Source: Bryobacterales bacterium (lineage in GTDB: Bacteria > Acidobacteriota > Terriglobia > Bryobacterales > Bryobacteraceae). Taken from it: a stretch of 64,000 nt of DNA. Numbering within the stretch: position 1 is the stretch's first letter; each line of letters opens with the position of its first letter. Below the pieces are notes generated by a model. That model was given only the letters and a program-made list of their open reading frames with translations, did no database searches and had not been told where the DNA came from. Positions 1 through 64,000 of this stretch are shown piece after piece. Both the position numbers and the translations under genes were made by a program. The stretch lies in NCBI GenBank assembly GCA_003170295.1, contig PNAJ01000148.1:3946-67945 (forward strand), written 5' to 3'.

Positions 1-690
1 ATGCTGGAGTGTGAGGCGAAAATCTTCGTTCCCTCCATCACGACTCCAGCGCGCATCGAAGCGATTCGCAGGGAGGGTGCCGAGGTGCGCGTCGTCAACG
101 GTTCTTATGAAGACGCGGTTCGCCAGTGCGACGTCGAGAGTCGCACGCACGGATGGCAAGTCGTCTCCGACACTGGCTACGCGGGCTACATGGAGATTCC
201 GAAGCGCGTGGCGGAGGGCTATCAAACACTGTTTCTCGAATACGAGGAGCAACGTGAGGAGCCGCCCGATGTCGTCCTGGTCCAAGCTGGAGTCGGCGGA
301 CTGCTCTCGGCGGCCGTCGACTATTTTCGCAGTCACGAAACCAGTCCGCAAATCGTCTCGGTCGAACCGGAAGCCGCCGACTGTCTGCTCGAATCCGTCT
401 CGTCCTCCGACGGCGAGCCCAGTGTTTCCAAAGGCGCGCAAAATTCGATCATGGCCGGCCTTAATTGCAGCGAAGGTTCGCTAACCGCATGGCCGGCGAT
501 CCGGCGCGGCGTCGATCTGTTCCTGGCGATCGAGGATCATTTAGCGATTCGCGCAATGGGCATGTTTCGCGACTTCGGGATCGACTCCGGCGAATCGGGT
601 GCCGCGGGGCTCGCAGGTATTCTCGCGCTTCCTCAGGAATTTCAGGAACAACGCGTGCTCCTGATCAATACCGAAGGTCACTCGACCTGA
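1..690 (+). CDS. PLP-dependent diaminopropionate ammonia-lyase-like enzyme, C-terminal part (gene probably starts left of the window)
   Basis: The ORF is open from base 1. The translated GWQVVSDTGYAGY..IP..V.EGY.T block and later GVGGL motif resemble the Trp-synthase-beta-fold DpaL/threonine dehydratase group. Confidence 0.6.
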   Translation: MLECEAKIFVPSITTPARIEAIRREGAEVRVVNGSYEDAVRQCDVESRTHGWQVVSDTGYAGYMEIPKRVAEGYQTLFLEYEEQREEPPDVVLVQAGVGGLLSAAVDYFRSHETSPQIVSVEPEAADCLLESVSSSDGEPSVSKGAQNSIMAGLNCSEGSLTAWPAIRRGVDLFLAIEDHLAIRAMGMFRDFGIDSGESGAAGLAGILALPQEFQEQRVLLINTEGHST

Positions 691-1550
691 AACTGCTCGC
701 GCGATTCCCAGGTCTGATTCCCGATCTTGTCGCGCATCGTGATGACCATCGTGTACGATCCCTTCGGCAGATCCTTATTCAGGCCCAGACTCAGCACTCC
801 CGGTACATAATGTTGCGGATAGAACGACTCGCTGGTCTCCTTAGCCGCCACCGGTTGTGAAAACATCGTTTCGCCGTTGGCGCGCAGAACCGCTAATCCA
901 TACTCGACCTCGTACCGGTTCTTCTCCCCGAATTTGTAGCCCGTAATGTCGAAACGGATCCACAGCGTGTCGCCCGGTTGATAGCTCGGATGGTGCAGCG
1001 GCGTCTGATCGTTTTCATTGCGCAGAAACCGAACGCTGCGCCCGATCAGCGTCTCACTCGGTTCCACCGTATCGCCCCGGACTTTGAAATCGAGTTGCGA
1101 AGCCGCTTCGCCGCTCTCGTCCTTCACCGTTACCGTTGCGCGATAAATACCGCTCGGAGCAAGCGGAGGCACCATGAAGCTATCGGCGGCGCGCGGCGTC
1201 CAATCCTTATCCTGCTCAAACAGGCGAGCCTCCACGTGACCGGAGCGCTCTTTCTCGATCGCCACCCCCTTGGGGTCGGTAGCGCGCAGGGTCCAGGTGA
1301 GCTTCATGCGGCTCTCTTCGTCGCCCGCGTCGTTCTCACTCTTCTTGACCTGATACCCGCGCATGCGGAAGCTCCAGAAGATCGTCTCGCCGGGAAGAAA
1401 CTCGTGGCTCGCGGGCAGCGCCGGACCGTCCTCGAACTGGCGCAGCGCAAATTTCTCGATTTCGAGCTTTCGAGGCTCCGCCGCGAGACCGGCTGTGAGG
1501 AAGAGCGCTGCGCTACTGCTTGCCAATACTCGGCGTTTCCACCGGAGCAT
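678..1550 (-). CDS. Secreted hypothetical protein with two similar beta-rich halves
   Basis: Signal-like N-terminus MLRWKRRVLASSSAALFLTAGLAA at the second Met. Composition is coding-like. The opposite-strand ORF is Arg-rich antisense junk. Confidence 0.6.
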   Translation of the reverse strand: MLRWKRRVLASSSAALFLTAGLAAEPRKLEIEKFALRQFEDGPALPASHEFLPGETIFWSFRMRGYQVKKSENDAGDEESRMKLTWTLRATDPKGVAIEKERSGHVEARLFEQDKDWTPRAADSFMVPPLAPSGIYRATVTVKDESGEAASQLDFKVRGDTVEPSETLIGRSVRFLRNENDQTPLHHPSYQPGDTLWIRFDITGYKFGEKNRYEVEYGLAVLRANGETMFSQPVAAKETSESFYPQHYVPGVLSLGLNKDLPKGSYTMVITMRDKIGNQTWESREQFQVE

Positions 1551-2022
1551 CGGCGTCGATTTGCAGAGGAATCTGGACATAATAAAAACGCCCGGACACG
1601 GAATCGCCGTCGGACAACTTCAGGCGGTAGGAACTGAGAGGCACGTCGAAAAGGATGCGGCCCTGCTGCGTCTGCGCCGGCTCGAGCGTGCGCAAAATGC
1701 CGAACCAGTTGCCCACGCCTTCGCCGTTTTCGATCTCCTTGTAGATTTTCCCGTCCGGCCCTTCGAGCTCCAGCAGCGGCACTGATACTTCGCTCCCTCC
1801 GCCGTTGGTGGCCGAAATGCTGATCAGCAGGAAACGGTTCTGCGGCGCGCGAATCTGGAACGCTTCCCCCAATTGACTTCGCCAGACTTTTTCCACGACA
1901 TTGTAGGTGAGCGGTCCGGCCGTTATCTTGTCTCCCATCTGATAATCGGAGCGGGCCGTAAGTTGCGGGCGGCACCCGGTCGCGAGCAACAAGGTCGCCA
2001 GCGCGAGCAGAAGTCTTAACAT
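1513..2022 (-). CDS. Lipoprotein, DUF4352-like
   Basis: Internal Met gives a classic lipobox, MLRLLLALATLLLATGC. The ISISATNGG..V..L.L beta-sandwich-like body follows. The longer N-terminal extension looks spurious. Confidence 0.65.
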   Translation of the reverse strand: MLRLLLALATLLLATGCRPQLTARSDYQMGDKITAGPLTYNVVEKVWRSQLGEAFQIRAPQNRFLLISISATNGGGSEVSVPLLELEGPDGKIYKEIENGEGVGNWFGILRTLEPAQTQQGRILFDVPLSSYRLKLSDGDSVSGRFYYVQIPLQIDADAPVETPSIGKQ

Positions 2023-2737
2023 GATCACCACTACCCAATCATACTGGTATTCCATCCCAAGGCAAATCCGCCTGCTGTCGCTGGTTTGTCTCTTCCTCCT
2101 GATTCCTCGCGTCAACGCTTTTCAATCCGAGCATCCCTTAAGCGGCCGCCGCATCGCCCCCGTGATGGGCGTCGGCGGTGCGGACTGGCTCGATCGCCAC
2201 GAACGCGAATCGGAGGAAAATCCGGACGGCGCTCTCGACGCCCTCGGCATTAAACCCGGCATGGTGGTCGCCGACGTCGGCGCGGGCACCGGATATATGA
2301 CGTTGAAGATGGCCACGCGGGTCGGCCCGTCGGGCAAGGTGTACGCCGAAGACGTGCAGCCGGAGATGCTCACCCGTTTACGGCAGAACGCGGCGGCGGC
2401 GAAGCTCGCCAATATCCAGACCGTGCTCGGCGGCGAGACCGATCCCAAACTGCCTCCGGGCGCGCTCGATTTGATTCTCCTGGTCGACGTGTATCACGAA
2501 TTCTCGCAGCCCCAAAAAATGCTGCGCAGAATGCGCGAGTCGCTGAAACCTGACGGAAGATTAGTGCTGCTCGAATACCGAAAAGAAGACCCGTCGATCC
2601 CGATTCGCCCGGAGCACAAAATGAGCGTGCAAGAGGTCAAACTGGAATTGGAGGCGGAGGGTTTCCATCTCGACCAGGTGCTCGAAACCCTGCCGCGCCA
2701 GCATATTCTCATTTTGACGAAGGTGAAGGTGAATTAG
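2021..2737 (+). CDS. Class I SAM-dependent methyltransferase with hydrophobic N-terminus
   Basis: Motif I VADVGAGTGYMT, then KVYAEDVQ and LDLILLVDVYHE. The start is uncertain because ATG 2021 overlaps the divergent start codon at 2020-2022. Confidence 0.8.
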   Translation: MITTTQSYWYSIPRQIRLLSLVCLFLLIPRVNAFQSEHPLSGRRIAPVMGVGGADWLDRHERESEENPDGALDALGIKPGMVVADVGAGTGYMTLKMATRVGPSGKVYAEDVQPEMLTRLRQNAAAAKLANIQTVLGGETDPKLPPGALDLILLVDVYHEFSQPQKMLRRMRESLKPDGRLVLLEYRKEDPSIPIRPEHKMSVQEVKLELEAEGFHLDQVLETLPRQHILILTKVKVN

Positions 2738-2799
2738 AAAGGCCGATGAGGCGTTGCGCGACACTCGTGTTTGGATGGGCCCTGCAACAGTCTGGGTGG

Positions 2800-2819
2800 G
2801 GCAGGCGGTTTCGCCTGCC
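2800..2819. terminator. GC-rich hairpin between convergent genes (possible bidirectional terminator or REP-like unit)
   Basis: GGCAGGCG-GTTT-CGCCTGCC is a perfect 8-bp stem. It lies between the stop at 2737 (+) and the stop at 2927 (-). There is no clear U-tract. Confidence 0.35.
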
Positions 2820-2858
2820 GACTGAACCGCCATGCGTCAGCATGCGGATAGACAGCTC

Positions 2859-2884
2859 TACCGAGCCGCGACCACAGGGAGCGG
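2859..2884 (-). repeat. REP family 2 arm (consensus CCGCTCCCTGTGGTCGCGGCTCGGTA, reverse orientation)
   Basis: TACCGAGCCGCGACCACAGGGAGCGG matches the copies at 9017, 10541, 42309, 44769/44824 and 58243. Confidence 0.85.
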
Positions 2885-2926
2885 TTGTGCCCCATGTTTA
2901 GGAGACTGTCGCCGCCTCGGCCCGCT

Positions 2927-4018
2927 TCACCACAACACACTCTTGTCGATACTCTTGAGCGTCGGTCTGCCCATCAACATCATGGTCATTTCGAACTCGC
3001 GCCGCAGAATCTCGACGACTCGCGTCACACCCGCGGCGCCACCGACGCCCAGTCCCCACAAATAGGGCCGTCCGATCTGTACCGCGGTCGCGCCGCGCGC
3101 CAGCGCTTTGATGACGTCCGTACCGCGCCGAATGCCGCCGTCGACCAGAATCGGAATGCGTCCTTCGACTTTCTCGGCGACCAGCGGCAGCGCATCGATG
3201 GTCGCGGGAACCGTGTCTAGATTGCGCGCGCCGTGATTCGACACGATGATCCCGGCGACACCGGCTTTGACAGCAATCGCGGCGTCGTCCGGATTCAGCA
3301 CGCCCTTGAGCATCACCGGAGTTTTCGCGAAGCCGCGCAGCCAGTCGATATCTTTCCAGGCGAGCGTCGGGTCGAGATAATCCTTGCCCTTAAGGTTCGG
3401 CAGTTCCCTCGGAGGCAACTCCGCGCGCGAGCGATCCTCGCGATTGCGCGCGCCGAACGTAGGGGAATCGACGGTGACACACAGCGCGCGGCAGCCCGCC
3501 GCTTCGGCTCGCTGCACCAGTTCGCGCGTGAATCCGCGGTCGCGCTGCACGTAAAGCTGGAACCATACGGGACCGGTCGCGGCCTTGGCGACATCTTCAA
3601 TCTTCAACGAGGCGCTGCTCGAAATACACAGCGTTGCCTTCGCGGCGCCCGCCCCGCGCACCGACTCCAGATCGCCCTCCGGGTGAACGAAGCTCTGCGC
3701 GCCGGTGGGCGCGAGGACGATCGGAAACGCCAGCTCCTCGCCGAACAACTTGACGCGCGTGTCCACCTTGGAAACATCGACCAAAATGCGCGGCTTCAGG
3801 CGGATATGCTCGTAGGCTTCGTGATTCCAGCGCATCGTGATCTCGTCGGCGGAGGCGCCCATGATGCGCTCCCAAGCTCCATGCGAGATATGTTTTTGCG
3901 CTTCGACCTGAAAATCGAAGAGCGAGAACAGCGAATCGAGACGGGCTCGTTCCTGCGCGCCCACGCGCAGCGCCGTAAGTCCGAGCGCCGAGATCAGCAC
4001 TTCTCGCCGTGTTGGCAC
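2927..4018 (-). CDS. FMN-dependent alpha-hydroxy acid dehydrogenase/oxidase (LldD/glycolate oxidase family) with Tat-like N-terminus
   Basis: SNHGARNLD, ILVDGGIRRGTDV.KALA.GA and VQIGRPYLWGL motifs. A GTG at 4018 gives MPTRREVLISALGLTALRVGAQE. The ORF track starts further upstream at 4102. Confidence 0.85.
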   Translation of the reverse strand: MPTRREVLISALGLTALRVGAQERARLDSLFSLFDFQVEAQKHISHGAWERIMGASADEITMRWNHEAYEHIRLKPRILVDVSKVDTRVKLFGEELAFPIVLAPTGAQSFVHPEGDLESVRGAGAAKATLCISSSASLKIEDVAKAATGPVWFQLYVQRDRGFTRELVQRAEAAGCRALCVTVDSPTFGARNREDRSRAELPPRELPNLKGKDYLDPTLAWKDIDWLRGFAKTPVMLKGVLNPDDAAIAVKAGVAGIIVSNHGARNLDTVPATIDALPLVAEKVEGRIPILVDGGIRRGTDVIKALARGATAVQIGRPYLWGLGVGGAAGVTRVVEILRREFEMTMMLMGRPTLKSIDKSVLW

Positions 4019-4117
4019 AATGCGGATTATATAACCTTGTGTGGACGGGCAGAGTGGGGCAGCGCCATGCGCTGCCATGGGAGGAAACCGGAGGCGTCCC
4101 ACTCCGGCTCAGGAAAT

Positions 4118-4149
4118 CGGCGTTTATCCGCGTTCATCAGCGGCCAAAA
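4118..4149. repeat. REP family 5 unit (ATCCGCGTTCATCAGCGGCCAAA)
   Basis: The same core appears as an inverted pair at 29160-29239. Confidence 0.7.
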
Positions 4150-4185
4150 TACTCTTGTTCCGTGTAAATCGATTAAACTGACCCT

Positions 4186-4950
4186 TTGCCTCCCGCCATC
4201 ACCTTCGAAAAAATATCGCAGACCTTCGGCAGCTACACCGCCGTCGACGGCATCAATCTCGAAATCGCCGCGGGAAAATTTGTTTCCGTGGTCGGACCCA
4301 GCGGCTGCGGCAAATCGACTCTTCTCAATCTGGCCGCCGGATTGATCGCACCCACCCAAGGCTCCGTCTCCATATTCGGCGCACCCCTAACCGGCCTCGA
4401 CCGCCGCGCCGCCTACATGTTTCAGCAGGACGCTCTGCTCCCCTGGAAGACCGTACTTGAAAATGTCGGGCTCGGCCTCCGCTTTCGAGGGACGTTCACC
4501 GAGGCGAAGGCGCACCAGTGGGTCGAGCGCGTCGGCCTATCCGCCTTTGCCGATAAATTCCCGTCGCAGTTGAGCGGAGGCATGAGGAAACGCGTCGCCA
4601 TGGCGCAATGCTGGATCGTCGACCCCGACATCCTATTAATGGACGAGCCGTTCAGCGCCCTCGACGTCCACACCCGCATGCGCATGGAAGGCGAGCTGCT
4701 CGATTTGTGGACCGGATCGCCGAAAACCATTCTGTTCGTCACGCACGATCTCGAAGAAGCGCTTTCGCTATCGGACGAAGTTGTGGTCCTGTCCGCCGGC
4801 CCGGCCAGCCACATCATTGCCCGGCACCCGATCGATCTCCCACGTCCGCGCAATTTAATGGACATTCGCACCGAGCCTAGATTCGCCGAGCTATATCGCG
4901 AAATCTGGGCACAGTTAAAACAGGAGGTGCTCACCAGCTATGCGCGCTAG
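4186..4950 (+). CDS. ABC transporter ATP-binding protein (nitrate/sulfonate/taurine NitT/TauT-type)
   Basis: Walker A GPSGCGKST, Q-loop, signature LSGGMRKR and Walker B ILLMDEPF. TTG start. Confidence 0.9.
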   Translation: MPPAITFEKISQTFGSYTAVDGINLEIAAGKFVSVVGPSGCGKSTLLNLAAGLIAPTQGSVSIFGAPLTGLDRRAAYMFQQDALLPWKTVLENVGLGLRFRGTFTEAKAHQWVERVGLSAFADKFPSQLSGGMRKRVAMAQCWIVDPDILLMDEPFSALDVHTRMRMEGELLDLWTGSPKTILFVTHDLEEALSLSDEVVVLSAGPASHIIARHPIDLPRPRNLMDIRTEPRFAELYREIWAQLKQEVLTSYAR

Positions 4951-4971
4951 TGTCTTGACTCTGAAGTTCAG

Positions 4972-5077
4972 GTGGGGCGGTCACCCTGGACCGCGGCCGA
5001 CGCCCCCGTCGGCCTCTTTGAGTGCGTTCCCAGAGCCGGACCAGGGGGTCCGGCGCGGACGAGGGCGTCCGCCCCAC
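4972..5077. repeat. REP family 1 element (GTGGGGCGG...CCGCCCCAC termini)
   Basis: 106 bp with 9-11 nt inverted termini and internal mini-palindromes of GACGCCCxCGTC and GGACCxxxGGTCC type. A second copy lies at 55508-55609. Confidence 0.8.
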
Positions 5078-5212
5078 CTCGATTTATGTCGAGGACCTCA
5101 GCCGCGTTTGCGAAACTTCGTGCCTGTAACCTATTTGCCCCGTCTCGAATCATACCGTTCGAAATCAACGACGCACTCCGCTAGGAGCAATACGGTCGCA
5201 GATCAAGTGGCC

Positions 5213-5309
5213 GGCATCCGATGGGGACTGACCACTCTGTCCCGAGCCACGAGACGGCTGGTTTCCCTTATCCCCGGCGAGTGGACAGAGCGGTCTGTCT
5301 CCATCGGAT
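5213..5309 (+). mobile_element. MITE-like element, family 4 (short variant)
   Basis: About 29-bp terminal inverted repeats (GCATCCGATGGGGACTGACCACTCTGTCC / GGACAGAGCGGTCTGTCTCCATCGGATCC). The inner arms match the copies at 10617 and 60579. Confidence 0.7.
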
Positions 5310-5327
5310 CCCCGAGCACCCGCTGCT

Positions 5328-6083
5328 ATGCGCGCTAAAATCTCATTGCTGCTCTGGCAAATTCTGATCGCCGTGGCCTTTCTCTGCACCTGGCAAATGC
5401 TGGTGACCACGGGCAAGCTCGACAAGTTTTTCTTCAGCCGCCCCAGCGACATCGCAGGGCGCATTCTGACGTGGTTGCGCACCGGATCGATTTGGCCGCA
5501 CCTGGCAGTCACGCTGGAAGAGGCCGCGCTCGCCTTCGCGTTCGGTGCGGGCGCCGGAATCGCCTGCGGATTCGCCCTCGCGCGATCTCCCAAACTGGGC
5601 GCGCTTGCCGATCCCTTCATTCGAGTACTGAACGCACTGCCGCGCGTCGTGCTCGCTCCGATTTTCCTGCTCTGGTTCGGGCTAGGCATCTGGTCGAAGG
5701 TCGCCCTCGGCGTCACCGTCGTATTTTTCATCGTGTTTTTCAACACGCATCAAGGCGTTCGCGACGTGGACAAATCCGTCGTCGATAACGCGCGCATGCT
5801 CGGCGCGTCGGAATGGCAGCTCACCCGGCATGTTCTGATCCCGAGCGCGCTGACCTGGGTGTTTTCGAGCCTGCACATCAGCATCGGATTCGCGGTAATC
5901 GCGGTAGTGGTCGGCGAATATCTCGGCGCGTCGCGCGGCGTCGGCTATCTCATTTCGCAAGCCGAGGGAGTTTTCGATACCACCGGAGTCTTCGCGGGAA
6001 TGGCGGTGCTGAGCGCGTCGGTGTTACTGGTCGGATGGGGCGTAAATCGACTGGAACGATGGCTGCTGCGCTGGAAGTCGTGA
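5328..6083 (+). CDS. ABC transporter permease (SsuC/TauC-type, BPD_transp_1)
   Basis: Six-TM-like hydrophobic profile and an EAA-like loop ARMLGASEWQLTRHVLIPSA. Confidence 0.9.
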   Translation: MRAKISLLLWQILIAVAFLCTWQMLVTTGKLDKFFFSRPSDIAGRILTWLRTGSIWPHLAVTLEEAALAFAFGAGAGIACGFALARSPKLGALADPFIRVLNALPRVVLAPIFLLWFGLGIWSKVALGVTVVFFIVFFNTHQGVRDVDKSVVDNARMLGASEWQLTRHVLIPSALTWVFSSLHISIGFAVIAVVVGEYLGASRGVGYLISQAEGVFDTTGVFAGMAVLSASVLLVGWGVNRLERWLLRWKS

Positions 6084-6084
6084 A

Positions 6085-6792
6085 TCACGGCATCTGGGGG
6101 CGGCCGCTCTCAAGCATCTTCGCCACCCAATCGGCATGCGGCAAACCGCACATCGACAGAGCCTTCAGCTCCCGCTCTACGTCATACTCCACCCGCCGGA
6201 TTTCTGGCTTCGCGTCGTCCAGCAACAAGTAAGCAGCCCGCCGGTCGCCGTCGTGAGAAAGACTGACACTCCCTGTGTTGACGATCATTATCGATGAGGT
6301 CGTTCGCACAAATGACCGGTGAACATGCCCATAAACCGCAATTGGCCGCCTGAGCGGCGCATAAACCTTCTCCAACTCCGCGTCGCTCGCTTCCGGCATC
6401 GGTGCGCGCCAGCAACTCTCGGGACTGGCATGGACCAGAGCCATCGGACCATGAACTTGCTGAAACGGCAGCCCGCGCAGCCACGCGAGCCTTTCTTCTC
6501 CCAGCGCTTCCCGAGTCGCCGCCGCCATTTCTTCAATCAAATCGCCGATTGGCGACCGGCCAAAAAACTCCGTCAACGCCTCCGGCCGAAAGAGCATCTC
6601 ATCGGTATTGCCAAGCACCCCTTGCCAGCCGAGATCGCGAATCTGATCGACAATTTCCACGGGACTCGATCCGCCATGAGGCAGATCGCCGCCGTGGAGG
6701 ATCAAGTCGGGAGAAGTTTCGCGCAGATCCGCCAGCACTGCGTCGAACGCAGTCCGATTCCCGTGAATATCGGATACAATCGCGATGCGCAA
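6085..6792 (-). CDS. Metallophosphoesterase (YfcE/MJ0936-like)
   Basis: A TTG start gives MRIAIVSDIHGN. GD..HGG, GNTD and GHVH motifs follow. The start lies 1 nt after the upstream stop. Confidence 0.8.
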   Translation of the reverse strand: MRIAIVSDIHGNRTAFDAVLADLRETSPDLILHGGDLPHGGSSPVEIVDQIRDLGWQGVLGNTDEMLFRPEALTEFFGRSPIGDLIEEMAAATREALGEERLAWLRGLPFQQVHGPMALVHASPESCWRAPMPEASDAELEKVYAPLRRPIAVYGHVHRSFVRTTSSIMIVNTGSVSLSHDGDRRAAYLLLDDAKPEIRRVEYDVERELKALSMCGLPHADWVAKMLESGRPQMP

Positions 6793-6793
6793 G

Positions 6794-7339
6794 CTAATAA
6801 AAAAGGTACTTCCGCCACTGATCGTCGCTCTTGCCAAGCAGCCGCATCAAATGACGACTGGTGTGCAAGCTGAACGGACGTGGCGCTCGCGCAAGGCGCA
6901 TCCCCGCTTCTTCCGGAGTACGGCTCCCCTTGCGATTGTTGCAAAGATGGCAGCACGCGACCAGATTTTCCCAAGTCGTTTCACCCGCGCGCGACCGCGG
7001 CTGCACGTGATCGAGCGTCAGTTCTCCCGAATTGAAAGTTCGCAGGCAATACTGGCACGTATAACGATCGCGCATCAAAATATTCTTCCGAGAAAGCGCC
7101 CGCGTCTGATGAGGAATGCGGCGATACTCCAGCAGCCGGATCACACTCGGCACCCGCATGGATTGCCTTGCGGAATGGACATGCGCGTTGCCGTGCTCCT
7201 CCGCCGATGCGACGCCTTTCAATACCAGCACCAGCGCGCGCCGCGCCGCGCATACGTTGATCGGCTCGTAGCTGGAATTCAGTACAAGTACAGGTTTATG
7301 GAGCCTTTGCAGCACGCGTTCCTGAGGATTCGCGATCAT
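6794..7339 (-). CDS. HNH endonuclease
   Basis: CQYC...LTLDHV.PRS.GG...WENLV.CC..CN..K motif. ATGA overlap with the stop of the upstream comF-like gene at 7336-7339. Confidence 0.8.
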
Positions 7340-8160
7340 GGGGTCCCACTCCGTTCGAGAGTTATGCGGCGATCCGTGCGTGCCACCGCGGCAACCGCAA
7401 CATGACTTGCTCCCGCACGCTTCAACACTTTCGCGCACGCGCTCGCGGTGGCTCCGGTGGTGAGCACATCGTCGATCAACAGCACACGCAAACCTTTTAT
7501 GTTCGCGCCTTTGCGTATTCGAAACGCTCCGCTCACATTCAACCGGCGCTTGGAATTACTGAGCCCTGCCTGGGGTGCGGTCGCCTTCACGCGGCGTACG
7601 ATCTCACCGACCGGCACACCCCAGCGCCTGGCGACTTCTTTCGCCAGCAATTCGCTTTGGTTGTAGCCTCTTGCCCAGCGCTTCCGCCAGTGCAGCGGCA
7701 TGGGAACAATCAGGTCGAAACGATGTTCGCGCGGGATTGCACGCGCCACCAATGCGCCCAGCGGACGAGCTAAAGGACGTACTTGGTTGTACTTAAAGAG
7801 ATGAATCAGCTCGCGTAGAGTGTCTTCGTAGGAACCGAACGTATAGACGGTATCGAATCCGGTCAAACCCAGACGGCACATCGTGCAGCGGCCCTGCTCA
7901 TCAAGGGGAAAACGATTTAAGAACGGAGTTTTGCAATCTGTGCAGTAATAATCGGCTGCAATTGCAGTGGGTTGGCGCAAACAGCGGCTGCAAACGGGGA
8001 TGCGGGAGATTTCGTGGAGCGGCTCGCCGCAAACGCGGCAATCATCGGGGAAAAGGGCGCAGAAAACCTTCTCTGCGAGAGGCAGAACGGAGCGGCCGAA
8101 ATTGGCTAGCAGGGCACTTGAGAAGACCCACCTCCAACCGACACCCTCATTGTACAACAT
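7336..8160 (-). CDS. ComF family protein (phosphoribosyltransferase domain)
   Basis: N-terminal Cys-pair zinc-finger motifs ([21 protein letters not shown]) and the PRTase signature [13 protein letters not shown]. Confidence 0.8.
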
Positions 8161-8181
8161 CTTAATCGCGCATAAATGGCC

Positions 8182-8943
8182 TTAAGCGTTCGTTGGCGGA
8201 GCCTTAAACGACCTTATTTTGACGTATAACGCGGCTAATTCGGGGATGCTCATCTGCTCAGCGCGCAGGCGGCCTTCCTCCCAACCACCAATTTCATAAA
8301 GCGGCGCCAGGTTGTTGCGCAACGTTTTTCGCTTGTGACGGAAACATAGCGATGCGAACTTCAGAAAAGTACTTGTATCCGGGACTTCTGGAAGGCTGCG
8401 GCGCTCCAGGCGGACGACGGCGCTATCGACTTTGGGAGGCGGGCGAAACGCGTCCCGCGGAACCGGAAATAGGATTTCGGGGCGCGCGTGGATTTGCGTT
8501 TGCACGCTTAAATAGCCATAATCGCGAGTTCCCGGTTTTGCCGCCAATCTATCGGCTACCTCGGATTGCATCAGAAAAACGGCGCGGGTCCAGCCGTCTC
8601 CGAGCGCGAACACCTTTTCGAGAATTGGCGAAGTTATGTAGTAGGGCAGGTTGCCGGTGATGACGGCGCCGGAGAAATCGGTCTTGAGAACGTCGCCTTC
8701 GATCACTTCCAGGCGGCCTGCTTCCATGGCGTCGTGAAACTTTTGATGGAGATAGTGGACCAGGTGGGGATCGACTTCAATCGCCACTACTTTGTCGGCA
8801 CGTTCGAGGAGGGATTCGGTGAGCGCGCCTTTGCCGGGACCGATTTCGACAACCAGAGGCACGCGATCGCTGCAGGCGGCCTCGGCGATGCGATCGAGGA
8901 TGGATTTTCGAGAAAGAAAGTGCTGGCCGAATCGACGACCCAA
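8182..8943 (-). CDS. rsmA: 16S rRNA (adenine1518/1519-N6)-dimethyltransferase
   Basis: N-terminal GQHFL, VVEIGPG.G.LT and NLPYYI motifs typical of KsgA/RsmA. Confidence 0.9.
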   Translation of the reverse strand: MGRRFGQHFLSRKSILDRIAEAACSDRVPLVVEIGPGKGALTESLLERADKVVAIEVDPHLVHYLHQKFHDAMEAGRLEVIEGDVLKTDFSGAVITGNLPYYITSPILEKVFALGDGWTRAVFLMQSEVADRLAAKPGTRDYGYLSVQTQIHARPEILFPVPRDAFRPPPKVDSAVVRLERRSLPEVPDTSTFLKFASLCFRHKRKTLRNNLAPLYEIGGWEEGRLRAEQMSIPELAALYVKIRSFKAPPTNA

Positions 8944-9016
8944 CTTAGCCCTTTATCACTCTAGCAAGATGCGACAGATCCCCTGGCCGACGAGGTTGTG
9001 TGAAAACCCCGGCGTT

Positions 9017-9093
9017 GACCGCTCCCGGTGGTCGCGGTTCCAAAAAAATTCCACAGCGCGGTCTTGATAGAACCGCGACCATCGGGAGCGGTC
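9017..9093. repeat. REP family 2 inverted doublet (REPIN-like variant)
   Basis: GACCGCTCCCGGTGGTCGCGGTTC (9017-9040) and its reverse complement GAACCGCGACCATCGGGAGCGGTC (9070-9093). Confidence 0.85.
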
Positions 9094-9134
9094 CTTCACG
9101 GTTTCCACACAGACTAAAACGCCAGAGGTTATAA

Positions 9135-9155
9135 CCCCGTCCCGTGAGGGCGGGG
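9135..9155 (-). terminator. Possible hairpin terminator after the sigma/anti-sigma pair
   Basis: CCCCGCCC-TCAC-GGGACGGGG on the minus strand, about 20 nt after the stop at 9177. One mismatch and a weak U-tract. Confidence 0.25.
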
Positions 9156-9176
9156 ATTGGGCGATCCATCGGCCGC

Positions 9177-9740
9177 CTAGCCTTTTACGTCGACTTCGCT
9201 GTTGCGGAAATAGAGACGCACTTTGCCCGACGTCGGCTGTCCGAATTGGGTGGTCGGCTTAAACTCGGTGAAGATCAGCCGGTTTTCGAGACTTCTGCGA
9301 AGTTTCGCGCTCGTAAGAACGTTGAAGCCGCTCACGACTTTATAATCGACCATGCGGCCGGATTCGTCGACGATCACATCCACTACAACCTCGCCGACTC
9401 CTCCGCCGATGGCTGCCGTGTTCTTCACCGCCGCTTCCGTCGTCAGCACGGTGGGGACATCGAAGGAATCGTCGCCGCGCACGGGATACATTGGCGTCAG
9501 ACACATACTGAACAAAGCCACGGTGGAGAAAATGCCGCCGGCCAACGGTAGCGCGAGCGGGCGCATCAAGTTTGTGGCGAACAAATTCAAACGGTCGCGC
9601 CACTGTATTTTCCGAGAGAGAATGCGCTGGCGCTCCCTGGAAGCGAGCACACGCAACGAGGTCCGCAGTCCCGACGGGGGGATGCGCGCAGGTAGACTAC
9701 GAAGCGCCTGACTTACCGAATCGTTTGAATCGCGTGTCAT
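9177..9740 (-). CDS. Membrane protein with TonB-C-like domain, probable anti-sigma partner of the adjacent ECF sigma
   Basis: Begins 6 nt after the sigma gene. Single TM helix (LALPLAGGIFSTVALFSMCL) and a C-terminal VVVDVIVDESG.V.DYKVV...F.P block resembling TonB_C. Confidence 0.55.
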   Translation of the reverse strand: MTRDSNDSVSQALRSLPARIPPSGLRTSLRVLASRERQRILSRKIQWRDRLNLFATNLMRPLALPLAGGIFSTVALFSMCLTPMYPVRGDDSFDVPTVLTTEAAVKNTAAIGGGVGEVVVDVIVDESGRMVDYKVVSGFNVLTSAKLRRSLENRLIFTEFKPTTQFGQPTSGKVRLYFRNSEVDVKG

Positions 9741-9746
9741 ATCGAA

Positions 9747-10424
9747 TTACAGTTCCCTTACCAGCTCTATTTGCCGGTGCTGCCACTCCGAGTGCGATGC
9801 CGGTTCCAGCCGGCCCGCCAAGTGTTTCTTCAACGCGTCCCGCCCTCGCAGGATGCGCGATTTTACGGTTCCGAGCGAGATCTCGAGAATCGCGCCGATT
9901 TCCTCGTAACTCAAACCTTCAATTTCGCGGAGGACGAGAGCGGCGCGAAACTTCGGATTCACTTGCGCAAGCGCCGCCTCAATTAAGAGCTGCGTCTCAT
10001 GATCGAGCGTCACGTCAAACGGCGAACGGCCGGGATCGGGCAGAACGTGCTGATAACCTTCCCCGGGTTCTTCCGCCTCCAAATTCACTTCCTGGCGCCG
10101 GTGCCGGCTGAACCAGCGGCGCTGGTTACGCCCCTCATTCACCGCGATGCGGTAGATCCAGGTCTTAAGCGAGCTCTCTCCGCGGAACGAGGCGACATTG
10201 CGGAACACCTTAAGAAAAACTTCCTGCACCACGTCGGCGGCATCGGACGGATCGTCCAACAAGCGGCTGACAATGTTATAAATCGGCTGTTCAAAGCGCT
10301 GAATCAGAGCTTCGTAGGCGGATTCCTCGCCGGCGCGGAGGCCCTGAAGGAGCACGGAATCATCCTCCCGCGCGCGGACTGCCGTTGAAACGTCGAGTTG
10401 GAAGCCAACCAAGCTATCCGCCAC
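9747..10424 (-). CDS. ECF-type RNA polymerase sigma-70 factor
   Basis: Region 2 (DVVQEVFLKVF, WIYRIAVN) and region 4 (REIEGLSYEEIGAILEISLGTVKSRI). Confidence 0.9.
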   Translation of the reverse strand: MADSLVGFQLDVSTAVRAREDDSVLLQGLRAGEESAYEALIQRFEQPIYNIVSRLLDDPSDAADVVQEVFLKVFRNVASFRGESSLKTWIYRIAVNEGRNQRRWFSRHRRQEVNLEAEEPGEGYQHVLPDPGRSPFDVTLDHETQLLIEAALAQVNPKFRAALVLREIEGLSYEEIGAILEISLGTVKSRILRGRDALKKHLAGRLEPASHSEWQHRQIELVREL

Positions 10425-10499
10425 TACATCTCCAAAATAGCAGCTTTACATAGTCCGAGCTTGCCAGAACCGCTCCGGTTTCTGAATTCTATAGTCTTT

Positions 10500-10525
10500 G
10501 ACGCCGCAGGCGGGGGATTTGTTCC
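10500..10525 (-). promoter_or_regulatory. Candidate ECF-type promoter (GGAAC-N17-CGTC)
   Basis: The minus strand reads GGAACaaatcccccgcctgcggCGTC about 75 nt upstream of the sigma start. It fits the generic ECF GGAAC / CGT pattern. Confidence 0.3.
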
Positions 10526-10540
10526 CATTTGCCGTTGAAA

Positions 10541-10568
10541 CTCCGCTCCCTGTGGTCGCGGCTCGGTA
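10541..10568 (+). repeat. REP family 2 arm
   Basis: CTCCGCTCCCTGTGGTCGCGGCTCGGTA. Confidence 0.85.
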
Positions 10569-10616
10569 AGCAGTGTGAACTGAGCCTCCGTATAGCAATC
10601 ATCGGCCAATGTAGAC

Positions 10617-10721
10617 GGGGCGAAAGCCGGTACAGACCTCTCTGTCCACCGGCGACGGGATGTAGGGTGCTTTGGCGGGGATGGTGGCGCCTTGGGACAG
10701 AGATCAGTCCCGGTTTTCGCG
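10617..10721 (-). mobile_element. MITE-like element, family 4
   Basis: Its reverse complement aligns end to end with 60579-60688. Terminal inverted repeats are CGAAAxCCGG(G/T)AC(T/A)GA(C)CxCTCTGTCC. Confidence 0.8.
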
Positions 10722-13520
10722 GTTTCTCGCAGTCCCCGAGTTTTGTTTACGCAAGCTCGTCACCGGACGCCGGGCATTTGCGGCCGTGGCGGCTGCGAAG
10801 GTGCACGAGGTGCCTCCGCTGGTGTCGATGGAGACGGCCACGGTTGTGGAGAAAGAGCCACTGGAAATGGTGAAAACGTTGTTTCCGCTCAAATCCGGGC
10901 GGCCCGTGGTGATCTGCGCTTCATAAGTGCCGGCGATGTAGTTACCGGGGACGTCACCGCCGGTGTAGTCGCTGATCGGTAAGACGCTCACAACGGCAGC
11001 GAGAGGGGAAACCGTGGTCACGGTAGGCGTTCCCGAGGATCCCACCGGCATTCCCGAGGCGTCCAACAGCCGGAAATCGATGTAATCGGTGCAGGAGGGG
11101 GGATCGACAGAGGGCAAATAGAGGCTGAGCGTGTTGGTCACAGGTCCGACGACGCCATACCAATAAGGCAGGCGCAGAGGGGTCTGTCCTTTGGAGCCGG
11201 AGACGACGATAAAGCCGTGGTACTGGCCCGAGGCGAGACCGCCGGAAAGAGACACCGTGACGGTTTTCGAAGCTCCGGCGGCCAGGGTGAAACTGGGAGA
11301 ATCGACGGAGGGCGTCGCGATGCCGTCAATGGAATTGACGACCACCGAGAACGTATCGGAAGAGGAACCGACATTGGCAATGCTGACCGTCTGCGAAATA
11401 CCGGCGGGGGCTGGCGCAGTATCGAGCCGGGAACGAGCATGGACGCCGACGGACGAGGTCGAAGGGCCCATGGCAACGTTGGGCGGAGCGAAGTTAAGGG
11501 TGGCGGGAACCGCGGTTAGACCCGCCTGCAACGATCCCAATAAATCCAGCTTGCCCGCTCCGGCATACTGCGGAAACGCGATGTTGTTTTTGGGATAGAG
11601 GTCCAGTTCGGCCGCACCATTGGTGATCAACGAACGGTATTGCGCCGCGGACAGCCCGGGCTTCGCCGCCATGAGGACCGCAATGGATCCGGTGACGATA
11701 GGAGTAGCGAAGCTGGTGCCCGCGCCATCGTCAAAAAGCTGGCCGTAGCCGAACTGATAAAAATAATTCAGGGTAAACGGACTGTCGAGGATGGTGTAGG
11801 GATTGTAGCAACCGTTGGCTTCAGAGATCGCCGCGCAGCCGGTAGTTTCATAAACGCTGGTCGAGGGTGCGACCAGCCAATCGCCTACGGCGACAACATC
11901 CGGCTTGAGATTCCCCAGCGGAGTGGGCCCGAGGCTCGAAAAATCCGCAATTGTGTTGAGGGGATAGGAGAGCGGAGTCTTGGCGTCGAAATCGAGGTCC
12001 ACCGCGGGGCTGGAGGATGCGGTTTGCTTGATTGCTAAGCCGTCGGCCTGACTGACCATCACTGCGGGCAGGGCGGCGGTCCCCATGGACCAACTCACGG
12101 CACGATCGCTACCACTCGAATCGGCGGGGGGATTCGAGAGCCCAAGCTGATACCCCGAGATCGTGCCACCGGACATGGTGTAATCGAAAAACGCGCGGCT
12201 GGTATTGTCGTAAATAATGGCGCCCACGGCACCGGCGTTCTGCGCGTTGTTCAGCTTCGTCTGAAACGAGCAGGAAGGCGGAGTAGCCGCGCCGCGCTGG
12301 ACCAGAGCGATCTTATTCGTCAGACTATTCGCCGGAAGAGCGCTGCAGGCGTAGCCGCCCGCATCAGACGTAAGAGTGGCAACGTCCACAATGGCGCCGG
12401 TTGTGTCTCCGGTTTGGAACCCGAGCTCTTCAGCCGCCGGGATGGCATAGTAGGAATGGCCACCGACGGTGGCGGCGTACCAAAACCATCGCTGATTCTC
12501 GATGCCACCGACGGCGATGGCCGCTGGCGTGGCGGCAGGAGTGGAGATGGTGCCCAAGCCCGGTCCGGAGTTTCCGGCGGCCGCGACCACAAGAACGCCG
12601 CTCGAGACCGCTTGGGCAATCGCGGTGGCATCGGCCCCGGTCTCATCGCTGATGCCATAAATCAGAGACCCGGAGCTGTAGTTGACCACGTTCATGCCGT
12701 CGCTGACGGCGTCTTCCAATCCGTGAATAAAAGTGATGTCGGTGCTGCCGCCCTGGGTATCCTCGGCAACCTTGTAATTGCCGATCCAGGCACCGGGTGC
12801 GACGCCGCTGAAGGGCGCGACCATAGAGGGGACGCCGGGATCGGTGGTCAAGCCCGCACTGATGCCGGCGATGGTGGTGCCATGCTGGCAATAATCGCTG
12901 CCGTCGGTTTGCGTATTATCGATCCCGTCGGCTACGTCGGAATAAATGCGGGTGACGATTACCTTGTTGTTGACGTTGCTTGCGGTCGCCAAACCGCCGG
13001 CGAAAATGGGAAATCCGGTGGGCAGCGGCGTTGAGAAATTAGAAAACGCGGGGTGGGTATTGTCGACACCGCAATCGAGAATACCGATTTTGATTCCAGC
13101 GCCGGCAGTCGCCTGGCCGCCGGGTAGAGTCTGCCATGCCTGCGTGATACGGTGCACATTTATGGCCTGATCCATCAGCAGGTGGTGACGCCGCACGGGA
13201 TAGACATTTTTCACGTTCGGCGACTGGCGCAATTCGGCGGCCGCCTGGTCCGTCATGGTCACGGCCACGGCGTTGAGGAGTGTATCGTAATGGTCGGTGA
13301 CCTTGCCGCCGAGGGATTGGACTTGCGCTTCGAGGGCTCGATGTTCGGCTTGAATCGCGGCGCGACGTGTCTGGACCTCCGCGTCGGCTGCGGTGTAATG
13401 AAGACTCTTCGCGGCAGCGATCGCGGCGGCCGGTGCGGTTCGCAGCTCCACGATATAGCGGCCGGGGATGGTCTGGGCAGCGGCGAGCGCGGCGGAAATT
13501 AGAAAGAAAACGATTCTCAT
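10704..13520 (-). CDS. Secreted S8 (subtilisin-family) serine peptidase with PA-like insert and Ig-like C-terminal repeats
   Basis: Catalytic D (LDCGVD), H (HGTTIAG) and S (GTSFATPIVTG). The signal peptide starts at the internal Met, MRIVFFLISAALAAAQT. Confidence 0.9.
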   Translation of the reverse strand: MRIVFFLISAALAAAQTIPGRYIVELRTAPAAAIAAAKSLHYTAADAEVQTRRAAIQAEHRALEAQVQSLGGKVTDHYDTLLNAVAVTMTDQAAAELRQSPNVKNVYPVRRHHLLMDQAINVHRITQAWQTLPGGQATAGAGIKIGILDCGVDNTHPAFSNFSTPLPTGFPIFAGGLATASNVNNKVIVTRIYSDVADGIDNTQTDGSDYCQHGTTIAGISAGLTTDPGVPSMVAPFSGVAPGAWIGNYKVAEDTQGGSTDITFIHGLEDAVSDGMNVVNYSSGSLIYGISDETGADATAIAQAVSSGVLVVAAAGNSGPGLGTISTPAATPAAIAVGGIENQRWFWYAATVGGHSYYAIPAAEELGFQTGDTTGAIVDVATLTSDAGGYACSALPANSLTNKIALVQRGAATPPSCSFQTKLNNAQNAGAVGAIIYDNTSRAFFDYTMSGGTISGYQLGLSNPPADSSGSDRAVSWSMGTAALPAVMVSQADGLAIKQTASSSPAVDLDFDAKTPLSYPLNTIADFSSLGPTPLGNLKPDVVAVGDWLVAPSTSVYETTGCAAISEANGCYNPYTILDSPFTLNYFYQFGYGQLFDDGAGTSFATPIVTGSIAVLMAAKPGLSAAQYRSLITNGAAELDLYPKNNIAFPQYAGAGKLDLLGSLQAGLTAVPATLNFAPPNVAMGPSTSSVGVHARSRLDTAPAPAGISQTVSIANVGSSSDTFSVVVNSIDGIATPSVDSPSFTLAAGASKTVTVSLSGGLASGQYHGFIVVSGSKGQTPLRLPYWYGVVGPVTNTLSLYLPSVDPPSCTDYIDFRLLDASGMPVGSSGTPTVTTVSPLAAVVSVLPISDYTGGDVPGNYIAGTYEAQITTGRPDLSGNNVFTISSGSFSTTVAVSIDTSGGTSCTFAAATAANARRPVTSLRKQNSGTARNRENRD

Positions 13521-13845
13521 GAAAAAGAAGACTCCACTTAACAGGTCGGACGCGAACAGATACGACTGTACAGACGTTTGCAGTATAAAACTGGAATACA
13601 AGAAATCACGGCAGGGCGCGGGTAGCTCACTTGGTACAACACGGGCTGGGAAGAAAGGTTGTGGGGCGGGCGGCGAAGCACTCCTGTCATTCTCATCCTT
13701 ATGATGCTTATTGAGCGGCGGAGGGGTGGATTTTTGAGAAAAAAGGAAGTGCTTGGCGCGGTAGTAGGGTCGTGTGGTATATCGATACGCCTTTTGTTAC
13801 AATGAATTAAGGGGATATAGGCCCCTTAAAGGATTTCCGGTTCCC

Positions 13846-14085
13846 ATGGCCACCAAACCTGCTTACGCCCAAGGCGCACAAATCGAGCATCCTAAGTTCG
13901 GGTTAGGAAGCGTGCTGTCTTGCAGCGACGAATATATTGTGATTAAATTCGACGAGCATGGCGAAAAGAAGTTCGTGCTCACGATCGTGCTGCCGAACCT
14001 GAAAAAGAGCGACCGGCAGCCTCCGGTAGAGAAGCGTCGAACGACAAAGAAGAAGGTGGCGGCGGCGCCGGTGGTAGCGACCTAG
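13846..14085 (+). CDS. Small hypothetical protein (HPKFGLGSV motif, lysine-rich tail)
   Basis: 79 aa from the internal ATG. The H.KFG.G.V motif recalls DUF3553/UvrD-C-terminal-like small domains. Confidence 0.5.
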   Translation: MATKPAYAQGAQIEHPKFGLGSVLSCSDEYIVIKFDEHGEKKFVLTIVLPNLKKSDRQPPVEKRRTTKKKVAAAPVVAT

Positions 14086-14121
14086 CGGATCGCTGGGTTA
14101 TGATGGGAGTGAACCGCTCAA

Positions 14122-14196
<75 letters not shown>

Positions 14197-14261
14197 TCTT
14201 TTCAATCACTTGGGGATAAAAGCCCACGATCTGTCACTCCAGTCACTCCATTAGGCAGCCA

Positions 14262-14480
14262 GCACTTCAGATTCGAGTTTTCCAACCGCCTCTGAACGCT
14301 GCCGCAAATCCGACTTCGTATAAACATCTAAGCGGACCCCAAGGCTGTGGCCCAACTGATCGGCCACCACCTTTGGATCGATGCCAGCCCTCCTTAGAAA
14401 GGCTCGCATGGGTCCGGCGCATCACTTGAAAATTTGCCCACTCTAACCGTTGCGCTTCGGCAATCTGGTGGAGTGTCATC
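14262..14480 (-). pseudogene. Tyrosine recombinase/integrase, C-terminal remnant (frameshifted)
   Basis: The minus strand reads ..VMRRTHASL.. in one frame, then AGIDPKVVADQLGHSLGVRLDVYTKS..* in another. This is the R-H-..-Y catalytic tail of phage-type integrases. No intact N-terminal part is present. Confidence 0.6.
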
Positions 14481-14790
14481 CTGGCAGCAACTGCGTCATG
14501 TTCGGATGAATGCCCATGGAAGCAGAGGCTGCCAAGTTGATCCCACATGTGCGCTTGAACGTGTCCTGGGCTACGCCTTGGCCGTTGTCGTACTTCACTC
14601 CCAGGTTGAAGCATGCTGGTTCAGAGCCCTGGTCGGCGGTGCGGATGGTGGAACTGGCTTCATATCTGCGATAGCGTTTGAAACTGAGTCGATTCGCCAG
14701 TTTTGACCGAGTTCTCATTCACCTGCATTTTCAGTGTTGATGTTGTCGTCGAAACTGGTATGCGATTTCACATCTGCTCTTAACCCCGCG

Positions 14791-15966
14791 TCAGTCTGGC
14801 GACCGGACGGATGCCTCGGCGGTCTGAAGGTCGAGGCCCACGCGCTCGCCGTTGATCAGGACGACGCTCGCGTCCAGCAATTGTTGCCCGGTGAGGTCGA
14901 ATTGCGCGTAACTGCGCAGAGCGCTCAAAGGAAATATGAATTCCACTGCCTCGCCGCCTTCCGCATTGGCGCCTGCCATGCGAACACTGGTGCTGAAATC
15001 AATTCCGCTGAAGTCGACGCTGTCTTTGAAGTAGGCGAGAACAGGGCGGACCAGGTGCGCGACGTGACGATCGAACGCCAGCGCGGCCAGCTTGTATTGC
15101 GATCCGGCATCGGATGCCGCGAGAGTCGTCGCGATCGGGATCTCCAGATATTGGCCGCCGCGAAACGCAATGAAAGATGGGGGAGCATAGGGCACGAAGT
15201 GCGCCTGTTGATCGAGATCCTTCAGCATCCTGGCCAGCGCATCGCGATAGTCGGATACCGGCTTCGATTCCGTTTCCAACTTCGCAGGCGCGCTGGGGAA
15301 CCGCGGTTCCGGTTTGGCGGACACCACGGACACCGGTATCGCCTGACCATCTTGTCGCTCGAAAGGCAAGAACGAAATCGGAGTGCGATTGAGGTATGCG
15401 GTTCCCTCCTGCACTGCGGCGGCGCGCCCGGCTTCATCGCGAGCCTCCACCAGGCGCTGCGCCGATGCCTTTGGCAGGATCAGGACGACATTTTCCGCCG
15501 ATTCCGTCTCGACCCCCAATACCTTCCTGATCACGTGGTGGGATATTTCAAGTGCGAACGCTTCCGGAACGTCGGCCCGCGCGAGGGCGGGTGCGGCGGC
15601 CTGCAGGATCGGCAGCATGACGTCGCGAAACGTTTGGCGCGTCCGTTCCTCCTTGCTCATCCGCTCGGCCGAATAAGCCGCGAAGTAATTCCCGGTGATC
15701 TTGAGAACCGTCTGTCCTTGATATTTATCGAATTGAATCGAGCGCTGATCGCTGCGCTCCTGCTCCCGCTCAGTCAGGTCCAGTTTGCGGCTGAAGTAGA
15801 AATGATACGGAAACTCGTGTTTGCCGAGCGCCGCGGTAATCGCGTGCAACTCCTCCAGATGGCTCTGCTGCAATGCGCGGATCGAGGGGTCCGCGATCTC
15901 GGCCGGCGATAACACTTGCCCGGTCGCTTGCCAAGCCAGAATCGCGAAAAGGCTAAGGATTCGCAT
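14791..15966 (-). CDS. Secreted hypothetical protein, last gene of the respiratory operon
   Basis: Signal peptide MRILSLFAILAWQATGQ. 14-nt overlap with the upstream gene. No recognisable cofactor motif. Confidence 0.6.
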   Translation of the reverse strand: MRILSLFAILAWQATGQVLSPAEIADPSIRALQQSHLEELHAITAALGKHEFPYHFYFSRKLDLTEREQERSDQRSIQFDKYQGQTVLKITGNYFAAYSAERMSKEERTRQTFRDVMLPILQAAAPALARADVPEAFALEISHHVIRKVLGVETESAENVVLILPKASAQRLVEARDEAGRAAAVQEGTAYLNRTPISFLPFERQDGQAIPVSVVSAKPEPRFPSAPAKLETESKPVSDYRDALARMLKDLDQQAHFVPYAPPSFIAFRGGQYLEIPIATTLAASDAGSQYKLAALAFDRHVAHLVRPVLAYFKDSVDFSGIDFSTSVRMAGANAEGGEAVEFIFPLSALRSYAQFDLTGQQLLDASVVLINGERVGLDLQTAEASVRSPD

Positions 15967-16672
15967 TAAATACTCCTTGGGGACGATAAGGTGGATCCGC
16001 GACCGCGCGGATATAAGCCGTCAACGCTTCAATGTCGCTCGCGGAAAGCGTAGGGCTATAAGGCGGCATCTCCGGCGATTTGCTGAGCGCGGCGCCGCCA
16101 TGGGTGATGATGGCAACTAGATTGGCGCGACTGATCTGGTTCAACGTCGCGCCATCGGAAAAAGCGTGCGGTGCGACGCTCAAATTGTCGTGGTTCGAAA
16201 CTCTTTCCGCGGTGGATTCGGAATTGTGGCATCGCGAACAGTATTTCTCATTCAACACCTGTCCCAGAGTCTGCTGGTAATCCAGAGCGATTTCAGCGAA
16301 CGTCACCTGAACCCGTTTCCCGGATTTGTCTTGCGTTGTGGCGACCAGCGAGGTTCTGCCGGATGCACCGCCCAGCCGGACCGTAGTGCTGAACTGGCCG
16401 TCGCTTCCCGTGAGTCCCGAGGGCGGATCGAAGTGCGCGCCGTCCATCGAGCTGAATTGCACCAACGCGCCGGCGACTCCCGTACCTTGCGCGTCGTTGA
16501 CTTGGGCGACCACCGGCTGATCGAGCGTCGCACCGGCGCCGGCCGTCTGCTTTTCCCCGCTGATGCCGACGATTGCCACACCGAACCCCGAGGCCACAGG
16601 CGCCGATGAGGACGATGGCGTCCGGTTGCATCCCGCTGCTGCCAGCAGCAGCAACAATGCGGCGGCCCTCAT
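15953..16672 (-). CDS. Lipoprotein with Ig-like (Big_1-like) domain and C-terminal monohaem cytochrome c
   Basis: Lipobox LLLAAAGC at the internal Met. An invasin-like beta domain is followed by CSRCH and a distal EMPPY Met-ligand motif. ATGA overlap with the upstream gene at 16669-16672. Confidence 0.75.
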   Translation of the reverse strand: MRAAALLLLLAAAGCNRTPSSSSAPVASGFGVAIVGISGEKQTAGAGATLDQPVVAQVNDAQGTGVAGALVQFSSMDGAHFDPPSGLTGSDGQFSTTVRLGGASGRTSLVATTQDKSGKRVQVTFAEIALDYQQTLGQVLNEKYCSRCHNSESTAERVSNHDNLSVAPHAFSDGATLNQISRANLVAIITHGGAALSKSPEMPPYSPTLSASDIEALTAYIRAVADPPYRPQGVFNANP

Positions 16673-18710
16673 CTCGATGCTCCTTTTCGAGGCGCGGCTT
16701 TTTGTTCCATTAAGAACGCCGTGATGGCGCGCGCATCCTCGTCGTTCATGTTCCAGTTCACCTCCAGAGTGCCTGGACGCAGCGCCTGCGCATTCTTCAG
16801 CCAGTGGAATATCCACTCCGGATTCAGCCTCAATCCCACCTCGGTGAGCGTCGGACCGATGTAGCCCTTGTCTTTAGCGGGATCGAGAATATGGCACGAA
16901 TTGCAGGCGTACTTGCCGTAATAAAGATCCTTGCCGTGCGCCGAATCGCCGCCCGCGAATTTCGCGGCGCCATCGAACGCGGCAGTCTGATACACAGTCA
17001 TGATGTAATCGGCCAGGACGCTAGCCTCTTCGTCGGTCATGTTGAACTTAGGCATGCGGCGGATCAGCGTTGGCCGAAGCGTGTTGGGGCGCTTCAAAAA
17101 ACTCACGAGCCAGCCTCGTTGTACCGAGCTCCCTTCCCACGTCAGCTCCGGCGCCATCGAGCCTCCGCGTCCATTGATTTCGTGACAACTGAAGCAGCGC
17201 ATGTCCGTCATCAACTGCCCCGCCCGCCCCGCCGGCTGATAGGTCGATGGTGGCGCGGCCTGGATTCGCAACGTGGCAGGCAACGTCTTTGCGCGAGTGG
17301 TCTGCGCGAGCAGCGCCGTCACCAGCGAGTCGACCTGCGAATCGGATAACGTGAACTTCGGCATCTTCAACGCGTTTCCGAATGACCGCGGGTTCCGGAT
17401 CTTGGCCGAGATGTAATCCGGCACCGTATGCGCCATCCCCGGCGCGAACAGGATCTTCGCGAGCGGCAGACTGCCCACGGCCGTCAATTCGGGCGCGAAA
17501 TTATCCGCGTGCGCGACGCCGTTGATTTCGTGGCACGACGCGCATCCGCGCTCGCTCACCAGCGTTTTGCCGTGTGCGATTTGCGCGGCCGTAGCCGTGT
17601 CCATGTGAACGTCCTTGAGAAAATCGGAATCCGTTTTGCTCCCGAGAAAACCCATCACGAGGCCAACGTCTTTTTCCTCGAAACGATAGTGCGGCATTGC
17701 TGTCTCGGGATCGTAAACCTTGGGATTGCGCAGCCAATCCGCCAGCCACTCCGGTTTGACCTTCGACCCGACCCGCGTCAACTCCGGTCCGATATTTCCT
17801 CCCGTCATCAGTCCCGCGGCGTTCTGCATTGCGTGGCAGGACGCGCAGAACGATTCCCCGTACACGCTCGATCCCTGCTGCACCGCCGCCGTATCGTCCT
17901 GCTTCGGAACCGCCGGAGTCTTGCGCGGCGCACCCGCAATATAAGGTGTGCTCTGGTTGATCAGAAACGCGGAAATATCGCGGGCGTCCTCGTCGCTTAA
18001 CTGGAAATTGGGCATGGTGGCCGTCGTCGCATACGCCTGCGGATTCTTGATCCATGCGAAAATCCATTCCCGCGTCGTCTTCTCCGCGACGTGCGCCAGC
18101 GACGGAGGATCGTCGGTCGCCGTCATTACGCGGCCTTCGGGCGATGCGATTTTATGGCAATGGACGCAGCCATACCGCGCCAGCATGTCTCTTCCCGCAT
18201 TGAGTTGAGGCGTTCCTTCGAGCGGTCGTTCGTGACACTGCCCGCACGACGATTCGACGTAGCGCGCCGGCAAAATCGCCTGTTCCCAAGCCTTTGTGCT
18301 GCTGTGTGCGTCCTCCACCGTCGTCGCGAAACCCTGTCCCCGATGGCACATCACGCATCCGAATTCGGTCAAGGAATGCGGAATCGGCGGATGCGGACGG
18401 AACGGCTGCGCCGCGACCCCGGCCAGCGACGCTTCCTTCAATCCCGAGTGACAAGTCGCGCAGCGGTCGACCACATCCAACTCCGGCAGCCAGATCTGTT
18501 GCACTCCTCCCTGAAATCGCCGCGCGAGCGACACGCCGTCGCTGCGATTGCGAATCAGGCTCTGGTATTCGTGCTGATAGTGCAGCCATTCGCGAAAATG
18601 ATCCTTCGCCGGCACCACCGCGAGCATCACCACGAGCACGACGCTCAGGGACCCGAACGCGCGCGCGCTGTCCCCGAACAAGAACTTCCATGCAGTGCGG
18701 ATTTTTTCGG

Positions 18711-18714
<4 letters not shown>
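16669..18714 (-). CDS. Membrane-anchored octahaem cytochrome c (4 clustered haems plus 4 class-I c domains)
   Basis: Eight CxxCH motifs: CATCH, CVMCH, CGQCH, CVHCH, CASCH, CASCH, CFSCH, CNSCH. The later domains carry MP.F Met-ligand motifs. N-terminal TM helix. ATGA overlap at 18711-18714. Confidence 0.85.
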
Positions 18715-19407
<693 letters not shown>

Positions 19408-19415
<8 letters not shown>

Positions 19416-20145
19416 GGGTTTTCTCTCCGGTGTGCAATCCGCCGTCCTTTCGGATTCGCCAGAAGTGAACCGCCAGGAACACCACGGCGATCAGCGGCAG
19501 GATCACGCAATGCAACACGTAAAATCGCAGCAGCGCATTGGCGTTCACCGTGTTGCCTCCCAAAATCAGGAAACGCGTTTTAGCCCCCATCAACGGCACC
19601 GCGGACATGATGTTGGAACCCACCGTGATCGCCCAGAACGCCAGTTGATCCCACGGCAGCAGGTATCCGGTGTAGCTCAGGAACAGTGTCAGCATGAGCA
19701 GCACCACGCCCACCACCCAGTTAAATTCGCGTGGCGGACGATACGCGCCGCGGTAGAACACTTTGAACATGTGCGCGAACACCAGCAGCACCATCGCATG
19801 CGCGCTCCAGCGGTGCAGATTCCGCAGGAACACGCCCGCCGAGACCACGAACTGCAAATCCTTCATGTCCGCGTAGCCTTGCGGAACCGAAGGATGGTAA
19901 TACAGCATCAGCAGAATTCCCGTGACCACCAGAATCAGAAAGCAGCCCAGGCTCAGCGTCCCCAAATACCAGGTCACGCCGAAATCCAGCGCCCTCCGCC
20001 GCACCTTCACCGACGCCAGGTGCATGAACACGTTCTGCTGAACCGCCAGCGACCGGTGCAGATTGGTATCGCCCGTTCCCGCCCGGAACACCGAACGCCA
20101 CACGCGCGAGTTGCGTACGCCAACCACCGCCTCAGAGAGTTTCAT
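19408..20145 (-). CDS. Cytochrome b6-type (N-terminal four-helix haem-binding core)
   Basis: Helix [18 protein letters not shown] has a His-His spacing of 14. Helix [18 protein letters not shown] has a spacing of 15, as in b6-type proteins. [11 protein letters not shown] motif. Confidence 0.9.
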
Positions 20146-20149
20146 CGTG

Positions 20150-20638
20150 TTAAATCCTGACGAACTGTTTTTGCGTCAGAGGCTCGCTGCGGTCGATCAG
20201 CAGATTGCCATCGTCGTTCACCCACGTCTTCAACCACGGTAGAGGTCGCGGAGCCGGCCCCTCGAACTTGATTCCATCCGCATGGAATTTGCTGCCGTGG
20301 CACGGACACGCGATAATGCCGAGGTCGGGTTTCCACGCCGTGAGACATCCCAGGTGCGTACACACCGCCGAGAGCGCATAAATGCCTTCGGCCCGATGCA
20401 CGATATAGAGGCCACTCGCCACATCGGGTGTTACCGAATCCAGAGGATAGCGATCGGGCTTCCCCGCATCGACAATCGGAGACGGTTCATACAACGCGTT
20501 CGGCGAGAGGAACGAGTAGCCGAATACGGCCGACCCGGCCCCCGCGATCGCTACCGCTCCGAGGCCGACGGCCGTGAACCTGCGGCGGCTGCATTCTTCG
20601 CAAGCGCCGCTGCAAGCCTTTTTTGCTTCCCCTGGCAT
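20150..20638 (-). CDS. Rieske [2Fe-2S] protein with Tat signal
   Basis: CTHLGC ... CPCHGSKF boxes. [11 protein letters not shown] twin-arginine motif. An unusual Cys-rich tail, CSGACEEC, precedes the RR motif. Confidence 0.9.
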
Positions 20639-20648
20639 CTCATTCTCC

Positions 20649-22568
20649 TCATTCCGAAAAAACCGGCGCTTGAAGCTTCATCGAATACGCTTCCATCGTG
20701 ATCGTGTTCACCGGGCATCGCTCCGCGCACAGCCCGCACCGGATGCACCGCGTTTCATCCTTCAACATGGCCGCGCCGGTCACGATCCCGAGTTCCTCCG
20801 CGGCCACGCCGTCCAACTCCACGCGGAAAATTCCGCTGTCACCGCCAATCTGTTCGAGCACGCCGGGCGGGAACTCAATCCGGTCGAGCGAGACCAGCTG
20901 GATGCAGTTCTCCGGGCACACATCCACGCAGCCTCCGCACAGGATGCATTGCGATCCGTCCGCTTCGTTGCCCTCGAACACCGTGTTTATCCAGCAACGC
21001 AGGCAGCGACGCGCCTCGCGGCGGGCCGTCTCCTCGTCGTAGACCAACTCGACTTCGGTCACCCCAGTGCGCCGGTCCAGAGGAAGCGTCGGAATCGTCT
21101 GCCGCCCGATCTCCATGTAGTCCGGATACATTTTGTGATGCTCCAGAATCTCGACTTCGATCTCCGGCTCATCATGTTTCCGCCCCGTCAGGCGCTCGTC
21201 GATTCCGTTCGCGATCCGCTTGCCGTCGCCCACGCTGTCGATGATCAGCCGCGGCCCGAAAACGCAATCCCCTCCCGCGAAAACGCCCGCCGCGCTGGTC
21301 ATCAATGTCCGGCGGTCGGCGACGATCAAACCACGGGGCGAAATGTCGACGCCGTCCTCCGGCTTCAAAAAATCGAGCCTCGGAGCTTGACCGATCGCCA
21401 GAATCACTGTGTCGCATTCAATCGTCGTCTCGCTGCCCTCTTGAAACGTAGGATTGAATTTCCCTTGGGCGTCGAACACGGCCTTCGTCCGGATCGTTTC
21501 GAGGCCCACCACCTTGCCGTCGCGGCCCAGTACCCGCACGGGACCTTGCCCGTCGTGCATCCGCACGCCCTCGATCTCCGCCTCTTCGATTTCTTCAGAC
21601 GCCGCCGGCATCTCCTCGCGCCTCTCGATGCACACGATGTTCACCTCGCGCGCGCCCAAACGCAGCGCGGAGAGCGACACGTCCACCATCTCGCGCGTGG
21701 CCACCGCCGCGATATTTTCTTCGCTCGGCGTCGCGCCCTCGTCTTCCCCGCCGTGCTGCTTCAGTACTTCGCGAACCGCGCTCCGAGCCACGTCCATCGC
21801 GACGTTTCCTCCGCCGATCACCACCACCCTTTCGCCGATGCTGAACCGGTATCCCAGGTTCGCGTTGAGTAAAAATTCAATTCCTTTATGAACTCCGTCC
21901 AAATCGACTCCAGGAATCGAGAGGTCGCGGCTGCGATGCGCTCCCACCGCGAGCACCACGGCATCGAAGCCTTGCGCGCGCAGTCCGGAGACCGTAAAAT
22001 CGCGGCCCGCGGCCGTATTCAGCTTCAGGGTGACATCCCCGGCCTCCAGGATTTCGCGAATCTGCGCCTCCACCACCGCGCGCGGAAGCCGGTACTCGGG
22101 AATGCCCAAATGGAGCATCCCGCCCGCGACCTGCGCCGCCTCGAAGATCGTGATCGAGTAACCCATCAGCGCCAGGTCGTACGCCGCCGACAATCCCACT
22201 GGCCCGCTCCCGATAATCGCGACCTTGTAAGGAAGCTTTTCGACGCTACAGCGCTTCGGCTCGAGAGGGTTCCGCGACTCCGGCCCGTACCGCTCCGTGA
22301 GAAAACGTTTCAACGCCCGGATCGAGATCGGTTTGTCGATGGCGCCGCGGCGGCAAGCGGTCTCGCATGGGTGCGCGCACACCCGCCCGCACACGCTCGC
22401 CATCGGGTTCGGATCGCGCGCGACCCGGTACGCCTCCTCGAATCGCCCATCCGCGATCAGCGAAACGTACTTCCCGGCATTGGTGCCAGCCGGGCATGCC
22501 ATCATGCAAGGGAAGTTCGTGTTGAGCCATTCGCGGTCGACGCGCTTGTCTTTCAGGCGTTCGAGCAT
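20649..22568 (-). CDS. GltD-like NAD(P)H-dependent oxidoreductase fused to a 2x[4Fe-4S] ferredoxin domain
   Basis: N-terminal CMMACPAG...CGRVCAHPCETAC (Fer4_20-like). Two Rossmann motifs, IIGSGPVGLSAA and VIGGGNVAMD. C-terminal CILCGGCVDVCP and CIRCGLCAERCP. No signal peptide. Confidence 0.9.
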   Translation of the reverse strand: MLERLKDKRVDREWLNTNFPCMMACPAGTNAGKYVSLIADGRFEEAYRVARDPNPMASVCGRVCAHPCETACRRGAIDKPISIRALKRFLTERYGPESRNPLEPKRCSVEKLPYKVAIIGSGPVGLSAAYDLALMGYSITIFEAAQVAGGMLHLGIPEYRLPRAVVEAQIREILEAGDVTLKLNTAAGRDFTVSGLRAQGFDAVVLAVGAHRSRDLSIPGVDLDGVHKGIEFLLNANLGYRFSIGERVVVIGGGNVAMDVARSAVREVLKQHGGEDEGATPSEENIAAVATREMVDVSLSALRLGAREVNIVCIERREEMPAASEEIEEAEIEGVRMHDGQGPVRVLGRDGKVVGLETIRTKAVFDAQGKFNPTFQEGSETTIECDTVILAIGQAPRLDFLKPEDGVDISPRGLIVADRRTLMTSAAGVFAGGDCVFGPRLIIDSVGDGKRIANGIDERLTGRKHDEPEIEVEILEHHKMYPDYMEIGRQTIPTLPLDRRTGVTEVELVYDEETARREARRCLRCWINTVFEGNEADGSQCILCGGCVDVCPENCIQLVSLDRIEFPPGVLEQIGGDSGIFRVELDGVAAEELGIVTGAAMLKDETRCIRCGLCAERCPVNTITMEAYSMKLQAPVFSE

Positions 22569-22573
22569 GGCCT

Positions 22574-23140
22574 CTATTTCGCCAGACTGAACGCCACCGT
22601 CGCGCTACCGGCAAGGGTCACCGGTTTAGTTTGGATTTTCATCCCTTCGTGCCATGCCGATACTGAATAGCTTCCATCCGGCACGTTCTCGATTTTGAAA
22701 TTTCCAGACGCATCTGCGATGGCGTAATACGGAGTCGGCGACACGATTATGTATCCCGACATTTCCGGATGTACGTTGCACAGCAGAGGCACCGCGCCCA
22801 CCGTGTCGAATTTGAAGGAGCGCTCTTCTCCGGTCGGCCAGGTGCCCATGTTGTGGCTCAACTTTTTGTTGCCGCTGATCGACGGCCAGAAGATGTTGTG
22901 TTGCACTTTGTCGCTGTTCAAAAATTGCACCGTCGAGCCGAGCTGCACCGCCAGTACGTGCGGCTGAAACAAGAGCGACTTCTGATCCATAACGACCGGC
23001 TTCGCCGCCGCCGGAAATGTCTTTCCCGCAATCGCCTCTACATACACCACCGAGCCCGCCTTGCCGGGGCTCACAGTTCCCGAAATGACGCCTGCTCTGG
23101 TCAGAATCGCTACTGCAAACAGCGGAATGATTTTTTTCAT
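22574..23140 (-). CDS. Secreted type-1 copper (cupredoxin) protein with C-terminal CarboxypepD_reg-like domain
   Basis: Signal peptide. Ligand pattern H (VQHNIF) ... C-x2-H-x2-M (LLCNVHPEM). The tail GNFKIENVPDGSYSVSAW follows. Confidence 0.75.
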   Translation of the reverse strand: MKKIIPLFAVAILTRAGVISGTVSPGKAGSVVYVEAIAGKTFPAAAKPVVMDQKSLLFQPHVLAVQLGSTVQFLNSDKVQHNIFWPSISGNKKLSHNMGTWPTGEERSFKFDTVGAVPLLCNVHPEMSGYIIVSPTPYYAIADASGNFKIENVPDGSYSVSAWHEGMKIQTKPVTLAGSATVAFSLAK

Positions 23141-23148
23141 AGGTCCTT

Positions 23149-24759
23149 TCAGTACACAAATTCGAGCGCGAACAACACCGTGTTCACGCGAAACGGGTTC
23201 GCTGCTAACGGGTTTCCGTTGGGAAGGCTCGCCAGAGTCACAAACTGCCGCGGCCGGATCTGGTATTCCATGGAAACCTTGATGTTCGGGTGAATCAGGA
23301 ACTGCACGCCGGGAGTAAATCGGTTCCGGCTTGAATTGTAGGGCGCGAAATAGGACGTGTTCGTCGCAAAATCCAGACCGTTAATACGATCCGCGGTCGA
23401 GTTCACCTGATCCCAGCGCATGATCGCCATCAGCCAAGGCTTCATCAGATAATCGGCCTGCATAAAGCCTCCATTAAAGGTGGCCGGAACGCCGCGCGAA
23501 AACCCCGCAGTGGTCGTGGTGGTCGGATCGATAGGCAAAGGGATCGGCGCGCCCGTCGCATCCACCGGCAGCATGTTCGAATCGTGCCCCACCATATATA
23601 GCCCGTAGAGATTGAACGTCCTGTAGTTGAAGCTGAAATCTCCGCCTGCGCGGTAATACGGCTCCCGGTTGTTGAAGAACGTGTTAGCCGTCGCGGGAAC
23701 CGTTTCGAGCGAGTTCCCGTGCAAATAGAAGGTCCCGAGGTTCAAATAGGTGTGATCGTGAGGACCCGTCGCACCGGCCGCTTGGATGTCTTTCCGAATC
23801 TTGGGATCGCTCTCCAGATTGAAGCGGTAAGACGCACGCGCATAGACGTTCTTGATGCCTGAATCGGAGCTGAACCCCACTCCGCCGCCCGCACTTGCCG
23901 TCGCCGATGGAACAAACGGAAACTGATTCGATCCCTGAGAGACTCCAGTAGTGTTTTGATCGAAAATCGCTACCGAATAGTGGTATCCGCTGTAGGTATG
24001 ACCGCCACTCAACTCAAAGCCTCGCGCCGCGTTGGCCAAAGCAGACTGATTCGCCACGTTTTGCTGCCTTGCTCCGATGTTGGCTTGCTGATAAATGTCG
24101 TAGGGACTGAGGTTTATCCCTCGCGCCTGCGTGAACGGCAGGTCCAGCTCGAACTGCCCCGCGCGGAGAGAAAGCAGGTCGTTCGGCAACTTCAGCAGGC
24201 GTCCGACGTTGACGAATTTCAGGTAGGCGTCTCCCAATCCACCGTTACTGTTGTTGCCGGAGACGCTGAGATCGTCGTCCACCCAGAATGCGATGTCGCT
24301 TCCGAAATTTCCAGCTGTAAAAATGCTGAAAAGTCCGGCTTGAAAATCCGTTGCTGGTATCACTCCCGGGACTGTGCCTGGAGCCGTTAAGGTGTCGAAC
24401 CGGTTCCGGTTCGACGTCACTTGAAAGAACTGGTTGTAGCGCAGTCCTATGGGAGGCATACCCGGCATGGTCCCCGGCCACACCGAATTGGGAAACGATT
24501 CTTTGTTCGCCGGAGCCCCCAGCATCACCGGCGCTTCCTTAAGGAAGGTATCGTCGTCGGTTGGAAACTTGAAACCCGCGTCTTTAAAGGCTTTACCGAA
24601 ATCGTTCAGCTTCGGAAAATCCATGTGGCATGTCTGGCAGGACGTCTGATACTTCCGCGCAAACGGCGGAATTGCGTAACTCTTCGACGAAGAGAGTAAT
24701 ACGAGCATCGCGGCCGCTGCCGCCACACTCGGAACAAACGTTCGGACAAACCTGAACAC
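23149..24759 (-). CDS. Outer-membrane beta-barrel protein with N-terminal monohaem c motif (Cyc2-like fused cytochrome-porin candidate)
   Basis: Signal peptide ending SYA. Mature N-terminus IPPFARKYQTSCQTCH. About 480 aa of alternating beta-strand-like sequence rich in G/Y/N/F. C-terminal ALEFVY has a terminal aromatic. GGAGG lies 5 nt before the GTG at 24759. Confidence 0.7.
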   Translation of the reverse strand: MFRFVRTFVPSVAAAAAMLVLLSSSKSYAIPPFARKYQTSCQTCHMDFPKLNDFGKAFKDAGFKFPTDDDTFLKEAPVMLGAPANKESFPNSVWPGTMPGMPPIGLRYNQFFQVTSNRNRFDTLTAPGTVPGVIPATDFQAGLFSIFTAGNFGSDIAFWVDDDLSVSGNNSNGGLGDAYLKFVNVGRLLKLPNDLLSLRAGQFELDLPFTQARGINLSPYDIYQQANIGARQQNVANQSALANAARGFELSGGHTYSGYHYSVAIFDQNTTGVSQGSNQFPFVPSATASAGGGVGFSSDSGIKNVYARASYRFNLESDPKIRKDIQAAGATGPHDHTYLNLGTFYLHGNSLETVPATANTFFNNREPYYRAGGDFSFNYRTFNLYGLYMVGHDSNMLPVDATGAPIPLPIDPTTTTTAGFSRGVPATFNGGFMQADYLMKPWLMAIMRWDQVNSTADRINGLDFATNTSYFAPYNSSRNRFTPGVQFLIHPNIKVSMEYQIRPRQFVTLASLPNGNPLAANPFRVNTVLFALEFVY

Positions 24760-25020
24760 AGTCACCTCCACTTAGCTTTGGGGACTGCATCGCACTTGGA
24801 TGGCCTTTGCACAAATGCCCCTGTTTTTAAGGTTGGCGCAGGGAGACGCCCGCGCGATATCGCACAGCGTGCGTCAGATGACGCCATATAATGACCAAAT
24901 AATGCCGAAAAAGTGGCTTGATGGAGCCTTAAATGACCATATCTCGGCCACGTGCTGGTCCTGCCGCGATTGAGCCAACCTGCGGGCCTGGACTCGACCT
25001 CGACAATCACCTTCTGTACT

Positions 25021-25061
25021 GCTGGACGTCGCCGGTTCAAACTCGGTTTCCCGCTCCATCT
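25021..25061 (+). other. Partial tRNA-Gly 3' half (attR-like direct repeat)
   Basis: GCTGGACGTCGCCGGTTCaAaCtCGGTtTCCCGCTCCATCT compared with tRNA positions 14159-14199. No matching 5' half lies upstream. Confidence 0.7.
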
Positions 25062-25084
25062 AAAAGACTTACCTATTCCAATCC

Positions 25085-25645
25085 TTACTTTTTGATCGTG
25101 ACGCGCACGGCTGCAGGCCGGATATCGATGCGGTCGATGTTGTATCCCATCTCAAACTTCTCGCCAATCTTCGCCGATGGATAAAGAGGCAGGAAGAACG
25201 TCTTAATCAGAAAATCGAGCACCGTTCCCGTGGCTACCACTCCTGAGACTTCGACACGGGTCAGGTCCACGACGCATTGGCCGCCGCCAGATTTCACCCG
25301 AATCGAAATGGTAACCGGCCGCTCACCCTCAATCATCCGAGCCATCACCCAGTTGGTCGCTTTGCCCTGGGCGTGGCGCATTTTCAAAAAATCCATCAGC
25401 GCGTAGGCGGTACCAATATCGTTGCCGAGCGTCACACGCTGGTTGCGGATTCCCTGCGGGACGATGCCGGGGACCATATAATAGGCCCATGAATTGATCT
25501 CCTGCAAGGTAAAGACGATGACGGAGCCGGGCTTCGGGTGGCCGTTTTCAATGGTGTCGAGTTTGGCCAATGCGCTGCGAACGTACGCGTCGCCCGCAGG
25601 AAGCGCCGGCGCACACAGGAGAGCCAACGTCAGCAGCCGGTGCAT
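25085..25645 (-). CDS. Secreted hypothetical protein
   Basis: Signal peptide MHRLLTLALLCAPALPAG. Coding-like composition. Confidence 0.6.
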   Translation of the reverse strand: MHRLLTLALLCAPALPAGDAYVRSALAKLDTIENGHPKPGSVIVFTLQEINSWAYYMVPGIVPQGIRNQRVTLGNDIGTAYALMDFLKMRHAQGKATNWVMARMIEGERPVTISIRVKSGGGQCVVDLTRVEVSGVVATGTVLDFLIKTFFLPLYPSAKIGEKFEMGYNIDRIDIRPAAVRVTIKK

Positions 25646-25654
25646 GTTACCAGT

Positions 25655-27205
25655 CTAGTGCTTATAGCTCGCGTTGATCCACTCGTCGACATCCTTGTGC
25701 AGTTTGTCGTTGGCCTTTTTGTCGATGTACATCATGTGGCCGCCTTCGTAATAGGTGAAGCTCACATTTTTGCGAACCGCCGGTTCCAGGCCCATGTGCG
25801 CTACGGTCTGCTCGATCCCGTTGAAGGGGGTCGCGTGATCGTAATAACCGCAGATCACCAGCAGTTTCAGGTGCGTCTGCTGCGTCATGGCGGAGCGGAG
25901 CGCTTCCGCCGGGCCGCCGGGTTGGCCCTGATCCCAGGGCTGCACGCGAGCCGTTACGGTGTAATACATATCGGTCGACCATTTGAGGTCGCGGCGCACG
26001 TAATCCTGGAACGTTGCGACGTACGCGCCCTCATAGGAAGCTTCGCTCGAATCGTATTCGACGCGCTCGCCCGCGGCATCGAAATCAAAGCCAGTGAAGC
26101 GCGCGTCGAGGCGGCCGACGGTTTCGCGTTTGTCGCGCAGCAACTCCTTGAACCAGCGCTGCGGGCTGACCCGAAGATTCGTCTCCTCTATGTACTTCGG
26201 CGCGAGGCCGGTGAAACGGGCCAGTTCCTTCACGATTTGCGCTTTCTCCGCCGCGGAGATTTGATCGCCTTTTTCGAGCGCCGCCGCATACGGACCGTGG
26301 GAGAAATCGCGGGCCTTCAGCGCCACTTGTTCAATGGTCAATTTCTGCAGGTCCGGAGGGAGCAACTTATGAAACCAGCCGGAACAGACAATCGTCGGAA
26401 GCCAAAACTTGGTGCGATCGTCCGCGCCCCAGTTCCCGAATCCGACCGAAGATAGCAGAGCGACGCCGTTCAAATACATTTGATGGCGCTGTTCGAGCAC
26501 GTTCGATAGTTGCGCCGAGCGCGTGGTGCCATAGCTTTCGCCGATCAGAAATTTCGGCGAGAGCCAGCGCTCATTGCGGGTGACATATTGATAGATGAAA
26601 TCGGAGAACCACGTGGCGTCCTGCACCACACCATAAAACTGCGAGGCATTTTCACCGGGAACGGGACGGCTGTAGCCAGTGGAGACGGCATCGATAAACA
26701 CCATGTCAGTCGCGTCGAGGAACGAATCCTCGTTATCGGCGATTTCGTACGGAGCCGGTCCCAGGCCGTGCCCATCGGGCGCAAGTACGACATGCTTCGG
26801 TCCCAGGCCCATGTGCGTGAAAGACGACGCCGAGCCGGGGCCTCCGTTATAGACGAACGACAGAGGACGCTTGGCGGCATCGGCGACGTCTTCCTTCGTG
26901 TAAGCGACGTAGAAGAACGACGCCTTGGGCGCGCCCGCATCGTCCTTGATGACGTAGTTGCCGGCGGTGGCGGTGTAACCGATCTGCTGGCCGCCGATAA
27001 TAGCCTTGTGATGCGTGATCGAAGTTTTTTCTTCAGGCGGCGGCAATCGCGGGGTCTGCTGGGTGGTGGCGGGCGCGGGGGTCGCAGCGGCCTGCGGAGT
27101 CTGGGCGTTGGCTCCGCCTCGTCCACCTCCACGACCTTGCGCGGTTGCCTCACACGCGGCGATGAGCAGACCAGCGCCGAGCGCGGCGATTCGATTCGTT
27201 GTCAT
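25655..27205 (-). CDS. Secreted S10-family serine carboxypeptidase-like protein
   Basis: YNGGPGSASS and IGESYG nucleophile-elbow motifs. Signal peptide and a Gly/Arg-rich linker. Confidence 0.8.
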   Translation of the reverse strand: MTTNRIAALGAGLLIAACEATAQGRGGGRGGANAQTPQAAATPAPATTQQTPRLPPPEEKTSITHHKAIIGGQQIGYTATAGNYVIKDDAGAPKASFFYVAYTKEDVADAAKRPLSFVYNGGPGSASSFTHMGLGPKHVVLAPDGHGLGPAPYEIADNEDSFLDATDMVFIDAVSTGYSRPVPGENASQFYGVVQDATWFSDFIYQYVTRNERWLSPKFLIGESYGTTRSAQLSNVLEQRHQMYLNGVALLSSVGFGNWGADDRTKFWLPTIVCSGWFHKLLPPDLQKLTIEQVALKARDFSHGPYAAALEKGDQISAAEKAQIVKELARFTGLAPKYIEETNLRVSPQRWFKELLRDKRETVGRLDARFTGFDFDAAGERVEYDSSEASYEGAYVATFQDYVRRDLKWSTDMYYTVTARVQPWDQGQPGGPAEALRSAMTQQTHLKLLVICGYYDHATPFNGIEQTVAHMGLEPAVRKNVSFTYYEGGHMMYIDKKANDKLHKDVDEWINASYKH

Positions 27206-27236
27206 TCAACAAGAGACGATAAAAAGATCGGCGTCG

Positions 27237-28448
27237 TTACGGCTCGGGCTTTAATTCCAGCTTCGCTTCCGACCGCTTTTCGATGTCTGCAAGCAGCTTC
27301 GCCGTCGTATCCCGATCGGTGACGGCGTCCGACTTCAAGTAGATCTTCAGATTCTCCACCGCACCCTTGAAATCCTGTTTCTTCGCGAGAATCACGCCCA
27401 GGATGTAATACACTTTCGGATTCTCCGCGGCGCTCACAGCGACGGCCTCTCGGGCGCTTTTCTCGGCGAGATCGAGTCTCCAGAGTTGCGAATTCGCCAC
27501 CGCGTTGTAGTACAGAGACCCGGGAAAATCGTAGGAATTCAGGCGGATGACACGGGCCGTGATTTGCGCGACGTCTTCCCACTTCTTTTCGCGGAACGAC
27601 AGCAGGTACATCCGTTCATATGGGTTGACGAATTTTGAATCGGCGGCAATGGACCTCGTATAGGCTTCGCGAGCCTCGATATTCTGACCGTGCTGTTCGT
27701 AAATACGCCCCAGCTCCAACCATGCAGCGGCATAGCGCGGGTAAATGTCCGTGGCTTTCAGAAAATCGCTCTGCGCCTCGTCGAGCTTCGATTTTTTCAC
27801 CGCTTCTAAACCTTTATCGAAAGCCTTATGTGCATCTTTGGGCGCCAGAGCCGATGTCGCGCTGGTGGTTAAGCCTTCCACCTTCGCGTAGGGATGCAGG
27901 AAGATCGTCCCGATATTCGGATCGTCCAGGTTGCGGCGGCCGGCGAGCGAAATGAGATCGGAGCGATAGCCGGCAAGCTTGGCGCGCAAATCGCAGCCAA
28001 ATAGGGTCGCGTTCGATTTCTGCGAACCCTGCGCGCCCCTGTTCGCCGAGGGCGAGTCGTCGGTTGCGTCCGAAAGCATATCCTGCGTCTGGCCAATCTG
28101 AAAGCTGAACTCGCCGTGGGCATCGGCGTAGGCCTGCGGACGCGTCGAGCCGTTGCAGACGCGCTCGATGATAACCCCGGTAGGCGGCGCCGTGCCGTCG
28201 GGCATCGCCACCCTGCCGTAGAAAAATGCGCCGCGCGTATTGAGACCGGGATTCGTCGGGGAGTTCGTTGTGCCGGACCCGGGAGTGGTCGGAAGACTTC
28301 CGGACGACGGCGCTCCGGTGGCTCCGGTGCCCGTCGTGGGACTCCCAGTGGAGCCGCCAGGGGGTTTCGGAGGACCCACCTGCGCGGGCAAAAGAATCGT
28401 GGCCACTGCAGCGCTCGCCAGGATTGTCGGAACACGCCAAATTCGCAT
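27237..28448 (-). CDS. Secreted TPR-repeat protein with low-complexity linker and CarboxypepD_reg-like domain
   Basis: The internal Met gives MRIWRVPTILASAAVATILLPAQ. A P/G/T-rich stretch is followed by TPR-like repeats (AAWLELGRIYEQHGQ.., YYILGVILAKKQDF..). Confidence 0.75.
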   Translation of the reverse strand: MRIWRVPTILASAAVATILLPAQVGPPKPPGGSTGSPTTGTGATGAPSSGSLPTTPGSGTTNSPTNPGLNTRGAFFYGRVAMPDGTAPPTGVIIERVCNGSTRPQAYADAHGEFSFQIGQTQDMLSDATDDSPSANRGAQGSQKSNATLFGCDLRAKLAGYRSDLISLAGRRNLDDPNIGTIFLHPYAKVEGLTTSATSALAPKDAHKAFDKGLEAVKKSKLDEAQSDFLKATDIYPRYAAAWLELGRIYEQHGQNIEAREAYTRSIAADSKFVNPYERMYLLSFREKKWEDVAQITARVIRLNSYDFPGSLYYNAVANSQLWRLDLAEKSAREAVAVSAAENPKVYYILGVILAKKQDFKGAVENLKIYLKSDAVTDRDTTAKLLADIEKRSEAKLELKPEP

Positions 28449-28525
28449 GATTTGAAGCCCCGTCCTTGCCTCGATTATACTCCCGCTGTTGACAGCCTGC
28501 GGCCCGGCAGCGGACAGTAGGAATA

Positions 28526-29119
28526 ATGAAGATCTGGTTCCCTTTAGCGGCAGCCGTTGTGCTGACTGCGTGCTCCGAGACGCCTGTGGCAAAGACTCCC
28601 GTAAAACCACCGGAGCCGCTGACGGGCCGGCAGGCGTTCTATCAAACATATCCGCAGGCGCGTACCTGGGCTCAGGACGCGCAGCCGGTGCGCGTGCGCA
28701 GCCTCGAACTGGATGAGCTCAAGGCGGACGGCGGGAAGGCCGCTGCGTGGGAAGTGCTATACGCGTCGCAGGCGAAGGGGCGCTCGCGCGTTTACTCCTG
28801 GTCCGCAGTGGAGGCACAAGGCAATCTGCACAAAGGCGTGTTTGCGAATCAGGAAGAATCCTGGCACGCGGGCGGATCGGACAAACCGTTCCTGATTCAG
28901 GCGTTGAAAATCGATACGCCGGAGGCGCTGGAAACCGCGATCGCGCACAGCGGAACTTATTTCAAGAACGCCGGGACCAAGCCTCATCCGAAATTTGTTC
29001 TGGAATACAGTGAGCGCTATCCCGATCCGGTATGGCGGATTTATTGGGGCGATTCGGTTTCGACCGCGGAGTGGAGCGTCTTTGTCGATGCGGCCACCGG
29101 GAATTATCAGGGGCGGTAA
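28526..29119 (+). CDS. Lipoprotein, hypothetical
   Basis: Lipobox AAAVVLTAC. Confidence 0.65.
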   Translation: MKIWFPLAAAVVLTACSETPVAKTPVKPPEPLTGRQAFYQTYPQARTWAQDAQPVRVRSLELDELKADGGKAAAWEVLYASQAKGRSRVYSWSAVEAQGNLHKGVFANQEESWHAGGSDKPFLIQALKIDTPEALETAIAHSGTYFKNAGTKPHPKFVLEYSERYPDPVWRIYWGDSVSTAEWSVFVDAATGNYQGR

Positions 29120-29159
29120 GCGGCGCGCAGCTTAACAGAGATTGTTGACAAAGGCTTAT

Positions 29160-29239
29160 TTGGCCGCTGATGAACGCGGATTCGGATAGGATTTTATTGG
29201 GTTTTCGATCGGCGTTCATCCGCGTTCATCGGCGGCCAA
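29160..29239. repeat. REP family 5 inverted doublet between convergent genes
   Basis: TTGGCCGCTGATGAACGCGGAT (29160-29181) and ATCCGCGTTCATCGGCGGCCAA (29218-29239). Confidence 0.75.
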
Positions 29240-29290
29240 CCTTGTTTTTGCCTTTTCAGCAACCTCTGCCAGCCTGCACCGCGCGATAGT

Positions 29291-30307
29291 TTACGAGTAC
29301 CCGTCACTTTCCGAACGCACCTTACCCGCGAAGTGGCGATATACGTAGAAAAAATATCCGGCCGCGAGCACGATCCCGGGAATAAACCATCGTAAACCGA
29401 TCGAGAGTCCGTAGGGAGCCGCTGCCGCATTGTAGATCGTGAGCCCGAATTGCGGATCGCCGTTAGAGGGAAGCACGTAGGGATAGACACCTAACACGGC
29501 ACCGGCGAGCATCGAGACGATGAATCCGCACGACGCCAGAAACCGTGTCCGGTCGTGCTTCGCTCCCCATCCTGAGACAGCCAGCGCGACTGCCGCCAAG
29601 GGAAGCAACCATGCGCCGCGCACCGCACGCGGTTGCACCACAGCGCTGAGCGCGAGAACCAGGATCGTCATTGGGACGACAAGCCATCGCAGCCGGTTCG
29701 CCAAGCTCCGGGCCCGGGCCTGCACGTCGCCTTGGGTTTTGTATGCGACCCACAGTGCGCCATGCAACATGAGCGTGACGAAGGCCGCGACTCCGATGGG
29801 AACTGTGTACCAATCAAGAATCCCCGCGTCGTGCTGCGGCGTGAAGTTGGTCCACAAGGGCAGGAAAAAGTAGCCTTCAGCGTTCAAAGGCACGCCGCGA
29901 ATCACGTTGCCGAGCGCCGCTCCGAAAAAAATCGCTAGCAGCGAGCTGGAGAACGCAAATACCGCGTCCGCGAGCTGTTTCCAGAGGTCATGTTCGACGT
30001 GACTGCGCATTTCGATTGAGATGCCGCGAAGGATCAACAACCACAGAACCATCATCAGAGGCAGGTAGAATCCGCTGAAGCTGGACGCATAGAGAAGGGG
30101 GAACGCGAAATAGAGAGTCCCTCCGGCGGCGAGCAGCCATACTTCGTTTCCATCCCAGAACGGACCAATTGACTTGAGTACAGTCTTCCGGTCAGCATCG
30201 TTTCGCGCGACCAACAAATAGACCATGCCGACGCCAAGATCGAAACCGTCGAGAACCACGTAGGCGGTGATCATCAACACGATGAGCCAGAACCACAGTG
30301 TTTCCAT
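29291..30307 (-). CDS. cydB: Cytochrome bd ubiquinol oxidase subunit II
   Basis: METLWFWLIVLMITAYVVLDGFDLGVG N-terminus typical of CydB. Abuts cydA with no gap. Confidence 0.9.
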   Translation of the reverse strand: METLWFWLIVLMITAYVVLDGFDLGVGMVYLLVARNDADRKTVLKSIGPFWDGNEVWLLAAGGTLYFAFPLLYASSFSGFYLPLMMVLWLLILRGISIEMRSHVEHDLWKQLADAVFAFSSSLLAIFFGAALGNVIRGVPLNAEGYFFLPLWTNFTPQHDAGILDWYTVPIGVAAFVTLMLHGALWVAYKTQGDVQARARSLANRLRWLVVPMTILVLALSAVVQPRAVRGAWLLPLAAVALAVSGWGAKHDRTRFLASCGFIVSMLAGAVLGVYPYVLPSNGDPQFGLTIYNAAAAPYGLSIGLRWFIPGIVLAAGYFFYVYRHFAGKVRSESDGYS

Positions 30308-31636
30308 TTAAGCCTCCTCCCCCTCGGGTCCATGTTCGATTTCGCGCGTGACTAAGAACAGGAAAAGTACGCCGAGCACCATGTAAAGGCCCATAAAGCC
30401 GATCAGCGTAAACAATCCGTTGCCAGCGGAAACTTGGAGCGACGAGCCTTGCGCGGTTCGCATGATTCCATAGATCAACCAGGGCTGGCGGCCAATTTCC
30501 GCCGTCATCCATCCGGCGGTTGTGGCGATGTAGGGGAACGGCAGGGCGAGCATCAGCATCCACAAAACCGGACGCGCCGTGAACAATCGTCCGCCGCGCA
30601 GCAGCAGCAGCGAAATGCCCATCAACGCGAGCATCATCATGCCTAAACCGACCATAATGTGATAGGAAAAGTACAGTAACGGCACGTTATCGGGCCATAA
30701 ATCGCGTGGAAAATCGCGCAAACCCTTCACCTCCGCGCCCCACCTCTTATACGTGAGAAAACTCAGGGCTTTGGGAATCAGGATTGGATTATCGAGCTTC
30801 ATTTTTTCCATGTCGGGCTGTCCGATAATTGCCAGCGGAGCGCCCTGTTTGGTATCGAAAAGGCCTTCCATCGCGGCCAGCGTTACAGGCTGACTCTGCA
30901 GCACCATTTTCCCTTGTTGATCTCCGGTGGGAAAGATGAGCAGTGCTACCGCGATCGCTCCGGCAATCACGCCCGCGCGCACAAACGTCCGCCCGTAACC
31001 GGCATGTTTGTTCGTGAGCAAATAGTATGCGCCAATCGAAGCCATGACGAAACTACCCGTCACCACGGCTGCGATCATGTTGTGCAGATACTGCCACTGG
31101 CCCCAGGGATTGAGAAGGAATGCCCAGATGTCCGTGAGTATAATCTCGCCTTTCGGGCCCAACGAATAACCGGTGGGGTGCTGCATCCAGGCGTCGGTCA
31201 TAATGATGAAGAATCCGGATAGCCAGGATCCAAGAAAGACCAGAAACGCGGAACACCAGTGGGCGAGCGGGCTCAAGCGTTTTTCTCCGAAGATAAACAG
31301 GCCGAGAAAGCTCGATTCCAGGAAGAAGGAGAACACGCCTTCCATGGCGAGCGTCTGTCCGATGACTCCTCCGGCGGAGCGCGAGAAGCGAGCCCAGTTG
31401 GTGCCGAACTGAAACTCCATCGGAATTCCGGTGACCACGCCGAATGTGAAATTGATGGCGAAGATTTTCGCCCAGAAACGCGCGGCCCGCGCGTAGTGCT
31501 GGTTGCCGGTTCGGAGCGCAAGGGTTTTCAAAACGACGATCAGCAGCGCAAGGCCCATCGTCAATTGAGGAAATAAGTAGTGAAATGTGATGGTGAACGC
31601 GAAATGGAGGCGATGAACTGCGAGAGCCGAGTCCAT
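30308..31636 (-). CDS. cydA: Cytochrome bd ubiquinol oxidase subunit I
   Basis: LHRLHFAFTITFHYLFPQLTMGL, GWMTAEIGRQPW and a Q-loop region. Confidence 0.92.
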   Translation of the reverse strand: MDSALAVHRLHFAFTITFHYLFPQLTMGLALLIVVLKTLALRTGNQHYARAARFWAKIFAINFTFGVVTGIPMEFQFGTNWARFSRSAGGVIGQTLAMEGVFSFFLESSFLGLFIFGEKRLSPLAHWCSAFLVFLGSWLSGFFIIMTDAWMQHPTGYSLGPKGEIILTDIWAFLLNPWGQWQYLHNMIAAVVTGSFVMASIGAYYLLTNKHAGYGRTFVRAGVIAGAIAVALLIFPTGDQQGKMVLQSQPVTLAAMEGLFDTKQGAPLAIIGQPDMEKMKLDNPILIPKALSFLTYKRWGAEVKGLRDFPRDLWPDNVPLLYFSYHIMVGLGMMMLALMGISLLLLRGGRLFTARPVLWMLMLALPFPYIATTAGWMTAEIGRQPWLIYGIMRTAQGSSLQVSAGNGLFTLIGFMGLYMVLGVLFLFLVTREIEHGPEGEEA

Positions 31637-32057
31637 GCTCGCACTGTATCAAAACACACTTCTCCCTGCAGAGATGTCAATCAATTCTCAGACCGGGCGG
31701 CTTATACAAGGCTTCCCCTCGCAAAGCCGATCCCGGCCCTAATATTAGCCGGAGTGCCTCGCCCGTTAAGGCCAGGCTTGTTCCGGTTCCCCAATGATCC
31801 ATCGAGAATCACCAGGGTGGGTACCCAAATCCGTGTTTTTACTCTCACGGCTTAGTCCACCGATGAGACGGCGGTTCTCCCCAATGCTCCTGCGAGTACG
31901 CCTAGGGCCTCGAGGACTTAGTGCGTGTCGCGACCGGGCGTCCATTGGGAAACCCCGGCTTCTTGACTGTATGTTAAAGGAGTTTGCGGAGAATTGGGCC
32001 GAGTGAATACGGGAAATTTAGGAATCGGCGGGAGATTGAGTTTCTGCTGGACGGAGA

Positions 32058-32100
32058 AGCCGCCTCGAAAGGCGGCTGCCGCCAAAATTGGCCGCCCCAC
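32058..32100 (-). repeat. REP family 3 unit
   Basis: AGCCGCCTCGAAAGGCGGCTGCCGCCAAAATTGGCCGCCCCAC is the reverse complement of the units flanking the RAYT gene at 59546 and 60243. Confidence 0.85.
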
Positions 32101-32120
32101 ACGGCAGGCGGGCGAAATAG

Positions 32121-32438
32121 TTACTCGAAAACGAGCTTCGTGGTCGTCCCGGCGATAGTGATGTCTTTGATCTGGTGGTTGTCGCCGTCCTTGTAGCCGA
32201 TGGTGGTGTACAGGTATTTGGAGTTTGACGTCTCCACCTTCACGGTGGCTTCGACGCTGGTTTTCCCCTGTTTTACGATGGCTTTGTTGTCTTTGATCTC
32301 GAGCTTCGCCTCGCCGACTTTCAACGTCGTACCGTTCACGACGGTGGGTTGGTAGAAATTCAGGTTGAAGTTGCTGGCGGCGCTGGCCACGGCCAACACC
32401 ATCACGGAAACGAGCAATAACGTGCCCTTAATCATCAT
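32121..32438 (-). CDS. Small secreted hypothetical protein
   Basis: Signal peptide MMIKGTLLLVSVMVLAVASA. Beta-rich 80-aa body. Confidence 0.55.
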   Translation of the reverse strand: MMIKGTLLLVSVMVLAVASAASNFNLNFYQPTVVNGTTLKVGEAKLEIKDNKAIVKQGKTSVEATVKVETSNSKYLYTTIGYKDGDNHQIKDITIAGTTTKLVFE

Positions 32439-32650
32439 AATCTCCTTATCGTACCAAATTCAGTTAACGGCGTTCTCTATTTTAACGATGTGGATGAGGC
32501 AAAAGTTCAATCGGATGCAACAAAATGAACAGGGAGGCTAAGAATCTTCAAGGAAGGATGCGGACGGGGCAAAAAATCAAACCGCGCCCGAACCATCTTC
32601 CTCAGAAGAGGCCCCGGGCGCGGTTCGTTAAAACTGAACGAAAACCAAAA

Positions 32651-32803
32651 TTAGCTGGTCTTGGTGGTCTTGGTCTTGGTGGTCTTGGTCTTTCCGGTCT
32701 TCTTCGACTTGGTGGTGTCGGTCGTCTTCTCCTGCGCGAAAGCATAGCTGGCGGCGCCGAGGACGAGCGAAAGGCCGAGCATCGTGGTCATGATCTTTTT
32801 CAT
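32651..32803 (-). CDS. Small secreted Lys/Thr-rich peptide (50 aa, below the ORF-track cutoff)
   Basis: AAGGAGAAA lies 7 nt before the ATG. Translation is MKKIMTTMLGLSLVLGAASYAFAQEKTTDTTKSKKTGKTKTTKTKTTKTS. The coding repeats are GGTCTTGGT-type. Confidence 0.45.
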   Translation of the reverse strand: MKKIMTTMLGLSLVLGAASYAFAQEKTTDTTKSKKTGKTKTTKTKTTKTS

Positions 32804-33015
32804 AGGTGTGTTTCTCCTTGATTATGTCGACGACTCAAGGCCGTCTTGCAGAACTATCATTGCAATTGGACATGAAACCACCCTTAAAGGGCGATTAAAA
32901 TGGCTTCATTGGCGATGAGTGACAGGTCCGGTATCGTCGTCAACTTGTTTACTTGCAATAAAATAGATTGTTGCGGACTGCTCGAAATTAGAATGCTTTT
33001 CTATGCTGAAGCAGA

Positions 33016-33186
33016 ATGAAGCGTGAAGAATTGGCTAAAAGGCTCGCCCAGAAGACTGGAGTGTCGGACTCAGCCGCTCGGGACGAAGTGGATGAACTGG
33101 TGCATAACATCCTTTACAGGCTGCGGCGGGGGCAGGCGGTGAAGCTGCCTGGAGTGGGCAAACTGGTCCCGAAGCTGCACCGATGA
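33016..33186 (+). CDS. HU/IHF-like N-terminal-domain protein (56 aa, unannotated in ORF track)
   Basis: MKREELAKRLAQKTGVSDSAARDEVDELVHNILYRLRRGQAVKLPGVGKL resembles HU helices 1-2 plus the first strand. ATGA overlap with the next gene. Confidence 0.5.
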   Translation: MKREELAKRLAQKTGVSDSAARDEVDELVHNILYRLRRGQAVKLPGVGKLVPKLHR

Positions 33187-33752
33187 GCCTGGCGCGGGGG
33201 CTGATCTTTGAGATTGTTCGAAAATCGCTCGATGCGGGGCAGGCGGTCGAGATCGAAGGGCTCGGGCGGTTTCGCGCGTCGGCGCAGGGTTACCGGTTCG
33301 ATCCGGAGACGCAGCCTACCGTTTTTGTGGCGTATGCGGTGGAGGACCTGGCGATCGCGCGGCGGCTCGCTGACGCGCTGCGCGCCGCTGGCTGTTCGCC
33401 TTGGCTCGACAAGGACCGTCTGATGCCGGGGCAGAACTGGACGGAATCGTTCAATCGGGCGATTGCGGACGCAGATGCGTTCGTGGCGTGCTTTTCACAG
33501 CGATCGGTCTCAAAGAGAGGCGAGTTCCAAAGCGAATTGCGCCAGGCGATGGAGTGCGCGGAGCGGAGACCACTCGACGATGTGTTCCTGCTGCCGGTCA
33601 GACTGGAGCGATGCGTGGTGCCTTCGCAGATCGCGGACCGGGTGCAGTACGTCGATTTGTTCCCGGATTGGGAGCGCGGGGTGAAGCGACTGGTGCGGTC
33701 GATACGCCGCGCGGCACGGCGCCGGATTTGCACCCAATTCAGTCCAGCTTGA
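33183..33752 (+). CDS. HU-like N-terminal segment fused to a TIR domain
   Basis: IVRKSLDAGQAVEIEGLGRF is followed by the TIR blocks VFVAYAVED, PWLDKD..PGQNW and AFVACFSQRSVSKRGEFQSEL, which include the conserved Glu position. Confidence 0.75.
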   Translation: MSLARGLIFEIVRKSLDAGQAVEIEGLGRFRASAQGYRFDPETQPTVFVAYAVEDLAIARRLADALRAAGCSPWLDKDRLMPGQNWTESFNRAIADADAFVACFSQRSVSKRGEFQSELRQAMECAERRPLDDVFLLPVRLERCVVPSQIADRVQYVDLFPDWERGVKRLVRSIRRAARRRICTQFSPA

Positions 33753-35970
33753 GTATCTGGAAGACATTGCTGTAATCGTCGGTCCAGGCGCGGAAGTTCT
33801 TTTTCGTCTTGGCTGGCTGGATGTCGGCTTTGCTGAAAGCGCTGTCTTCGAAAATGGCGGTATCGGACGTCAGCAGCACCCAGGTGGAGGCGGAAAGATA
33901 GGGAGCTTCATCGCCATCGTCAGCAACGGTCATGGCTTGTTTCGAGAAAAACGCGGAGCCGCCCGCGCAGACGGGCTCAAGATCGAGATATCGATTGGAG
34001 ATGTGCAGCGCTAGAATGCCGTTCGGTTTTAGATGCCGGAAATAGACGGCGAACGCCTCGCGCGTGAGCAGGTGGACGGGAATGGCATCACTTGAGAAGG
34101 CATCGACGGCGAGAAGGTCGAGTTGCAGACTGTCCATCCGCTCCATAGTGAGACGCGCGTCGCCCATGAGAATGCGTTTGTCGGCGGGCGAATGTGGATA
34201 GAACGTGAATTCGGTCTGGGCGAGTTTCTCGACTAGCGGATTGATTTCGAAGACGCGATAAAAATCGCCGACGCGGCCGTAGTTGGATAGAACTCCCGCG
34301 CCGAGTCCGATGACGCCGACGCGCACTGGTCCGCGCTTCTGAACCGCGCGAATCGCCCGGCCGACGCCGGAGTCTTCGCCGTAATACGACGTGGTCTTGT
34401 ACCGTAACGGCTCGTCGAGGATCTGAGAACCGTGGTTGATGGTGCCATGGAGCAGGGTTCGCTCACTGTACTCATCGTCGCTTTTCGACTCATCGTCCTT
34501 GACGTGGAGCACGCCGTAGAAATTGCGCGCCGCTAAGCGATATCCTTTCTCGTTATCGCGTTCTTTTCGAGCGAGGAAGCCCAGGAGCAGGCCGACGCCG
34601 AGCAGCAAGGCCACACGCATCGCCGATCGCCCAATCTTGTGCCCGGTGCCGAATAACATTACCAGCGCGCCTAGGACGGAGCACACTGCAACCGCCAAGG
34701 CTTGCTGGTAAGGCGCGGAACCGATCTTCACGGGCAAAACGAACGCGGCGATCACGCCGCCCAAAGAGACCACCATAAACAGGTACGCGAGAAATCGCGG
34801 AGGGCGCTTGAAGAAACCATCCCACATCACCAGCGCGCCGAGCATCGTGCACGCGGCGATCGCCAGGGGAAGCTCGAGATTTGACGGGAACACTCGGGGA
34901 GCGATCAAGGCGACGAAGATACCACCTAGTGCGCCTCCGAGCGAGACCATCAAGTAGAACAGCGTCAGATATTGCGGCGCGGGGCGGCGGCGGGCCAGTT
35001 CGCCGTGACATAGCATGCAACACAAAAAAAGGCCGCCGGAGAACACAGGAATAAGAATCTTGATGTGGATGTTGCCGGAGTCCTCATACAGGTCGCGGGA
35101 CATGTAGTAGAAGATGGGCACCAGCAGAACGAACATCACGCCGCGGTGATAAATCTTGTCGCTCTCAAAGGCCAGCATGAACGTGGCGAGATAGAGGGCC
35201 AGGGGCAGCACCCAAAGAAGGGGAATCGGGGCCACGTTTTGGCTCAGGTGCGTGGTGATGGAGACCAACAGAACGGATGCGACGGCCGCGAGGCTGACCC
35301 AGAGAGCTAGATCCTGGAGGCGCGGGCGGAGGGCGGGCGGCCTGTCCCCTCCCTCACGGTCAGGGTTCGGTACAAGCGCTTCCTGCGGTCGCGGCTCGGT
35401 ACTCCGCCAGGCGGCCAGAGTACAAACGAGCGCGAAGGCTACGTATCCGACACTCCATGAGTAGGCTTGATAGCGCGAGGTTAATCGAGGCTCGACCAGA
35501 AACGGGAAGCTGACCAGGGCCAGCATCGATCCAAAATTCGACAGCGCGAACAGGCGATAGGGCATGCCGTTTCCGGAGCGCCGCACATACCAGGCTTGCA
35601 ATAAAGGACTGGTAGAGGAAAGCAGGAAATAGGGCAGGCCGATGGTCGCGGTCAGGAGCAGCAGAATACGCAGCGTGGGGTCGCCTGATTCAGACGGCTT
35701 CCAGGTCTCCGAAGGCAAGATGGGAAGCAGGGCACAACTGGCCAGCAGCAGAGCGACGTGCGTCACCATCTGCTGCTTGGATTTCAGGAACCGGATGGAG
35801 CAGTGCGCGTAGGCGTATCCGGCGAGCAGCACGAGCTGAAAAAACAGCATCGCGGCGCTCCAGACGGTGGCCGATCCTCCGAACCAGGGCAGAATGATCT
35901 TGGCGATCAGCGGTTGCACCTGAAAAAGCAGGAAGGCGCTTAGGAAGATGGTGACGGCGTAGATGAGCAT
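33739..35970 (-). CDS. Fused polytopic membrane domain / spermidine-synthase-like methyltransferase-fold protein
   Basis: About 480 aa of TM helices. The C-terminal VIGLGAGV...FEINP...DAFSSDAIPVHLLT.EAF block is typical of SpeE-like folds. Confidence 0.85.
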   Translation of the reverse strand: MLIYAVTIFLSAFLLFQVQPLIAKIILPWFGGSATVWSAAMLFFQLVLLAGYAYAHCSIRFLKSKQQMVTHVALLLASCALLPILPSETWKPSESGDPTLRILLLLTATIGLPYFLLSSTSPLLQAWYVRRSGNGMPYRLFALSNFGSMLALVSFPFLVEPRLTSRYQAYSWSVGYVAFALVCTLAAWRSTEPRPQEALVPNPDREGGDRPPALRPRLQDLALWVSLAAVASVLLVSITTHLSQNVAPIPLLWVLPLALYLATFMLAFESDKIYHRGVMFVLLVPIFYYMSRDLYEDSGNIHIKILIPVFSGGLFLCCMLCHGELARRRPAPQYLTLFYLMVSLGGALGGIFVALIAPRVFPSNLELPLAIAACTMLGALVMWDGFFKRPPRFLAYLFMVVSLGGVIAAFVLPVKIGSAPYQQALAVAVCSVLGALVMLFGTGHKIGRSAMRVALLLGVGLLLGFLARKERDNEKGYRLAARNFYGVLHVKDDESKSDDEYSERTLLHGTINHGSQILDEPLRYKTTSYYGEDSGVGRAIRAVQKRGPVRVGVIGLGAGVLSNYGRVGDFYRVFEINPLVEKLAQTEFTFYPHSPADKRILMGDARLTMERMDSLQLDLLAVDAFSSDAIPVHLLTREAFAVYFRHLKPNGILALHISNRYLDLEPVCAGGSAFFSKQAMTVADDGDEAPYLSASTWVLLTSDTAIFEDSAFSKADIQPAKTKKNFRAWTDDYSNVFQILKLD

Positions 35971-37979
35971 TTATTGGAGGATCTGAACGATATTACTGTA
36001 ATCGTCGGTCCAGCCGCGGAAACCCGGCTTACGTTGCAGTTTGCTGACGGCGAAATGGTCCTGAAAATTCGCGTGTTCAAAAAGTGCGGGAGCGCGGGAG
36101 ATTAAGATCCATGTCGACGGCGAATAGTAATTCTCGTCCTCGCCGGCGTCATCGATCACGATTCCACTAAAACCGTTTGCTGCTGCCGCGTCGGCGACCA
36201 CCGGCGCCAGATCCAGATAGCGATTGGTAATGTTGATGGCGAGAACCCCATTCGGGTTCAGATGGCGGAGGTACGTCCGGTAGGCCTCCGCTGCGAGAAG
36301 ATGGACTGGGACGGCATCGCTCGAAAAGGCGTCCATGGCGAGAAGATCCAGATGCTCGGCGGGCATGCTCTCAAGCACCAGCCGGCCGTCGCCCAGGAAG
36401 AGGCGCTTTTCGGCGGGACAAGCGTTCCAGAATCCGAACTCGGATTGTGCGATTGCCACGACCAGTGGATTGATCTCGTAGTAATGCAAGGTGTCGCCCG
36501 CGCGAGCCAGAGTCGCGGTGACGCCCGCTCCCAGGCCGAGGACGCCGATACGAAGGGGGCCGCGCTCGCCCAGCGCGCGAAGGGCTCGGTTGATACCGGA
36601 GCCGCTGCCGAAATACGACGTCGGGATGCGATCGCCGCCAGGGCGCAGCAATTGAGTACCGTGATTGATAGTGCCGTGAATCAGCACGCGCTGCGCCGGC
36701 GAGTGCTTGCCTGGTGCGTCATCCCGTACTCGCAGCACTCCGTAGAAATTGCGCGCGGAGAGGGTATATTCGCGGGACTCCCGAACATGGTTCTGAATCA
36801 GGTAACCCGCGAAGGCGAGGATTGCTAGCGCGGTCGCGACATGGAAGAGCCGCCTGAAAGGGCGGCTGCCGCCAATATTGGCGGCCCCACAAGACACCAG
36901 CGCGGCGCACAGCACCATTCCCGCGGGCAGCTCGATATATGAGTTGAACAAACGCGGAGCAGCCAGTGCGACGAACGTTCCACCTAGCGCGCCGCCGAGC
37001 GAGACCATCAAATAAAACTGCGTCAGATATCGAGGATGGGGCCTCCGGCGCGCAAGCTCACCGTGGCAGACCATGCAACATACGAAGAGCGCTGCGCAGA
37101 GTGCGGGAATGAGTCTTGTAACATAGGCATCGCTCTGATACGTCGCGATAAAACCAGGAGCGGCAGAAAAATGGCGCGGTTATAGAACCGATCGCTCTCG
37201 AAACAGAGAATAAAGCTGAGCAGATAGAGACTCAGAGGCGCCACCCAGAGCAGCGGAATCGGGGCGACATTCTGAGTCAGATGACTGGTGACCGCGAGCA
37301 ACAGAATAGAAGCGCAGGCGGAGAGGCCGATCCACAACATGCGCTGGGAGAGTCCCGGAGGCGATGCGGGGCCGGCGGTGGAAGGCTCCGTAGGCTGAGC
37401 GCCCACTCGGCTGCGCCACGCCACGATCAAGCACACGACTGCAAATCCGCCGTATGCAACGGACCAAATGAGGGCTTGCCTTGAGAGGGCCAGGCGCGGT
37501 TCGATCACGAACGGATAACTCAAGAGCGCGAGCATCGATCCAAAGTTTGAGAGCGCGAAGAGACGATAGGGAATCGCGCCTTCGTGCGCTCGAAGATACC
37601 AGGCTTGCAGCAGAGGACTGGTGGCCGAAAGGAGCGCGTAGGGCAATCCGACGGTTGCGCCGAGCAGAAGAAGAATGCGCAGTGTGGGATCGCCCGCGCC
37701 CGATGGTTTCCACGCGGCGGAGGGAATAATCGGCAGTGTGGCGAGGCTCGCGATCAGCAGCGAGCCATGCGTCCAAAATTGCTGGGCCGGCTTCAAATAG
37801 TGGATGATGCAATGCGCGTAAAGATAACCTGCAAGCAAGAGCAGTTGAAAGAAGAGAAGCGCCGCGCTCCACACCGCCGCGGATCCACCGAACCAGGGGA
37901 GAATGAATTTTGCTATGAGTGGCTGGACTTGGAAAAGCAGAAATGCGCTGAGAAAAATAGTCGCGGCGTAAAGCGGCAT
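35971..37979 (-). pseudogene. Tandem paralogue of the fused membrane/spermidine-synthase-like gene, split by a 1-nt frameshift
   Basis: Two ORFs (37979-37023 and 37074-35971) align colinearly with the neighbour. The frames switch at a T4 run (plus-strand A4, 37150-37153). One extra T would restore ..LLVFIATYQSDAYVTRLIP.. Confidence 0.7.
36848..36890 (-). repeat. REP family 3 unit embedded in-frame inside the paralogue coding sequence
   Basis: AGCCGCCTGAAAGGGCGGCTGCCGCCAATATTGGCGGCCCCAC is translated as ..CGAANIGGSRPFRRLF.. Confidence 0.85.
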
Positions 37980-38009
37980 TGACCGCTTAGGATAGCGCAG
38001 TCCCTTCGG

Positions 38010-38780
38010 TTACAGCTCTCGCATGATTTCCTCGAGGATCGGACGCACCAGGTGAATATCGCCCGCGTCCGTCTTCAGACGCAGTGTTCGACGCGAATGC
38101 CCGACGCGTCCGGACGCCAGCATTCCGCGGCCAGAATTGCATCGCACGGAAAGCGGAAATTCCGAGCTTACGCGACCTTTCACGCTCTCGGCATGCACCT
38201 CCGCACCCGTTCTCGCGCTGAGGTCGACGCGAACGTCGCCCAGCACACTGTGCGCTTCCACATCCTGCTCCAGCATATGCGCGGAAACATCGCCGTCCAC
38301 TGTGCGGCCGATGAAACGCAGCTTCTTCGGGAGGCGGACTACGAAATCGACGCGCAAATCCGTGAGGATCACGTCGCCGCCGCCGCCGTTATCCCAGCGA
38401 ACACGCGCCATCGAATCGGAAGTCGAGGCAACGCGAAATCCTCCGCCGTGGCTCGGACGGCAATCGAACGGTCGGCCGGGGTCGGCATCGGGATAGACGG
38501 CGCAGATCGTCACTCCACCTTTATGCTCGACCACCTCGATGGCGACCTGCCCGGGATCGCTGGAGCCTCTTTTGATCGCGATGACCTCAATTTCGTCACC
38601 GAGGGCGGGCTCGGCGCGCACGTTGCCATGAATATTATTGACCTCGACCAGCTGGCCGCCAGGAACCCATCCATGCCAGCGTGTTTCTTCCTGGATCGCT
38701 CCCGGGATCGTCAGGTTCGTGCGGTTCATCGGACTGGCGACGGCAGCCAGTGAAGCGATAGCGAGAATAGCCAGCTTCAT
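38010..38780 (-). CDS. Secreted DUF4097-like (putative adhesin beta-helix) protein
   Basis: The internal Met gives MKLAILAIASLAAVASP. Repeated GDV.V....V.A.SV.G.V-type rungs. Confidence 0.6.
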   Translation of the reverse strand: MKLAILAIASLAAVASPMNRTNLTIPGAIQEETRWHGWVPGGQLVEVNNIHGNVRAEPALGDEIEVIAIKRGSSDPGQVAIEVVEHKGGVTICAVYPDADPGRPFDCRPSHGGGFRVASTSDSMARVRWDNGGGGDVILTDLRVDFVVRLPKKLRFIGRTVDGDVSAHMLEQDVEAHSVLGDVRVDLSARTGAEVHAESVKGRVSSEFPLSVRCNSGRGMLASGRVGHSRRTLRLKTDAGDIHLVRPILEEIMREL

Positions 38781-38822
38781 ATAGTCGAAGAGAGGAGGCA
38801 CGCAAAGGGCCCCTCTATCTCC

Positions 38823-39245
38823 TTACCTTTGAAGAGTGAACGGCTTAAAGAGTGTCCGCCTGTGGGACGGTAGAGGTGAAATCGGACACGCTGCGACACG
38901 AATGTCGACGCAGCACGCCTGGAGGCGCGCGCCACAAAACGGCCGAAGAATCTGATGGTTGATGATGCGGTTGGACACTCTCAATTTGGGTGTGAGCCTT
39001 CGTTGGGTGCACAAAGTCCGATGAATACCTTGGCTACTAGCCCAACGCCCATACAGCAAGGCGTTGAGCGGAGCTAGTATTGAGGCAACTGAAGTGAGAG
39101 AGGGATCGACAGTGAGGGTCGCAAGGAAAGGCGGACATAGGCCGAAGACGACGAGCGGCGGCACCTCCCAATTTGTCGGAGCGAGGTAAATGCCTATGGC
39201 GACGCAATACCCGATCGCGGCCGCTGGAAGGACGATCCTTTTCAC
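38823..39245 (-). CDS. Hypothetical small membrane protein (weak call)
   Basis: Starts 13 nt after the ABC ATPase stop. Two hydrophobic helices, then an Arg/Cys-rich tail that looks non-coding. Confidence 0.3.
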   Translation of the reverse strand: MKRIVLPAAAIGYCVAIGIYLAPTNWEVPPLVVFGLCPPFLATLTVDPSLTSVASILAPLNALLYGRWASSQGIHRTLCTQRRLTPKLRVSNRIINHQILRPFCGARLQACCVDIRVAACPISPLPSHRRTLFKPFTLQR

Positions 39246-39257
39246 AGTGCCACCACG

Positions 39258-39923
39258 TTAGTCGTTCGTGATCCAGCCGTCCACGATCTTGATGATCCGG
39301 TGGCCGCGAGCGGCGTTGGCCTCGGAATGGGTCACCTGGATGATGGTAGTGCCGCTCTCATTCAGCTTCTGGAACACGTCCATGATCTCCTTGGCCTGGC
39401 TGGAATGGAGGTTGCCCGTAGGCTCGTCGGCGAGGATCACTTTTGGATTCGCAATGATCGCGCGCGCGATCGCCACCAGTTGCTGCTGGCCGCCGGAAAG
39501 CTGGTTCGGGAATAGATCTTTCTTGCCGACCATCTGAAACCGGTCCAGCACGTCGCAGACAATACCGTCGCGATCGGACTTTTTCACGTTGCGGTAGGAG
39601 AGAGGGATATCGAGGTTCTCGTACACCGTCAGCGAGTCGAGCAGGTGATAGCTCTGGAAGACGAAGCCGAAATACTTTTTGTAGATCTCGTCGCGATCCT
39701 TTTTTTTGAGTTTATGGATCGGGTGGTCGAGAAAATTGTATTCGCCGGTCCAGGCGGAATCATGCATGCCGATCAAATGGAGGAGCGTGGATTTGCCTGC
39801 GCCGGAGGGTCCCATGATGGAGACAAACTCGCCGTCCTTGATCTCCACGTTGATGCGGCGGAGCACAAACGTTTTGGTCGGGCCGTGTTCGAAGTACTTT
39901 TCGATGTTGCGGAGGGTAATCAT
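39258..39923 (-). CDS. ABC transporter ATP-binding protein (MacB/LolD-type)
   Basis: From the internal Met [11 protein letters not shown]. Walker [10 protein letters not shown], signature LSGGQQQ and Walker B ILADEPTG. The long N-terminal extension in the track overlaps the FKBP gene and is rejected. Confidence 0.9.
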
Positions 39924-40007
39924 AGTCAGACGAAGCCAGAATAGCGTAGATTGCACGTGAAGGGCCCAGCCCAAGCTAATGACTACACGTGGTATGTTTT
40001 CAAGACT

Positions 40008-40484
40008 ATGTTCGTTCCTGGGAATCGATGTACTGCTGCGATGCTCTTTCTGGGCGTTTTGCCAACGGGTTGTGCGAGTCGCGAGAAGCTGGCGGCGTCG
40101 ATTCCAAGCGCGCCGGGGAAGATGCACGCGCAGTACACGATGCGCTACGTCGAGGTTGCGATCGGAACGGGGAAGGTCGCCGAACCGGGCAAGATGTTTT
40201 CGGTTCACTATACAGGCTGGCTTCTGGACGGCACGAAATTCGATTCTTCGCGGGACAAGGAGAAGCCGCTCTCCTTCGAACAGGGGAAACGCAGGATGAT
40301 TCCCGGATGGGATGCCGGATTCGAAGGAATGCGTGTCGGCGGGAAACGGCGTTTGTTTATCCCCTATCAATTGGCATATGGAGAGAAGGGGCGGGGCAAG
40401 ATCCCGCCCAAGGCGGAGTTGATTTTCGACGTCGAGTTGATGGACGTGCGAGATCCACCGGCAGCGACGGAGGCGGCGAAGTAG
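40008..40484 (+). CDS. FKBP-type peptidyl-prolyl cis-trans isomerase (probable lipoprotein)
   Basis: VHYTGWLLDGTKFDSS, IPGWDAGFEGMRVGGKRRL.IP and LIFDVELMDV motifs. LPTGC lipobox. Start uncertain (39951, 40008 or 40041). Confidence 0.85.
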   Translation: MFVPGNRCTAAMLFLGVLPTGCASREKLAASIPSAPGKMHAQYTMRYVEVAIGTGKVAEPGKMFSVHYTGWLLDGTKFDSSRDKEKPLSFEQGKRRMIPGWDAGFEGMRVGGKRRLFIPYQLAYGEKGRGKIPPKAELIFDVELMDVRDPPAATEAAK

Positions 40485-40796
40485 CTACACAGTTTCGCTG
40501 ATTTGAAATTGCGGCTGGATGTCGGTGAAGTTCGGAATATCGGCCTGCAACTCCGCACCGTGAGCTGCCATGCCGTCCTGGAAATCGCTCACCGTTTCGA
40601 AATAGAGATTCCCGATGCACGCGAACACCGGTTCAGACCCGGGACCCAGGCCCGACAATCCTTGCTGGATTTCATAGCGCGTGATGCCGTGGCTCGCTAG
40701 CCGGTCCATCACCAGCGGGCGATGCTTCCGCTCATAATAGACCTGGTCAAATCGCTTACCAGGTCCATTGGGATAAAAAACGGAGACACAGATCAT
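40485..40796 (-). CDS. EthD-family protein (TIGR02118-like)
   Basis: MICVSVFYPNG.G..FD..YY...H..L pattern. 103 aa. Confidence 0.75.
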   Translation of the reverse strand: MICVSVFYPNGPGKRFDQVYYERKHRPLVMDRLASHGITRYEIQQGLSGLGPGSEPVFACIGNLYFETVSDFQDGMAAHGAELQADIPNFTDIQPQFQISETV

Positions 40797-40801
40797 ATTC
40801 T

Positions 40802-42265
40802 TTAAACCAGTTTCCCTTTGAGTAACGTATTTACCGCTGCGGGGTCCGCTTGGCCGCGGCTGGCCTTCATTACTTGACCGACCAGGAATGCGATCACCGT
40901 TTGCTTGCCGCCGCGATACTGCTCCACCTGCTTGGGATTCGCGGCGATCACTTCATCGACGATTTTTTCGAGCGCGCCGGTGTCACTGATCTGATGCAGG
41001 CCTTCGCGTTCGGCGATGACGTCGGCCGCGTCGCCCGACGACAACATCTTGGGAAGGATCTCTTTGGCGATTTTGCCGCTGATTTTTCCCTGCGCAATCA
41101 GCTTGATCAATCCACCGAGATTTTCCGCGCTTACTGGCGACTCGATAATCTCGGTGCCCTGCTCCTTCAGCAACGCCGCAAGATCGCCCATCACCCAATT
41201 CGCAGCCGCCCGCGCATCACCGGAAACGGCCGCGGTCTTTTCGAAATAGTCGCCGGTGACGCGCGTTGCCGTCAGGACATCGGCGTTGTATTCGGTCAAC
41301 GCGTACTGTTCGATAAAGCGCTCGCGGCGCGCCGCAGGCAGCTCCGGCATGTCACTACGAATGCGAGCCATCCAGGATTCACTGACTCGCAGAGGAACCA
41401 AATCAGGTTCCGGGAAGTAGCGATAATCGTGAGCGCTTTCCTTACTGCGCATGGAGACTGTCTCACCCGTCTCGACGTTGAACAGACGCGTTTCCTGCGT
41501 TACCCGTCCCCCGGTTTCGATCAGATCGACCTGCCGCTCGATTTCATGGTCTAGCGCCATTTTTAGAAACCGGAATGAGTTGAGATTCTTCACCTCGGCC
41601 TTGGTCCCGAATTTCTCCGCGCCGCGCAGCCGCACACTGACATTCGCATCGCAGCGAAGATGGCCTTTTTCCATGTCGCAACTCGACACTTCCACGTATT
41701 GCAAAATCTGCTTCAACTGGGTGAGGAACGCGAACGCTTCGTCAGAGCTGCGAATATCCGGCTCCGTCACAATTTCGATCAGCGGGGTGCCACTGCGATT
41801 TAAATCCACATAAGTATACCGGCTCGAGTCTCTAAAACCGTCGTGAATGCTCTTGCCCGCGTCGTCTTCCATGTGGACGCGCGTGATCCCGATGCGCTTC
41901 TTCGCGCCCTCCACTTCGACCTCGACAAACCCTCGCTCGGCGAGCGGCTGATCGTACTGCGAAATCTGATAACCCTTGGGAAGATCCGGATAAAAGTAGT
42001 TTTTCCGCGCGAAAATCGATTTCGGATTCACCGTGCAGTGGAGAGCGAGGGCTGCTTCGATCCCCAACTCCACGGCCTGCCGGCTCAACACCGGAAGAGC
42101 GCCGGGGAGACCGAGACAGACCGGACAGACGTTCGTATTCGGCGGCGCGCCGAAGCTGGTGGGGCACCCGCAAAAGATTTTCGTCCGCGTCGCGAGCTGG
42201 ACGTGCACCTCCAGTCCAATCACGGGTTCGTACTTAGCCATCAGATCGGGCGCAATGCTCGGCAT
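40802..42265 (-). CDS. gatB: Asp-tRNA(Asn)/Glu-tRNA(Gln) amidotransferase subunit B
   Basis: YEPVIGLEVHVQL, CPVCLGLPGALP and NVSVR motifs, plus a C-terminal GatB_Yqey tail. Confidence 0.95.
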   Translation of the reverse strand: MPSIAPDLMAKYEPVIGLEVHVQLATRTKIFCGCPTSFGAPPNTNVCPVCLGLPGALPVLSRQAVELGIEAALALHCTVNPKSIFARKNYFYPDLPKGYQISQYDQPLAERGFVEVEVEGAKKRIGITRVHMEDDAGKSIHDGFRDSSRYTYVDLNRSGTPLIEIVTEPDIRSSDEAFAFLTQLKQILQYVEVSSCDMEKGHLRCDANVSVRLRGAEKFGTKAEVKNLNSFRFLKMALDHEIERQVDLIETGGRVTQETRLFNVETGETVSMRSKESAHDYRYFPEPDLVPLRVSESWMARIRSDMPELPAARRERFIEQYALTEYNADVLTATRVTGDYFEKTAAVSGDARAAANWVMGDLAALLKEQGTEIIESPVSAENLGGLIKLIAQGKISGKIAKEILPKMLSSGDAADVIAEREGLHQISDTGALEKIVDEVIAANPKQVEQYRGGKQTVIAFLVGQVMKASRGQADPAAVNTLLKGKLV

Positions 42266-42308
42266 GAGATTTTTTCATTATAGCGGCGCGCTCGGCGATC
42301 CTAAGAGT

Positions 42309-42334
42309 CTCCGCTCCCTGTGGTCGCGGCTCGG
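42309..42334 (+). repeat. REP family 2 arm
   Basis: CTCCGCTCCCTGTGGTCGCGGCTCGG. Confidence 0.85.
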
Positions 42335-42358
42335 CTTAATGTGCGATAATTCCGGGAA

Positions 42359-44758
42359 TTGGTTTCCGACATTAAGTTCGCTTTCCGGATGCTATTCCGG
42401 ACGCCTGCTTTCAGTTTTGCCGCTGCCATGGTCCTGGCTTTAGGGCTGGGCGCCACCACCGCAATCTTCACGCTCGTCGAGCGCCTTCTGCTGTCTCCTC
42501 TGCCCTATCCGGACGCGGATCGTCTGGTATGGATCTGGAACGTGCCGCCTCGTGCGGGGGCGGGACTGCGCAGCCTTTTTGGCGCCGATGTCAATGAAAT
42601 ACGCCGTGAATCGCGGGATTTCGAAAGCCTGGCGGGAACTTTTCGGGGCACCTGGAACGTCACCGGCCTGGGCGAGCCGTTCCGCCTTGCGGGAGTTCGT
42701 GTGACCGCCGATTTCTTTACGACCCTGGGGATCCAGCCGAAGATCGGACGGGTTTTTTTGCCGGAGGAGTATCGACTCGGGCATGAAATGGTTGCGATCT
42801 TCAGCTACTCTTTCTGGCAAAATCGCCTCGGCGGGGATCCGAATATTGTTGGACGGCGAATTTCAATGGACGGAATTCCCTTTGAGATTGTCGGCGTGAT
42901 GCCGCGTGAATTCGCGCTCGCCGCCGACAACGATTTGTGGGCACCGCTGCCGCCGGAGTCGCCGTTCGTAGTGGGACGAAAGTGGCGATGGCTCAAGACC
43001 TGCGGCCGTTTGAAGCCCGGCGTCGAGCCACGGCAGGCCCAAGCGGAAATGAACAACATCGCCCGGGACCTGGCCTCGCGATACCCGGAGGACCGCGGCT
43101 ATGGTCTCAAACTCGTGACCTTTTTCGAACAGGAAGTAGGTTCCGTCCGCCAGACGATTTGGATCTTCGCCGCGGCGGTGGGGTGTGTTCTACTGATCGC
43201 GTGCGCGAATGTGGCGAGTCTCCTTCTCGCGCGCGGCGCGGCCCGCGTACGGGAGATGGCGATTCGTGCCGCCGTGGGCGCGAGCCGCGGCGAACTCATC
43301 CGGCAACTTCTTATTGAAAGCGGTTTGCTCGCGATCGCGGGAGTCCTGCTGGGCGTGCCTCTGGCAATCTTCGGAGTACGATTGTTGATCGCATTCGATC
43401 CGCAAGCGCTTCCCCGCGCCCAGGAAATTCACGTGGACGTTCGTATTCTGGTGTTCTCGTTCCTTATGGCTTTGGTAACAGCGCTGATTTTCGGAATCGT
43501 TCCCGCGATGCGCGGATCGCGCGCCGGACTCAGAGCCATGTTGACGGAAGGCGGACGCGGAGGCGCGGGAGGACGAAGTGGGAATCGCTTTCGATCCGCC
43601 CTGGTTGTGACGGAGGTGGCGCTCTGCGTTACCCTGCTGGCTTCCGCGGGATTGCTCGCGCGCAGCTACCGCCGGCTGATGGAAGTCCGCCCGGGTTACA
43701 ACATTTCGAGCGTCGTAACGATGCTGATCGCACCAAGTGACGTTCGCTACCGCGATTTAGCAAAGTGCGAGAAGTTCTTCGAGCGCGTGCTGACGCAACT
43801 GGAACAAATGCCCGCCGTGGATAGCGCGGGGACCACGAATTTCCTGCCCTTGGTGAAGGATCAGCAGACCGTCGGGATCTGGCTCGATTCGCAGCCGGTC
43901 CATTCCGACGACACGAAAATCGTTCTCGATAACCGCGTTGTCTCGCCGCATTACTTCCGCGCCATGGGCGTTCCCCTCCTCGCCGGAAGGTTCTTCGAAT
44001 GGACCGACCGCACCGATTCGGCAAAGGTCGTGATCGTCAACGACGCGTTTGCGCATCAGTTCTTCCCGCGCGGCGACGCGCTCGGCAAGCGAGTCACTCT
44101 AGATCTCGGCTTCCCATGGACCGGAGAGATTGTCGGGGTGGTGGGCAGTTTTCGGGAAACCAATATAGCGGAGGAGCCACGGCGCGAGTTGTTCACCGCC
44201 TATTCTCAGACCGTCATTCCCGCAAGCACGCTGGTGCTGCGGTCGAATGGCAGTACGGCCGATACTATCAGCGCAGTCCGCCGCGCGATCGACGCCGTCG
44301 ATCCGGATATTGCATTCTCTAACGTCCGCACGATGAAGCAGCAGGTGGAGGATTCATTGGCGCAGCCGAGATTGCGCAGTATGCTGCTCGCGGTGTTCTC
44401 TTTTGTGGCGTTGATCCTCGCCTCATTGGGAGTCTATGGGGTGATCGCATGCTCGGTCGCCGAACGAAAGCGCGAAATTGGAATTCGCATCGCGGTGGGA
44501 GCGGAACCATCCGAAATTAGAGCCATGGTGCTGGGGCAGGGACTGAAGCTAACCGCCATCGGGCTGGTGCTGGGCCTTGCCGGCGCCGCGGCCGCGGCAC
44601 GATTGATCGAAGGCTTCCTGTTCGGCGTTCGTGCGAGCGATCCATTCACCTACGTGGCTACGTGCGCCGTGTTCATCGCGGTCGCGCTCCTTGCCAGTTA
44701 TCTACCAGCGCGGCGCGCGATGCGCGTCGATCCGATGGCGGCGTTGCGCGAGGAGTGA
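42359..44758 (+). CDS. ADOP-family duplicated MacB/FtsX-type permease
   Basis: N-terminal FAFRMLFRTPAFSFAAAMVLALGLGA, two MacB_PCD plus FtsX halves and a C-terminal RRAMRVDPMAALREE. TTG start. Confidence 0.9.
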   Translation: MVSDIKFAFRMLFRTPAFSFAAAMVLALGLGATTAIFTLVERLLLSPLPYPDADRLVWIWNVPPRAGAGLRSLFGADVNEIRRESRDFESLAGTFRGTWNVTGLGEPFRLAGVRVTADFFTTLGIQPKIGRVFLPEEYRLGHEMVAIFSYSFWQNRLGGDPNIVGRRISMDGIPFEIVGVMPREFALAADNDLWAPLPPESPFVVGRKWRWLKTCGRLKPGVEPRQAQAEMNNIARDLASRYPEDRGYGLKLVTFFEQEVGSVRQTIWIFAAAVGCVLLIACANVASLLLARGAARVREMAIRAAVGASRGELIRQLLIESGLLAIAGVLLGVPLAIFGVRLLIAFDPQALPRAQEIHVDVRILVFSFLMALVTALIFGIVPAMRGSRAGLRAMLTEGGRGGAGGRSGNRFRSALVVTEVALCVTLLASAGLLARSYRRLMEVRPGYNISSVVTMLIAPSDVRYRDLAKCEKFFERVLTQLEQMPAVDSAGTTNFLPLVKDQQTVGIWLDSQPVHSDDTKIVLDNRVVSPHYFRAMGVPLLAGRFFEWTDRTDSAKVVIVNDAFAHQFFPRGDALGKRVTLDLGFPWTGEIVGVVGSFRETNIAEEPRRELFTAYSQTVIPASTLVLRSNGSTADTISAVRRAIDAVDPDIAFSNVRTMKQQVEDSLAQPRLRSMLLAVFSFVALILASLGVYGVIACSVAERKREIGIRIAVGAEPSEIRAMVLGQGLKLTAIGLVLGLAGAAAAARLIEGFLFGVRASDPFTYVATCAVFIAVALLASYLPARRAMRVDPMAALREE

Positions 44759-44768
44759 GGGAGTCGAG

Positions 44769-44849
44769 CTCCGCTCCCTGTGGTCGCGGCTCGGTAGAGC
44801 AACTGATAACAGGTAGCCTTCGATACCGAGCCGCGACCATAGGGAGCGG
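44769..44849. repeat. REP family 2 inverted doublet (REPIN-like) between convergent genes
   Basis: CTCCGCTCCCTGTGGTCGCGGCTCGGTA (44769-44796) and TACCGAGCCGCGACCATAGGGAGCGG (44824-44849). Confidence 0.9.
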
Positions 44850-44853
44850 TGTG

Positions 44854-45645
44854 CTAGCGTCCGCTGAAGTTCGGCGCCCGCTTTTCGAGGAACGCGCGCA
44901 CGCCCTCGCGATGATCGTCGGTCTCCCCGCAGCGCAGATGCGTCTCCGGCTCGCGATCGAGCAGGGTGCGAAAATCGACCGCCGCCGCCAGGTTGACGTT
45001 CGCCTTCATGTACCGATAGCTCGTAAGCGGTCCCTGCGCGATTCTCGCTGCGACAGCCGTCGTTTCCGCCGAAAGAGTCTCCGGTTCCACTACTCGATTG
45101 ACGAGCCCGATCCGATGAGCTTCGGCCGCGTCGAGAGCATCGGCGAGGAAGAACATCTCCTTGGCCTTAGGCGCGCCCGCGTAGTGCGTGAGCAGCCAGG
45201 TGGTTCCAAAATCGCCTCCGTAGCCGACCTTCGCGTAGGCTGTTCCGAATTTCGCCGCACTCGATGCGATGCGCAGATCGCAGGCGAGCGCGATACCGAG
45301 TCCAGCGCCCATGGCGAATCCGTTCACCGAAGCGATGGTCACCTTGGGGCTGCTGTAGAGCAGCCACGAGATCTCCTGCAGATCGCGCAGACCGTCGATC
45401 TTCTGCTCGAGCGTCGATGGATCGTTCTCGCGAGCCATCATGCTCACGTCGCCTCCGGCACAAAACGCGCGGCCCGAACCGGTGACGACGATCGCGCCGA
45501 TTCCGGGATCGCGCGACCATTTTTTCAAAACCTCGCCCGCCTCCACGAGTAACTGCACATTTACGGCGTTCAATTTCTCCGGACGATGGAGAGTCAGCGT
45601 GGCCACGCGGTCACGCACTTCGGTCAGAACGACTGTTTCGGACAT
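44854..45645 (-). CDS. Enoyl-CoA hydratase/isomerase family protein
   Basis: FCAGGD, NG.A.GAG..LALACD and other crotonase-fold motifs. Confidence 0.85.
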   Translation of the reverse strand: MSETVVLTEVRDRVATLTLHRPEKLNAVNVQLLVEAGEVLKKWSRDPGIGAIVVTGSGRAFCAGGDVSMMARENDPSTLEQKIDGLRDLQEISWLLYSSPKVTIASVNGFAMGAGLGIALACDLRIASSAAKFGTAYAKVGYGGDFGTTWLLTHYAGAPKAKEMFFLADALDAAEAHRIGLVNRVVEPETLSAETTAVAARIAQGPLTSYRYMKANVNLAAAVDFRTLLDREPETHLRCGETDDHREGVRAFLEKRAPNFSGR

Positions 45646-45669
45646 GAAGTGAATATATCAGTGAACATA

Positions 45670-46284
45670 TTAGTGTGCAGCGCCACCGAGGCGGCCCGCT
45701 GCGAACAGCCGCTTGTCCATGGGAGCGACCCTCCGCAACATTGTCTTGCTGAGCAGCGGCGTGTGGCTGATCTCACACAGGTAGTTGGGGACCACCCACA
45801 CGTCTTGTTCCGAAGTCATCCAACCGCGCCGGTCGAATTGCCGCAAGTTGACCGGCCTGGAATACGCGCGCAGCGTTTTCTCGCCCGCCGGATTGAAGTA
45901 GTGCTCGAAGTAACTCATCACCAGTTCGCGGATGTTGCGGTACACCGGCTCGCGCGAGCGAAGCCCCGAATAGTCGGACTTTGCCACGGCGCCCCAATGA
46001 CCGTTGCTGCGATAGACGGCCAACACGTGGTCGGTATCACGCACGGCTTCGAGATCGACCAGCAGCGGCGGATGTCCCAGCCGCCTCAACGCGACCGCAG
46101 CCAGCATCGCGCCCTCCATGCAGTGCGCGACACCTTTGCGCAGCACTGTTCGCGGCGAATAGCAGGTGTCGCCACCCGGTTCCAGGTTGTAGCCGATTTC
46201 GTCGTCGAGAAATTTCTGGATCCTGGCCGGGGTTGTGAGCCGTTCGAAGATCTTCCGTTCCCGGGCGTTGAAGTGATGAAGCAT
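45670..46284 (-). CDS. Hypothetical protein, transglutaminase-like Cys-His-Asp core
   Basis: GVAHCMEGAML (Cys), DHVLAVY (His) and HWGAVAKSD, arranged as in the papain/transglutaminase-like fold. Confidence 0.55.
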   Translation of the reverse strand: MLHHFNARERKIFERLTTPARIQKFLDDEIGYNLEPGGDTCYSPRTVLRKGVAHCMEGAMLAAVALRRLGHPPLLVDLEAVRDTDHVLAVYRSNGHWGAVAKSDYSGLRSREPVYRNIRELVMSYFEHYFNPAGEKTLRAYSRPVNLRQFDRRGWMTSEQDVWVVPNYLCEISHTPLLSKTMLRRVAPMDKRLFAAGRLGGAAH

Positions 46285-46327
46285 CCTCGTCAGGTTAGCG
46301 CATTGTTGTTATACTCACGGATGTCGT

Positions 46328-46630
46328 ATGCGAGAACCGCGTTTAGGGGATATTATCGATGATTTTTGCGTGAAATGCCGCCGGTTAACAAACCATGCGA
46401 TCGTTTCCCTCATGAACGGCGCCGCCGCCAAAGTGCGGTGCCGCACCTGTTATAGCGACCACGATTTTCGAAATGAGATCGCGCCGCCCACCAAGAAGGA
46501 GTTGCTGAAGCAGAAAGAGCTGTACGCAGCGGTGCTGGCTGGCGTGGCGCCGGCGGACCCGGTAAAAGAAGAGCTTGCCGAGCCTGAGACCGCGACGGGG
46601 CCCGTCAAGAAAAAGAAGGCGAAGGGCTAG
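46328..46630 (+). CDS. Small zinc-ribbon-like protein with Lys-rich tail
   Basis: CVKC...17 aa...CRTC Cys pairs. 100 aa. Confidence 0.5.
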   Translation: MREPRLGDIIDDFCVKCRRLTNHAIVSLMNGAAAKVRCRTCYSDHDFRNEIAPPTKKELLKQKELYAAVLAGVAPADPVKEELAEPETATGPVKKKKAKG

Positions 46631-48846
46631 CTTTTTCGCAGTTCTTTCTGGATGTCCGTGATCACGACATCGTTCCCGTCGTTCGTCAAGTCCTTGTGCA
46701 ACCTGCGGAGCGCGACCCCCACCACATCGCGATGATGGAGCCGGGATCCGAGCGCGTCCGAGGCCGCCAGCCGCAGCCATATTTCATGCAGTAGATCCAC
46801 GTCCTCAGGCCACATCCGCGGCGGATGCGGACCCAGGTTCACATAGGTCGACGGACGATCCGGGCTGATCACTTCGAGCGAGAAGGGATGCCTCGGCTCG
46901 GGCAGCGATTCCCAGGCCAAGCCCAATTGGCGGGCTAATTCGTCCGATTCCATCCGAGCGCTGACGCCGGTGACCAGCCTGGATGCCTTCAGCCCGTTCG
47001 CCGCTTGCGCCAGCGCATCGAAAGGATTCACCGCCGGCACCACCAGCAACTCGACAGGCTTGCCTTCCTTCTCCGCCATCTCGACGACGTGGCTGAACAG
47101 CTCTTTCTCGTAATCGCTGAACAGTTGCTCTTCGGACAGATCGTATTCGCCCGCTCCCGTGGAGATCGGACGCACCGTCATCACCACGATGTCGTGCCGG
47201 CGCAGGTTCGTCTTATCGAGCACACGCTTCAGGTGCTCCATGCGATGGTAGTCGCGCACCGCAACCAACACGCATCCCGGGCGCGCCCGCAGACTCGAAG
47301 CATCGATCTGCGCCTGATGCTCCAGGTTGAACTGCTCCAGCCCTTTTTTCTCGCAGTCTTTGTTCCGCTGGTTAATCTTCTCGGAAATTTCGAAAATGAT
47401 GAAAAACGCAATGGTGAACGCGACGCCATATTTGGTCGCGACCTGCTTAGAGAAAAGGTTCGCAACCGCGACCAGACCCAGCACCAGCGTGGTCAGACCC
47501 AGACCGATCGGGATCTCGACGCCGCGAATATGAATGTTGAATGGAAATTTGTATTCCTGGTCGGTTCGGTGAAACCGCAGCACCATCACGCCCAGCGACT
47601 TCATGAAGAAGCTCCACACCACGCCGAACGCATAGGCTTCCGCGAGCACGGTCATGTTTCCGCGGCTGCCGATGATGGTGGCGATTTGCATCAGCGCGAT
47701 CATGTTGATGATCCGCGACGTGGTTCCAAACTTCGCGTGCGGTTTGCGAAACCAGGGCAGCAGCACACCGTCTTCGGCGACGCGATTCAGCACGCCGTTG
47801 GCGCCGATGATCGAGGTATTCACCGCTCCGGCCAGAATCAAACCACCTACCGCGACGACGAAAATATGGAATCCCAACCTCGCCAGATAGGGCCCGCTGA
47901 GGCTCATGGCCAGTCCGCCGATCAGGTTGTCGAAGTACTTCGGCCGGTCCGCGTCGGGGATGATCATTCCTGCGAAAACCGTCACAACGCCCGTGCAAAT
48001 CACCGCGTACCAGCACACGATATTTGCCGTGATTCTCAGATTCTTCAACTTCGGATAGGCGATCTCGCGGTAGACCTGCGCCAGCGTCTCAAATCCGCTC
48101 ATCGAAAGCAGCGAGTGTCCGAAGGCGATGATGATCGCCACCATCGGAATCTGGATCCAGAACGTTCCTTTAAACCAGCCTTGCGCGTCGGGAGAAAAGT
48201 TAAGATTCGATGCGATGGGCGCCGGTGGAAGATGCCAGCGATCCTTCAACAGAATCGTGATGGGACACCAGATCAGCAGGATCACCACCATCACCGTTGT
48301 GATCTGCATGATTCGCAGCGCCTTGCCGCTCGATTCGTGAACGCCCTTGATGTTTTGCCACCAGAAATAAATCGTCACCAGCACGGCGGCCGCGGCGGCG
48401 AACATGTTCACGTTGATGCGGTAGTTGGAATGCAGCAGCTCGCTGATTTCGTTCAATAACGCGGCCAGATACAATCCTGCGCTCACCACGCTAATCGGAC
48501 CGGTAAGAATGTAGTCGAACACCAGCGAGGAGACTGAGAACTTCGCTAGTATCGGCCCCATGCTGTCCCGCACCACGACGTATACGCCGCCGCGTACGAA
48601 CATGCTGCAGCTCTCCATGTATACGCTGCGTACGGCGAAGCTGAACAGCATCACGCCCAGCACGAACCAGGGCGCGGATTTACCGATCGCCTGCTCGGCG
48701 GCGCCTCCGGCATAGAACGCGGAAGACGCGAGATCGCTCAAAACAATGGAAGCGCCGCGCCAGAAACTGATAAAGGAAAGCGCTACCGTTGTCGCGACCA
48801 CTACTCTCGGGGCGACAGACGGTAGGCGGCCGTCGGTGGATGACAT
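46627..48846 (-). CDS. APC-superfamily amino acid permease with C-terminal cytoplasmic (USP-like) domain
   Basis: About 12 TM helices followed by about 230 soluble residues (VLVAVRDYH...VVMTVR). Confidence 0.85.
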   Translation of the reverse strand: MSSTDGRLPSVAPRVVVATTVALSFISFWRGASIVLSDLASSAFYAGGAAEQAIGKSAPWFVLGVMLFSFAVRSVYMESCSMFVRGGVYVVVRDSMGPILAKFSVSSLVFDYILTGPISVVSAGLYLAALLNEISELLHSNYRINVNMFAAAAAVLVTIYFWWQNIKGVHESSGKALRIMQITTVMVVILLIWCPITILLKDRWHLPPAPIASNLNFSPDAQGWFKGTFWIQIPMVAIIIAFGHSLLSMSGFETLAQVYREIAYPKLKNLRITANIVCWYAVICTGVVTVFAGMIIPDADRPKYFDNLIGGLAMSLSGPYLARLGFHIFVVAVGGLILAGAVNTSIIGANGVLNRVAEDGVLLPWFRKPHAKFGTTSRIINMIALMQIATIIGSRGNMTVLAEAYAFGVVWSFFMKSLGVMVLRFHRTDQEYKFPFNIHIRGVEIPIGLGLTTLVLGLVAVANLFSKQVATKYGVAFTIAFFIIFEISEKINQRNKDCEKKGLEQFNLEHQAQIDASSLRARPGCVLVAVRDYHRMEHLKRVLDKTNLRRHDIVVMTVRPISTGAGEYDLSEEQLFSDYEKELFSHVVEMAEKEGKPVELLVVPAVNPFDALAQAANGLKASRLVTGVSARMESDELARQLGLAWESLPEPRHPFSLEVISPDRPSTYVNLGPHPPRMWPEDVDLLHEIWLRLAASDALGSRLHHRDVVGVALRRLHKDLTNDGNDVVITDIQKELRKS

Positions 48847-48898
48847 TCTCTGACTTAGTGTAACGGCTTTTGGACGCGTCCAAAATTACACCCAGGGA

Positions 48899-49621
48899 CT
48901 ACACGCCCGTCAGCAATCGCGATGCGAGCGAGTCCGGGAGCCCCGCCGCTCTGATTTTTTCCCCCGCCGCGAAGGTGTCATAAGCCACGCGCCGGAACTC
49001 CACCACGTGATCTTCAGCCCGGTAAACGGCATACGCCGCGCGCGGATCCCCGTCGCGAGGCTGGCCCACCGACCCCGGATTCACCAGGTACCTGTAATTC
49101 GCTTCCAGCTCCAGCGCGAGGTGCAGATCGATCGTTTTTACACTGCCGCGCGCGATCAGGAATCCGCCTTGAAGATGCGTGTGACCGAAGAACGAGAGCG
49201 GAGTCTCGATCTCATTGCGGATCGTGTGGAGGTCGGCCATGGTCAGCAGGTAGTCGTCTTCATTGAGGGGCGATCCGTGCACCAGATCGAAGCCCTCGTA
49301 CGGCAGAGGCCCGCGCGGAAGCCTCTCCAGGTACGCACGGTTCTCAACCGTAAGCGCATTCTGCGTCCACTCCGCCGCAGCGCGCGCAGCCGGACGGAAG
49401 GAGGTTACCGGTTCCAGTCCCGCGCATACCTTATCGTGATTCCCTCGCACGATCGCCGTGACATTCGTGCGCGCCCACTCCACCGTAAAGTTAGGATCCG
49501 CGCCATAGCCGGCCAGGTCGCCCAGGCACACGACGCGGTCATAGCGCCCGCGAGCGTCGTCGACGACCGCCTCCAGCGCCTCGCGATTTCCGTGAATGTC
49601 GCTCACGATCAGGAACGGCAC
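48899..49621 (-). CDS. Metallophosphoesterase (YfcE-like)
   Basis: MPFLIVSDIHGN, CLGDL.GYG, GNHD and GHTH motifs. Confidence 0.8.
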   Translation of the reverse strand: MPFLIVSDIHGNREALEAVVDDARGRYDRVVCLGDLAGYGADPNFTVEWARTNVTAIVRGNHDKVCAGLEPVTSFRPAARAAAEWTQNALTVENRAYLERLPRGPLPYEGFDLVHGSPLNEDDYLLTMADLHTIRNEIETPLSFFGHTHLQGGFLIARGSVKTIDLHLALELEANYRYLVNPGSVGQPRDGDPRAAYAVYRAEDHVVEFRRVAYDTFAAGEKIRAAGLPDSLASRLLTGV

Positions 49622-50742
49622 AAGCGCACCAGCGCGACCTCCGGAGGAGCGCCCAGACGCGCCGGCAACCCGATGGTCCCGATTCCCCGCGACACGAAGA
49701 TCGCCTTCTCACGCTCACGATACAAACCATCGACATACGGGGTGAAAAATCGCGCGACGTTCAGATCCTCGCGCAGAATCTCCACCCGCACCTGCCCGCC
49801 GTGCGTATGTCCCGCCACCGTCAGATCGTAGCCTTGCCGCACAGCCACGGGAAACACATCGGGATTATGCGAGAGCAGCACGTTGAATGCCCCTGGCTCA
49901 ATCATTTTCTCCGCATCCGTTAGATATGGTGTGCGAAAGCGCTGGTAATCGACGCCCGCCAGATTCATCGACGCCCCTCCGAACTTCAATCGCACCGATT
50001 CTGAGCGCAGGTAGCGAATGCCCAGTCGCGCGCCTTGCACAGTGGCATAATCCTCCGCGTTCGCATAGATCTCATGGTTACCGAGACAGCCGAAGATTCC
50101 GGCGTCCGAATGCAATCCCGCCAGTTGCTTTAAACACGCATCCAGAGGATCGCGGCTGGCCGAGATCATGTCGCCGGTCACCAGCGCCAGGTGCGGGATC
50201 GTCTCGTTCGCCATCGCGACAGCATGCGCCAGTTCCCGCTCGTTTAAGAACGGGCCGAGATGGATGTCGGTTATTTGAGCAATACGCAACCCATCCAGAT
50301 CCGCAGCCAGCCCCGGGATTATGATTTTCTGCTCCCGCAGCCGGATGTTCAGCCGCTCTACGAACACTCCGTATCCCACCGCCGCAGCCGGAGCCGCGAA
50401 GAGCGCGGCGCCCGACACTTTGAGAAATCCCCGCCGTCCCGCGGAATGGGCCGGCCTCACGATCCCCGCCAGCGCGCGCCACACAAGCCACGAGCCCATC
50501 CAGAGCACCGTGAGCATTCCCCAGATCATTGCCGATCCTCTAACCCAACTCGCCGTCCATACCTGAAAGTATCGCGCCACGCGCGCAAACATAAGCAGAA
50601 ATCCGAAAATGAGTACGATCCCGGAGACTCCACCAACTGCGAAGATCAAGCTCCGGACCCACTTCCGGCCGCGCGCGACGGATCCCCGCAGCAAAACAAA
50701 GGCGCCTCCCGCTTGCGCCAGCAACACGAGCGTCAGCAACAT
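49609..50742 (-). CDS. Membrane-anchored metallophosphoesterase
   Basis: N-terminal TM helices followed by QITDIHLG, VTGDM, GNHE and GHTHGGQ. Start uncertain. The track start at 51018 overlaps the divergent kinase gene. Confidence 0.75.
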   Translation of the reverse strand: MLLTLVLLAQAGGAFVLLRGSVARGRKWVRSLIFAVGGVSGIVLIFGFLLMFARVARYFQVWTASWVRGSAMIWGMLTVLWMGSWLVWRALAGIVRPAHSAGRRGFLKVSGAALFAAPAAAVGYGVFVERLNIRLREQKIIIPGLAADLDGLRIAQITDIHLGPFLNERELAHAVAMANETIPHLALVTGDMISASRDPLDACLKQLAGLHSDAGIFGCLGNHEIYANAEDYATVQGARLGIRYLRSESVRLKFGGASMNLAGVDYQRFRTPYLTDAEKMIEPGAFNVLLSHNPDVFPVAVRQGYDLTVAGHTHGGQVRVEILREDLNVARFFTPYVDGLYREREKAIFVSRGIGTIGLPARLGAPPEVALVRLCRS

Positions 50743-50829
50743 CAAATCCGGCAGACTGCGGGATCCGGCGGATAGCAAAAAGGAAATCACCACTCCTATC
50801 TTATCGGCCCTCGCGGCTACAATAAAAAG

Positions 50830-51747
50830 ATGTCTCTTGTTGTCGTTGGTTCCGTCGCCTATGACGGTGTCGAAACCCCTCATGGCCGCGTGGACCGGAT
50901 GCTTGGCGGAGCCGCCACCTATATATCGCTTTCCGCGAGTTTTTTCACGAAAACCAGTCTCGTCGGCGTGGTTGGCGACGATTTTGCGCAAGAAGACACG
51001 GACCTGCTGCTCCGTCACGGTATCGACCTCGAAGGTCTGGAGCGCGTCCCGGGAAAAACGTTCTTTTGGGCGGGGAAATACTCGGACGACATGAACGACC
51101 GCACCACGTTACAGACCGATCTGAACGTGTTCGCCGATTTTAACCCCAAGCTTCCAGCGAGTTACAAATCAGCGTCCTATCTGCTGCTCGGCAACATCCA
51201 GCCTGCGCTGCAAGCGGCGGTCCGCAACCAGATGAACGGCGTGCGCCTCGCCGGCGGCGACACGATGAATTACTGGATCGCGGATTTCCGCGATGAACTG
51301 CTCGCGACCATCCGCGACTGGGACTTTCTGCTGATCAACGATAGTGAAGCGAAGATGCTCTCCGGCCAATCGAACCTGCGCAAAGCGGCGCAGACCATTC
51401 TCGACATGGGTCCGCACACTCTGGTGATCAAGCGCGGCGAATACGGAGCGATGCTGTTTCGACGCGATTCTTTCTTCGTCGTGCCGGGATATTTGCTGGA
51501 AGACGTATTCGATCCAACTGGCGCGGGCGATTGTTTCGCGGGCGGCTTCATCGGTTATCTGGCCGAAAAAGGCTTCGATCTGGAGAAGGACCACATCAGC
51601 CGCGGGGAACTGAGCCGCGCCGTCATCCATGGCTCCGTGATGGGGAGCTTCTGTTGCGAACGCTTTGGCGTGGAGCGATTCCGCACCCTCACGCGAGCCG
51701 AAATCGATGCCCGTTTCGAAGAATTTCGCCGATTCACGCATTTTTAA
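50830..51747 (+). CDS. PfkB-family carbohydrate kinase
   Basis: N-terminal VVGSVAYD and the C-terminal DPTGAGDCFAGGF signature. Confidence 0.85.
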   Translation: MSLVVVGSVAYDGVETPHGRVDRMLGGAATYISLSASFFTKTSLVGVVGDDFAQEDTDLLLRHGIDLEGLERVPGKTFFWAGKYSDDMNDRTTLQTDLNVFADFNPKLPASYKSASYLLLGNIQPALQAAVRNQMNGVRLAGGDTMNYWIADFRDELLATIRDWDFLLINDSEAKMLSGQSNLRKAAQTILDMGPHTLVIKRGEYGAMLFRRDSFFVVPGYLLEDVFDPTGAGDCFAGGFIGYLAEKGFDLEKDHISRGELSRAVIHGSVMGSFCCERFGVERFRTLTRAEIDARFEEFRRFTHF

Positions 51748-53323
51748 GGTCATCGCGTTCGGCTGTGCGGTGCTGCTCGCCGCCGCCGTCGCCATCACCG
51801 CCGCGCGCTGGTCGTTCGCGCACGGCTACGTCCTTTATTACGGCGATGCCGAGGCGCATTTCGACATCGCTCGCCGTATTCTCGATTCGCAAACGCCCGG
51901 CCTGGAACAAATCGGAACCGGCTGGCTGCCTCTGCCCCACATTCTGCTGATCCCCTTCGTCATGCATACCGACTGGTGGCAAACGGGTCTCGGCGGGACC
52001 ATTCCCTCCGCAGCTTGCTTCGCGATCGCTGCGATTTTCTTATTCGCCGCCGCGGAGCGAGCATTCCAGTCACTGCCAGCCGCCTTCGCCGTGATGCTGC
52101 TCTTCTTGTTGAACCCGAACATGCTGTATCTTTCAACCGCGCCGATGACCGAGCCGGTCTTCGCCGCCTCCGTCGCCGCACTCCTCTACGCGACGCTCTG
52201 GTTCCGCGATTCGCAATCGATCTGGGCACTGCTGCTGGCCGCCGCCGCGTCGAATGCCGCGTCCCTCACGCGCTATGAAGGATGGTTCCTGATCCCCTTT
52301 GCGGCGCTCTACCTCCTGATCGTCGCAAAGAACAAGTGGCTCGCGATTCTGTTCGGAGCCCTCGCATCGCTCGCCCCTCTGGCCTGGCTCGCGCACAATC
52401 AGTTCTACAATGGCGACGCACTGGAGTTCTACCGAGGCCAGTGGTCGGCGCTGGGCATCTATCAGCGACAACTCGCGCAAGGGATGGTCAGGTACCCCGG
52501 CGATCGCGATTGGCGCAAGGCGATCGAATATTATTCCACTGCCGTACAACTCACGGTCGGCTGGCCTGCATTGATTCTCGGCGCGGCCGGAGTTTTCGCC
52601 GCCCTCTGGAAGCGAACCTGGTGGCCCGTGCTTCTCCTCGCTCTCTCGCCGGTGTTTTACGTGCTCAGTATGCACTCCTCCGGCACTCCGATTTTCGTCC
52701 CGACGCTCTATCCTTACTCCTGGTACAACACTCGCTACGCGCTCGCCGCACTGCCTCTCGCCGCCCTCTGCGCCGGATCGCTGATAATGCTCATTCCTAA
52801 GAAGTGGCGCTGGCCCGCCGCGCTGATCGTCGCCGCGATTCCCTCCGTATTCTGGGCGCTGCATCCCGAATCGATTTGCTGGAAGGAGTCCGAAGTCAAC
52901 TCCGTCGCGCGCCGCCAATGGACCAGAGCAGCCGCGTCATTTCTTGCCGCGAACTACCGCCCGGACGATGGAATCATCTTCCCCTTCGGCGACATGACTG
53001 GAGTCCTCCGCCAAGCAGGCATCCCTTTGCGCGAAGCGTTGCACGACGGTAACGGAGCCGCCTTTGGAATGGCCCTCGACCGCCCCGAGCTGTTTCTTCA
53101 ATCCCGCTGGGCGCTGGCGTTTTCCGGTGATCGCATCGCCACCGCAATTTTGAGAGGAGACAAGCGCGGCCCGCACTATGAACTCGTCGCGACCGTCATC
53201 GTGAAGGGAGCACCCGTCGTCGAAATTTATCACCGCGACCGAAGCGGTTTGCGCCCGCCTCCGCTGTGCGAGGAATATATTGGTCAGGCGTGCGCCCCGC
53301 CCGCTGAGGAAGAAAATAAATGA
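51707..53323 (+). CDS. Polytopic membrane protein, GT-C/ArnT-PMT-like glycosyltransferase candidate
   Basis: YYGDAEAHFDIARR.. loop after TM1, more than 10 TM helices and a soluble C-terminal domain. Start uncertain. Confidence 0.6.
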   Translation: MPVSKNFADSRIFKVIAFGCAVLLAAAVAITAARWSFAHGYVLYYGDAEAHFDIARRILDSQTPGLEQIGTGWLPLPHILLIPFVMHTDWWQTGLGGTIPSAACFAIAAIFLFAAAERAFQSLPAAFAVMLLFLLNPNMLYLSTAPMTEPVFAASVAALLYATLWFRDSQSIWALLLAAAASNAASLTRYEGWFLIPFAALYLLIVAKNKWLAILFGALASLAPLAWLAHNQFYNGDALEFYRGQWSALGIYQRQLAQGMVRYPGDRDWRKAIEYYSTAVQLTVGWPALILGAAGVFAALWKRTWWPVLLLALSPVFYVLSMHSSGTPIFVPTLYPYSWYNTRYALAALPLAALCAGSLIMLIPKKWRWPAALIVAAIPSVFWALHPESICWKESEVNSVARRQWTRAAASFLAANYRPDDGIIFPFGDMTGVLRQAGIPLREALHDGNGAAFGMALDRPELFLQSRWALAFSGDRIATAILRGDKRGPHYELVATVIVKGAPVVEIYHRDRSGLRPPPLCEEYIGQACAPPAEEENK

Positions 53324-54123
53324 ACATCCCGTTCACCAAAGCCCACGGAGCGCACAACGATTTCCTGCTGACCTGGCAGGATCAGCTCCCGTCCACGTTC
53401 GATGCTCCCTCCGCAGCCGTCGCCATCTGCGATCGCCACACGGGAGCTGGCGCCGACGGATGGCTGCTCCTTTCAAAGCCGCTCGTGTCGAAATCCGATG
53501 AAGCCAACGGTGCAATCGAGTTATGGAACTCCGACGGCAGCCGATCCGAGATCTCCGGCAACGGAACACGCTGCGCCGCTGCCTTCCTCATCGAGGCCGG
53601 AAAGGCTACCGAAAATGTGCGCATCCTCACGGGCGCTGGCCTGAAGCACCTCCGCCTGCTTCACCGCAACGGCCACCGATTCTCTTTCGAGATGAACATG
53701 GGCACCGCCCTAATCGAGGAACTGCGCGCAACGATTCTCGATCATGACGCGACCATCCTCAACGTGGGAAACCCGCAGTGCGCTGTTTTTGTCGATCATT
53801 TTGATTTTGACTGGCGAGTTCTCGGCGCGACGATCGAACGCCACTGGGAGTTTCCCAATCGCACGAACGTCTCGTTTATCAAGCGCATTGACGAACACAC
53901 GCTCGACGTCCGCTTCTTCGAGCGAGGCGCGGGCGAGACCATGAGCTCCGGAACCGGCTCGACCGGCGCAGCCGCCGCGGCATTCGCCCGGGGACTCGTA
54001 ACCAGCCCCGTCCGCGTTCTCACGCCAGCCGGTCCGCTCGATCTGCGCTGGGAGAATCGCGACATTTTTCTCTCGGGACCAGCCGAGATAGTAGCGTCGG
54101 GCGAGTTTTACTGGGATGCTTGA
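53320..54123 (+). CDS. dapF: Diaminopimelate epimerase
   Basis: F.K.HG..NDF, SGNGTRCAAAF and SGTGSTGAA active-site Cys/loop motifs. Confidence 0.9.
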   Translation: MNIPFTKAHGAHNDFLLTWQDQLPSTFDAPSAAVAICDRHTGAGADGWLLLSKPLVSKSDEANGAIELWNSDGSRSEISGNGTRCAAAFLIEAGKATENVRILTGAGLKHLRLLHRNGHRFSFEMNMGTALIEELRATILDHDATILNVGNPQCAVFVDHFDFDWRVLGATIERHWEFPNRTNVSFIKRIDEHTLDVRFFERGAGETMSSGTGSTGAAAAAFARGLVTSPVRVLTPAGPLDLRWENRDIFLSGPAEIVASGEFYWDA

Positions 54124-55450
54124 AGTTCTAGGAGGAATTTTGACTCATTCAGAGCAGTTGTGCCAGAAGATCGAAAATCGTAAGGCTCGGACCGGTGTCG
54201 TTGGCCTGGGCTACGTCGGTCTGCCCTTGGCGGTCGAACTGGCGCACGCTGGGTTTTCCGTCACCGGAATCGATATCGATCAAGCGAAGGTAGACAGTAT
54301 CAATCGCGGCGAGTCCTATATTCAGGACGTGCCCACCGCGGTATTCAAACCGCTGGTGGAAGCGGGTTTGATCAAGGCAACTACAGATTTTGCCGCAGTT
54401 GCGGATCTCGACACCATCAATATCTGCGTCCCGACACCCTTGCGCAAAACCAAAGATCCCGATATGAGCTACATCGTCAGCTCCTGCGGGTCCATCGCCA
54501 AACATTTTCACGCCGGTATGTTGGTGATCCTTGAATCCACCACCTACCCCGGCACCACCGATGAACTGATGCTGCCCATGTTCGAACGCGACGATCTGAA
54601 AGTCGGCGAGCATTTCTTCCTCTGCTTCTCACCGGAGCGCGTCGATCCCGGCAACGAAAAATATCAAACCAAGAATATTCCCAAGGTCGTCGGCGGCATC
54701 ACGCCAGCCTGTACCGAAGTCGGCGCGCTGTTCTATCGGCAATCGCTCGATACCGTCGTGCCCGTCGGCTCCACGCGCGTCGCCGAAATGGTGAAGCTGC
54801 TGGAGAATACGTTCCGCATGATCAACATCGGACTGGCGAATGAAATCGCAATGATGTGCGATCGCATGGGCATCAACGTGTGGGAAGTCATCGACGCCGC
54901 CGCCACCAAGCCGTTCGGGTACATGCCGTTTTATCCCGGCCCAGGCCTGGGCGGCCATTGTATCCCCATCGACCCGTTCTACCTCTCATGGAAGACTAAG
55001 CAGGCCGGCATTGAAGCCCGCTTCATTGAGCTTGCCGGCTATATCAACGGCTCCATGCCGCACTTTGTCGTCGATAAGATTCAGAACGCGCTGAACGATC
55101 ATTCCAAGCCGCTCAAGGGCTCGCGCGTCCACGTGCTGGGCGTCGCTTACAAGCGTAATATCGACGATGTGCGCGAATCCCCCGCGCTCGATATCATCCA
55201 CCTGCTAGGCCAGCGCGGCGCGATCATCGGCTATAGCGACCCCTTCGTCTCCAGCCTCCGCGCCGATGGAGTGGTCCCCGACATGAACTCAGTCGACGCT
55301 GAAAAAGCCGCAGCCGAAGCCGATTGCGTCGTCATTGTCACCGACCACAAAGACTTCGACTATTCCAAAATCGTCGACCGCGCCAAACTAATCGTCGATA
55401 CTAGAAACGCCCTGAAAGGCCGAGTATCGGATAAAATCGTCCGCCTCTAA
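54116..55450 (+). CDS. Nucleotide-sugar dehydrogenase (UDP-N-acetyl-hexosamine dehydrogenase-like)
   Basis: VGLGYVGLPLA Rossmann motif, GGHCIPIDP catalytic Cys and VAYK.N.DD.RESPA. Confidence 0.9.
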   Translation: MLEVLGGILTHSEQLCQKIENRKARTGVVGLGYVGLPLAVELAHAGFSVTGIDIDQAKVDSINRGESYIQDVPTAVFKPLVEAGLIKATTDFAAVADLDTINICVPTPLRKTKDPDMSYIVSSCGSIAKHFHAGMLVILESTTYPGTTDELMLPMFERDDLKVGEHFFLCFSPERVDPGNEKYQTKNIPKVVGGITPACTEVGALFYRQSLDTVVPVGSTRVAEMVKLLENTFRMINIGLANEIAMMCDRMGINVWEVIDAAATKPFGYMPFYPGPGLGGHCIPIDPFYLSWKTKQAGIEARFIELAGYINGSMPHFVVDKIQNALNDHSKPLKGSRVHVLGVAYKRNIDDVRESPALDIIHLLGQRGAIIGYSDPFVSSLRADGVVPDMNSVDAEKAAAEADCVVIVTDHKDFDYSKIVDRAKLIVDTRNALKGRVSDKIVRL

Positions 55451-55507
55451 TTGCCTGCCTCACCTGTGTCTGCGAACTAGTAGCTTGAACAGATCTGCTA
55501 GTGGACT

Positions 55508-55609
55508 GTGGGGCGGACCCCCTGGTCCGCAACCGACGCCCTCGTCGGTTTTGTTGCATCGGAACAGCCAGACCAGGAAGGCCGGCGGGGACGAGGACGT
55601 CCGCCCCAC
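55508..55609. repeat. REP family 1 element
   Basis: GTGGGGCGGACCCCCTGGTCCGC...GACGAGGACGTCCGCCCCAC. Paralogous to 4972-5077. Confidence 0.8.
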
Positions 55610-55628
55610 CACGACCAACCTACGGCCC

Positions 55629-56525
55629 CTACTTCCCAAAGTACGCGTCGTTATAAACCGCGGGCCTCTTCACCTTCAGATCGCTGAGCGCCTTCTTAGC
55701 CATATCGTCCGGCATGCGCTTGAGGATCGCGGCCTTCACATCCTCAAACGGCTTGGTCGAGTGCGCTTCCACTTTGATCAAGTGATATCCGAATGGCGAC
55801 TTCACCGGCTGGCTCACTTGTCCCGCTGGCAATAAGAACGCCTCTTTATCGAACTCCGGCACCATGGCTCCTCTCGCGAATGCCCCTAAATCGCCGCCAT
55901 TCGCACCCGACCCCGTGTCATCCGAGCTCTCCTTCGCTACCGCCGCGAAATCCGCTCCGGCCACGATCTTTGCTCGCAGCTCCGTGACTTTCGCCAGCGC
56001 TTCCGCTTCCGTCAAGTCCTTTTTCCCCTCCGCCAGCGGCATCTTCGAGCCCTGGAAGCGGATCAAAATATGGCGCGCCTTCACTTCCTCCCACTCCGTT
56101 TTGTGCGCGTCATAGTAAGCGTGCATCGCTGCGTCGTCCGGCTTGGTATTCTCCGCCAGATCGCGATACATGGTGTTCGCCAGCAATTGATCAGTCGATA
56201 AAACGATCTGCGTCTGCACCTTGGGTGTCTGATCCAGTTTCCGCGCCTTGGCTTCCTGCGCCAGCGTCAGAATCTCGGCCAGTTTTTCCGCGATGTCGCG
56301 GCGTCCCTTCGGAGTCTGTACGTTCGCCTGCTGCTGTGGCGGAAGCGTCGACAAGATCATGTCGAACTGCGTTTTCGTAATCTTGTCCTCGCCCACACTC
56401 AGGACCACCGCGTCCGGGGCGACCATCGAAGGAGCCGGCATGGTCTGCACAGCTGGGGCGGCTTGAGGAGCGGTTGTTTGCCCCCACGCGAGCGCCGCGC
56501 CGAGCAGGAAAAAAGAAAATCTCAT
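55629..56525 (-). CDS. Secreted parvulin-type peptidyl-prolyl isomerase (SurA/PrsA-like)
   Basis: ARHILI, GGDLG.F..G.MVPEF and S.FGYHLIKVE motifs. Confidence 0.85.
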   Translation of the reverse strand: MRFSFFLLGAALAWGQTTAPQAAPAVQTMPAPSMVAPDAVVLSVGEDKITKTQFDMILSTLPPQQQANVQTPKGRRDIAEKLAEILTLAQEAKARKLDQTPKVQTQIVLSTDQLLANTMYRDLAENTKPDDAAMHAYYDAHKTEWEEVKARHILIRFQGSKMPLAEGKKDLTEAEALAKVTELRAKIVAGADFAAVAKESSDDTGSGANGGDLGAFARGAMVPEFDKEAFLLPAGQVSQPVKSPFGYHLIKVEAHSTKPFEDVKAAILKRMPDDMAKKALSDLKVKRPAVYNDAYFGK

Positions 56526-56557
56526 ACTCCTAGAATAACAGCCGGCCGTTATCTCAT

Positions 56558-57166
56558 ATGATGGGAAACGGACAAAAACCCATGAGACTGTGCACTTTAC
56601 TACTTGTGACCGCTCCCCTGTTTGCCGCCGACGAGTTCACAGTCTACGACCTCCTCGCCCCGGAAACCCACAAATTCGCAATTATTTACGACGTCTCCGC
56701 CACCCGCGAAGGCGCGCCGTATTATCTGAACCCCATCCGCCATGGCTCGGTCGCCGATAAGGAGAGCGTTGTCGATCGCGCTACCGGCCAGCCGTTGAAG
56801 TTCGACATCATCGACGGCAAGACCGCGAAAGCCGAGGGCCTCGGTGGACGCAATTCTGCCGATGACGACCATTTCCTGCGCGTCCATCTCCTGAAACCGG
56901 TCGCAAAAGGCTCGGAGACCCGTATCCGTATCTACAAAACCTATACCGACGCCGCGTCCTATTTTGAAAAAGACGGAGCCCTGATGTGGGAGCGCCCCTT
57001 AGGCATCAAGCGCAACGTCGTCATCCTCCCGCCTGGGTATGAACTCACCGGAAGCGCATCCCCCGCCATCGTCTCCACCGACCCCGATGGCCGCGTCCGC
57101 CTCAGTTTCCTCAACGATCGTGACGACCAGTTGCCCGTGAAGATCACAGCACGGAGGGTCAAATGA
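56558..57166 (+). CDS. Secreted hypothetical protein (paralogue A)
   Basis: Signal peptide. Shares the Y.LLAP.TH.F.I..D... and ..TYTD... blocks with the next gene. Confidence 0.6.
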   Translation: MMGNGQKPMRLCTLLLVTAPLFAADEFTVYDLLAPETHKFAIIYDVSATREGAPYYLNPIRHGSVADKESVVDRATGQPLKFDIIDGKTAKAEGLGGRNSADDDHFLRVHLLKPVAKGSETRIRIYKTYTDAASYFEKDGALMWERPLGIKRNVVILPPGYELTGSASPAIVSTDPDGRVRLSFLNDRDDQLPVKITARRVK

Positions 57167-57762
57167 ACCTTCTTCTGTTTTTCATTCTGGCTTTCCAATT
57201 CCATCGCGCCGAGCAGGATCGCGAAATCCGCTACTGGCTCCTCGCCCCCGATACACACCAATTCCGCATCTCGCACGACTTTACGGTCACCAAGATCGGA
57301 CAGAAATCCGTCCACAGCTTCGTCAGAAAAGGCAGCGACGTCGCCCCGGATTCCAAAATGTTCAACCTCGACACCGGCGAGCCTCTCTTCACGCACATCG
57401 TAAAGGGAAAAGAAGTAAACGCCCTGAATTATTACCCGACGCCCACCGATCCCGAATCGATCGTGGTGCAGGGCGACCTGCCCCACGCCGTCGAAAAGGA
57501 CCAATCCGTTCGCATCAGAGTAGAAGAAACCTATACCGATCCAGTCGGCTACGCGATTAAAGGAGACGAACTCGTCTGGACCAGAACCCTGGGCCGCCCG
57601 TTGAACTTCGTGACCCTGCCCGCAGGCTGGATGCTGACCGGCGTGAATACTCCGGCAGTGATTACTCTAGACCGCGAAGGTCGAACCATGATGCGCTTCA
57701 CGAATATCCGCAACGACGAACTGGCAGTGACCATACGCGCCCGAAAACATGCTTCGAACTGA
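57163..57762 (+). CDS. Secreted hypothetical protein (paralogue B)
   Basis: ATGA overlap with paralogue A. RYWLLAPDTHQFRISHDF and EETYTDPVGY blocks. Confidence 0.6.
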   Translation: MNLLLFFILAFQFHRAEQDREIRYWLLAPDTHQFRISHDFTVTKIGQKSVHSFVRKGSDVAPDSKMFNLDTGEPLFTHIVKGKEVNALNYYPTPTDPESIVVQGDLPHAVEKDQSVRIRVEETYTDPVGYAIKGDELVWTRTLGRPLNFVTLPAGWMLTGVNTPAVITLDREGRTMMRFTNIRNDELAVTIRARKHASN

Positions 57763-58324
57763 GCGGCTTCTCCTCCACACCTGGGAGAGCTCCGACTGGT
57801 CCGCCCTCCGCCCCATCGCCACCGATGTCGAGGTCATGCGCTACATCACCGGCGGCATCCCATGGACCGACGAGCAGATCCAGAACTTCGTGAACCGCCA
57901 GGTGCTCCTCTATTCCGACCGCGGCTTCTGCCGCTGGAAGCTCCTCGAAGCGTCGACTGGCGAGCTGATCGGCTTCTGCGGCGTAGGCATATGGCGCGAG
58001 GCCTTGGACCCGGAGATCGGCTGGTGGCTGGCGCGCAGCCACTGGGGACGAGGCCTGGCAACCGAAGCCGCCCGCGCCGCGCTCAACGACGCCTTCGAGC
58101 GCGTCCGCTTAGACCGAATCATCTCCATCGCGATGCCCGCTAATGTTGCTTCCCTTGCGATCATGAAAAAACTAGGCTTGAAGCTGGACGCAGAATTCGA
58201 AAGCGACGGCGTCAAGCTGCTGCGTTACGCAGTTGACCGGCAGAGCCGCGACCAACGGGAGCGGTCAAAGCCCCTGTTTTCGAAAGTGTCGCCGCGTCTT
58301 ACATCGCCCGAATCACACCACTAG
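57749..58324 (+). CDS. GNAT-family N-acetyltransferase (RimJ/RimL-like)
   Basis: TERLLL..W and WGRGLATEAARA......F......I motifs. The C-terminal 25 aa read through a REP2 arm. Confidence 0.8.
   Translation: MLRTERLLLHTWESSDWSALRPIATDVEVMRYITGGIPWTDEQIQNFVNRQVLLYSDRGFCRWKLLEASTGELIGFCGVGIWREALDPEIGWWLARSHWGRGLATEAARAALNDAFERVRLDRIISIAMPANVASLAIMKKLGLKLDAEFESDGVKLLRYAVDRQSRDQRERSKPLFSKVSPRLTSPESHH
58243..58266 (-). repeat. REP family 2 arm (diverged)
   Basis: GAGCCGCGACCAACGGGAGCGGTC. Confidence 0.7.
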
Positions 58325-59303
58325 TGAACTCATCCGTCGAAGCCTTCCCCCCCACGTCCCCCGTCAGCGCCGACCGATCCGCATAAACTTTCTCGATTGC
58401 CCCTTGCAGCCTCTTCGCCGCCTCCAGCTCCTCTAAATGAATCAGCATCATCACCGACGACAACATCATCGCCGTCGGATTCGCGATCCCCTTCCCCGCA
58501 ATATCTGGAGCCGACCCGTGCACCGCCTCGAACACCGCATGACCCTCGCCCATGTTCGCCCCCGGCACAATCCCGAGCCCGCCCACTAAGCCCGCCGCCA
58601 AGTCCGACACAATGTCGCCATACAAATTCGGCAGCAGCAGCACGTCGAACGTTTCCGGCCGCATCACCAGTTGCATCGACGCGTTATCGACGATCAACTC
58701 TTTATATTCAATATGCGGAAACTTCGCCGCCACCTCGCGGCAGCACCGCAAAAACAGCCCGTCGGCGAGCTTCATGATGTTCGCCTTGTGAATCGCCACG
58801 ACCTTCTTCCGTCCCATGCGGTTCGCGTAAGCGAACGCGTACTCGGCGATCTTGATCGAAGCCACCCGCGTAATCACCTTCAGGCTGGTGACGACGTCTT
58901 TCACTACCTCGTGCTCCAGCCCCGAATAAAGATCCTCCGTGTTCTCGCGAAAAATCACCATGTCGATCTTCACATCGGAAAACCGCGTCGCAAATCCCGG
59001 TAAGGACCGCACCGGCCTCACGTTCGCATACAGATCGAGCCTCTTCCGCAGAGCTACATTGACGCTGGCGAACCCTCCGCCAATCGGAGTGGTCACGGGT
59101 CCCTTCAATCCCACCCGAGTGCGTTCCAAACTGTCGAGCACATCCTGCGGCAGCGACACCCCCGCCTTGCGAATCACCTCTTCGTTAAGTTGAACCACTT
59201 CCCAATCGATCGAAACGCCCGTAGCATCGACAGCGCGACGCGCAGCGGAGGAAACCTCGGGACCAATCCCGTCCCCTGGAATCAAAGTAACTTGATGAGA
59301 CAC
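58299..59303 (-). CDS. NAD-dependent isocitrate dehydrogenase-like (isocitrate/isopropylmalate dehydrogenase family, 334 aa)
   Basis: IPGDGIGPEV, NV.LRK..DLYANVRP and NLYGDI.SD motifs. Confidence 0.85.
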   Translation of the reverse strand: MSHQVTLIPGDGIGPEVSSAARRAVDATGVSIDWEVVQLNEEVIRKAGVSLPQDVLDSLERTRVGLKGPVTTPIGGGFASVNVALRKRLDLYANVRPVRSLPGFATRFSDVKIDMVIFRENTEDLYSGLEHEVVKDVVTSLKVITRVASIKIAEYAFAYANRMGRKKVVAIHKANIMKLADGLFLRCCREVAAKFPHIEYKELIVDNASMQLVMRPETFDVLLLPNLYGDIVSDLAAGLVGGLGIVPGANMGEGHAVFEAVHGSAPDIAGKGIANPTAMMLSSVMMLIHLEELEAAKRLQGAIEKVYADRSALTGDVGGKASTDEFTSGVIRAM

Positions 59304-59329
59304 AAGTCCATTGTAAGTAATATGTTGTT

Positions 59330-59538
59330 ATGACAGACACCGTCGTAGAAGCCCTGATCCTCGATCTTCTCGACTGGCTGGCAGCCCGCGAGCGAACCTA
59401 TGAAGAAGTAATGGACGCCTGGCGCACGTCCTGCCCAAACTCCCGGTGTGGGAAGAAGCGAATGACCGGGGACTTATCATAACGGAGGAAGGGATCGTAA
59501 AGATAACTTCGCTGGGACGCACCCTCCTGGACCGCTGA
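59330..59538 (+). pseudogene. Frameshifted copy A of a small conserved hypothetical gene
   Basis: The first about 105 nt are nearly identical to 60322-60564. A C3 run at 59434-59436 stands against C4 in copy B, which shifts the frame to an early stop. The corrected frame ends at 59538. Confidence 0.65.
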
Positions 59539-59545
59539 CGGCCTT

Positions 59546-60284
59546 GTGGGGCCGCCAATATTGGCGGCAGCCGCCCTTTCAGGCGGCTCTGGCTCTGAGA
59601 ATTTTTCCTCTCCAAAACCACAACTAAATCATATGAAACGCTACGAGCGACGCCTCCCACACTGGGACGCAGTAGGCCAACCCCTCTTCGTTACTTTCCG
59701 CCTGCACGACAGCCTTCCCGTCAACCGCGTGTTTCCTCCATCTGAACTGACCACCGGGAAAGCGTTCGTCGCGATGGATCGCATCTTAAGATCGAGCAGA
59801 AACCGGCCCGAAGCATCTCTGCATCCCAGAAATCGCCGCGCTTGTAGCTACATCTCTACGCGAAGGCGACCGCCGATTCCTCCGCTACAAACTACATGCC
59901 TTTGTGGTCATGCCGAATCATGTTCATCTTCTGGTAACCCCCAACGTCGTTGCCACGCGATGGCTCGGGCCTCTGAAGGGTTTTACCGCCTATCAAGCCA
60001 ACCGAATCCTGGGTCGCGCCGGCAACCCATTCTGGCAACACGAAGGCTACGATCACCTCGTGAGATCGGACGAAGAGTTTGCTCGGATCCGCAGATATAT
60101 CGAAAACAATCCGGCATCCGCTGGCCTTGTTGCCGAACCGGGAGATTTCGAGTGGTCGAGTGCGTACGCAGGGCCGCCTGAAAGGGCGGCTGCCGCCACT
60201 AACTGACCCGCTTGTGGAGCAATCAACTGTTGAGGCAATAATGTGGGGCCGCCAATTTTGGCGGCAGGCGCCCTTTCTAGGCGG
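59546..60284 (+). mobile_element. RAYT-REP unit: REP3 - Y1 transposase (disrupted) - REP3 partial (inverted) - REP3
   Basis: REP3 units lie at 59546-59588 (+), 60173-60198 (-, partial) and 60243-60284 (+), bracketing the HUH/Y1 gene. Confidence 0.8.
59633..60206 (+). pseudogene. REP-associated tyrosine transposase (RAYT, IS200/IS605-like Y1 HUH), disrupted by a +1 frameshift
   Basis: MKRYERRLPHWD..G..LFVTFRL is in one frame. ..DRAETGPKHLCIPEIAALVATSLREGDRRFLRYKLHAFVVMPNHVHLLV...RYIENNP is in the next frame. A TAA at 59787-59789 lies inside CTTAAG. Deleting one A restores MDRILDRAETGPK. Confidence 0.75.
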
Positions 60285-60321
60285 TTCGTTGCACCCCGGA
60301 TCGAGATTGTATATTCAAAGC

Positions 60322-60564
60322 ATGGCCGACGCCGTCGTAGAAGCCCTGATCCTCGATCTTCTCGACTGGCTGGCAGCCCGCGAGCGGACCTATGAACAAG
60401 TAATGGACGCCTGGCGCACTTCCTGCCCCAAACTCCCGGTATGGGAAGAAGCGAATGATCGAGGACTTGTCACGAAGAAAGAAGTAAACGGCCGCAGCAT
60501 CGTCGCGATCACATCATCCGGCCGTGCTTTATTGAGGCAGCGCACAAAAGCCGGGCAGATCTAG
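60322..60564 (+). CDS. Small conserved hypothetical protein (intact copy B, 80 aa)
   Basis: MADAVVEALILDLLDWLAARERTYEQVMDAWRTSCPKLPVWEEANDRGLV... The longer track ORF from 60079 reads through REP3 and is rejected. Confidence 0.55.
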   Translation: MADAVVEALILDLLDWLAARERTYEQVMDAWRTSCPKLPVWEEANDRGLVTKKEVNGRSIVAITSSGRALLRQRTKAGQI

Positions 60565-60578
60565 CGATGACGCAAAAG

Positions 60579-60688
60579 CGCGAAAACCGGGACTGACCTC
60601 TCTGTCCCAAGGCGCCACAATCTCCCGCAAAAGCACTCGCAAAACTCCGCACCGGATGGACAGAGCGGTCTGTCCCGGCTTTCGCCCC
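60579..60688 (+). mobile_element. MITE-like element, family 4
   Basis: CGCGAAAACCGGGACTGACCTCTCTGTCCC...GGACAGAGCGGTCTGTCCCGGCTTTCGCCCC, with about 27-bp terminal inverted repeats. Confidence 0.8.
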
Positions 60689-60699
60689 TGGATCAAGAG

Positions 60700-62403
60700 C
60701 TACTCCACGTCTTTCCCCATATACATCTCACTCACCAACCCCCGATGATTCTCCAGCACCCGGTTGCGCCGCACCTTCATCGTCGGCGTCAACTCTCCTT
60801 GCTCAATCGAAAAATCCTTTTCGAGAATCTTGAATTTCCGCACCCGCTCAAACGAGGCAAGCTGTTTATTCACATCCTTCACCGCCCGCTCCACAGAGCT
60901 TTGAGCTTCCTCGGGCGTACCATTCACCGTGAACAGAGCCGTTACATACGGCATCCGATCCCCGATCAATAGGACCTGATTAATCGCTGGCTCCTTCTTT
61001 AACATCCCCTCAATTCGCGAAGGATAAATCTTTTTCCCATTCGAGGAAACAATCAGCTCTTTTTTGCGCCCGGTGATGTAGTAATACCCATCCGCATCGC
61101 ACTCCGCAAGGTCGCCCGTCGCCAGCCATCCACCGCGCAACACCGCCGCCGTCGCTTCCGGATCTTTGTAATAACCCGAGAACAGCGACCCGCCGCGCAG
61201 CATCAATTCACCGTCTTCCTCGATCCTCGCTTCAAAGCCCGGCAGCAGTTTTCCGATGCTCCCAGCCTTCGGCCGCTCGATTGGATTCAGCAACGCCACG
61301 CCGCCTTCGGTCAATCCGTACCCTTCAATCAGAGGCATCCCGATGGCGCCATAGAATTCCGCGAGATCCTTGCTCAGCGGAGCCGCTCCACTCGCGGCAA
61401 GTCTCATTCGTCCACCCAAACGTTCGCGTATTTTCGAGAATACCAGGCGATCGAAAACGCGCAGCGAAGTTCGCATCCAGCCCGGTATCGCTTTGCCCAG
61501 TTGCCGCCTCCGGTCGGCTTCCGATCCTAGTCCAATCGCGGTGTAGAACAGCCGCCTCACCGCCGCCGGGCGTTTTCGAATCTCGGTAGAGACGGTCGAG
61601 TAAATCCGCTCCCACACTCTCGGCGGAGCGAGAAAAAAAGTCGGCCGAATCGTACGCAATTCATGCGGGAGCTTCGCGAGCCCTTCTGAAAACCAGATGC
61701 ACCCTCCTTCACGGATCGGCAGCAGCTCCACCACGACGCGCTGAGCGATGTGCGCCGAGGGCAGAAACGCAATCGTGCAATCTTCCGTCGAAAGTGGGAA
61801 CGATGTGGGCGACATATCCATATTCGCCACCAATGCCCGCTGCGAAACCAATCCCATCTTCGGTTCGCCGGTAGCTCCGGAAGTCGAATAGAGCACCGCC
61901 ATATCGGATTCTGAAACCTCCGAGCGAATCCTTTCAAATACGCCGGGATCTTCCCGCATCTTCTTCTCGCCCAGCGCCCGCACCGAATCGTCCGTCAGCA
62001 GAATCCACTGCACATCCAAAGGCCCCTCACCCTGGAGCGCCTTCATGACCTTCTCGTTTTCCACAAATACGACGGTCGCATCCGATGCCCGCAAAGTTTT
62101 CGCCTGATCCGCATAGGGCAAGCTGGTATAGAGCGCCGCCGAAATGGCCCCCGCGGTCATCACGCCAATATCGGTGAGATAAAACTCCGCCCGAGTCTCC
62201 GATTGCAACGCCACCACCCCGCCCTTGGGCACTCCGATCTCGCGCACACCCACCGCAATCTGCTGCACCGTGTCGCGATATTCGCGCCACGTCCACGTCC
62301 GGTATTTTCCGCCCCCCAGCGGTTGATGCAGCGCCGCTTTTTCGGGGTATTTCTCAGCGGTTTCTTCAAGCACCGTGTAGACGGTCCGGGCCTTCATCCG
62401 CAC
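60700..62403 (-). CDS. AMP-dependent synthetase/ligase (long-chain fatty-acid-CoA ligase-like)
   Basis: YSTSGATGEPKM (AMP motif I), EGYGLTE, GWLATGD and GRKKELI motifs. Confidence 0.9.
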   Translation of the reverse strand: MRMKARTVYTVLEETAEKYPEKAALHQPLGGGKYRTWTWREYRDTVQQIAVGVREIGVPKGGVVALQSETRAEFYLTDIGVMTAGAISAALYTSLPYADQAKTLRASDATVVFVENEKVMKALQGEGPLDVQWILLTDDSVRALGEKKMREDPGVFERIRSEVSESDMAVLYSTSGATGEPKMGLVSQRALVANMDMSPTSFPLSTEDCTIAFLPSAHIAQRVVVELLPIREGGCIWFSEGLAKLPHELRTIRPTFFLAPPRVWERIYSTVSTEIRKRPAAVRRLFYTAIGLGSEADRRRQLGKAIPGWMRTSLRVFDRLVFSKIRERLGGRMRLAASGAAPLSKDLAEFYGAIGMPLIEGYGLTEGGVALLNPIERPKAGSIGKLLPGFEARIEEDGELMLRGGSLFSGYYKDPEATAAVLRGGWLATGDLAECDADGYYYITGRKKELIVSSNGKKIYPSRIEGMLKKEPAINQVLLIGDRMPYVTALFTVNGTPEEAQSSVERAVKDVNKQLASFERVRKFKILEKDFSIEQGELTPTMKVRRNRVLENHRGLVSEMYMGKDVE

Positions 62404-62422
62404 AATGCTACCATGCTGGGAA

Positions 62423-63217
62423 ATGCCGTACAGTCAAGAGATTGAAACAGCCCGCCGGGCGGCGAAGCTCTCCGCGGAGCTGGCTTTGCGCCATCAAAAA
62501 GCGGGCGTTTTTGCGGAAAATAAGCCCGATAATTCGCCGGTTACCATTGCCGACAAGGAATGCGAGAAACTGATCGCAAAATTGCTCGAAGAAGCGTATC
62601 CGGACGACGGAATTTTGGGTGAAGAAGGGGCGAGGAAAGAGTCGAAGAACGGACGCCGCTGGATCATCGATCCTATTGACGGCACAAGGGATTTCGTCCG
62701 GGGGAATCCACTTTGGAGCGTCCTCATTGCTCTGGAGAAAGAGGGCGAGGTGCAAGCCGGGGTCGTCCATCTGCCTCAGATGGGAAATACCTGCTGGGGA
62801 TCGCGCGGCGGAGGGTCGTTTCGCAACGGTATTCGGCTGAAAGTGTCCTCCATTTCCGCACCTGAACATGCAGTGATATCGCTAAACAGCCTTAATCGCA
62901 TCAAAAGTGCATCGTTAAGGGACTTATTGACTTCTTATTTGACCTTATTTTGGGCATTTCGATGCTTGGGAGGAACGCCCGATGCGATGATGCTCGCCGA
63001 GGGGCAGATGGACGCATGGGTCGAACCGAAGGTTGCTCCGTGGGACATGGCTGCGGCGCAGGTGATTTTGGAAGAGGCAGGCGCGGTGTTCTTCGCGTTC
63101 AACGGCAAGCGGTCGATTTATGAAGGCAACTGCGTCGCCTGCACGCCCGGCCTCGAAGCATCCATGCGCGAATTCTTCACTCGCATCGCAGAGCATGGAT
63201 CGGATCTATGCGGCTAG
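62423..63217 (+). CDS. Inositol monophosphatase family protein (HisN-like phosphatase candidate)
   Basis: ILGEEG, WIIDPIDGTRDF and WD.AA motifs. Confidence 0.85.
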   Translation: MPYSQEIETARRAAKLSAELALRHQKAGVFAENKPDNSPVTIADKECEKLIAKLLEEAYPDDGILGEEGARKESKNGRRWIIDPIDGTRDFVRGNPLWSVLIALEKEGEVQAGVVHLPQMGNTCWGSRGGGSFRNGIRLKVSSISAPEHAVISLNSLNRIKSASLRDLLTSYLTLFWAFRCLGGTPDAMMLAEGQMDAWVEPKVAPWDMAAAQVILEEAGAVFFAFNGKRSIYEGNCVACTPGLEASMREFFTRIAEHGSDLCG

Positions 63218-64000
63218 CCCGTCGCGCGGGGAACCAGATGGCGGCCAATGCTACCGCAGCCAATAAAATTGGGACTGCGATGAACACGACTGGGTCCAGC
63301 GCCGCGACTCCGTAGAGAAAGCTTTCGAGGAAGCGTGTCAAGCCAAGTGATGCCGCAACTCCAATCGCCGCGCCAATCAAAACTAGCAGCATTCCTTGGG
63401 CGATTACCATGTTTTGCACGTTGTTCGATCCGGCTCCCAGCGCGATGCGGATACCGATCTCCCTGGTGCGCTGCTCGACGCTGAAGGCCATCAATCCATA
63501 AATGCCGATCGCGGCAAGCAATAGGGCCGAGCCTCCGAAGATCAGCATCAGCACCATATTGAAATCCTGGCGCGCGGTAGAGGCCGACATAATTTCATCC
63601 ATCGACCGCACATTCACCGCAGGCAATCCGCCGCTCGCTTGGATCAACTCGGTCTTAATGGCGGAAGAGAGGGAATGAGGCTCGACGCGAGCGCGAATCA
63701 TCCATGTGGTCGGCATGCGAACGATGTACGCGGTGAAACCATCTGAGTTTTGCGGCAGCGGAATATAAATAGTGTTACCTGGAGGGTCGCTGCTGCGATC
63801 AGTGCGCTCCCGAACGTCGCCTGCGATGCCGACGATCTCGTGGGGACGATGATCGGAGGTGGATCCAGAGCCGAAGGTGATTTGCGCGCCTATGGCGTCG
63901 CCGTTGGGCCAAAACTGCCGTGCCATCGCTTGATTCACGATGATGACATCGGGTGCTCCTGCGCCGTCGCGGTCCGTAAACTTGCGGCCGCGCAGAATCG
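63177..64000 (-). CDS. ADOP-family MacB/FtsX-type permease, C-terminal part (gene continues past the right window edge)
   Basis: The frame stays open upstream of the track Met (..ILRGRKFTDRDGAGAPDVIIVNQAMA..). A C-terminal FtsX domain ends RRASRIDPIHALRCE. Confidence 0.85.
   Translation of the reverse strand, partial: ILRGRKFTDRDGAGAPDVIIVNQAMARQFWPNGDAIGAQITFGSGSTSDHRPHEIVGIAGDVRERTDRSSDPPGNTIYIPLPQNSDGFTAYIVRMPTTWMIRARVEPHSLSSAIKTELIQASGGLPAVNVRSMDEIMSASTARQDFNMVLMLIFGGSALLLAAIGIYGLMAFSVEQRTREIGIRIALGAGSNNVQNMVIAQGMLLVLIGAAIGVAASLGLTRFLESFLYGVAALDPVVFIAVPILLAAVALAAIWFPARRASRIDPIHALRCE

What the first reader, a model, noticed from the sequence alone, without database searches (positions are those of the whole stretch)
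23149..24759. 540-aa outer-membrane barrel candidate with a single N-terminal haem motif (Cyc2-like)
**Seen in sequence.**
- The signal peptide ends SYA.
- The mature end reads IPPFARKYQTSCQTCHMDFPKLNDFGKAF.
- The remaining about 480 aa have the alternating G/Y/N/F-rich pattern of beta-strands.
- The protein ends ALEFVY, with a terminal aromatic as in BAM beta-signals.
- A GGAGG lies 5 nt before the GTG at 24759.

**Recollection.** A P.FAR....C..CH N-terminus followed by a porin is the hallmark I recall for Cyc2 iron oxidases. This is memory, not a search result.

**Inference.** A haem-plugged porin could move electrons across the outer membrane.
Basis: partly seen in the sequence, partly recalled or inferred. 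Interest (0 to 1): 0.75.

Follow-up and report, generated by a model that had tools for sequence, protein, structure and literature searches.

The report
Cyc2-type haem-porin heading respiratory operon
This gene encodes a real member of the Cyc2 family, an outer-membrane pore fused to a single haem that carries electrons to or from iron outside the cell. In this soil bacterium (Bryobacteraceae) it is the first gene of a conserved operon that also encodes a blue-copper protein and an unusual NAD(P)-linked Rieske/cytochrome b complex.

Summary
ORF 23149-24771(-) most likely starts at GTG 24759, giving 536 aa. It has a signal peptide ending SYA and only two cysteines, both in one CXXCH.

The sequence A-I-P-P-F-A-R-K-Y-x3-CxxCH-x3-PKL matches the published Cyc2 consensus exactly.

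- AlphaFold2 (pTM 0.81) gives about 16 long strands.
- The best PDB fold match is OprP, as published for Cyc2.
- A profile comparison with Cyc2 from Gallionella, Zetaproteobacteria and Acidithiobacillus gives 99.8% probability over the whole length.

It is a new member of a known family, the K-Y motif type. Cluster 3 is inferred, not tested.

The context was not in the finding. Across about 60 metagenome loci (40-85% identity) the gene heads a fixed operon:

1. Cyc2-like protein
2. type-1 copper protein
3. NAD(P)-oxidoreductase-like FeS flavoprotein
4. Rieske protein
5. cytochrome b6
6. subunit IV
7. octahaem cytochrome c
8. cytochrome c
9. unknown protein

The Rieske protein is closest to those of the anammox NAD(P)-linked Rieske/cytochrome b complexes.

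Whether electrons flow inward (Fe(II) oxidation) or outward (Fe(III) reduction) is unresolved.

Most public gene calls start at Met50, which removes the signal peptide and the haem motif.

The parts
23149..24759 (-). Cyc2-like fused cytochrome-porin gene (536 aa from GTG 24759; the maximal ORF reaches GTG 24771, 540 aa; the stop codon is 23149-23151)
   Evidence: ORF list and sequence. Start supported by homologue N-termini and by the 536-aa ENA call P0380. More than 2600 homologues.
24765..24769 (-). GGAGG ribosome-binding site, 5 nt upstream of GTG 24759
   Evidence: Read directly from the sequence.
24673..24759 (-). Signal peptide (residues 5-33 in 540-aa numbering), ending S-Y-A
   Evidence: Sequence. 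Ala33 is invariant, and the n- and h-regions keep their character but not their sequence. AF2 predicts a helix at 3-26. SignalP was not available.
24607..24675 (-). Cytochrome signature A33-IPPFARKY-QTS-C45QTCH49-MDF-P53KL55 (CXXCH at 24625-24639)
   Evidence: Matches the AXPXFAR[Q/K][T/Y] / CXXCH / PXL consensus of PMC8406198. F37, R39, Y41, C45, C48 and H49 are invariant in 138 sequences.
24622..24624 (-). ATG (Met50) used as the start in most public gene calls (491-aa product). This start removes the signal peptide and the haem motif.
   Evidence: P0001 is 491 aa and begins MDFPKLNDF.
23152..24450 (-). Beta-barrel porin region (residues about 108-540), about 16 long strands and long loops
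   Evidence: AF2 DSSP. Foldseek top hit OprP 2o4v_A, E 1.2e-11, followed by OmpU/OmpF-type 16-strand porins. Barrel-only profile-profile match to canonical Cyc2: 96.5%, E 9e-10.
22574..23140 (-). Secreted type-1 copper protein (cupredoxin) with a C-terminal CarboxypepD_reg-like beta-sandwich, 188 aa. It starts 8 nt after the Cyc2-like stop codon.
   Evidence: Pfam Copper-bind and CarboxypepD_reg. Ligands H81, C121, H124 and M127 are invariant in 5 orthologues at 35-62% identity. Plastocyanin and amicyanin are the best PDB sequence hits. Found downstream in 62 of 62 loci.
20649..22568 (-). Cytoplasmic FeS flavoprotein resembling the beta subunit of glutamate synthase (putative NAD(P) oxidoreductase module), 639 aa
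   Evidence: Pfam Fer4_20, Pyr_redox_2 and 4Fe-4S ferredoxin (Fer4) domains with 2 matched stretches. Present in 42 of 44 loci.
20150..20638 (-). Rieske [2Fe-2S] subunit with a twin-arginine N-terminus; cluster boxes CTHLGC and CPCHGSKF
   Evidence: Pfam. Best PDB hits are 9rk4 (Kuste4569, 2.4e-24) and 9rk3 (Kustd1480, 8.4e-21). Box II is conserved across the operon family.
19408..20145 (-). Cytochrome b6-type subunit (the N-terminal half of cytochrome b), 245 aa
   Evidence: Pfam Cytochrome_B, 5.8e-45. Present in 34 of 36 loci.
18711..19415 (-). Subunit-IV-like subunit (the C-terminal half of cytochrome b), 234 aa
   Evidence: Pfam Cytochrom_B_C. Syntenic in the metagenome loci.
16669..18843 (-). 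Membrane-anchored octahaem cytochrome c (8 CXXCH). The maximal ORF is 724 aa; the public call is 681 aa, starting near 18714.
   Evidence: Translation. Pfam cytochrome c domains. Present in 29 of 29 loci.
15953..16816 (-). Big_1 Ig-like domain plus monohaem cytochrome c (the public call is 239 aa)
   Evidence: Pfam. Syntenic.
14791..15966 (-). Last operon gene: a secreted 391-aa protein with no family match
   Evidence: No Pfam hit. Signal-peptide-like N-terminus. Syntenic at 26-75% identity.

Best explanation
The gene encodes a Cyc2-family fused monohaem cytochrome c-porin.

Proposed biogenesis:
1. Sec export and cleavage after SYA.
2. The N-terminal segment (about 70 aa) receives one covalently bound haem at C45/C48, with H49 as the axial ligand.
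3. The remaining roughly 430 aa fold into a 16-strand, OprP-like outer-membrane barrel, inserted via the C-terminal beta-signal.

Proposed function: it acts as a one-electron gate between a soluble extracellular redox couple, most likely Fe(II)/Fe(III), and the periplasm. Its dedicated periplasmic partner is the type-1 copper protein encoded 8 nt downstream.

In this organism the copper protein connects to the products of the next six genes. These form a b6f-like Rieske/cytochrome b complex with an octahaem cytochrome c on the periplasmic side and an NAD(P)-oxidoreductase-like FeS flavoprotein on the cytoplasmic side.

What is shown: the family signature, the fold class, homology to Cyc2 of known iron oxidisers, and the near-invariant operon.

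What is inferred: haem attachment, the position of the haem in the pore, who donates to whom, and the direction of flow.

My estimates for direction:
- About 0.45: inward flow, Fe(II) -> Cyc2 -> cupredoxin -> cytochromes c -> Rieske/b complex and oxidases. This follows the three biochemically tested family members.
- About 0.3: outward flow, quinol -> Rieske/b -> octahaem -> cupredoxin -> Cyc2 -> Fe(III).
- The remainder: another substrate.
For: - Motif: it matches the published Cyc2 consensus exactly. There is one CXXCH, and the only two cysteines of the protein lie in it.
- Family: more than 2600 homologues and 2575 representative clusters. All 40 or so full-length distant representatives that are not truncated at the N-terminus keep the motif, with a few close variants, and have one CXXCH; nearly all end in F or Y.
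- Fold: AF2 gives pLDDT 77.5 and pTM 0.81 with about 16 long strands. The Foldseek top hit is OprP 2o4v, the same structural homologue reported for Cyc2PV-1.
- Homology to canonical Cyc2 recovered from Gallionella, Sideroxydans, Zetaproteobacteria and Acidithiobacillus genomes: the HMM scores 51.8 bits against at most 5.9 for shuffles. hhalign gives 99.8%, E 9.6e-29, over 363 columns end to end. Barrel-only profiles give 96.5%.
- Operon: gaps of 4-10 nt, or overlaps, between the first six genes.
- Synteny: cupredoxin in 62/62 loci, NAD(P) module in 42/44, Rieske in 38/41, cytochrome b6 in 34/36, octahaem in 29/29, across 40-85% identity. The same arrangement occurs at 26% identity (L007).
- Copper ligands are invariant.
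- Precedent for Cyc2 -> blue copper protein -> cytochrome c -> bc1 in both directions exists in Acidithiobacillus ferrooxidans (PMC7735108).
Against: - No Pfam or NCBIfam model and no solved structure matches the sequence.
- The FeGenie Cyc2 HMMs and their cut-offs could not be run.
- Ordinary HMM similarity to canonical Cyc2 lies entirely in the N-terminal 105 aa. The barrel alone scores like a shuffle.
- The model's coordinates could not be inspected, so barrel closure and haem placement are not verified.
- No conserved Met or second His stands out as a distal haem ligand.
- K-Y type (Cluster-3-like) Cyc2 are the ones whose function the field regards as least certain.
- The window shows a heterotroph-like gene content with no carbon-fixation genes.
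- A cultured Bryobacteraceae, Paludibaculum, reduces Fe(III) rather than oxidising Fe(II).
Confidence: 0.8

Rival explanations
1. Same protein family, but working outward. The operon would be a self-contained quinol:extracellular-acceptor oxidoreductase. Quinol is oxidised at the Rieske/b6 complex. The high-potential electron leaves via octahaem c -> cupredoxin -> Cyc2 to Fe(III) or another extracellular oxidant. The low-potential electron goes through the b haems to the NAD(P) module, as proposed for the anammox complexes.
For: - The Rieske subunit is closest to Kuste4569 and Kustd1480. Its box II reads CPCHGSKF, with Ser present and Phe in place of Tyr, as in Kustd1480, which has a potential of +335 mV.
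- The subunit set is the same as in the anammox complexes, which are proposed to make NAD(P)H and need a high-potential acceptor on the positive side.
- Cyc2, rusticyanin and bc1 are implicated in Fe(III) respiration in A. ferrooxidans.
- Paludibaculum fermentans, a Bryobacteraceae, performs dissimilatory Fe(III) reduction.
- The window has no autotrophy genes.
Against: - All three biochemically tested family members were assayed as Fe(II) oxidases.
- The NAD(P)H-generating function of the anammox complexes is itself only proposed.
- Smaller loci with Cyc2, cupredoxin and a cytochrome c but no Rieske/b complex (L128, L129) resemble the downhill rus-type arrangement.
- I did not show that Paludibaculum carries this operon.
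Confidence: 0.3
2. A Cyc2-like gate for a substrate other than iron, such as Mn(II), humic or quinone compounds, or reduced sulfur species. Alternatively, an Fe(II) detoxification or redox-sensing device rather than an energy-conserving one.
For: - Cyc2 homologues are core genes of Mn(II)-oxidising 'Ca. Manganitrophaceae' and occur in many organisms not known to oxidise iron.
- Authors state that Cyc2 may serve other extracellular electron-transfer processes.
- The organism comes from peat or soil metagenomes rich in humic substances (sample names).
Against: - No family member has been shown to use a non-iron substrate.
- The small pore with a single haem is argued to suit dissolved Fe2+.
- Fixed coupling to a large respiratory complex argues against a mere detoxification role.
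Confidence: 0.12
3. An ordinary diffusion porin whose N-terminal CXXCH is incidental or binds haem for uptake, with no electron-transfer role.
For: - The fold matches general porins.
- The barrel has no sequence-level similarity to anything annotated.
Against: - The cytochrome segment is the most conserved part across thousands of sequences.
- It matches a motif described as unique to Cyc2.
- The gene is almost always followed by redox proteins.
Confidence: 0.03

Closest known systems
Cyc2 fused cytochrome-porins (A. ferrooxidans Cyc2; Mariprofundus Cyc2PV-1; Gallionellaceae and Zetaproteobacteria Cluster 1)
   Same: - Signal peptide, single CXXCH, the AXPXFAR[Q/K][T/Y] and PXL motifs at the same spacings, and an OprP-like 16-strand barrel.
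- Profile-profile match of 99.8% over the full length.
- A blue copper protein and c-type cytochromes as genetic partners, as in the rus operon.
   Different: - K-Y rather than Q-T after FAR.
- 536 aa, against about 407-520 aa for the extracted references, with longer loops.
- Only 12-15% identity in the barrel.
- The copper protein is plastocyanin/amicyanin-like with an extra CarboxypepD_reg domain; it is not rusticyanin.
- The operon partner is an NAD(P)-linked b6-type complex rather than aa3 oxidase or PetI/PetII.
Cyt572 of Leptospirillum (Cyc2 Cluster 3)
   Same: - A large (my recollection: about 57 kDa) outer-membrane monohaem protein of the same family.
- A sequence-similarity network places Cyt572 in a cluster with Acidobacteria and Nitrospira homologues (PMC10654088).
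   Different: - I could not obtain a Cyt572 sequence, so no direct comparison was made.
- Cyt572 has an unusual haem and a long branch, and may not represent the cluster.
Anammox Rieske/cytochrome b complexes Kuste4569-4574 and Kustd1480-1485
   Same: - Subunit set: Rieske, b6-like cytochrome b, subunit IV, hexa- or octahaem c, and a cytoplasmic NAD(P) oxidoreductase.
- The window's Rieske is closest to these two among all PDB sequences.
   Different: - Found in an aerobic or facultative Acidobacteriota cell envelope rather than the anammoxosome membrane.
- No HAO-like subunit.
- Genetically fused to an outer-membrane Cyc2 and a cupredoxin, which anammox clusters are not described as having.
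Porin-cytochrome complexes MtrCAB, MtoAB, PioAB
   Same: An outer-membrane barrel combined with c-type haem for trans-outer-membrane electron transfer.
   Different: Those use a 26-strand barrel enclosing a separate decahaem protein. Here a single polypeptide carries one haem and has about 16 strands.
OprP/OprO phosphate porins and OmpF-type general porins
   Same: Best structural matches for the barrel.
   Different: No haem domain and no detectable sequence similarity. TM-scores are only 0.56-0.67 when normalised to the target.

Membership tests
Cyc2 fused cytochrome-porin family (as defined by Keffer et al. 2021 and FeGenie) | N-terminal signal peptide | tested here: met
   By inspection: basic n-region, 17-residue hydrophobic core, S-Y-A at -3 to -1. 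Ala at -1 is invariant. AF2 predicts a helix at 3-26. SignalP was not available.
Cyc2 fused cytochrome-porin family (as defined by Keffer et al. 2021 and FeGenie) | Exactly one CXXCH haem c motif near the N-terminus | tested here: met
   C45-Q-T-C48-H49. There are no other cysteines in the protein.
Cyc2 fused cytochrome-porin family (as defined by Keffer et al. 2021 and FeGenie) | AXPXFAR[Q/K][T/Y] motif, five residues between Arg and CXXCH | tested here: met
   A33-I-P-P-F-A-R39-K-Y, then Q-T-S, then C45. Definition.
Cyc2 fused cytochrome-porin family (as defined by Keffer et al. 2021 and FeGenie) | PXL motif four residues after CXXCH | tested here: met
   H49-M-D-F-P53-K-L55. Definition.
Cyc2 fused cytochrome-porin family (as defined by Keffer et al. 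2021 and FeGenie) | Length of at least 365 aa | tested here: met
   536-540 aa.
Cyc2 fused cytochrome-porin family (as defined by Keffer et al. 2021 and FeGenie) | C-terminal beta-barrel porin, about 16 strands, structurally like OprO/OprP | tested here: met
   AF2 DSSP shows about 16 long strands between residues 108 and 539. The Foldseek top hit is OprP 2o4v_A, E 1.2e-11, probability 1.00. Barrel closure was not checked on coordinates.
Cyc2 fused cytochrome-porin family (as defined by Keffer et al. 2021 and FeGenie) | Score above the cut-off of a FeGenie Cyc2 cluster HMM, and placement in the Cyc2 tree (cluster assignment) | not testable with these tools
   The FeGenie HMMs are not on hand. 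Surrogates: my HMM of 89 Q-T-type Cyc2 gives 51.8 bits (shuffles at most 5.9), and hhalign gives 99.8%, E 9.6e-29. Cluster 3 is inferred from the K-Y motif and only.
Cyc2 fused cytochrome-porin family (as defined by Keffer et al. 2021 and FeGenie) | Covalent haem, outer-membrane location, Fe(II) oxidation activity | not testable with these tools
   This needs expression, haem staining, fractionation and kinetics.
NAD(P)-linked Rieske/cytochrome b complexes of the anammox type (operon partner) | Rieske + b6-like cytochrome b + subunit IV + multihaem c + NAD(P) oxidoreductase encoded together | tested here: met
   Pfam domains of the six genes. Eight CXXCH in the cytochrome. Composition as described in PMC12954380.
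NAD(P)-linked Rieske/cytochrome b complexes of the anammox type (operon partner) | Rieske subunit related to Kuste4569/Kustd1480, with high-potential second-sphere residues | tested here: met
   9rk4 at 2.4e-24 and 9rk3 at 8.4e-21 are the top PDB hits. CPCHGSKF has Ser present and Phe at the Tyr position, as in Kustd1480. The potential was not measured.
NAD(P)-linked Rieske/cytochrome b complexes of the anammox type (operon partner) | Extra b-type haem and FeS path from cytochrome b to the flavoprotein; NAD(P)+ reduction | not tested
   No Kuenenia cytochrome b or flavoprotein sequences were on hand, and no complex was modelled.
MtrB/PioB-type porin-cytochrome complexes | 26-strand barrel with a separate decahaem partner | tested here: not met
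   About 16 strands, and the haem motif lies on the same polypeptide. Definition.

The most novel reading that the evidence does not exclude
The nine-gene operon may encode one trans-envelope machine not yet described. In it, an outer-membrane Cyc2 gate and a dedicated copper protein are hard-wired to an anammox-type Rieske/b6 complex carrying an NAD(P) reductase module. Electron exchange with extracellular iron would then be coupled directly to NAD(P)H formation by bifurcation at the quinol site, with extracellular Fe(III) as the high-potential sink, or to its reversal. The machine appears widespread in soil and peat Acidobacteriota.
Probability: 0.2. Interest if true: 0.8.

Novelty: new member of a known kind. 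Interest (0 to 1): 0.5.

Why it matters
Cyc2 is the main candidate marker gene for microbial iron oxidation.

Three practical points follow.
- A large, well-conserved Bryobacteraceae and soil clade of long K-Y-type Cyc2 exists.
- Some copies, including this one, are called from an internal Met. Motif-dependent screens such as FeGenie, which require the haem motif, would then miss them.
- In these bacteria the gene is not solitary. It heads a fixed operon that ends in an NAD(P)-linked Rieske/b complex so far discussed only for anammox bacteria.

This gives two open questions a tractable, aerobic, soil-bacterial test case. The first is what Cluster-3-type Cyc2 do in organisms that are not classical iron oxidisers. 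The second is whether such Rieske/b complexes really make NAD(P)H. It may also bear on iron cycling in peat and thawing permafrost soils.

Tried and rejected
- **Family scans.** Pfam and NCBIfam scans of the protein gave no hit, even at E<=10.
- **PDB sequence search.** A profile of the family found nothing.
- **Reference sequences from the literature.** None were available. The supplements of PMC8406198 hold only an identity table and figure captions. I therefore used the single genome-contig scan on the degenerate pattern for FARQTxxxCxxCH. This gave Cluster-1/2-type references but no Leptospirillum Cyt572, so cluster assignment stayed untested.
- **Barrel-only HMM.** Its score against canonical Cyc2 was indistinguishable from shuffles. 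Only profile-profile comparison saw the barrel.
- **Promoters.** The sigma-54 (-24/-12) and sigma-70 scans upstream of the gene found nothing usable. There were fewer matches than in shuffles, and none on the minus strand at 24772-25084. The terminator scan was also not above background.
- **Rieske N-terminus.** The Cys-rich stretch CSGACEEC, ahead of the twin-arginine motif, looked like a possible extra metal site. It is confined to the closest relatives: 2 of 39 distinct sequences carry the full pattern. I dropped it as a general feature.
- **Prior descriptions of the operon.** I searched for papers holding all the terms in three combinations: Cyc2 with Rieske, glutamate synthase and cytochrome b; Cyc2 with cupredoxin and Cluster 3; and Cyc2 with Stordalen. 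None returned a paper. The search for Cyc2, Rieske and Acidobacteria found nothing describing it. This is absence in the held library only.
- **First script run.** It timed out on MAFFT --auto and was rerun with faster settings.
Full report
**1. Observation**

The ORF lies on the minus strand at 23149-24771.
- a signal peptide ending S-Y-A;
- a mature N-terminus IPPFARKYQTSCQTCHMDFPKLNDFGKAF;
- a C-terminus ...FALEFVY;
- GGAGG at 24769-24765, five bases before GTG 24759.

The '540 aa' is the longest possible ORF, from GTG 24771. The likelier start is GTG 24759, giving 536 aa. The close homologues P0002 and P0003 begin at the aligned position, and one public gene call of this exact gene is 536 aa (P0380).

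The protein has only two cysteines, and both lie in the CXXCH.

Most public calls of this gene (NCBI, JGI, Logan, ENA) begin at Met50, the ATG directly after CXXCH. They give a 491-aa 'hypothetical protein' that lacks the signal peptide and the haem motif.

**2. It is a conserved gene family, not a chance motif**

- A word-indexed search found more than 2600 homologues. The best 120 are 64-100% identical, all unnamed or 'hypothetical', and the named ones come from Bryobacteraceae MAGs.
- In 14 of them, residues A33 to P70 are almost entirely invariant.
- A profile search of 1.84 billion cluster representatives found 2575 at E<=1e-3 and 182 at E<=1e-30.
- Essentially every full-length distant representative that is not truncated at the N-terminus (419-578 aa, 24-33% identical) shows AIPxFARKYxTSCxTCHxxFPKLNxFG or a close variant, has one CXXCH, and ends in Phe or Tyr.
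- 112 of 120 close homologues carry the full extended motif. All 109 distant homologues carry its core, F[AS]R[QK][TY]x3CxxCH.
- Pfam, NCBIfam and PDB sequence searches found nothing. The family has no curated model in those libraries.

**3. Fold**

AlphaFold2 on a 138-sequence alignment gave mean pLDDT 77.5 and pTM 0.81.

DSSP shows a signal-peptide helix and then a region of about 70 residues with short helices and bridges (pLDDT 66-84 outside 33-37). About 16 long strands follow, between residues 108 and 539, separated by several long, low-confidence loops.

Foldseek against the PDB puts OprP (2o4v_A, E 1.2e-11) first, followed by OmpU/OmpF-type 16-strand porins, all at probability 1.00. 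Keffer et al. report the same OprO/OprP relationship and 16 strands for Cyc2PV-1.

I could not inspect coordinates. Barrel closure and the position of the haem segment inside the pore are therefore not verified.

**4. Membership in Cyc2**

Keffer et al. (PMC8406198) define the family by:
- a signal peptide;
- one CXXCH;
- an AXPXFAR[Q/K][T/Y] motif, placed so that five residues separate the Arg from the first Cys;
- a PXL motif four residues after CXXCH;
- a length of at least 365 aa;
- a porin domain.

The window protein reads A-I-P-P-F-A-R-K-Y / Q-T-S / C-Q-T-C-H / M-D-F / P-K-L and meets each point.

To test homology directly, I scanned the species-representative genomes for the DNA pattern encoding FARQTxxxCxxCH. 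I extracted the ORFs. They include genes from Gallionella, Sideroxydans, Gallionellaceae, several Zetaproteobacteria, Mariprofundaceae and Acidithiobacillus. Typical lengths are 407-520 aa, with one CXXCH.

- An HMM of 89 full-length references scores the window protein 51.8 bits. The best of 200 shuffles scores 5.9.
- An HMM of 13 Gallionellaceae and Zetaproteobacteria sequences scores it 35.5 bits.
- The signal comes from the N-terminal 105 residues (55 bits). The barrel alone scores 4.6 bits, like a shuffle. This agrees with the literature statement that Cyc2, Cyc2PV-1 and Cyt572 share significant similarity only at the N-terminus (PMC5566968).
- Profile-profile comparison sees further. The full-length comparison gives 99.8% probability, E 9.6e-29, with 363 aligned columns running to both C-termini. 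With the cytochrome parts removed it still gives 96.5%, E 9e-10, over 155 columns.

I conclude that the protein is a genuine Cyc2-family member of the K-Y motif type.

Assignment to 'Cluster 3' is inferred only. It rests on the motif variant and on the report that Leptospirillum Cyc572 clusters with Acidobacteria and Nitrospira homologues (PMC10654088). I had neither the FeGenie HMMs nor a Cyt572 sequence.

**5. Surroundings**

The gene is the first of nine co-directional genes. The first six are separated by 4-10 nt or overlap. In order, they are:

| Coordinates (minus strand) | Product | Evidence |
|---|---|---|
| 23149-24759 | Cyc2-like protein | sections 1-4 |
| 22574-23140 | Secreted type-1 copper protein with a C-terminal CarboxypepD_reg-like domain | H81, C121, H124, M127 invariant in orthologues down to 35% identity; plastocyanin and amicyanin are the best PDB hits |
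| 20649-22568 | FeS flavoprotein resembling the beta subunit of glutamate synthase | Fer4_20 + Pyr_redox_2 + ferredoxin-type 4Fe-4S domains |
| 20150-20638 | Twin-arginine Rieske protein | |
| 19408-20145 | Cytochrome b6-type subunit | |
| 18711-19415 | Subunit-IV-like protein | |
| 16669-18843 | Membrane-anchored cytochrome c with eight CXXCH | |
| 15953-16816 | Big_1 domain plus cytochrome c | |
| 14791-15966 | Secreted 391-aa protein without family | |

Among all PDB sequences, the Rieske protein is most similar to 9rk4 (2.4e-24) and 9rk3 (8.4e-21). These are Kuste4569 and Kustd1480, the Rieske subunits of the two Kuenenia Rieske/cytochrome b complexes that carry an NAD(P) oxidoreductase and a hexa- or octahaem cytochrome c. 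Those complexes are proposed to generate NAD(P)H (PMC12954380).

The Rieske box II reads CPCHGSKF throughout the operon family. Ser is present, and Phe sits where bc1 Rieske proteins have Tyr, as in Kustd1480 (+335 mV).

**6. The operon is conserved**

A scan of JGI metagenome contigs with the family alignment returned 80 loci at 40-85% identity. tblastn with the window's operon proteins, counting only loci with enough downstream DNA, found:
- the copper protein in 62 of 62;
- the flavoprotein in 42 of 44;
- Rieske in 38 of 41;
- cytochrome b6 in 34 of 36;
- the octahaem cytochrome in 29 of 29.

All lie in the same order and at nearly the same offsets.

Five loci show a shorter variant, Cyc2 - copper protein - a relative of the 391-aa protein.

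A homologue only about 26% identical (P0358, L007) has the same operon behind a sigma-54 activator.

Other distant K-Y-type loci keep the copper protein with a c-type cytochrome or a COX2-like gene, but have no Rieske/b complex (L005, L006, L128, L129).

Among 120 Q-T-type loci the copper protein or the Rieske/b genes appear only sporadically.

The constant partner of this Cyc2 type is therefore the copper protein. In the soil and peat clade the whole nine-gene unit is fixed.

**7. How it most likely works**

*Shown:* the family signature, the fold class, homology to Cyc2 of iron oxidisers, and the fixed gene partnership.

*Inferred from established knowledge of Cyc2:* the haem-bearing N-terminal segment sits in the barrel and exchanges single electrons with a small dissolved species outside the cell, most plausibly Fe(II)/Fe(III). 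It passes them to or from a periplasmic carrier, here the adjacent type-1 copper protein. This is the analogue of rusticyanin next to Cyc2 and Cyc1 in the A. ferrooxidans rus system. The octahaem cytochrome and the monohaem cytochrome would link the copper protein to the Rieske centre.

*Direction is open.*
- **Inward flow (Fe(II) oxidation)** has the biochemical precedent of A. ferrooxidans Cyc2, Cyt572 and Cyc2PV-1. The Rieske/b complex would then serve the 'uphill' branch, as PetI does.
- **Outward flow** is supported by four points.
  - The anammox-type model needs a high-potential acceptor on the periplasmic side to drive NAD(P)+ reduction.
  - Cyc2, rusticyanin and bc1 operate during Fe(III) respiration in A. 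ferrooxidans (PMC7735108).
  - A cultured Bryobacteraceae, Paludibaculum fermentans, performs dissimilatory Fe(III) reduction (PMC8407742).
  - The window has a heterotroph-like gene content, with a cytochrome bd oxidase nearby but no carbon-fixation genes.
- My estimates are about 0.45 inward, about 0.3 outward, and the rest another substrate or role.

**8. Comparison and novelty**

The protein is a new member of a known kind. Cyc2 homologues in Acidobacteriota MAGs are already reported by FeGenie-based surveys and in a sequence-similarity network.

What I did not find described in the held literature is the fixed operon joining a Cyc2, a dedicated cupredoxin and an NAD(P)-linked Rieske/b6 complex of the type known from anammox bacteria. 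That combination is the most novel reading, and it is only partly supported here.

**9. Verdict**

- The 'Cyc2-like' interpretation is supported.
- The iron-oxidase function and the direction of flow are not established.
- Interest is moderate: 0.5 overall, and higher if the trans-envelope NAD(P)-coupled machine is real.

Noticed in passing
window 24622-24771 (-): NCBI, JGI and Logan gene calls, and some ENA calls, start this gene at the ATG for Met50, directly after CXXCH. The resulting 491-aa 'hypothetical protein' has no signal peptide and no haem motif. One other ENA call is 536 aa. 3 of 120 close homologues are truncated in a similar way, so screens that require the haem motif would miss them.
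   Followed up: yes
window 14791-22568 (-): The genes downstream of the finding encode a b6f-like Rieske/cytochrome b complex. It has an octahaem cytochrome c and a cytoplasmic FeS flavoprotein resembling the beta subunit of glutamate synthase. This is the subunit set of the anammox NAD(P)-linked complexes. The Rieske protein's best PDB matches are Kuste4569 and Kustd1480.
   Followed up: partly
window 20150-20638 (-): The Rieske box II is CPCHGSKF, with Ser present and Phe in place of Tyr, in all 38 distinct sequences of the operon family that were examined (two have a conservative change, CPCHGSTF and CPCHGSRF). A Cys-rich stretch (CSGACEEC) precedes the twin-arginine motif but occurs only in the closest relatives.
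   Followed up: partly
window 29291-31636 (-): Cytochrome bd oxidase subunits I and II lie about 4.5 kb upstream of the operon. This is the only terminal oxidase seen in the window.
   Followed up: no
L031 6533-6571 and L036 41-79: Bryobacterales and Bryobacteraceae genomes also carry a second, Q-T-type Cyc2 (ALPSFARQTGQRC.ACH; 465 aa in L031). Members of the order can therefore hold Cyc2 of two motif types.
   Followed up: no
L152, L188, L192, L204, L209: In five metagenome loci the Cyc2-like gene and the copper protein are followed directly by a relative of the 391-aa unknown protein, not by the Rieske/b genes. This ties that unknown secreted protein to the Cyc2-cupredoxin pair.
   Followed up: no
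L005 2054-5304, L006 3842-7095, L007 8447-9808, L004 9243-9695: Distant K-Y-type Cyc2 loci are preceded by an sCache histidine kinase with a sigma-54 response regulator, by a sigma-54 activator alone, or by a cNMP-binding (Crp/Fnr-like) protein. No sigma-54 promoter-like site was found upstream of the window gene.
   Followed up: partly
window 33183-38801: A TIR-domain ORF (33183-33752, +) abuts four consecutive minus-strand ORFs of 263-743 aa that have no Pfam match. This could be a defence-type island.
   Followed up: no
window 25085-25645 (-): A 186-aa ORF with a signal-peptide-like N-terminus and no family match lies just upstream of the Cyc2-like gene. It was found only in copies of the same contig, not in the homologous operon of L004.
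   Followed up: no

What the first reader, a model, noticed from the sequence alone, without database searches (positions are those of the whole stretch)
33016..33752. Unannotated HU-like mini-ORF translationally coupled to an HU-like/TIR fusion protein
**Seen in sequence.**
- A 56-aa ORF below the track cutoff resembles HU helices 1-2 and ends with GQAVKLPGVGKL.
- Its TGA overlaps the ATG of a 189-aa ORF.
- The larger ORF starts with a second HU-like segment (GQAVEIEGLGRF) and continues into a TIR domain (VFVAYAVED, PWLDKD, FVACFSQRSVSKRGEFQSEL) that retains the Glu at the position used by NAD-cleaving TIRs.
- The pair follows an unusually AT-rich 200-bp spacer.

**Established knowledge.** Bacterial TIR domains frequently act as NADases in antiphage systems.

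**Inference.** This may be a two-gene DNA-associated TIR effector module. No SIR2, STING, Macro or other known partner gene is adjacent.
Basis: partly seen in the sequence, partly recalled or inferred. Interest (0 to 1): 0.65.

Follow-up and report, generated by a model that had tools for sequence, protein, structure and literature searches.

The report
Split HU-like / TIR gene pair
A tiny gene for the front half of a bacterial histone-like (HU) protein sits directly before, and overlaps, a gene that joins a second HU-like fragment to a TIR (NAD-cleaving type) domain; the pair is real and is kept next to housekeeping genes in at least 561 species of one soil Acidobacteria order, which does not look like a typical mobile anti-phage system.

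Summary
ORF1 (33016-33186, 56 aa) is the N-terminal part of an HU protein (alpha1-alpha2-beta1). ORF2 (33183-33752, 189 aa) has a degenerate HU-like alpha-beta3 module followed by a TIR domain. The two overlap by ATGA.

In 82 of 82 non-redundant related loci the small gene lies directly upstream. It is never fused. The junction is ATGA/GTGA in 54 of 82 loci and occurs in all three relative frames, so these are two coupled cistrons, not a frameshifted gene. The invariant Glu118 aligns with catalytic Glu77 of SPARTA TIR-APAZ.

The anti-phage reading is weakly supported. At least 561 species-representative genomes carry the pair, almost all Bryobacterales. Its neighbours are housekeeping genes (spermidine-synthase-like, uvrC, comEC). 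It diverges about as fast as those neighbours. It has no phage or close plasmid relatives, no partner gene, and no system-level PADLOC match.

The HU parts lack the DNA-clamping arms, so DNA binding is unproven. ORF1 is, however, strongly basic.

The most likely reading is a lineage-fixed heteromeric complex in which ORF1's helices complete ORF2's partial HU body, positioning or regulating a probably active TIR NADase. The heterodimer, the enzyme activity and the biological role are inferred. Public pipelines already call the homologues "HU family DNA-binding protein" and "TIR domain-containing protein", but I found no description of the pairing.

The parts
32804..33015 (.). Divergent intergenic region between the minus-strand K/T-rich peptide gene and ORF1. 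It is the likely promoter region of the pair, with sigma-70-like matches at 32872-32901 and 32937-32964 on the + strand.
   Evidence: GC is 42-47% here against 60-66% in the pair. Two promoter-like sites were found against 0.5 expected. These are consensus matches only, not shown to function.
33016..33186 (+). ORF1: a 56-aa truncated HU protein (alpha1 res 3-14, alpha2 res 18-37, beta1 res 42-50) with a 6-residue basic tail. It lacks the beta-arm, beta3 and alpha3.
   Evidence: Pfam Bac_DNA_binding 1-52/90, E 5e-8. Family profile against HU-beta 1-64, E 3.5e-10. AF2 model pLDDT 70; all top Foldseek hits are HU/IHF, TM about 0.7, rmsd about 2.1 A. Present in 82/82 loci with a coding-type conservation pattern, median dN/dS 0.45.
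33183..33186 (+). ATGA stop/start overlap of ORF1 and ORF2.
   Evidence: Seen in the sequence. The same -4 overlap (ATGA or GTGA) occurs in 54/82 loci, and 73/82 junctions lie within -17..+4 nt. Only 24-30% of starts have an SD-like motif against 12% background. Coupling is inferred, not shown.
33183..33317 (+). ORF2 residues 1-45: a degenerate HU-like module with one helix (res 3-17, equivalent to the second half of HU alpha2) and three short strands (22-24, 28-33, 36-41). There is no alpha1 and no extended arm.
   Evidence: hhalign ORF1 26-54 against ORF2 6-34, probability 95.7%, E 9e-9. Weak hits to HU_rel TIGR01201 (E 0.0012) and HU-CCDC81_bac_2 (E 0.036). Secondary structure from the AF2 model. 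G19, G26 and G28 are invariant.
33321..33695 (+). ORF2 residues 47-171: the TIR domain.
   Evidence: TIR_2 E 6e-27, 94.9 bits against a cut-off of 28. Foldseek top hits are SPARTA TIR-APAZ, SARM1 TIR, PdTIR and RUN1, probability 1.00. The mean top-residue frequency is 0.73 across 82 orthologues.
33534..33536 (+). Codon GAA for Glu118, the putative catalytic glutamate.
   Evidence: Invariant in 82/82. Aligns to Glu77 of CrtSPARTA TIR-APAZ (8z92_E) in a profile alignment spanning the whole TIR domain. E77A abolishes NADase activity (PMC9097488).

Best explanation
This is a two-cistron operon, inherited vertically in Bryobacterales. It encodes a heteromeric 'split HU' module carrying a TIR enzyme. 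ORF1 supplies the HU alpha1-alpha2 helical hairpin (plus beta1 and, in most relatives, a basic disordered tail). ORF2 supplies a half alpha2 and a three-stranded sheet, followed by a TIR domain with an intact NADase-type active site. The stop/start overlap favours co-translation and co-assembly. I infer that ORF1's helices pack against ORF2's single N-terminal helix and sheet to complete an HU-type dimer body. That body would set where and how TIR domains come together, either on the nucleoid through the basic surfaces or through protein-protein contacts as proposed for arm-less HU-CCDC81 domains. TIR NADases need self-association to become active, so ORF1 would act as the assembly or regulatory subunit. 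Shown: the two genes, their domain identities, their universal co-occurrence, the junction pattern, the invariant Glu, the taxonomic range and the genomic contexts. Inferred: the heterodimer, DNA or nucleoid association, NAD+ cleavage, and the physiological role. The role is more likely a lineage-fixed stress, signalling or immunity function than a mobile defence cassette.
For: ORF1 is upstream of ORF2 in 82/82 non-redundant loci and is never fused. The junction is ATGA/GTGA in 54/82 and occurs in all three relative frames. ORF1 is an HU N-terminal part. The ORF2 N-terminus is homologous to ORF1 alpha2-beta1. The two parts complement each other: ORF1 always keeps alpha1-alpha2, even in the most divergent relatives that lose beta1, while ORF2 always keeps one helix plus strands. 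ORF1 and ORF2 identities co-vary (Spearman 0.49-0.71). The TIR fold and invariant Glu118, equivalent to SPARTA Glu77, are established. The ORF1 core has a median net charge of +5, and its R/K/P/G-rich tail is +3 or more in 68/82. Precedent: bacterial single-HU CCDC81-clade proteins with an operonic, more classical HU partner are predicted to heterodimerise (PMC5499826). At least 561 species genomes carry a relative, nearly all Bryobacterales. Neighbours are housekeeping genes. ORF2 median identity of 0.55-0.67 is similar to that of its neighbours at 0.62-0.72. There are no phage hits and only TIR-only plasmid hits at 30-41% identity.
Against: The heterodimer therefore rests on complementarity, coupling and precedent. 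ORF2's HU-like module could equally form homodimers. Neither part has the HU DNA-binding arm, and the window's own ORF1 tail is only 6 residues, so DNA binding may be absent. The dN/dS values (0.45 and 0.30) are near synonymous saturation (dS about 1.3) and are only rough. The co-variation of ORF1 and ORF2 is confounded by shared phylogeny. Both AF2 models have only moderate confidence (pLDDT about 70). A conserved Glu does not prove NADase activity.
Confidence: 0.55

Rival explanations
1. It is an abortive-infection anti-phage module. The HU-like pair senses foreign or altered DNA, clusters the TIR domains, and NAD+ depletion (or a TIR-made signal) stops the infected cell.
For: The TIR has an invariant catalytic-type Glu. 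Its closest PADLOC and PDB relatives are defence TIRs, namely SPARTA TIR-APAZ, TIR-SAVED and ThsB, at domain level. The small basic HU-like partner could bind nucleic acid. Many bacterial TIR proteins are defence effectors (established knowledge).
Against: There is no system-level PADLOC hit, and the matches cover only the TIR domain. No partner gene recurs in all loci. The pair is order-wide and apparently vertically inherited, in housekeeping neighbourhoods and at housekeeping-like divergence. No integrases, transposases or other defence genes were seen in the flanks. There are no relatives in phages and none close on plasmids. The HU arms needed for classical DNA clamping are absent.
Confidence: 0.22
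2. It is a type II toxin-antitoxin-like pair. ORF1 is a small DNA-binding antitoxin that neutralises and autoregulates a TIR NADase toxin.
For: A small upstream gene overlaps a downstream enzyme with toxic potential by 4 nt. ORF1 has a DNA-binding-family fold plus a disordered tail in most relatives. NAD-degrading toxins exist in TA systems (established knowledge, e.g. RES-Xre and MbcTA).
Against: TA loci are typically patchy, multi-copy and mobile. This one is single-copy in the window, syntenic and spread across an order. The ORF1 tail is not conserved in sequence and is almost absent (3-6 residues) in the window's clade, so it cannot be a specific toxin-binding segment. No plasmid copies were found.
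Confidence: 0.13
3. The TIR is non-enzymatic. The pair is a structural nucleoid- or envelope-associated scaffold in which the TIR domain serves only as a protein-protein interaction module, as in receptor and adaptor TIRs.
For: Arm-less HU-CCDC81-type domains were proposed to mediate tethering through protein contacts (PMC5499826). The core-like distribution fits a structural role.
Against: The Glu at the NADase catalytic position, together with the surrounding beta-A and BB-loop signature residues, is invariant over 82 orthologues. That is hard to explain without catalysis. The best structural matches include active NADase TIRs.
Confidence: 0.1

Closest known systems
Bacterial single-HU-domain members of the HU-CCDC81 clade with an operonic classical-HU partner (Burroughs et al. 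2017, PMC5499826)
   Same: One more classical HU-like protein is encoded next to a protein whose HU domain has a truncated beta-hairpin, and a heterodimer is predicted. ORF1 and ORF2 both give sub-threshold hits to HU-CCDC81_bac_2.
   Different: The output domain here is a cytoplasmic TIR, not a membrane or peptidoglycan anchor. The paper never mentions TIR. ORF1 is itself truncated to about 50 HU residues. ORF2 also lacks alpha1. Scores are below the Pfam gathering cut-off (25.8 and 14.4 bits against 35).
HU/IHF nucleoid proteins (Pfam PF00216; e.g. E. coli HU-beta, 2o97_B)
   Same: ORF1 aligns from residue 1 of HU through alpha1, alpha2 and beta1, and the predicted fold superposes at about 2.1 A.
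   Different: The DNA-wrapping beta-arm, beta3 and alpha3 (HU residues about 53-90) are missing. ORF1 is encoded as an obligate neighbour of a TIR gene rather than as a stand-alone nucleoid protein.
SPARTA TIR-APAZ and other NADase TIR domains (SARM1, PdTIR, AbTIR)
   Same: Same TIR fold. The profile alignment spans the whole domain, with Glu118 on catalytic Glu77.
   Different: There is no APAZ domain, no Argonaute partner and no sensor domain of any described system. The N-terminal module is HU-like. Sequence identity is only about 20%.
Thoeris ThsB / other TIR-only defence proteins
   Same: It is a short protein dominated by one TIR domain and has weak PADLOC ThsB hits (E 1e-3).
   Different: No ThsA (SIR2 or Macro-SLOG) partner is adjacent. 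The distribution is vertical and order-wide, not patchy.

Membership tests
HU/IHF superfamily (PF00216 Bac_DNA_binding), ORF1 | Significant sequence match to the family profile | tested here: met
   33.5 bits against a gathering cut-off of 22.4, E 5e-8. Family profile against HU-beta E 3.5e-10.
HU/IHF superfamily (PF00216 Bac_DNA_binding), ORF1 | Complete fold: alpha1-alpha2-beta1-beta2(arm)-beta3-alpha3, about 90 residues | tested here: not met
   The match covers only profile positions 1-52 of 90. The protein ends at residue 56, and the model shows H-H-E-E only.
HU/IHF superfamily (PF00216 Bac_DNA_binding), ORF1 | Binds and bends DNA as a dimer | not testable with these tools
   The only evidence is indirect: net charge of about +5 for the core and basic tails in 68/82 relatives.
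HU-CCDC81 clade (PF18175 HU-CCDC81_bac_2), ORF1 and ORF2 N-terminus | Profile match above the Pfam gathering score | tested here: not met
   ORF1 scores 25.8 bits and ORF2 14.4 bits, against a cut-off of 35. Some orthologues carry precomputed weak PF18175 hits.
HU-CCDC81 clade (PF18175 HU-CCDC81_bac_2), ORF1 and ORF2 N-terminus | Truncated tip of the beta-hairpin, and two HU units acting as a dimer (tandem, or single plus an operonic HU partner) | tested here: met
   ORF2 has a tight turn between strands 28-33 and 36-41. An operonic HU-like partner is present in 82/82 loci. The feature is as described in PMC5499826.
HU-CCDC81 clade (PF18175 HU-CCDC81_bac_2), ORF1 and ORF2 N-terminus | Bacterial architecture with a membrane or cell-wall anchoring region | tested here: not met
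   ORF2 carries a TIR domain and no other Pfam domain.
TIR domain (PF13676 TIR_2), ORF2 | Profile match above the gathering score | tested here: met
   94.9 bits against a cut-off of 28, E 6e-27, covering profile positions 1-122 of 122.
TIR domain (PF13676 TIR_2), ORF2 | Flavodoxin-like TIR fold | tested here: met
   The AF2 model (pLDDT 70.5) has its best 50 PDB matches almost all to TIR domains, probability 1.00.
NADase-type TIR | Catalytic glutamate at the start of alpha-C | tested here: met
   E118 is invariant in 82/82 and aligns with CrtSPARTA Glu77, whose E77A mutant is inactive. The alignment E-values are weak (0.002-0.009) but the alignment spans the full domain.
NADase-type TIR | NAD+ hydrolase or cyclase activity | not testable with these tools
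   This needs an enzyme assay.
Known TIR defence systems (Thoeris, SPARTA, CBASS/Pycsar-TIR, retron-TIR, TIR-SAVED) | Presence of the system's partner or sensor (ThsA, short pAgo plus APAZ, cyclase, RT, SAVED) | tested here: not met
   PADLOC and NCBIfam hits are confined to the TIR domain. Neighbours are cyd, spermidine-synthase-like, uvrC, comEC, TPR and SDR genes. No neighbour is shared by all loci.
Known TIR defence systems (Thoeris, SPARTA, CBASS/Pycsar-TIR, retron-TIR, TIR-SAVED) | Patchy, island-associated, horizontally mobile distribution | tested here: not met
   At least 561 species genomes of essentially one order carry it. Synteny blocks with housekeeping genes are conserved. No phage relatives and no close plasmid relatives were found.
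Type II toxin-antitoxin module | Small upstream DNA-binding antitoxin overlapping a downstream toxin gene | tested here: inconclusive
   The gene layout fits. Toxicity and neutralisation are untested. The ORF1 tail is unconserved and nearly absent in the window's clade.
Type II toxin-antitoxin module | Sporadic, multi-copy, mobile-element-linked occurrence | tested here: not met
   There is a single copy in the 64-kb window, and the occurrence is order-wide and syntenic.

The most novel reading that the evidence does not exclude
The pair is a chromosomally fixed, nucleoid-bound TIR enzyme. A split HU heterodimer, made of ORF1 helices and the ORF2 sheet, would place TIR domains on DNA so that DNA state (damage, foreign DNA or compaction) controls TIR clustering and hence NAD+ cleavage or nucleotide-signal production. 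That would be a housekeeping-grade link between chromatin state and NAD signalling in Bryobacterales. It may have been tied ancestrally to uvrC, which lies just downstream in the more divergent half of the family.
Probability: 0.15. Interest if true: 0.8.

Novelty: new variant of a known kind. Interest (0 to 1): 0.5.

Why it matters
Bacterial TIR domains are known almost entirely as effectors of mobile, patchily distributed immune systems. A TIR with an intact active site that is fixed across a whole order, at housekeeping loci, and obligately paired with a truncated HU protein would be a different evolutionary regime. It could be a domesticated immune module or a non-immune NAD-linked function. 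It also adds an output domain (TIR) and a 'split' two-gene form to the arm-less HU-like modules described in 2017. And it gives a small, tractable two-protein system (56 + 189 aa) for asking how an accessory subunit controls TIR self-association. As it stands the case is purely computational, and the components themselves are well-known domains.

Tried and rejected
1. Frameshifted single gene or programmed frameshift: rejected. ORF2 homologues are uniformly about 185-200 aa. The stop between the genes is kept in 82/82 loci. The relative frame varies (0, +1 and +2), including in-frame TAG-ATG junctions.

2. Natural HU-HU-TIR fusions: not found. I looked among the top 120 of 360 ORF1-profile hits and in the exhaustive ORF2-profile search. 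The longer proteins covering the N-terminus turned out to be TIR joined to TPR, GAF, REC-MerR or ParA-like domains, or chimeric fragments.

4. A constant third gene: none. The spermidine-synthase-like neighbour is present in only 32/81 loci, uvrC in 22, a TPR protein in 17 and comEC in 13.

5. Vertical-inheritance test by correlating ORF2 identity with neighbour identity: only moderate support (Spearman 0.52 for SpmS, 0.47 for ComEC, 0.19 for UvrC). It is consistent but not decisive, and the SpmS paralogues may be mixed.

6. Shine-Dalgarno analysis to support termination-reinitiation: uninformative, at 24-30% against a 12% background for both genes.

7. First literature query: wasted by word-start matching on 'tir'. 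Later queries found no paper with both 'TIR domain' and 'HU domain'.

8. The terminator-like hairpin inside ORF2 (33463-33486): no more frequent than in shuffles, so ignored.

Full report
**1. Observation.**
- ORF1 is 33016-33186 (+), 56 aa: MKREELAKRLAQKTGVSDSAARDEVDELVHNILYRLRRGQAVKLPGVGKLVPKLHR.
- Its TGA overlaps the ATG of ORF2 (33183-33752, 189 aa) as ATGA.
- ORF2 contains GQAVEIEGLGRF, VFVAYAVED, PWLDKD and FVACFSQRSVSKRGEFQSEL.
- The 212-nt spacer upstream (32804-33015) is 42-47% GC, against about 59% for the window and 60-66% in the two genes.
- The spacer lies between divergently transcribed genes and holds two sigma-70-like matches on the + strand, against 0.5 expected. This is what a divergent promoter region normally looks like, so I do not treat it as unusual.

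**2. Domain identities.**
- ORF1 matches Pfam Bac_DNA_binding (HU) above the curated cut-off, but only over profile positions 1-52 of 90 (E 5e-8).
- A profile of the ORF1 family aligns to E. coli HU-beta from residue 1 to 64 (E 3.5e-10).
- The AF2 model (pLDDT 70) has helices 3-14 and 18-37 and two short strands. Every top PDB fold match is an HU or IHF chain (TM about 0.7, rmsd about 2.1 A over about 50 residues).
- ORF1 is therefore the N-terminal alpha1-alpha2-beta1 part of HU. It lacks the DNA-embracing arm, beta3 and alpha3.
- ORF2 residues 47-171 match TIR_2 end to end (E 6e-27). Its model (pLDDT 70.5) matches SPARTA TIR-APAZ, SARM1, PdTIR and RUN1 TIR domains.
- ORF2 residues 1-45 form one helix and three short strands. 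They give only weak HU hits on their own.
- A profile-profile comparison aligns ORF1 residues 26-54 with ORF2 residues 6-34 at 95.7% probability, E 9e-9.
- So ORF2 starts with a second, more degenerate copy of the same module. It lacks alpha1 and has a tight turn where HU has its arm.

**3. Active site.**
- In a family-profile alignment that spans the whole TIR domain, the Glu of FQSEL (E118; codon 33534-33536) falls on Glu77 of CrtSPARTA TIR-APAZ.
- The E77A mutant of that protein has no NADase activity (PMC9097488).
- E118 is invariant in 82 of 82 orthologues. So are F48, A50, Y51 and E54 (beta-A), and W74, G83, Q84 and W86 (the BB-loop region).
- This supports a catalytically competent TIR but does not prove it.

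**4. Is the small ORF a real, conserved partner?** Yes.
- ORF2 has more than 1000 database relatives. The closest are a uniform 185-200 aa.
- In four lineages looked up individually, an HU-like small gene lies directly upstream. One of these the gene caller had missed.
Almost all are Bryobacterales, Bryobacteraceae, Solibacteraceae or 'Terriglobia' MAGs.
- Across the 82 non-redundant loci in hand, an ORF1 homologue of 53-101 aa is present upstream in 82 of 82 (E 1e-7 to 1e-34).
- It is never fused to ORF2.
- The junction is ATGA or GTGA in 54 of 82, and 73 of 82 fall within -17 to +4 nt.
- The relative frame takes all three values, including TAG-ATG in frame. This excludes a frameshifted pseudogene or a programmed frameshift.
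- ORF1 shows a protein-type conservation pattern: A15 and A30 of the alignment invariant, and the Asp, Gly and Pro-Gly positions near-invariant.
- Median dN/dS is 0.45 for ORF1 and 0.30 for ORF2. Synonymous sites are close to saturation, so these values are rough.
- ORF1 identity tracks ORF2 identity (Spearman 0.49-0.71).
- Public pipelines already call these small genes 'HU family DNA-binding protein'. None of the 120 listed ORF1-family hits carries a TIR domain.

**5. Shape of the family.**
- An exhaustive profile search returned 42,649 TIR proteins. Only about two dozen 50%-identity clusters cover the HU-like N-terminus.
- The longer proteins that seemed to cover it have unrelated N-terminal domains.
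- In the more divergent relatives, ORF1 extends into a beta2-like 'LPGLGTFxPGxxxxF' segment (18 of 82).
- In the window's clade, ORF1 is cut down to a 3-6 residue tail.
- In the most divergent members (L091, L092), ORF1 keeps alpha1-alpha2 but loses beta1.
- The constant parts are therefore ORF1's helical hairpin and ORF2's helix plus sheet, and these two parts complement each other.
- ORF1 is basic. Its core has a median net charge of +5. Its tail has a median length of 17 residues, is rich in R/K/P/G, and carries +3 or more in 68 of 82.

**6. Genomic context.** No third gene travels with the pair.
- Spermidine-synthase-like membrane proteins lie downstream and convergent in 32 of 81 loci, including the window.
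- uvrC lies about 400-450 nt downstream on the same strand in 22 loci, plus L091 and L092.
- A TPR lipoprotein is present in 17 loci and comEC in 13. Elsewhere the neighbours include cyd genes, an SDR and a site-2-protease-like protein.
- I saw no integrases, transposases or recognised defence genes in the flanks.
- ORF2 diverges about as fast as its housekeeping neighbours (median pairwise identity 0.55-0.67 against 0.62-0.72). Its divergence correlates moderately with theirs.
- There are no relatives in the phage collection. On plasmids there are only TIR-only matches at 30-41% identity.
- PADLOC and NCBIfam hits are confined to the TIR domain of larger proteins.
- The window holds a single copy.

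**7. Interpretation.**
- The gene pair, its domain make-up and its conservation are established.
- The most economical mechanism is a heteromer in which ORF1's alpha1-alpha2 completes the incomplete HU body of ORF2.
- This mirrors the predicted heterodimers of single-HU CCDC81-clade proteins with their operonic classical-HU partners (PMC5499826). Here the output domain is a TIR, which that paper never mentions.
- TIR NADases are activated by self-association (stated in the abstract of 10.1101/2023.09.23.559129). A small subunit that sets the geometry or location of the N-terminal module is therefore a plausible regulator.
This step is inference.
- DNA binding is uncertain. The arms are missing, but the proteins are basic.
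- The distribution argues against a standard mobile defence cassette or a TA module. It fits a lineage-fixed function, which could still be a domesticated immune system.

**8. Novelty and score.**
- The domains are familiar and the homologues are already annotated by name.
- I found no description of an HU-TIR pairing. The family is also absent as a system from PADLOC 2.0.
- I class it as a new variant of known kinds: a TIR effector with a new accessory module, and an arm-less HU heterodimer with a new output.
- Interest is moderate at 0.5. The finding is solidly real and oddly core-like for a TIR, but its function is wholly inferred.

Noticed in passing
window 35971-37979 (-): Two overlapping minus-strand ORFs (35971-37074, 367 aa; 37023-37979, 318 aa) together correspond to the second ~670-688-aa spermidine-synthase-like membrane paralogue, which is intact in related loci (L002, L008). 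In this window the gene appears split by a frameshift, either as a pseudogene or through a sequencing error.
   Followed up: partly
window 32651-32803 (-); DNA repeat 32656-32729: A 50-aa ORF with a signal-peptide-like N-terminus and a Lys/Thr-rich repeat tail (KTGKTKTTKTKTTKTS) is encoded by a 15/24-nt tandem repeat. It is conserved divergently upstream of the HU/TIR pair in 28 of 81 related loci. Its function is unknown.
   Followed up: partly
window 33739-33752: The 3' end of ORF2 overlaps the 3' end of the convergent 743-aa spermidine-synthase-like gene (33739-35970, -) by 14 nt, so no room is left for a terminator between them.
   Followed up: no
L068, L088 and 20 other loci; L091 4364-5845; L092 4118-5851: In the more divergent half of the family, uvrC (the GIY-YIG excinuclease) lies about 400-450 nt downstream of the pair on the same strand. 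This could be plain synteny or an ancestral link to DNA repair.
   Followed up: partly
L005 11957-12573 (+): A SIR2-family (PF02146) gene lies about 5.4 kb downstream of the pair in this one locus only. It is not adjacent and does not recur, so it is probably a housekeeping sirtuin and not a Thoeris-like partner.
   Followed up: no
L062, L069, L070, L073, L077, L087-L089: In one subclade ORF1 and ORF2 are in the same reading frame, separated only by a TAG or TAA stop followed 0-12 nt later by ATG. I did not examine whether stop-codon readthrough could ever yield a fused product.
   Followed up: no
L030, L031, L036, L058, L064 (record titles): A few MAGs that carry the pair are labelled Bordetella, proteobacterium or Rhodospirillales, although their loci look like the Bryobacterales ones. 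These are probably mislabelled or contaminated bins.
   Followed up: no
window 32121-32438 (-): A 105-aa ORF with a signal-peptide-like start and no Pfam family on record is conserved upstream in 11 of 81 loci, between the cyd operon and the K/T-rich peptide gene.
   Followed up: no

What the first reader, a model, noticed from the sequence alone, without database searches (positions are those of the whole stretch)
59546..60284. Frameshifted RAYT transposase flanked by its cognate REP family, with further copies elsewhere in the window
**Seen in sequence.**
- A Y1/HUH transposase (RLPHWD..., MPNHVHLLV, RYIENNP) is bracketed by REP3 units (GTGGGGCCGCCAATATTGGCGGCAGCCGCCCTTTCAGGCGGCT) at 59546 and 60243.
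- An inverted partial unit at 60173 overlaps the gene's 3' end.
- Further REP3 units lie at 32058 and 36848.
- The gene is broken by one extra A inside CTTAAG (59785-59790), which creates a TAA.

**Established knowledge.** RAYTs are typically single-copy genes flanked by the REP/REPIN family they mobilise.

**Inference.** REP3 is this RAYT's substrate family. The family may now be immobile, unless the frameshift is bypassed or is a sequencing error.
Basis: partly seen in the sequence, partly recalled or inferred. Interest (0 to 1): 0.6.

Follow-up and report, generated by a model that had tools for sequence, protein, structure and literature searches.

The report
Broken RAYT transposase with its REPs
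A REP-associated tyrosine transposase gene in a soil acidobacterial genome has recently been knocked out by one extra base, while about 50 to 136 copies of the short hairpin repeat it normally services remain; this is an ordinary system, newly documented in this lineage.

Summary

**The gene.** Window 59633-60206 (+) encodes a Y1/HUH REP-associated tyrosine transposase (RAYT). It carries the motifs NHVH, WQ and YIENNP, which fit Quentin subclass 2.4 / Bertels group 4. One extra A inside CTTAAG (59785-59790) splits it into two frames.

**The frameshift is real.** Three separately assembled JGI metagenome contigs match the window at 100%. Two of them cover the lesion. Orthologues at the same chromosomal site in related populations (79-80% aa) are intact.

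**The flanks.**
- A complete REP3 unit lies upstream at 59546.
- A decayed inverted unit overlaps the stop. It is complete in the orthologues.
- A degenerate direct unit lies at 60243.

**The REP3 family.**
- REP3 has a GT[G/A]G foot followed by two abutting 7-bp hairpins.
- It has 136 copies genome-wide. 47 belong to the exact subtype that flanks this gene.
- Most copies are extragenic, and the stems show compensatory changes.
- Within the genus it is found in 4 of 61 genomes.

- The genome holds at least five RAYT paralogues, each with its own REP type. Two others are also decayed.
- An intact 75%-identical paralogue carries a sister REP3 subtype, so REP3 need not be immobile.

This is a new member of a known kind, of modest interest.

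The parts
59546..59588 (+). 5' REP3a unit in direct orientation. It has a GTGG foot, then hairpin 1 (GCCGCCA/TGGCGGC) and hairpin 2 (AGCCGCC/GGCGGCT).
   Evidence: Exact 43-mer. DNA fold -17.5 kcal/mol, z = -4.9. The same REP sits at the same place in orthologous contigs.
59595..59602 (+). CTGAGAAT motif between the 5' REP and the start codon. It is probably a promoter or 5'-UTR element (inferred).
   Evidence: TGAGAA is present upstream of all 5 RAYT paralogues, and follows only the 2 RAYT-linked copies out of 136 REP3 copies. It lies at -34 to -50 in 35 of 72 loci from other species.
59633..59788 (+). RAYT 5' part, frame A, residues 1-52 (MKRYERRLPHWD...AMDRIL).
   Evidence: Translation. Alignment to intact homologues.
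59785..59790 (+). CTTAAG containing the one surplus A (59788 or 59789). It shifts the frame by +1 and puts a TAA (59787-59789) in the downstream frame.
   Evidence: The site is identical in the independently assembled contigs L030 and L031.
59790..60206 (+). RAYT 3' part, frame B, residues 53-190. It holds HVH (59919-59927), the WQHEGYDH loop, the catalytic Tyr codon (60096-60098) within YIENNP, and the stop TGA (60204-60206).
   Evidence: Translation. Pfam, NCBIfam and PDB matches.
60163..60220 (-). 3' inverted REP3a, decayed. Hairpin 2 and the 3' arm of hairpin 1 are kept (60173-60198). The foot and the 5' arm of hairpin 1 are lost through a 3-nt deletion and substitutions (GTGG to GCGG).
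   Evidence: nhmmer 28.8 bits. Orthologues carry the full unit GCCGCCTGAAAGGGCGGCTGCCGCCACTATTGGCGGCCCCAC, read in frame as PPERAAAATIGGPT.
60243..60285 (+). Downstream direct REP3a copy, degenerate. It lies head-to-head with the decayed inverted unit and is absent from the orthologous loci.
   Evidence: (fold -13.7 kcal/mol).
59330..59538 (+). Small gene copy 1, at the ancestral position upstream of the RAYT. It is broken by loss of one C in a C-run (59434-59436).
   Evidence: The orthologous contigs have one intact copy here.
60322..60564 (+). Small gene copy 2 (80 aa, intact). It is part of about 500 bp that lie between the RAYT and fadD only in this genome.
   Evidence: The two copies are 92.7% identical over 151 nt.
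36848..36890 (-). Dispersed REP3a copy, identical to the 5' flank unit.
32058..32100 (-). Dispersed REP3 copy of the sister subtype (GTGGGGCGGCC..., with a G:G mismatch in stem 1).

Best explanation
This is a vertically inherited RAYT locus ('REPtron') of a Bryobacterales-type acidobacterium. Its transposase gene has recently become a pseudogene.

**How the system works when intact (inferred from the family).** The 190-aa HUH/Y1 nuclease binds single-stranded REP3 DNA. It recognises the GT[G/A]G foot and the first hairpin, then cuts and rejoins the strand. This spreads or maintains the REP3 family.

**What has happened here (shown).**
- One inserted A after codon 52 leaves 52 native residues followed by an out-of-frame tail. 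That product lacks the HUH motif and the catalytic tyrosine.
- The 3' inverted REP has lost its foot and half of hairpin 1.
- About 500 bp of new sequence now lies between the gene and fadD.

**Timing and consequence (inferred).** The break is recent, because nothing else in the coding sequence is damaged. The 47 REP3a copies, and up to 136 in the wider family, are therefore either orphaned or served in trans by a paralogue.
For: **RAYT identity.** Supported. The motifs NHVH, WQ and YIENNP, and the length of 190 aa, match Quentin et al. 2018 subclass 2.4 (PMC6006769). 3706 homologues were found, many named 'REP element-mobilizing transposase RayT'.

**Position of the frameshift.**

**The frameshift is real.**
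- Contigs from JGI samples 3300050350 and 3300037316 are 100% identical to the window over 5153 and 3927 nt, including the lesion. A third, from sample 3300037155, is 100% identical over 1877 nt but ends before it.
- The contig is otherwise clean: 89% of it lies in ORFs of at least 100 aa, with ORFs up to 965 aa.
- No intact copy at 90% identity or more is on record.

**The break is recent.** Only 2 unique substitutions fall at otherwise conserved sites, which is within the range of the intact homologues.

**Synteny.** Orthologous contigs read icd, methyltransferase, small gene, REP3, intact RAYT (195-196 aa), inverted REP3, fadD.

**The REP3 family.**
- 136 nhmmer hits, against 0 for the control pattern.
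- Subtypes by three linked positions number 47, 33, 29 and 15.
- Stem pairs show compensatory changes: 10-19 is CG in 122 and GC in 12 copies; 12-17 is AT in 123 and TA in 9.
- 75% of copies lie outside long ORFs, which cover 90% of the sequence.

**Decay recurs in this clade.**
- The G019 orthologue has an 11-nt deletion.
- The G019 orthologue of the C71 paralogue has its own +1-nt shift.
- The C27 paralogue has a deletion of about 20 nt.
Against:
- The three JGI contigs are clonal. They may share reads if one of the samples is a co-assembly.
- Nuclease activity and REP3 mobility are inferred from the family, not shown.
- NCBIfam REP_Tyr_transpos scores 67.3 bits, below its 80-bit cut-off.
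- Most REP3 copies are singlets rather than inverted doublets. The REPIN model of mobility therefore does not transfer directly.
Confidence: 0.85

Rival explanations
1. REP3 is not orphaned. The intact paralogue on contig C71 (197-aa open frame, 75% identical) services it in trans, or the C71 paralogue is the true partner of part of the family.
For: - The C71 gene is intact.
- A REP3b unit (GTAG foot, same hairpin 2) sits directly upstream of it, in the position the 5' REP holds at the window locus.
- REP3a copies remain very uniform. Of 34 indel-free copies, 24 have 2 mismatches or fewer.
Against: - The 3' overlapping inverted repeat of C71 is a different type (REPc; tail ACSKQAAG*). Across 120 homologues, each tail type tracks its own RAYT clade without exception.
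- The foot differs (GTAG against GTGG). The loop that contacts the foot in E. coli TnpA-REP also differs (WQNESH against WQHEGY).
Confidence: 0.25
2. The frameshift is a sequencing or assembly artefact and the gene is intact in the cell.
For: - It is a single-base indel in a draft MAG with 168 contigs and 83% completeness.
- A second single-base indel lies 350 bp away, in a C-run.
- The gene has no other damage.
Against: - The same sequence was recovered in separately assembled contigs from two samples.
- The rest of the 70-kb contig shows no sign of indel noise.
- The 3' REP and the locus layout are also altered, which fits real decay.
Confidence: 0.07
3. The +1 shift is bypassed by programmed ribosomal frameshifting at UUA-AGA-U, or by transcriptional slippage, so full-length RAYT is still made.
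For: - The shift is +1 and sits next to an AGA codon.
- The upstream frame stays open for another 130 codons.
Against: - Orthologues and all 120 closest homologues are encoded in one frame.
- Broken relatives carry different lesions at different sites.
- There is no slippery P-site re-pairing: UUA to UAA. This is read directly from the sequence.
Confidence: 0.02

Closest known systems
TnpA-REP / RAYT of E. coli (PDB 4ER8) with its REP/BIME sequences
   Same: - It has an HUH motif, a WQ-type loop and a catalytic Tyr in Y-I-x-x-N-P, all aligned.
- The gene is flanked by the repeat it is thought to process.
- The repeat is a GT[A/G]G foot 5' of a G+C-rich hairpin.
   Different: - Sequence similarity is only remote (E = 0.0017).
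- The HUH is preceded by N rather than D (NHVH against DHLH of subclass 2.2).
- REP3 carries a second abutting hairpin.
- The copies are mostly singlets.
- The gene here is a pseudogene.
Quentin et al. 2018 TnpA-Y1 subclass 2.4 (= Bertels et al. 2017 RAYT group 4), PMC6006769
   Same: - The key motifs NH[IFV]H, WQ and YIxNNP match.
- Length is about 194 aa.
- These are canonical long REPs whose stem bottom is three G-C pairs.
- More than one copy per genome is common.
   Different: - Assignment rests on motifs only. No tree with their reference sequences was built.
- No REP is inserted inside the gene here.
- The tandem second hairpin is not part of their description.
Acidobacterial 'TIRYT/TIRtron' group of Di Nocera et al. 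2013 (PMC3733652), e.g. Koribacter versatilis with three such genes
   Same: - It is in the same phylum.
- There are several RAYT-like genes per genome, each with its own flanking inverted repeats.
- Some of those repeats are double palindromes.
- Only some of those repeats are amplified in the genome.
   Different: - Here the flanking repeat is a well-amplified family (47-136 copies) with a clear GT[G/A]G foot, so it counts as a REP proper.
- Sequence relationship to their listed genes was not tested.
REPIN-RAYT systems of Pseudomonas fluorescens SBW25 (Bertels and Rainey 2011, PMC3116915)
   Same: - There are several RAYT paralogues, each tied to its own REP family.
- The RAYT is inherited vertically at a fixed locus.
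   Different: - REP3 occurs overwhelmingly as single units, not as inverted doublets.
- It belongs to a different RAYT subclass and a different phylum.

Membership tests
RAYT / TnpA-REP (HUH Y1 nuclease) | HUH motif and catalytic Tyr (Y-x-x-x-N-P) in a Y1_Tnp domain | tested here: met
   HVH at 59919-59927 and Tyr at 60096-60098. Pfam PF01797 scores 28.6 bits against a cut-off of 23. Both motifs align to 4ER8.
RAYT / TnpA-REP (HUH Y1 nuclease) | Curated equivalog model (NCBIfam NF047646) above its cut-off | tested here: not met
   67.3 bits against a cut-off of 80. The model is built on proteobacterial members, so the hit supports family-level kinship but not equivalog status.
RAYT / TnpA-REP (HUH Y1 nuclease) | Gene flanked by REPs in inverted orientation | tested here: met
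   The 5' direct unit is complete. The 3' inverted unit is decayed here but complete in three orthologous contigs. 49 of 72 loci in other species have an inverted repeat of at least 12 nt between the flanks.
RAYT / TnpA-REP (HUH Y1 nuclease) | The flanking repeat is a dispersed genomic family | tested here: met
   136 hits, of which 47 are the flanking subtype.
RAYT / TnpA-REP (HUH Y1 nuclease) | Intact reading frame, as expected of a functional member | tested here: not met
   A +1-nt insertion at 59788/59789, reproduced in other assemblies.
RAYT / TnpA-REP (HUH Y1 nuclease) | Cleaves and joins its REP as single-stranded DNA | not testable with these tools
   This needs biochemistry.
Canonical REP (Quentin 2018 / Di Nocera 2013 definition) | GTAG or GTGG tetranucleotide 0-2 nt 5' of a fully paired stem of at least 7 bp | tested here: met
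   GTGG or GTAG is present in 133 of 136 copies, followed by 1 nt and then a 7-bp stem.
Canonical REP (Quentin 2018 / Di Nocera 2013 definition) | Stem kept by compensatory change | tested here: met
   Pair 10-19 is CG in 122 and GC in 12 copies. Pair 12-17 is AT in 123 and TA in 9. Pair 8-21 is CG in 47, GT in 33 and GG in 46.
Canonical REP (Quentin 2018 / Di Nocera 2013 definition) | Extragenic bias | tested here: met
   102 of 136 copies are not deep inside long ORFs, although such ORFs cover 90% of the sequence. These are crude ORF calls, not an annotation.
REPIN (REP doublet forming a hairpin) | Copies occur predominantly as inverted pairs with a short spacer | tested here: not met
   Only 11 neighbouring pairs lie within 1 kb. 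6 of them are inverted: 2 at the RAYT locus itself and 4 tail-to-tail doublets elsewhere.
Subclass 2.4 / RAYT group 4 | Motifs NH[IFV]H, WQ and YIxNNP; about 194 aa; REP stem bottom of three G-C pairs | tested here: met
   NHVH, WQ and YIENNP; 190 aa; stem bottom GCC/GGC. No phylogenetic placement was done.
Programmed +1 frameshift gene | The shift site is conserved in orthologues | tested here: not met
   All orthologues and homologues are in a single frame.

The most novel reading that the evidence does not exclude
This clade may offer a readable specificity code and a natural orphaning experiment.

**A possible specificity code.**
- The loop after the conserved WQ contacts the GTAG foot in E. 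coli TnpA-REP.
- It is WQHEGY in every RAYT whose tail encodes GTGG-foot REP3a. It is WQ[NGS]ES[YH] in those with GTAG-foot REPc.
- Two such RAYTs, 75% identical, coexist in this genome with sister REP subtypes. The subtypes differ at three linked positions: the foot (G or A), stem 1 position 8 (C or G) and position 21 (G or T).
- If the loop sets foot specificity, this pair shows a RAYT-REP partnership splitting in two.

**A possible orphaning experiment.** The fresh frameshift would mark the moment one REP population lost its enzyme.
Probability: 0.2. Interest if true: 0.5.

Novelty: new member of a known kind. Interest (0 to 1): 0.3.

Why it matters
**Why it matters.** RAYT-REP systems have been studied almost entirely in Proteobacteria. 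This locus documents one in Bryobacterales (Acidobacteriota). It has a tandem-hairpin REP, several co-resident RAYT-REP pairs, and RAYT genes caught at different stages of decay.

**Consequence for annotation.**
- The 211-aa ORF at 59546-60181 is not a gene.
- The locus should be called a RAYT pseudogene.
- REP3 units should be masked before ORF calling, because about a quarter of copies fall inside long ORFs.

**Possible use.** Models of REPIN populations predict slow decay after the RAYT is lost. A dated loss with intact sister populations is a usable test case. The biology itself is expected.

Tried and rejected
- **Read pileups.** Independent assemblies were used instead.
- **Exact-pattern scan of metagenome contigs, allowing either form of the junction.** It gave 0 hits. 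The tool warns that records near the window's genome may be left out. Identical JGI contigs were later reached through an exact protein look-up.
- **Empty-site comparison within the genus.** Six relatives have a single small gene, but neither icd nor fadD lies within 1.5 kb of it. Genus-level synteny therefore gave nothing. Closer metagenome contigs did.
- **Rfam at a permissive threshold.** Only a chance microRNA hit appeared.
- **Sigma-70 promoter scan.** It found nothing.
- **Programmed frameshift.** Rejected because the shift is not conserved.
- **Foot position 3 pairing with stem position 21, as a guide-target pair.** Rejected. G/G and A/T do not form a consistent pair, and the pattern is better read as linked subtype markers.
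- **A first Python census using fuzzy regular expressions.** It timed out and was replaced by blastn-short and nhmmer.

Full report
**1. What is in the sequence**

Window 59633-60206 (+) holds a Y1/HUH transposase gene split over two frames.
- Frame A reads MKRYERRLPHWD...AFVAMDRIL.
- Frame B, one base further on, reads DRAETGPKHL...MPNHVHLLV...FWQHEGYDHLVR...RYIENNP...PPERAAAATN* and has a TAA at 59787-59789.
- Joined at L52|D53, the 190-aa product matches Pfam Y1_Tnp above its gathering score.
- It matches NCBIfam 'REP-associated tyrosine transposase' at 67 bits, below the 80-bit equivalog cut-off.
- Its best solved relative is E. coli TnpA-REP, 4ER8. HUH, WQ and the catalytic Tyr all align.
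- Nine-way alignment with intact homologues of 70-84% identity shows no gap at the junction.
- DNA alignment with three orthologous contigs shows exactly one surplus base: ATCTTAAGATCG against ATCTT-GGATCG.

**2. The frameshift is real**

I therefore looked up the exact products of the broken ORFs in the protein collection.
- The 50-aa fragment of the neighbouring broken small gene is on record on three JGI contigs.
- Those contigs come from three samples and have different lengths: 71.7, 6.1 and 1.9 kb.
- They are 100% identical to the window over 5153, 3927 and 1877 nt. The two longer ones cover the RAYT frameshift.
- The contig is otherwise clean. 89% of it lies in ORFs of at least 100 aa, and ORFs reach 965 aa.
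- No intact copy at 90% identity or more exists among 5.8 billion clusters; the best is 84%. The exact read-through sequence is not on record either.

I put the chance of an artefact at about 7%.

The lesion is recent. The gene has only 2 unique substitutions at otherwise conserved sites, like its intact relatives.

**3. The locus is ancestral and has been rearranged**

Contigs encoding 79-80% identical intact RAYTs carry the same neighbourhood. The order is icd, a methyltransferase, a 69-72-aa small gene, REP3, RAYT (195-196 aa), and fadD convergent right after the stop.
- In them the 5' REP3 is nearly identical to the window's, although the gene has diverged by about 20%.
- The 3' end reads through a complete inverted REP3, giving the tail PPERAAAATIGGPT.

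The window differs in four ways.
- The inverted unit has lost 3 nt and its foot has changed from GTGG to GCGG. This creates an early stop.
- About 500 bp has appeared between the gene and fadD. It holds a degenerate direct REP3 (60243), an intact second copy of the small gene (60322-60564) and a MITE-like repeat.
- The small-gene copy at the ancestral position (59330-59538) has lost one C in a C-run.
- The methyltransferase is absent.

**4. The REP3 family**
- blastn-short finds 81 copies and nhmmer finds 136 (E of 0.01 or less) in the 6.2-Mb, 168-contig assembly.
- A 42-nt pattern with up to 3 mismatches gives 40 hits, against 0 for the reversed control.
- Each unit is CTT-GT[G/A]G-G followed by two abutting 7-bp hairpins. 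The fold is -17.5 kcal/mol with z about -5.
- Stem 1 shows two-sided changes. Pair 10-19 is CG in 122 copies and GC in 12. Pair 12-17 is AT in 123 and TA in 9.
- Three linked positions define subtypes. G/CC/G has 47 copies (REP3a, the type at 59546, 60243 and 36848). A/CG/T has 33 (REP3b). G/CG/G has 29 (the type at 32058). G/TG/G has 15.
- Three quarters of copies lie outside long ORFs.
- Copies are mostly singlets. Only four tail-to-tail doublets exist away from the RAYT, so the REPIN form is not the rule here.
- REP3a is tight. Of 34 indel-free copies, 24 differ from consensus at 2 sites or fewer.
- Within the genus, REP3 occurs in 4 of 61 genomes. Two of the three others (G019 and G051) carry a RAYT 68-78% identical to this one; the third (G073) reaches only 49%.

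**5. Not single-copy**

tblastn finds five RAYTs of this type.
- C44 is this gene.
- C71 is intact and 75% identical.
- C123 is 47% identical.
- C153 is 53% identical, and its N-terminus appears truncated.
- C27 is broken by a deletion of about 20 nt.

Three more distant Y1 genes are also present. Each of the five has its own flanking repeat type.

C71 has a REP3b unit directly upstream. Its 3' overlapping repeat, however, is another type (REPc).

Among the 120 closest homologues, two associations hold without exception.
- The REP3a-encoded tail occurs only with the loop WQHEGY (12 of 15, against 0 of 105).
- The REPc-type tail occurs only with WQ[NGS]ES[YH]-type loops (32 of 45, against 0 of 75).

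This is clade-level co-inheritance. It supports cognate pairing but does not prove a recognition code.

**6. Decay recurs**
- In sister species G019 the orthologue has an 11-nt deletion.
- The G019 orthologue of the C71 paralogue has its own one-base insertion, five codons from our site.
- The lesions are different and lie at different places, while all other homologues are in a single frame. This argues against programmed frameshifting.

**7. Placement**
- The clade belongs to Bryobacterales / Solibacteraceae MAGs from peat and soil.
- The motifs NHVH, WQ and YIENNP, the length, and the three G-C pairs at the stem foot fit subclass 2.4 of Quentin et al. 2018. That subclass equals group 4 of Bertels et al. 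2017.
- Di Nocera et al. 2013 had already noted several RAYT-like genes with distinct, sometimes double-palindromic, flanking repeats in Acidobacteria.

The system is thus a new member of a known kind.

**8. Mechanism: shown and inferred**
- **Shown:** the gene family, the lesion, the flanking and genome-wide REP family, the stem covariation, the synteny, and the lineage restriction.
- **Inferred from the family:** the intact enzyme binds the GT[G/A]G foot plus hairpin 1 on single-stranded DNA, then cleaves and rejoins it. The frameshift product, 52 native residues plus an out-of-frame tail, is inactive.
- **Open:** whether REP3a is now immobile or is served by the C71 paralogue. I put cross-service at about 25%.

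Noticed in passing
window 59595-59602; also contigs C71, C123, C153 and C27 of the genome, and loci L033-L112: A TGAGAA motif lies between the 5' REP and the start codon of all five RAYT paralogues. Of 136 REP3 copies, only the two RAYT-linked ones are followed by it. In 35 of 72 RAYT loci from other species it sits at -34 to -50. It is probably a promoter -10 or 5'-UTR signal for this RAYT clade.
   Followed up: partly
window 59330-59538 and 60322-60564: The small gene flanks the RAYT on both sides. The copy at the ancestral (upstream) position is the broken one, having lost one C in the run at 59434-59436. The intact copy sits in sequence that is absent from orthologous loci. The two copies are 92.7% identical over their first 151 nt and much less alike afterwards, which suggests a partial duplication or gene conversion.
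   Followed up: partly
genome contigs, e.g. C156:43763, C39:38526, C79:84095, C79:53734, C64:1727: A subset of the 17 REP3 copies that are followed by a GCGTTTTC-type motif sit inside a larger shared repeat: ...CTCGAAAACAC... REP3 ...GGCGTTTTCATCCCCATCGTTGCCCAGCCGCTGGGCAGGGAAACACTCGTGCGTGCCGCGTCGACACTCG. Either REP3 prefers to insert in that element, or the composite spreads as one unit.
   Followed up: partly
genome C27:14607-15135, C153:30368-30850, and G019 contigs C40 and C572: Other RAYT genes of this type are also decayed. C27 has a deletion of about 20 nt. C153 appears to lack the N-terminal RLPHWD region. Both G019 orthologues are frameshifted. RAYT loss seems frequent in this genus.
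   Followed up: partly
genome C110:48049-48161, C125:57983-58094, C153:4842-4955, C74:13515-13628: There are four tail-to-tail inverted REP3 doublets with no spacer. In each, one partner carries a different second hairpin (for example GCAGCCTGCC...GGCAGGC). Hairpin modules appear to be exchanged between REP types.
   Followed up: no
window 59304-59330, compared with L022-L024: Orthologous contigs have a methyltransferase gene (195-256 aa) between icd and the small gene. It is missing in this genome.
   Followed up: no
window 35971-37979: Two long ORFs (367 and 318 aa) overlap by 52 nt on the same strand. This is around the REP3a copy at 36848 and may be another frame break or a REP-related junction.
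   Followed up: no
proteins P0001-P0014 and P0054; loci L022-L024: In intact orthologues the RAYT reading frame runs through the whole inverted REP3. The repeat is translated as PPERAAAA-x-IGGPT at the C-terminus, so REP sequence is part of the protein in this clade.
   Followed up: partly
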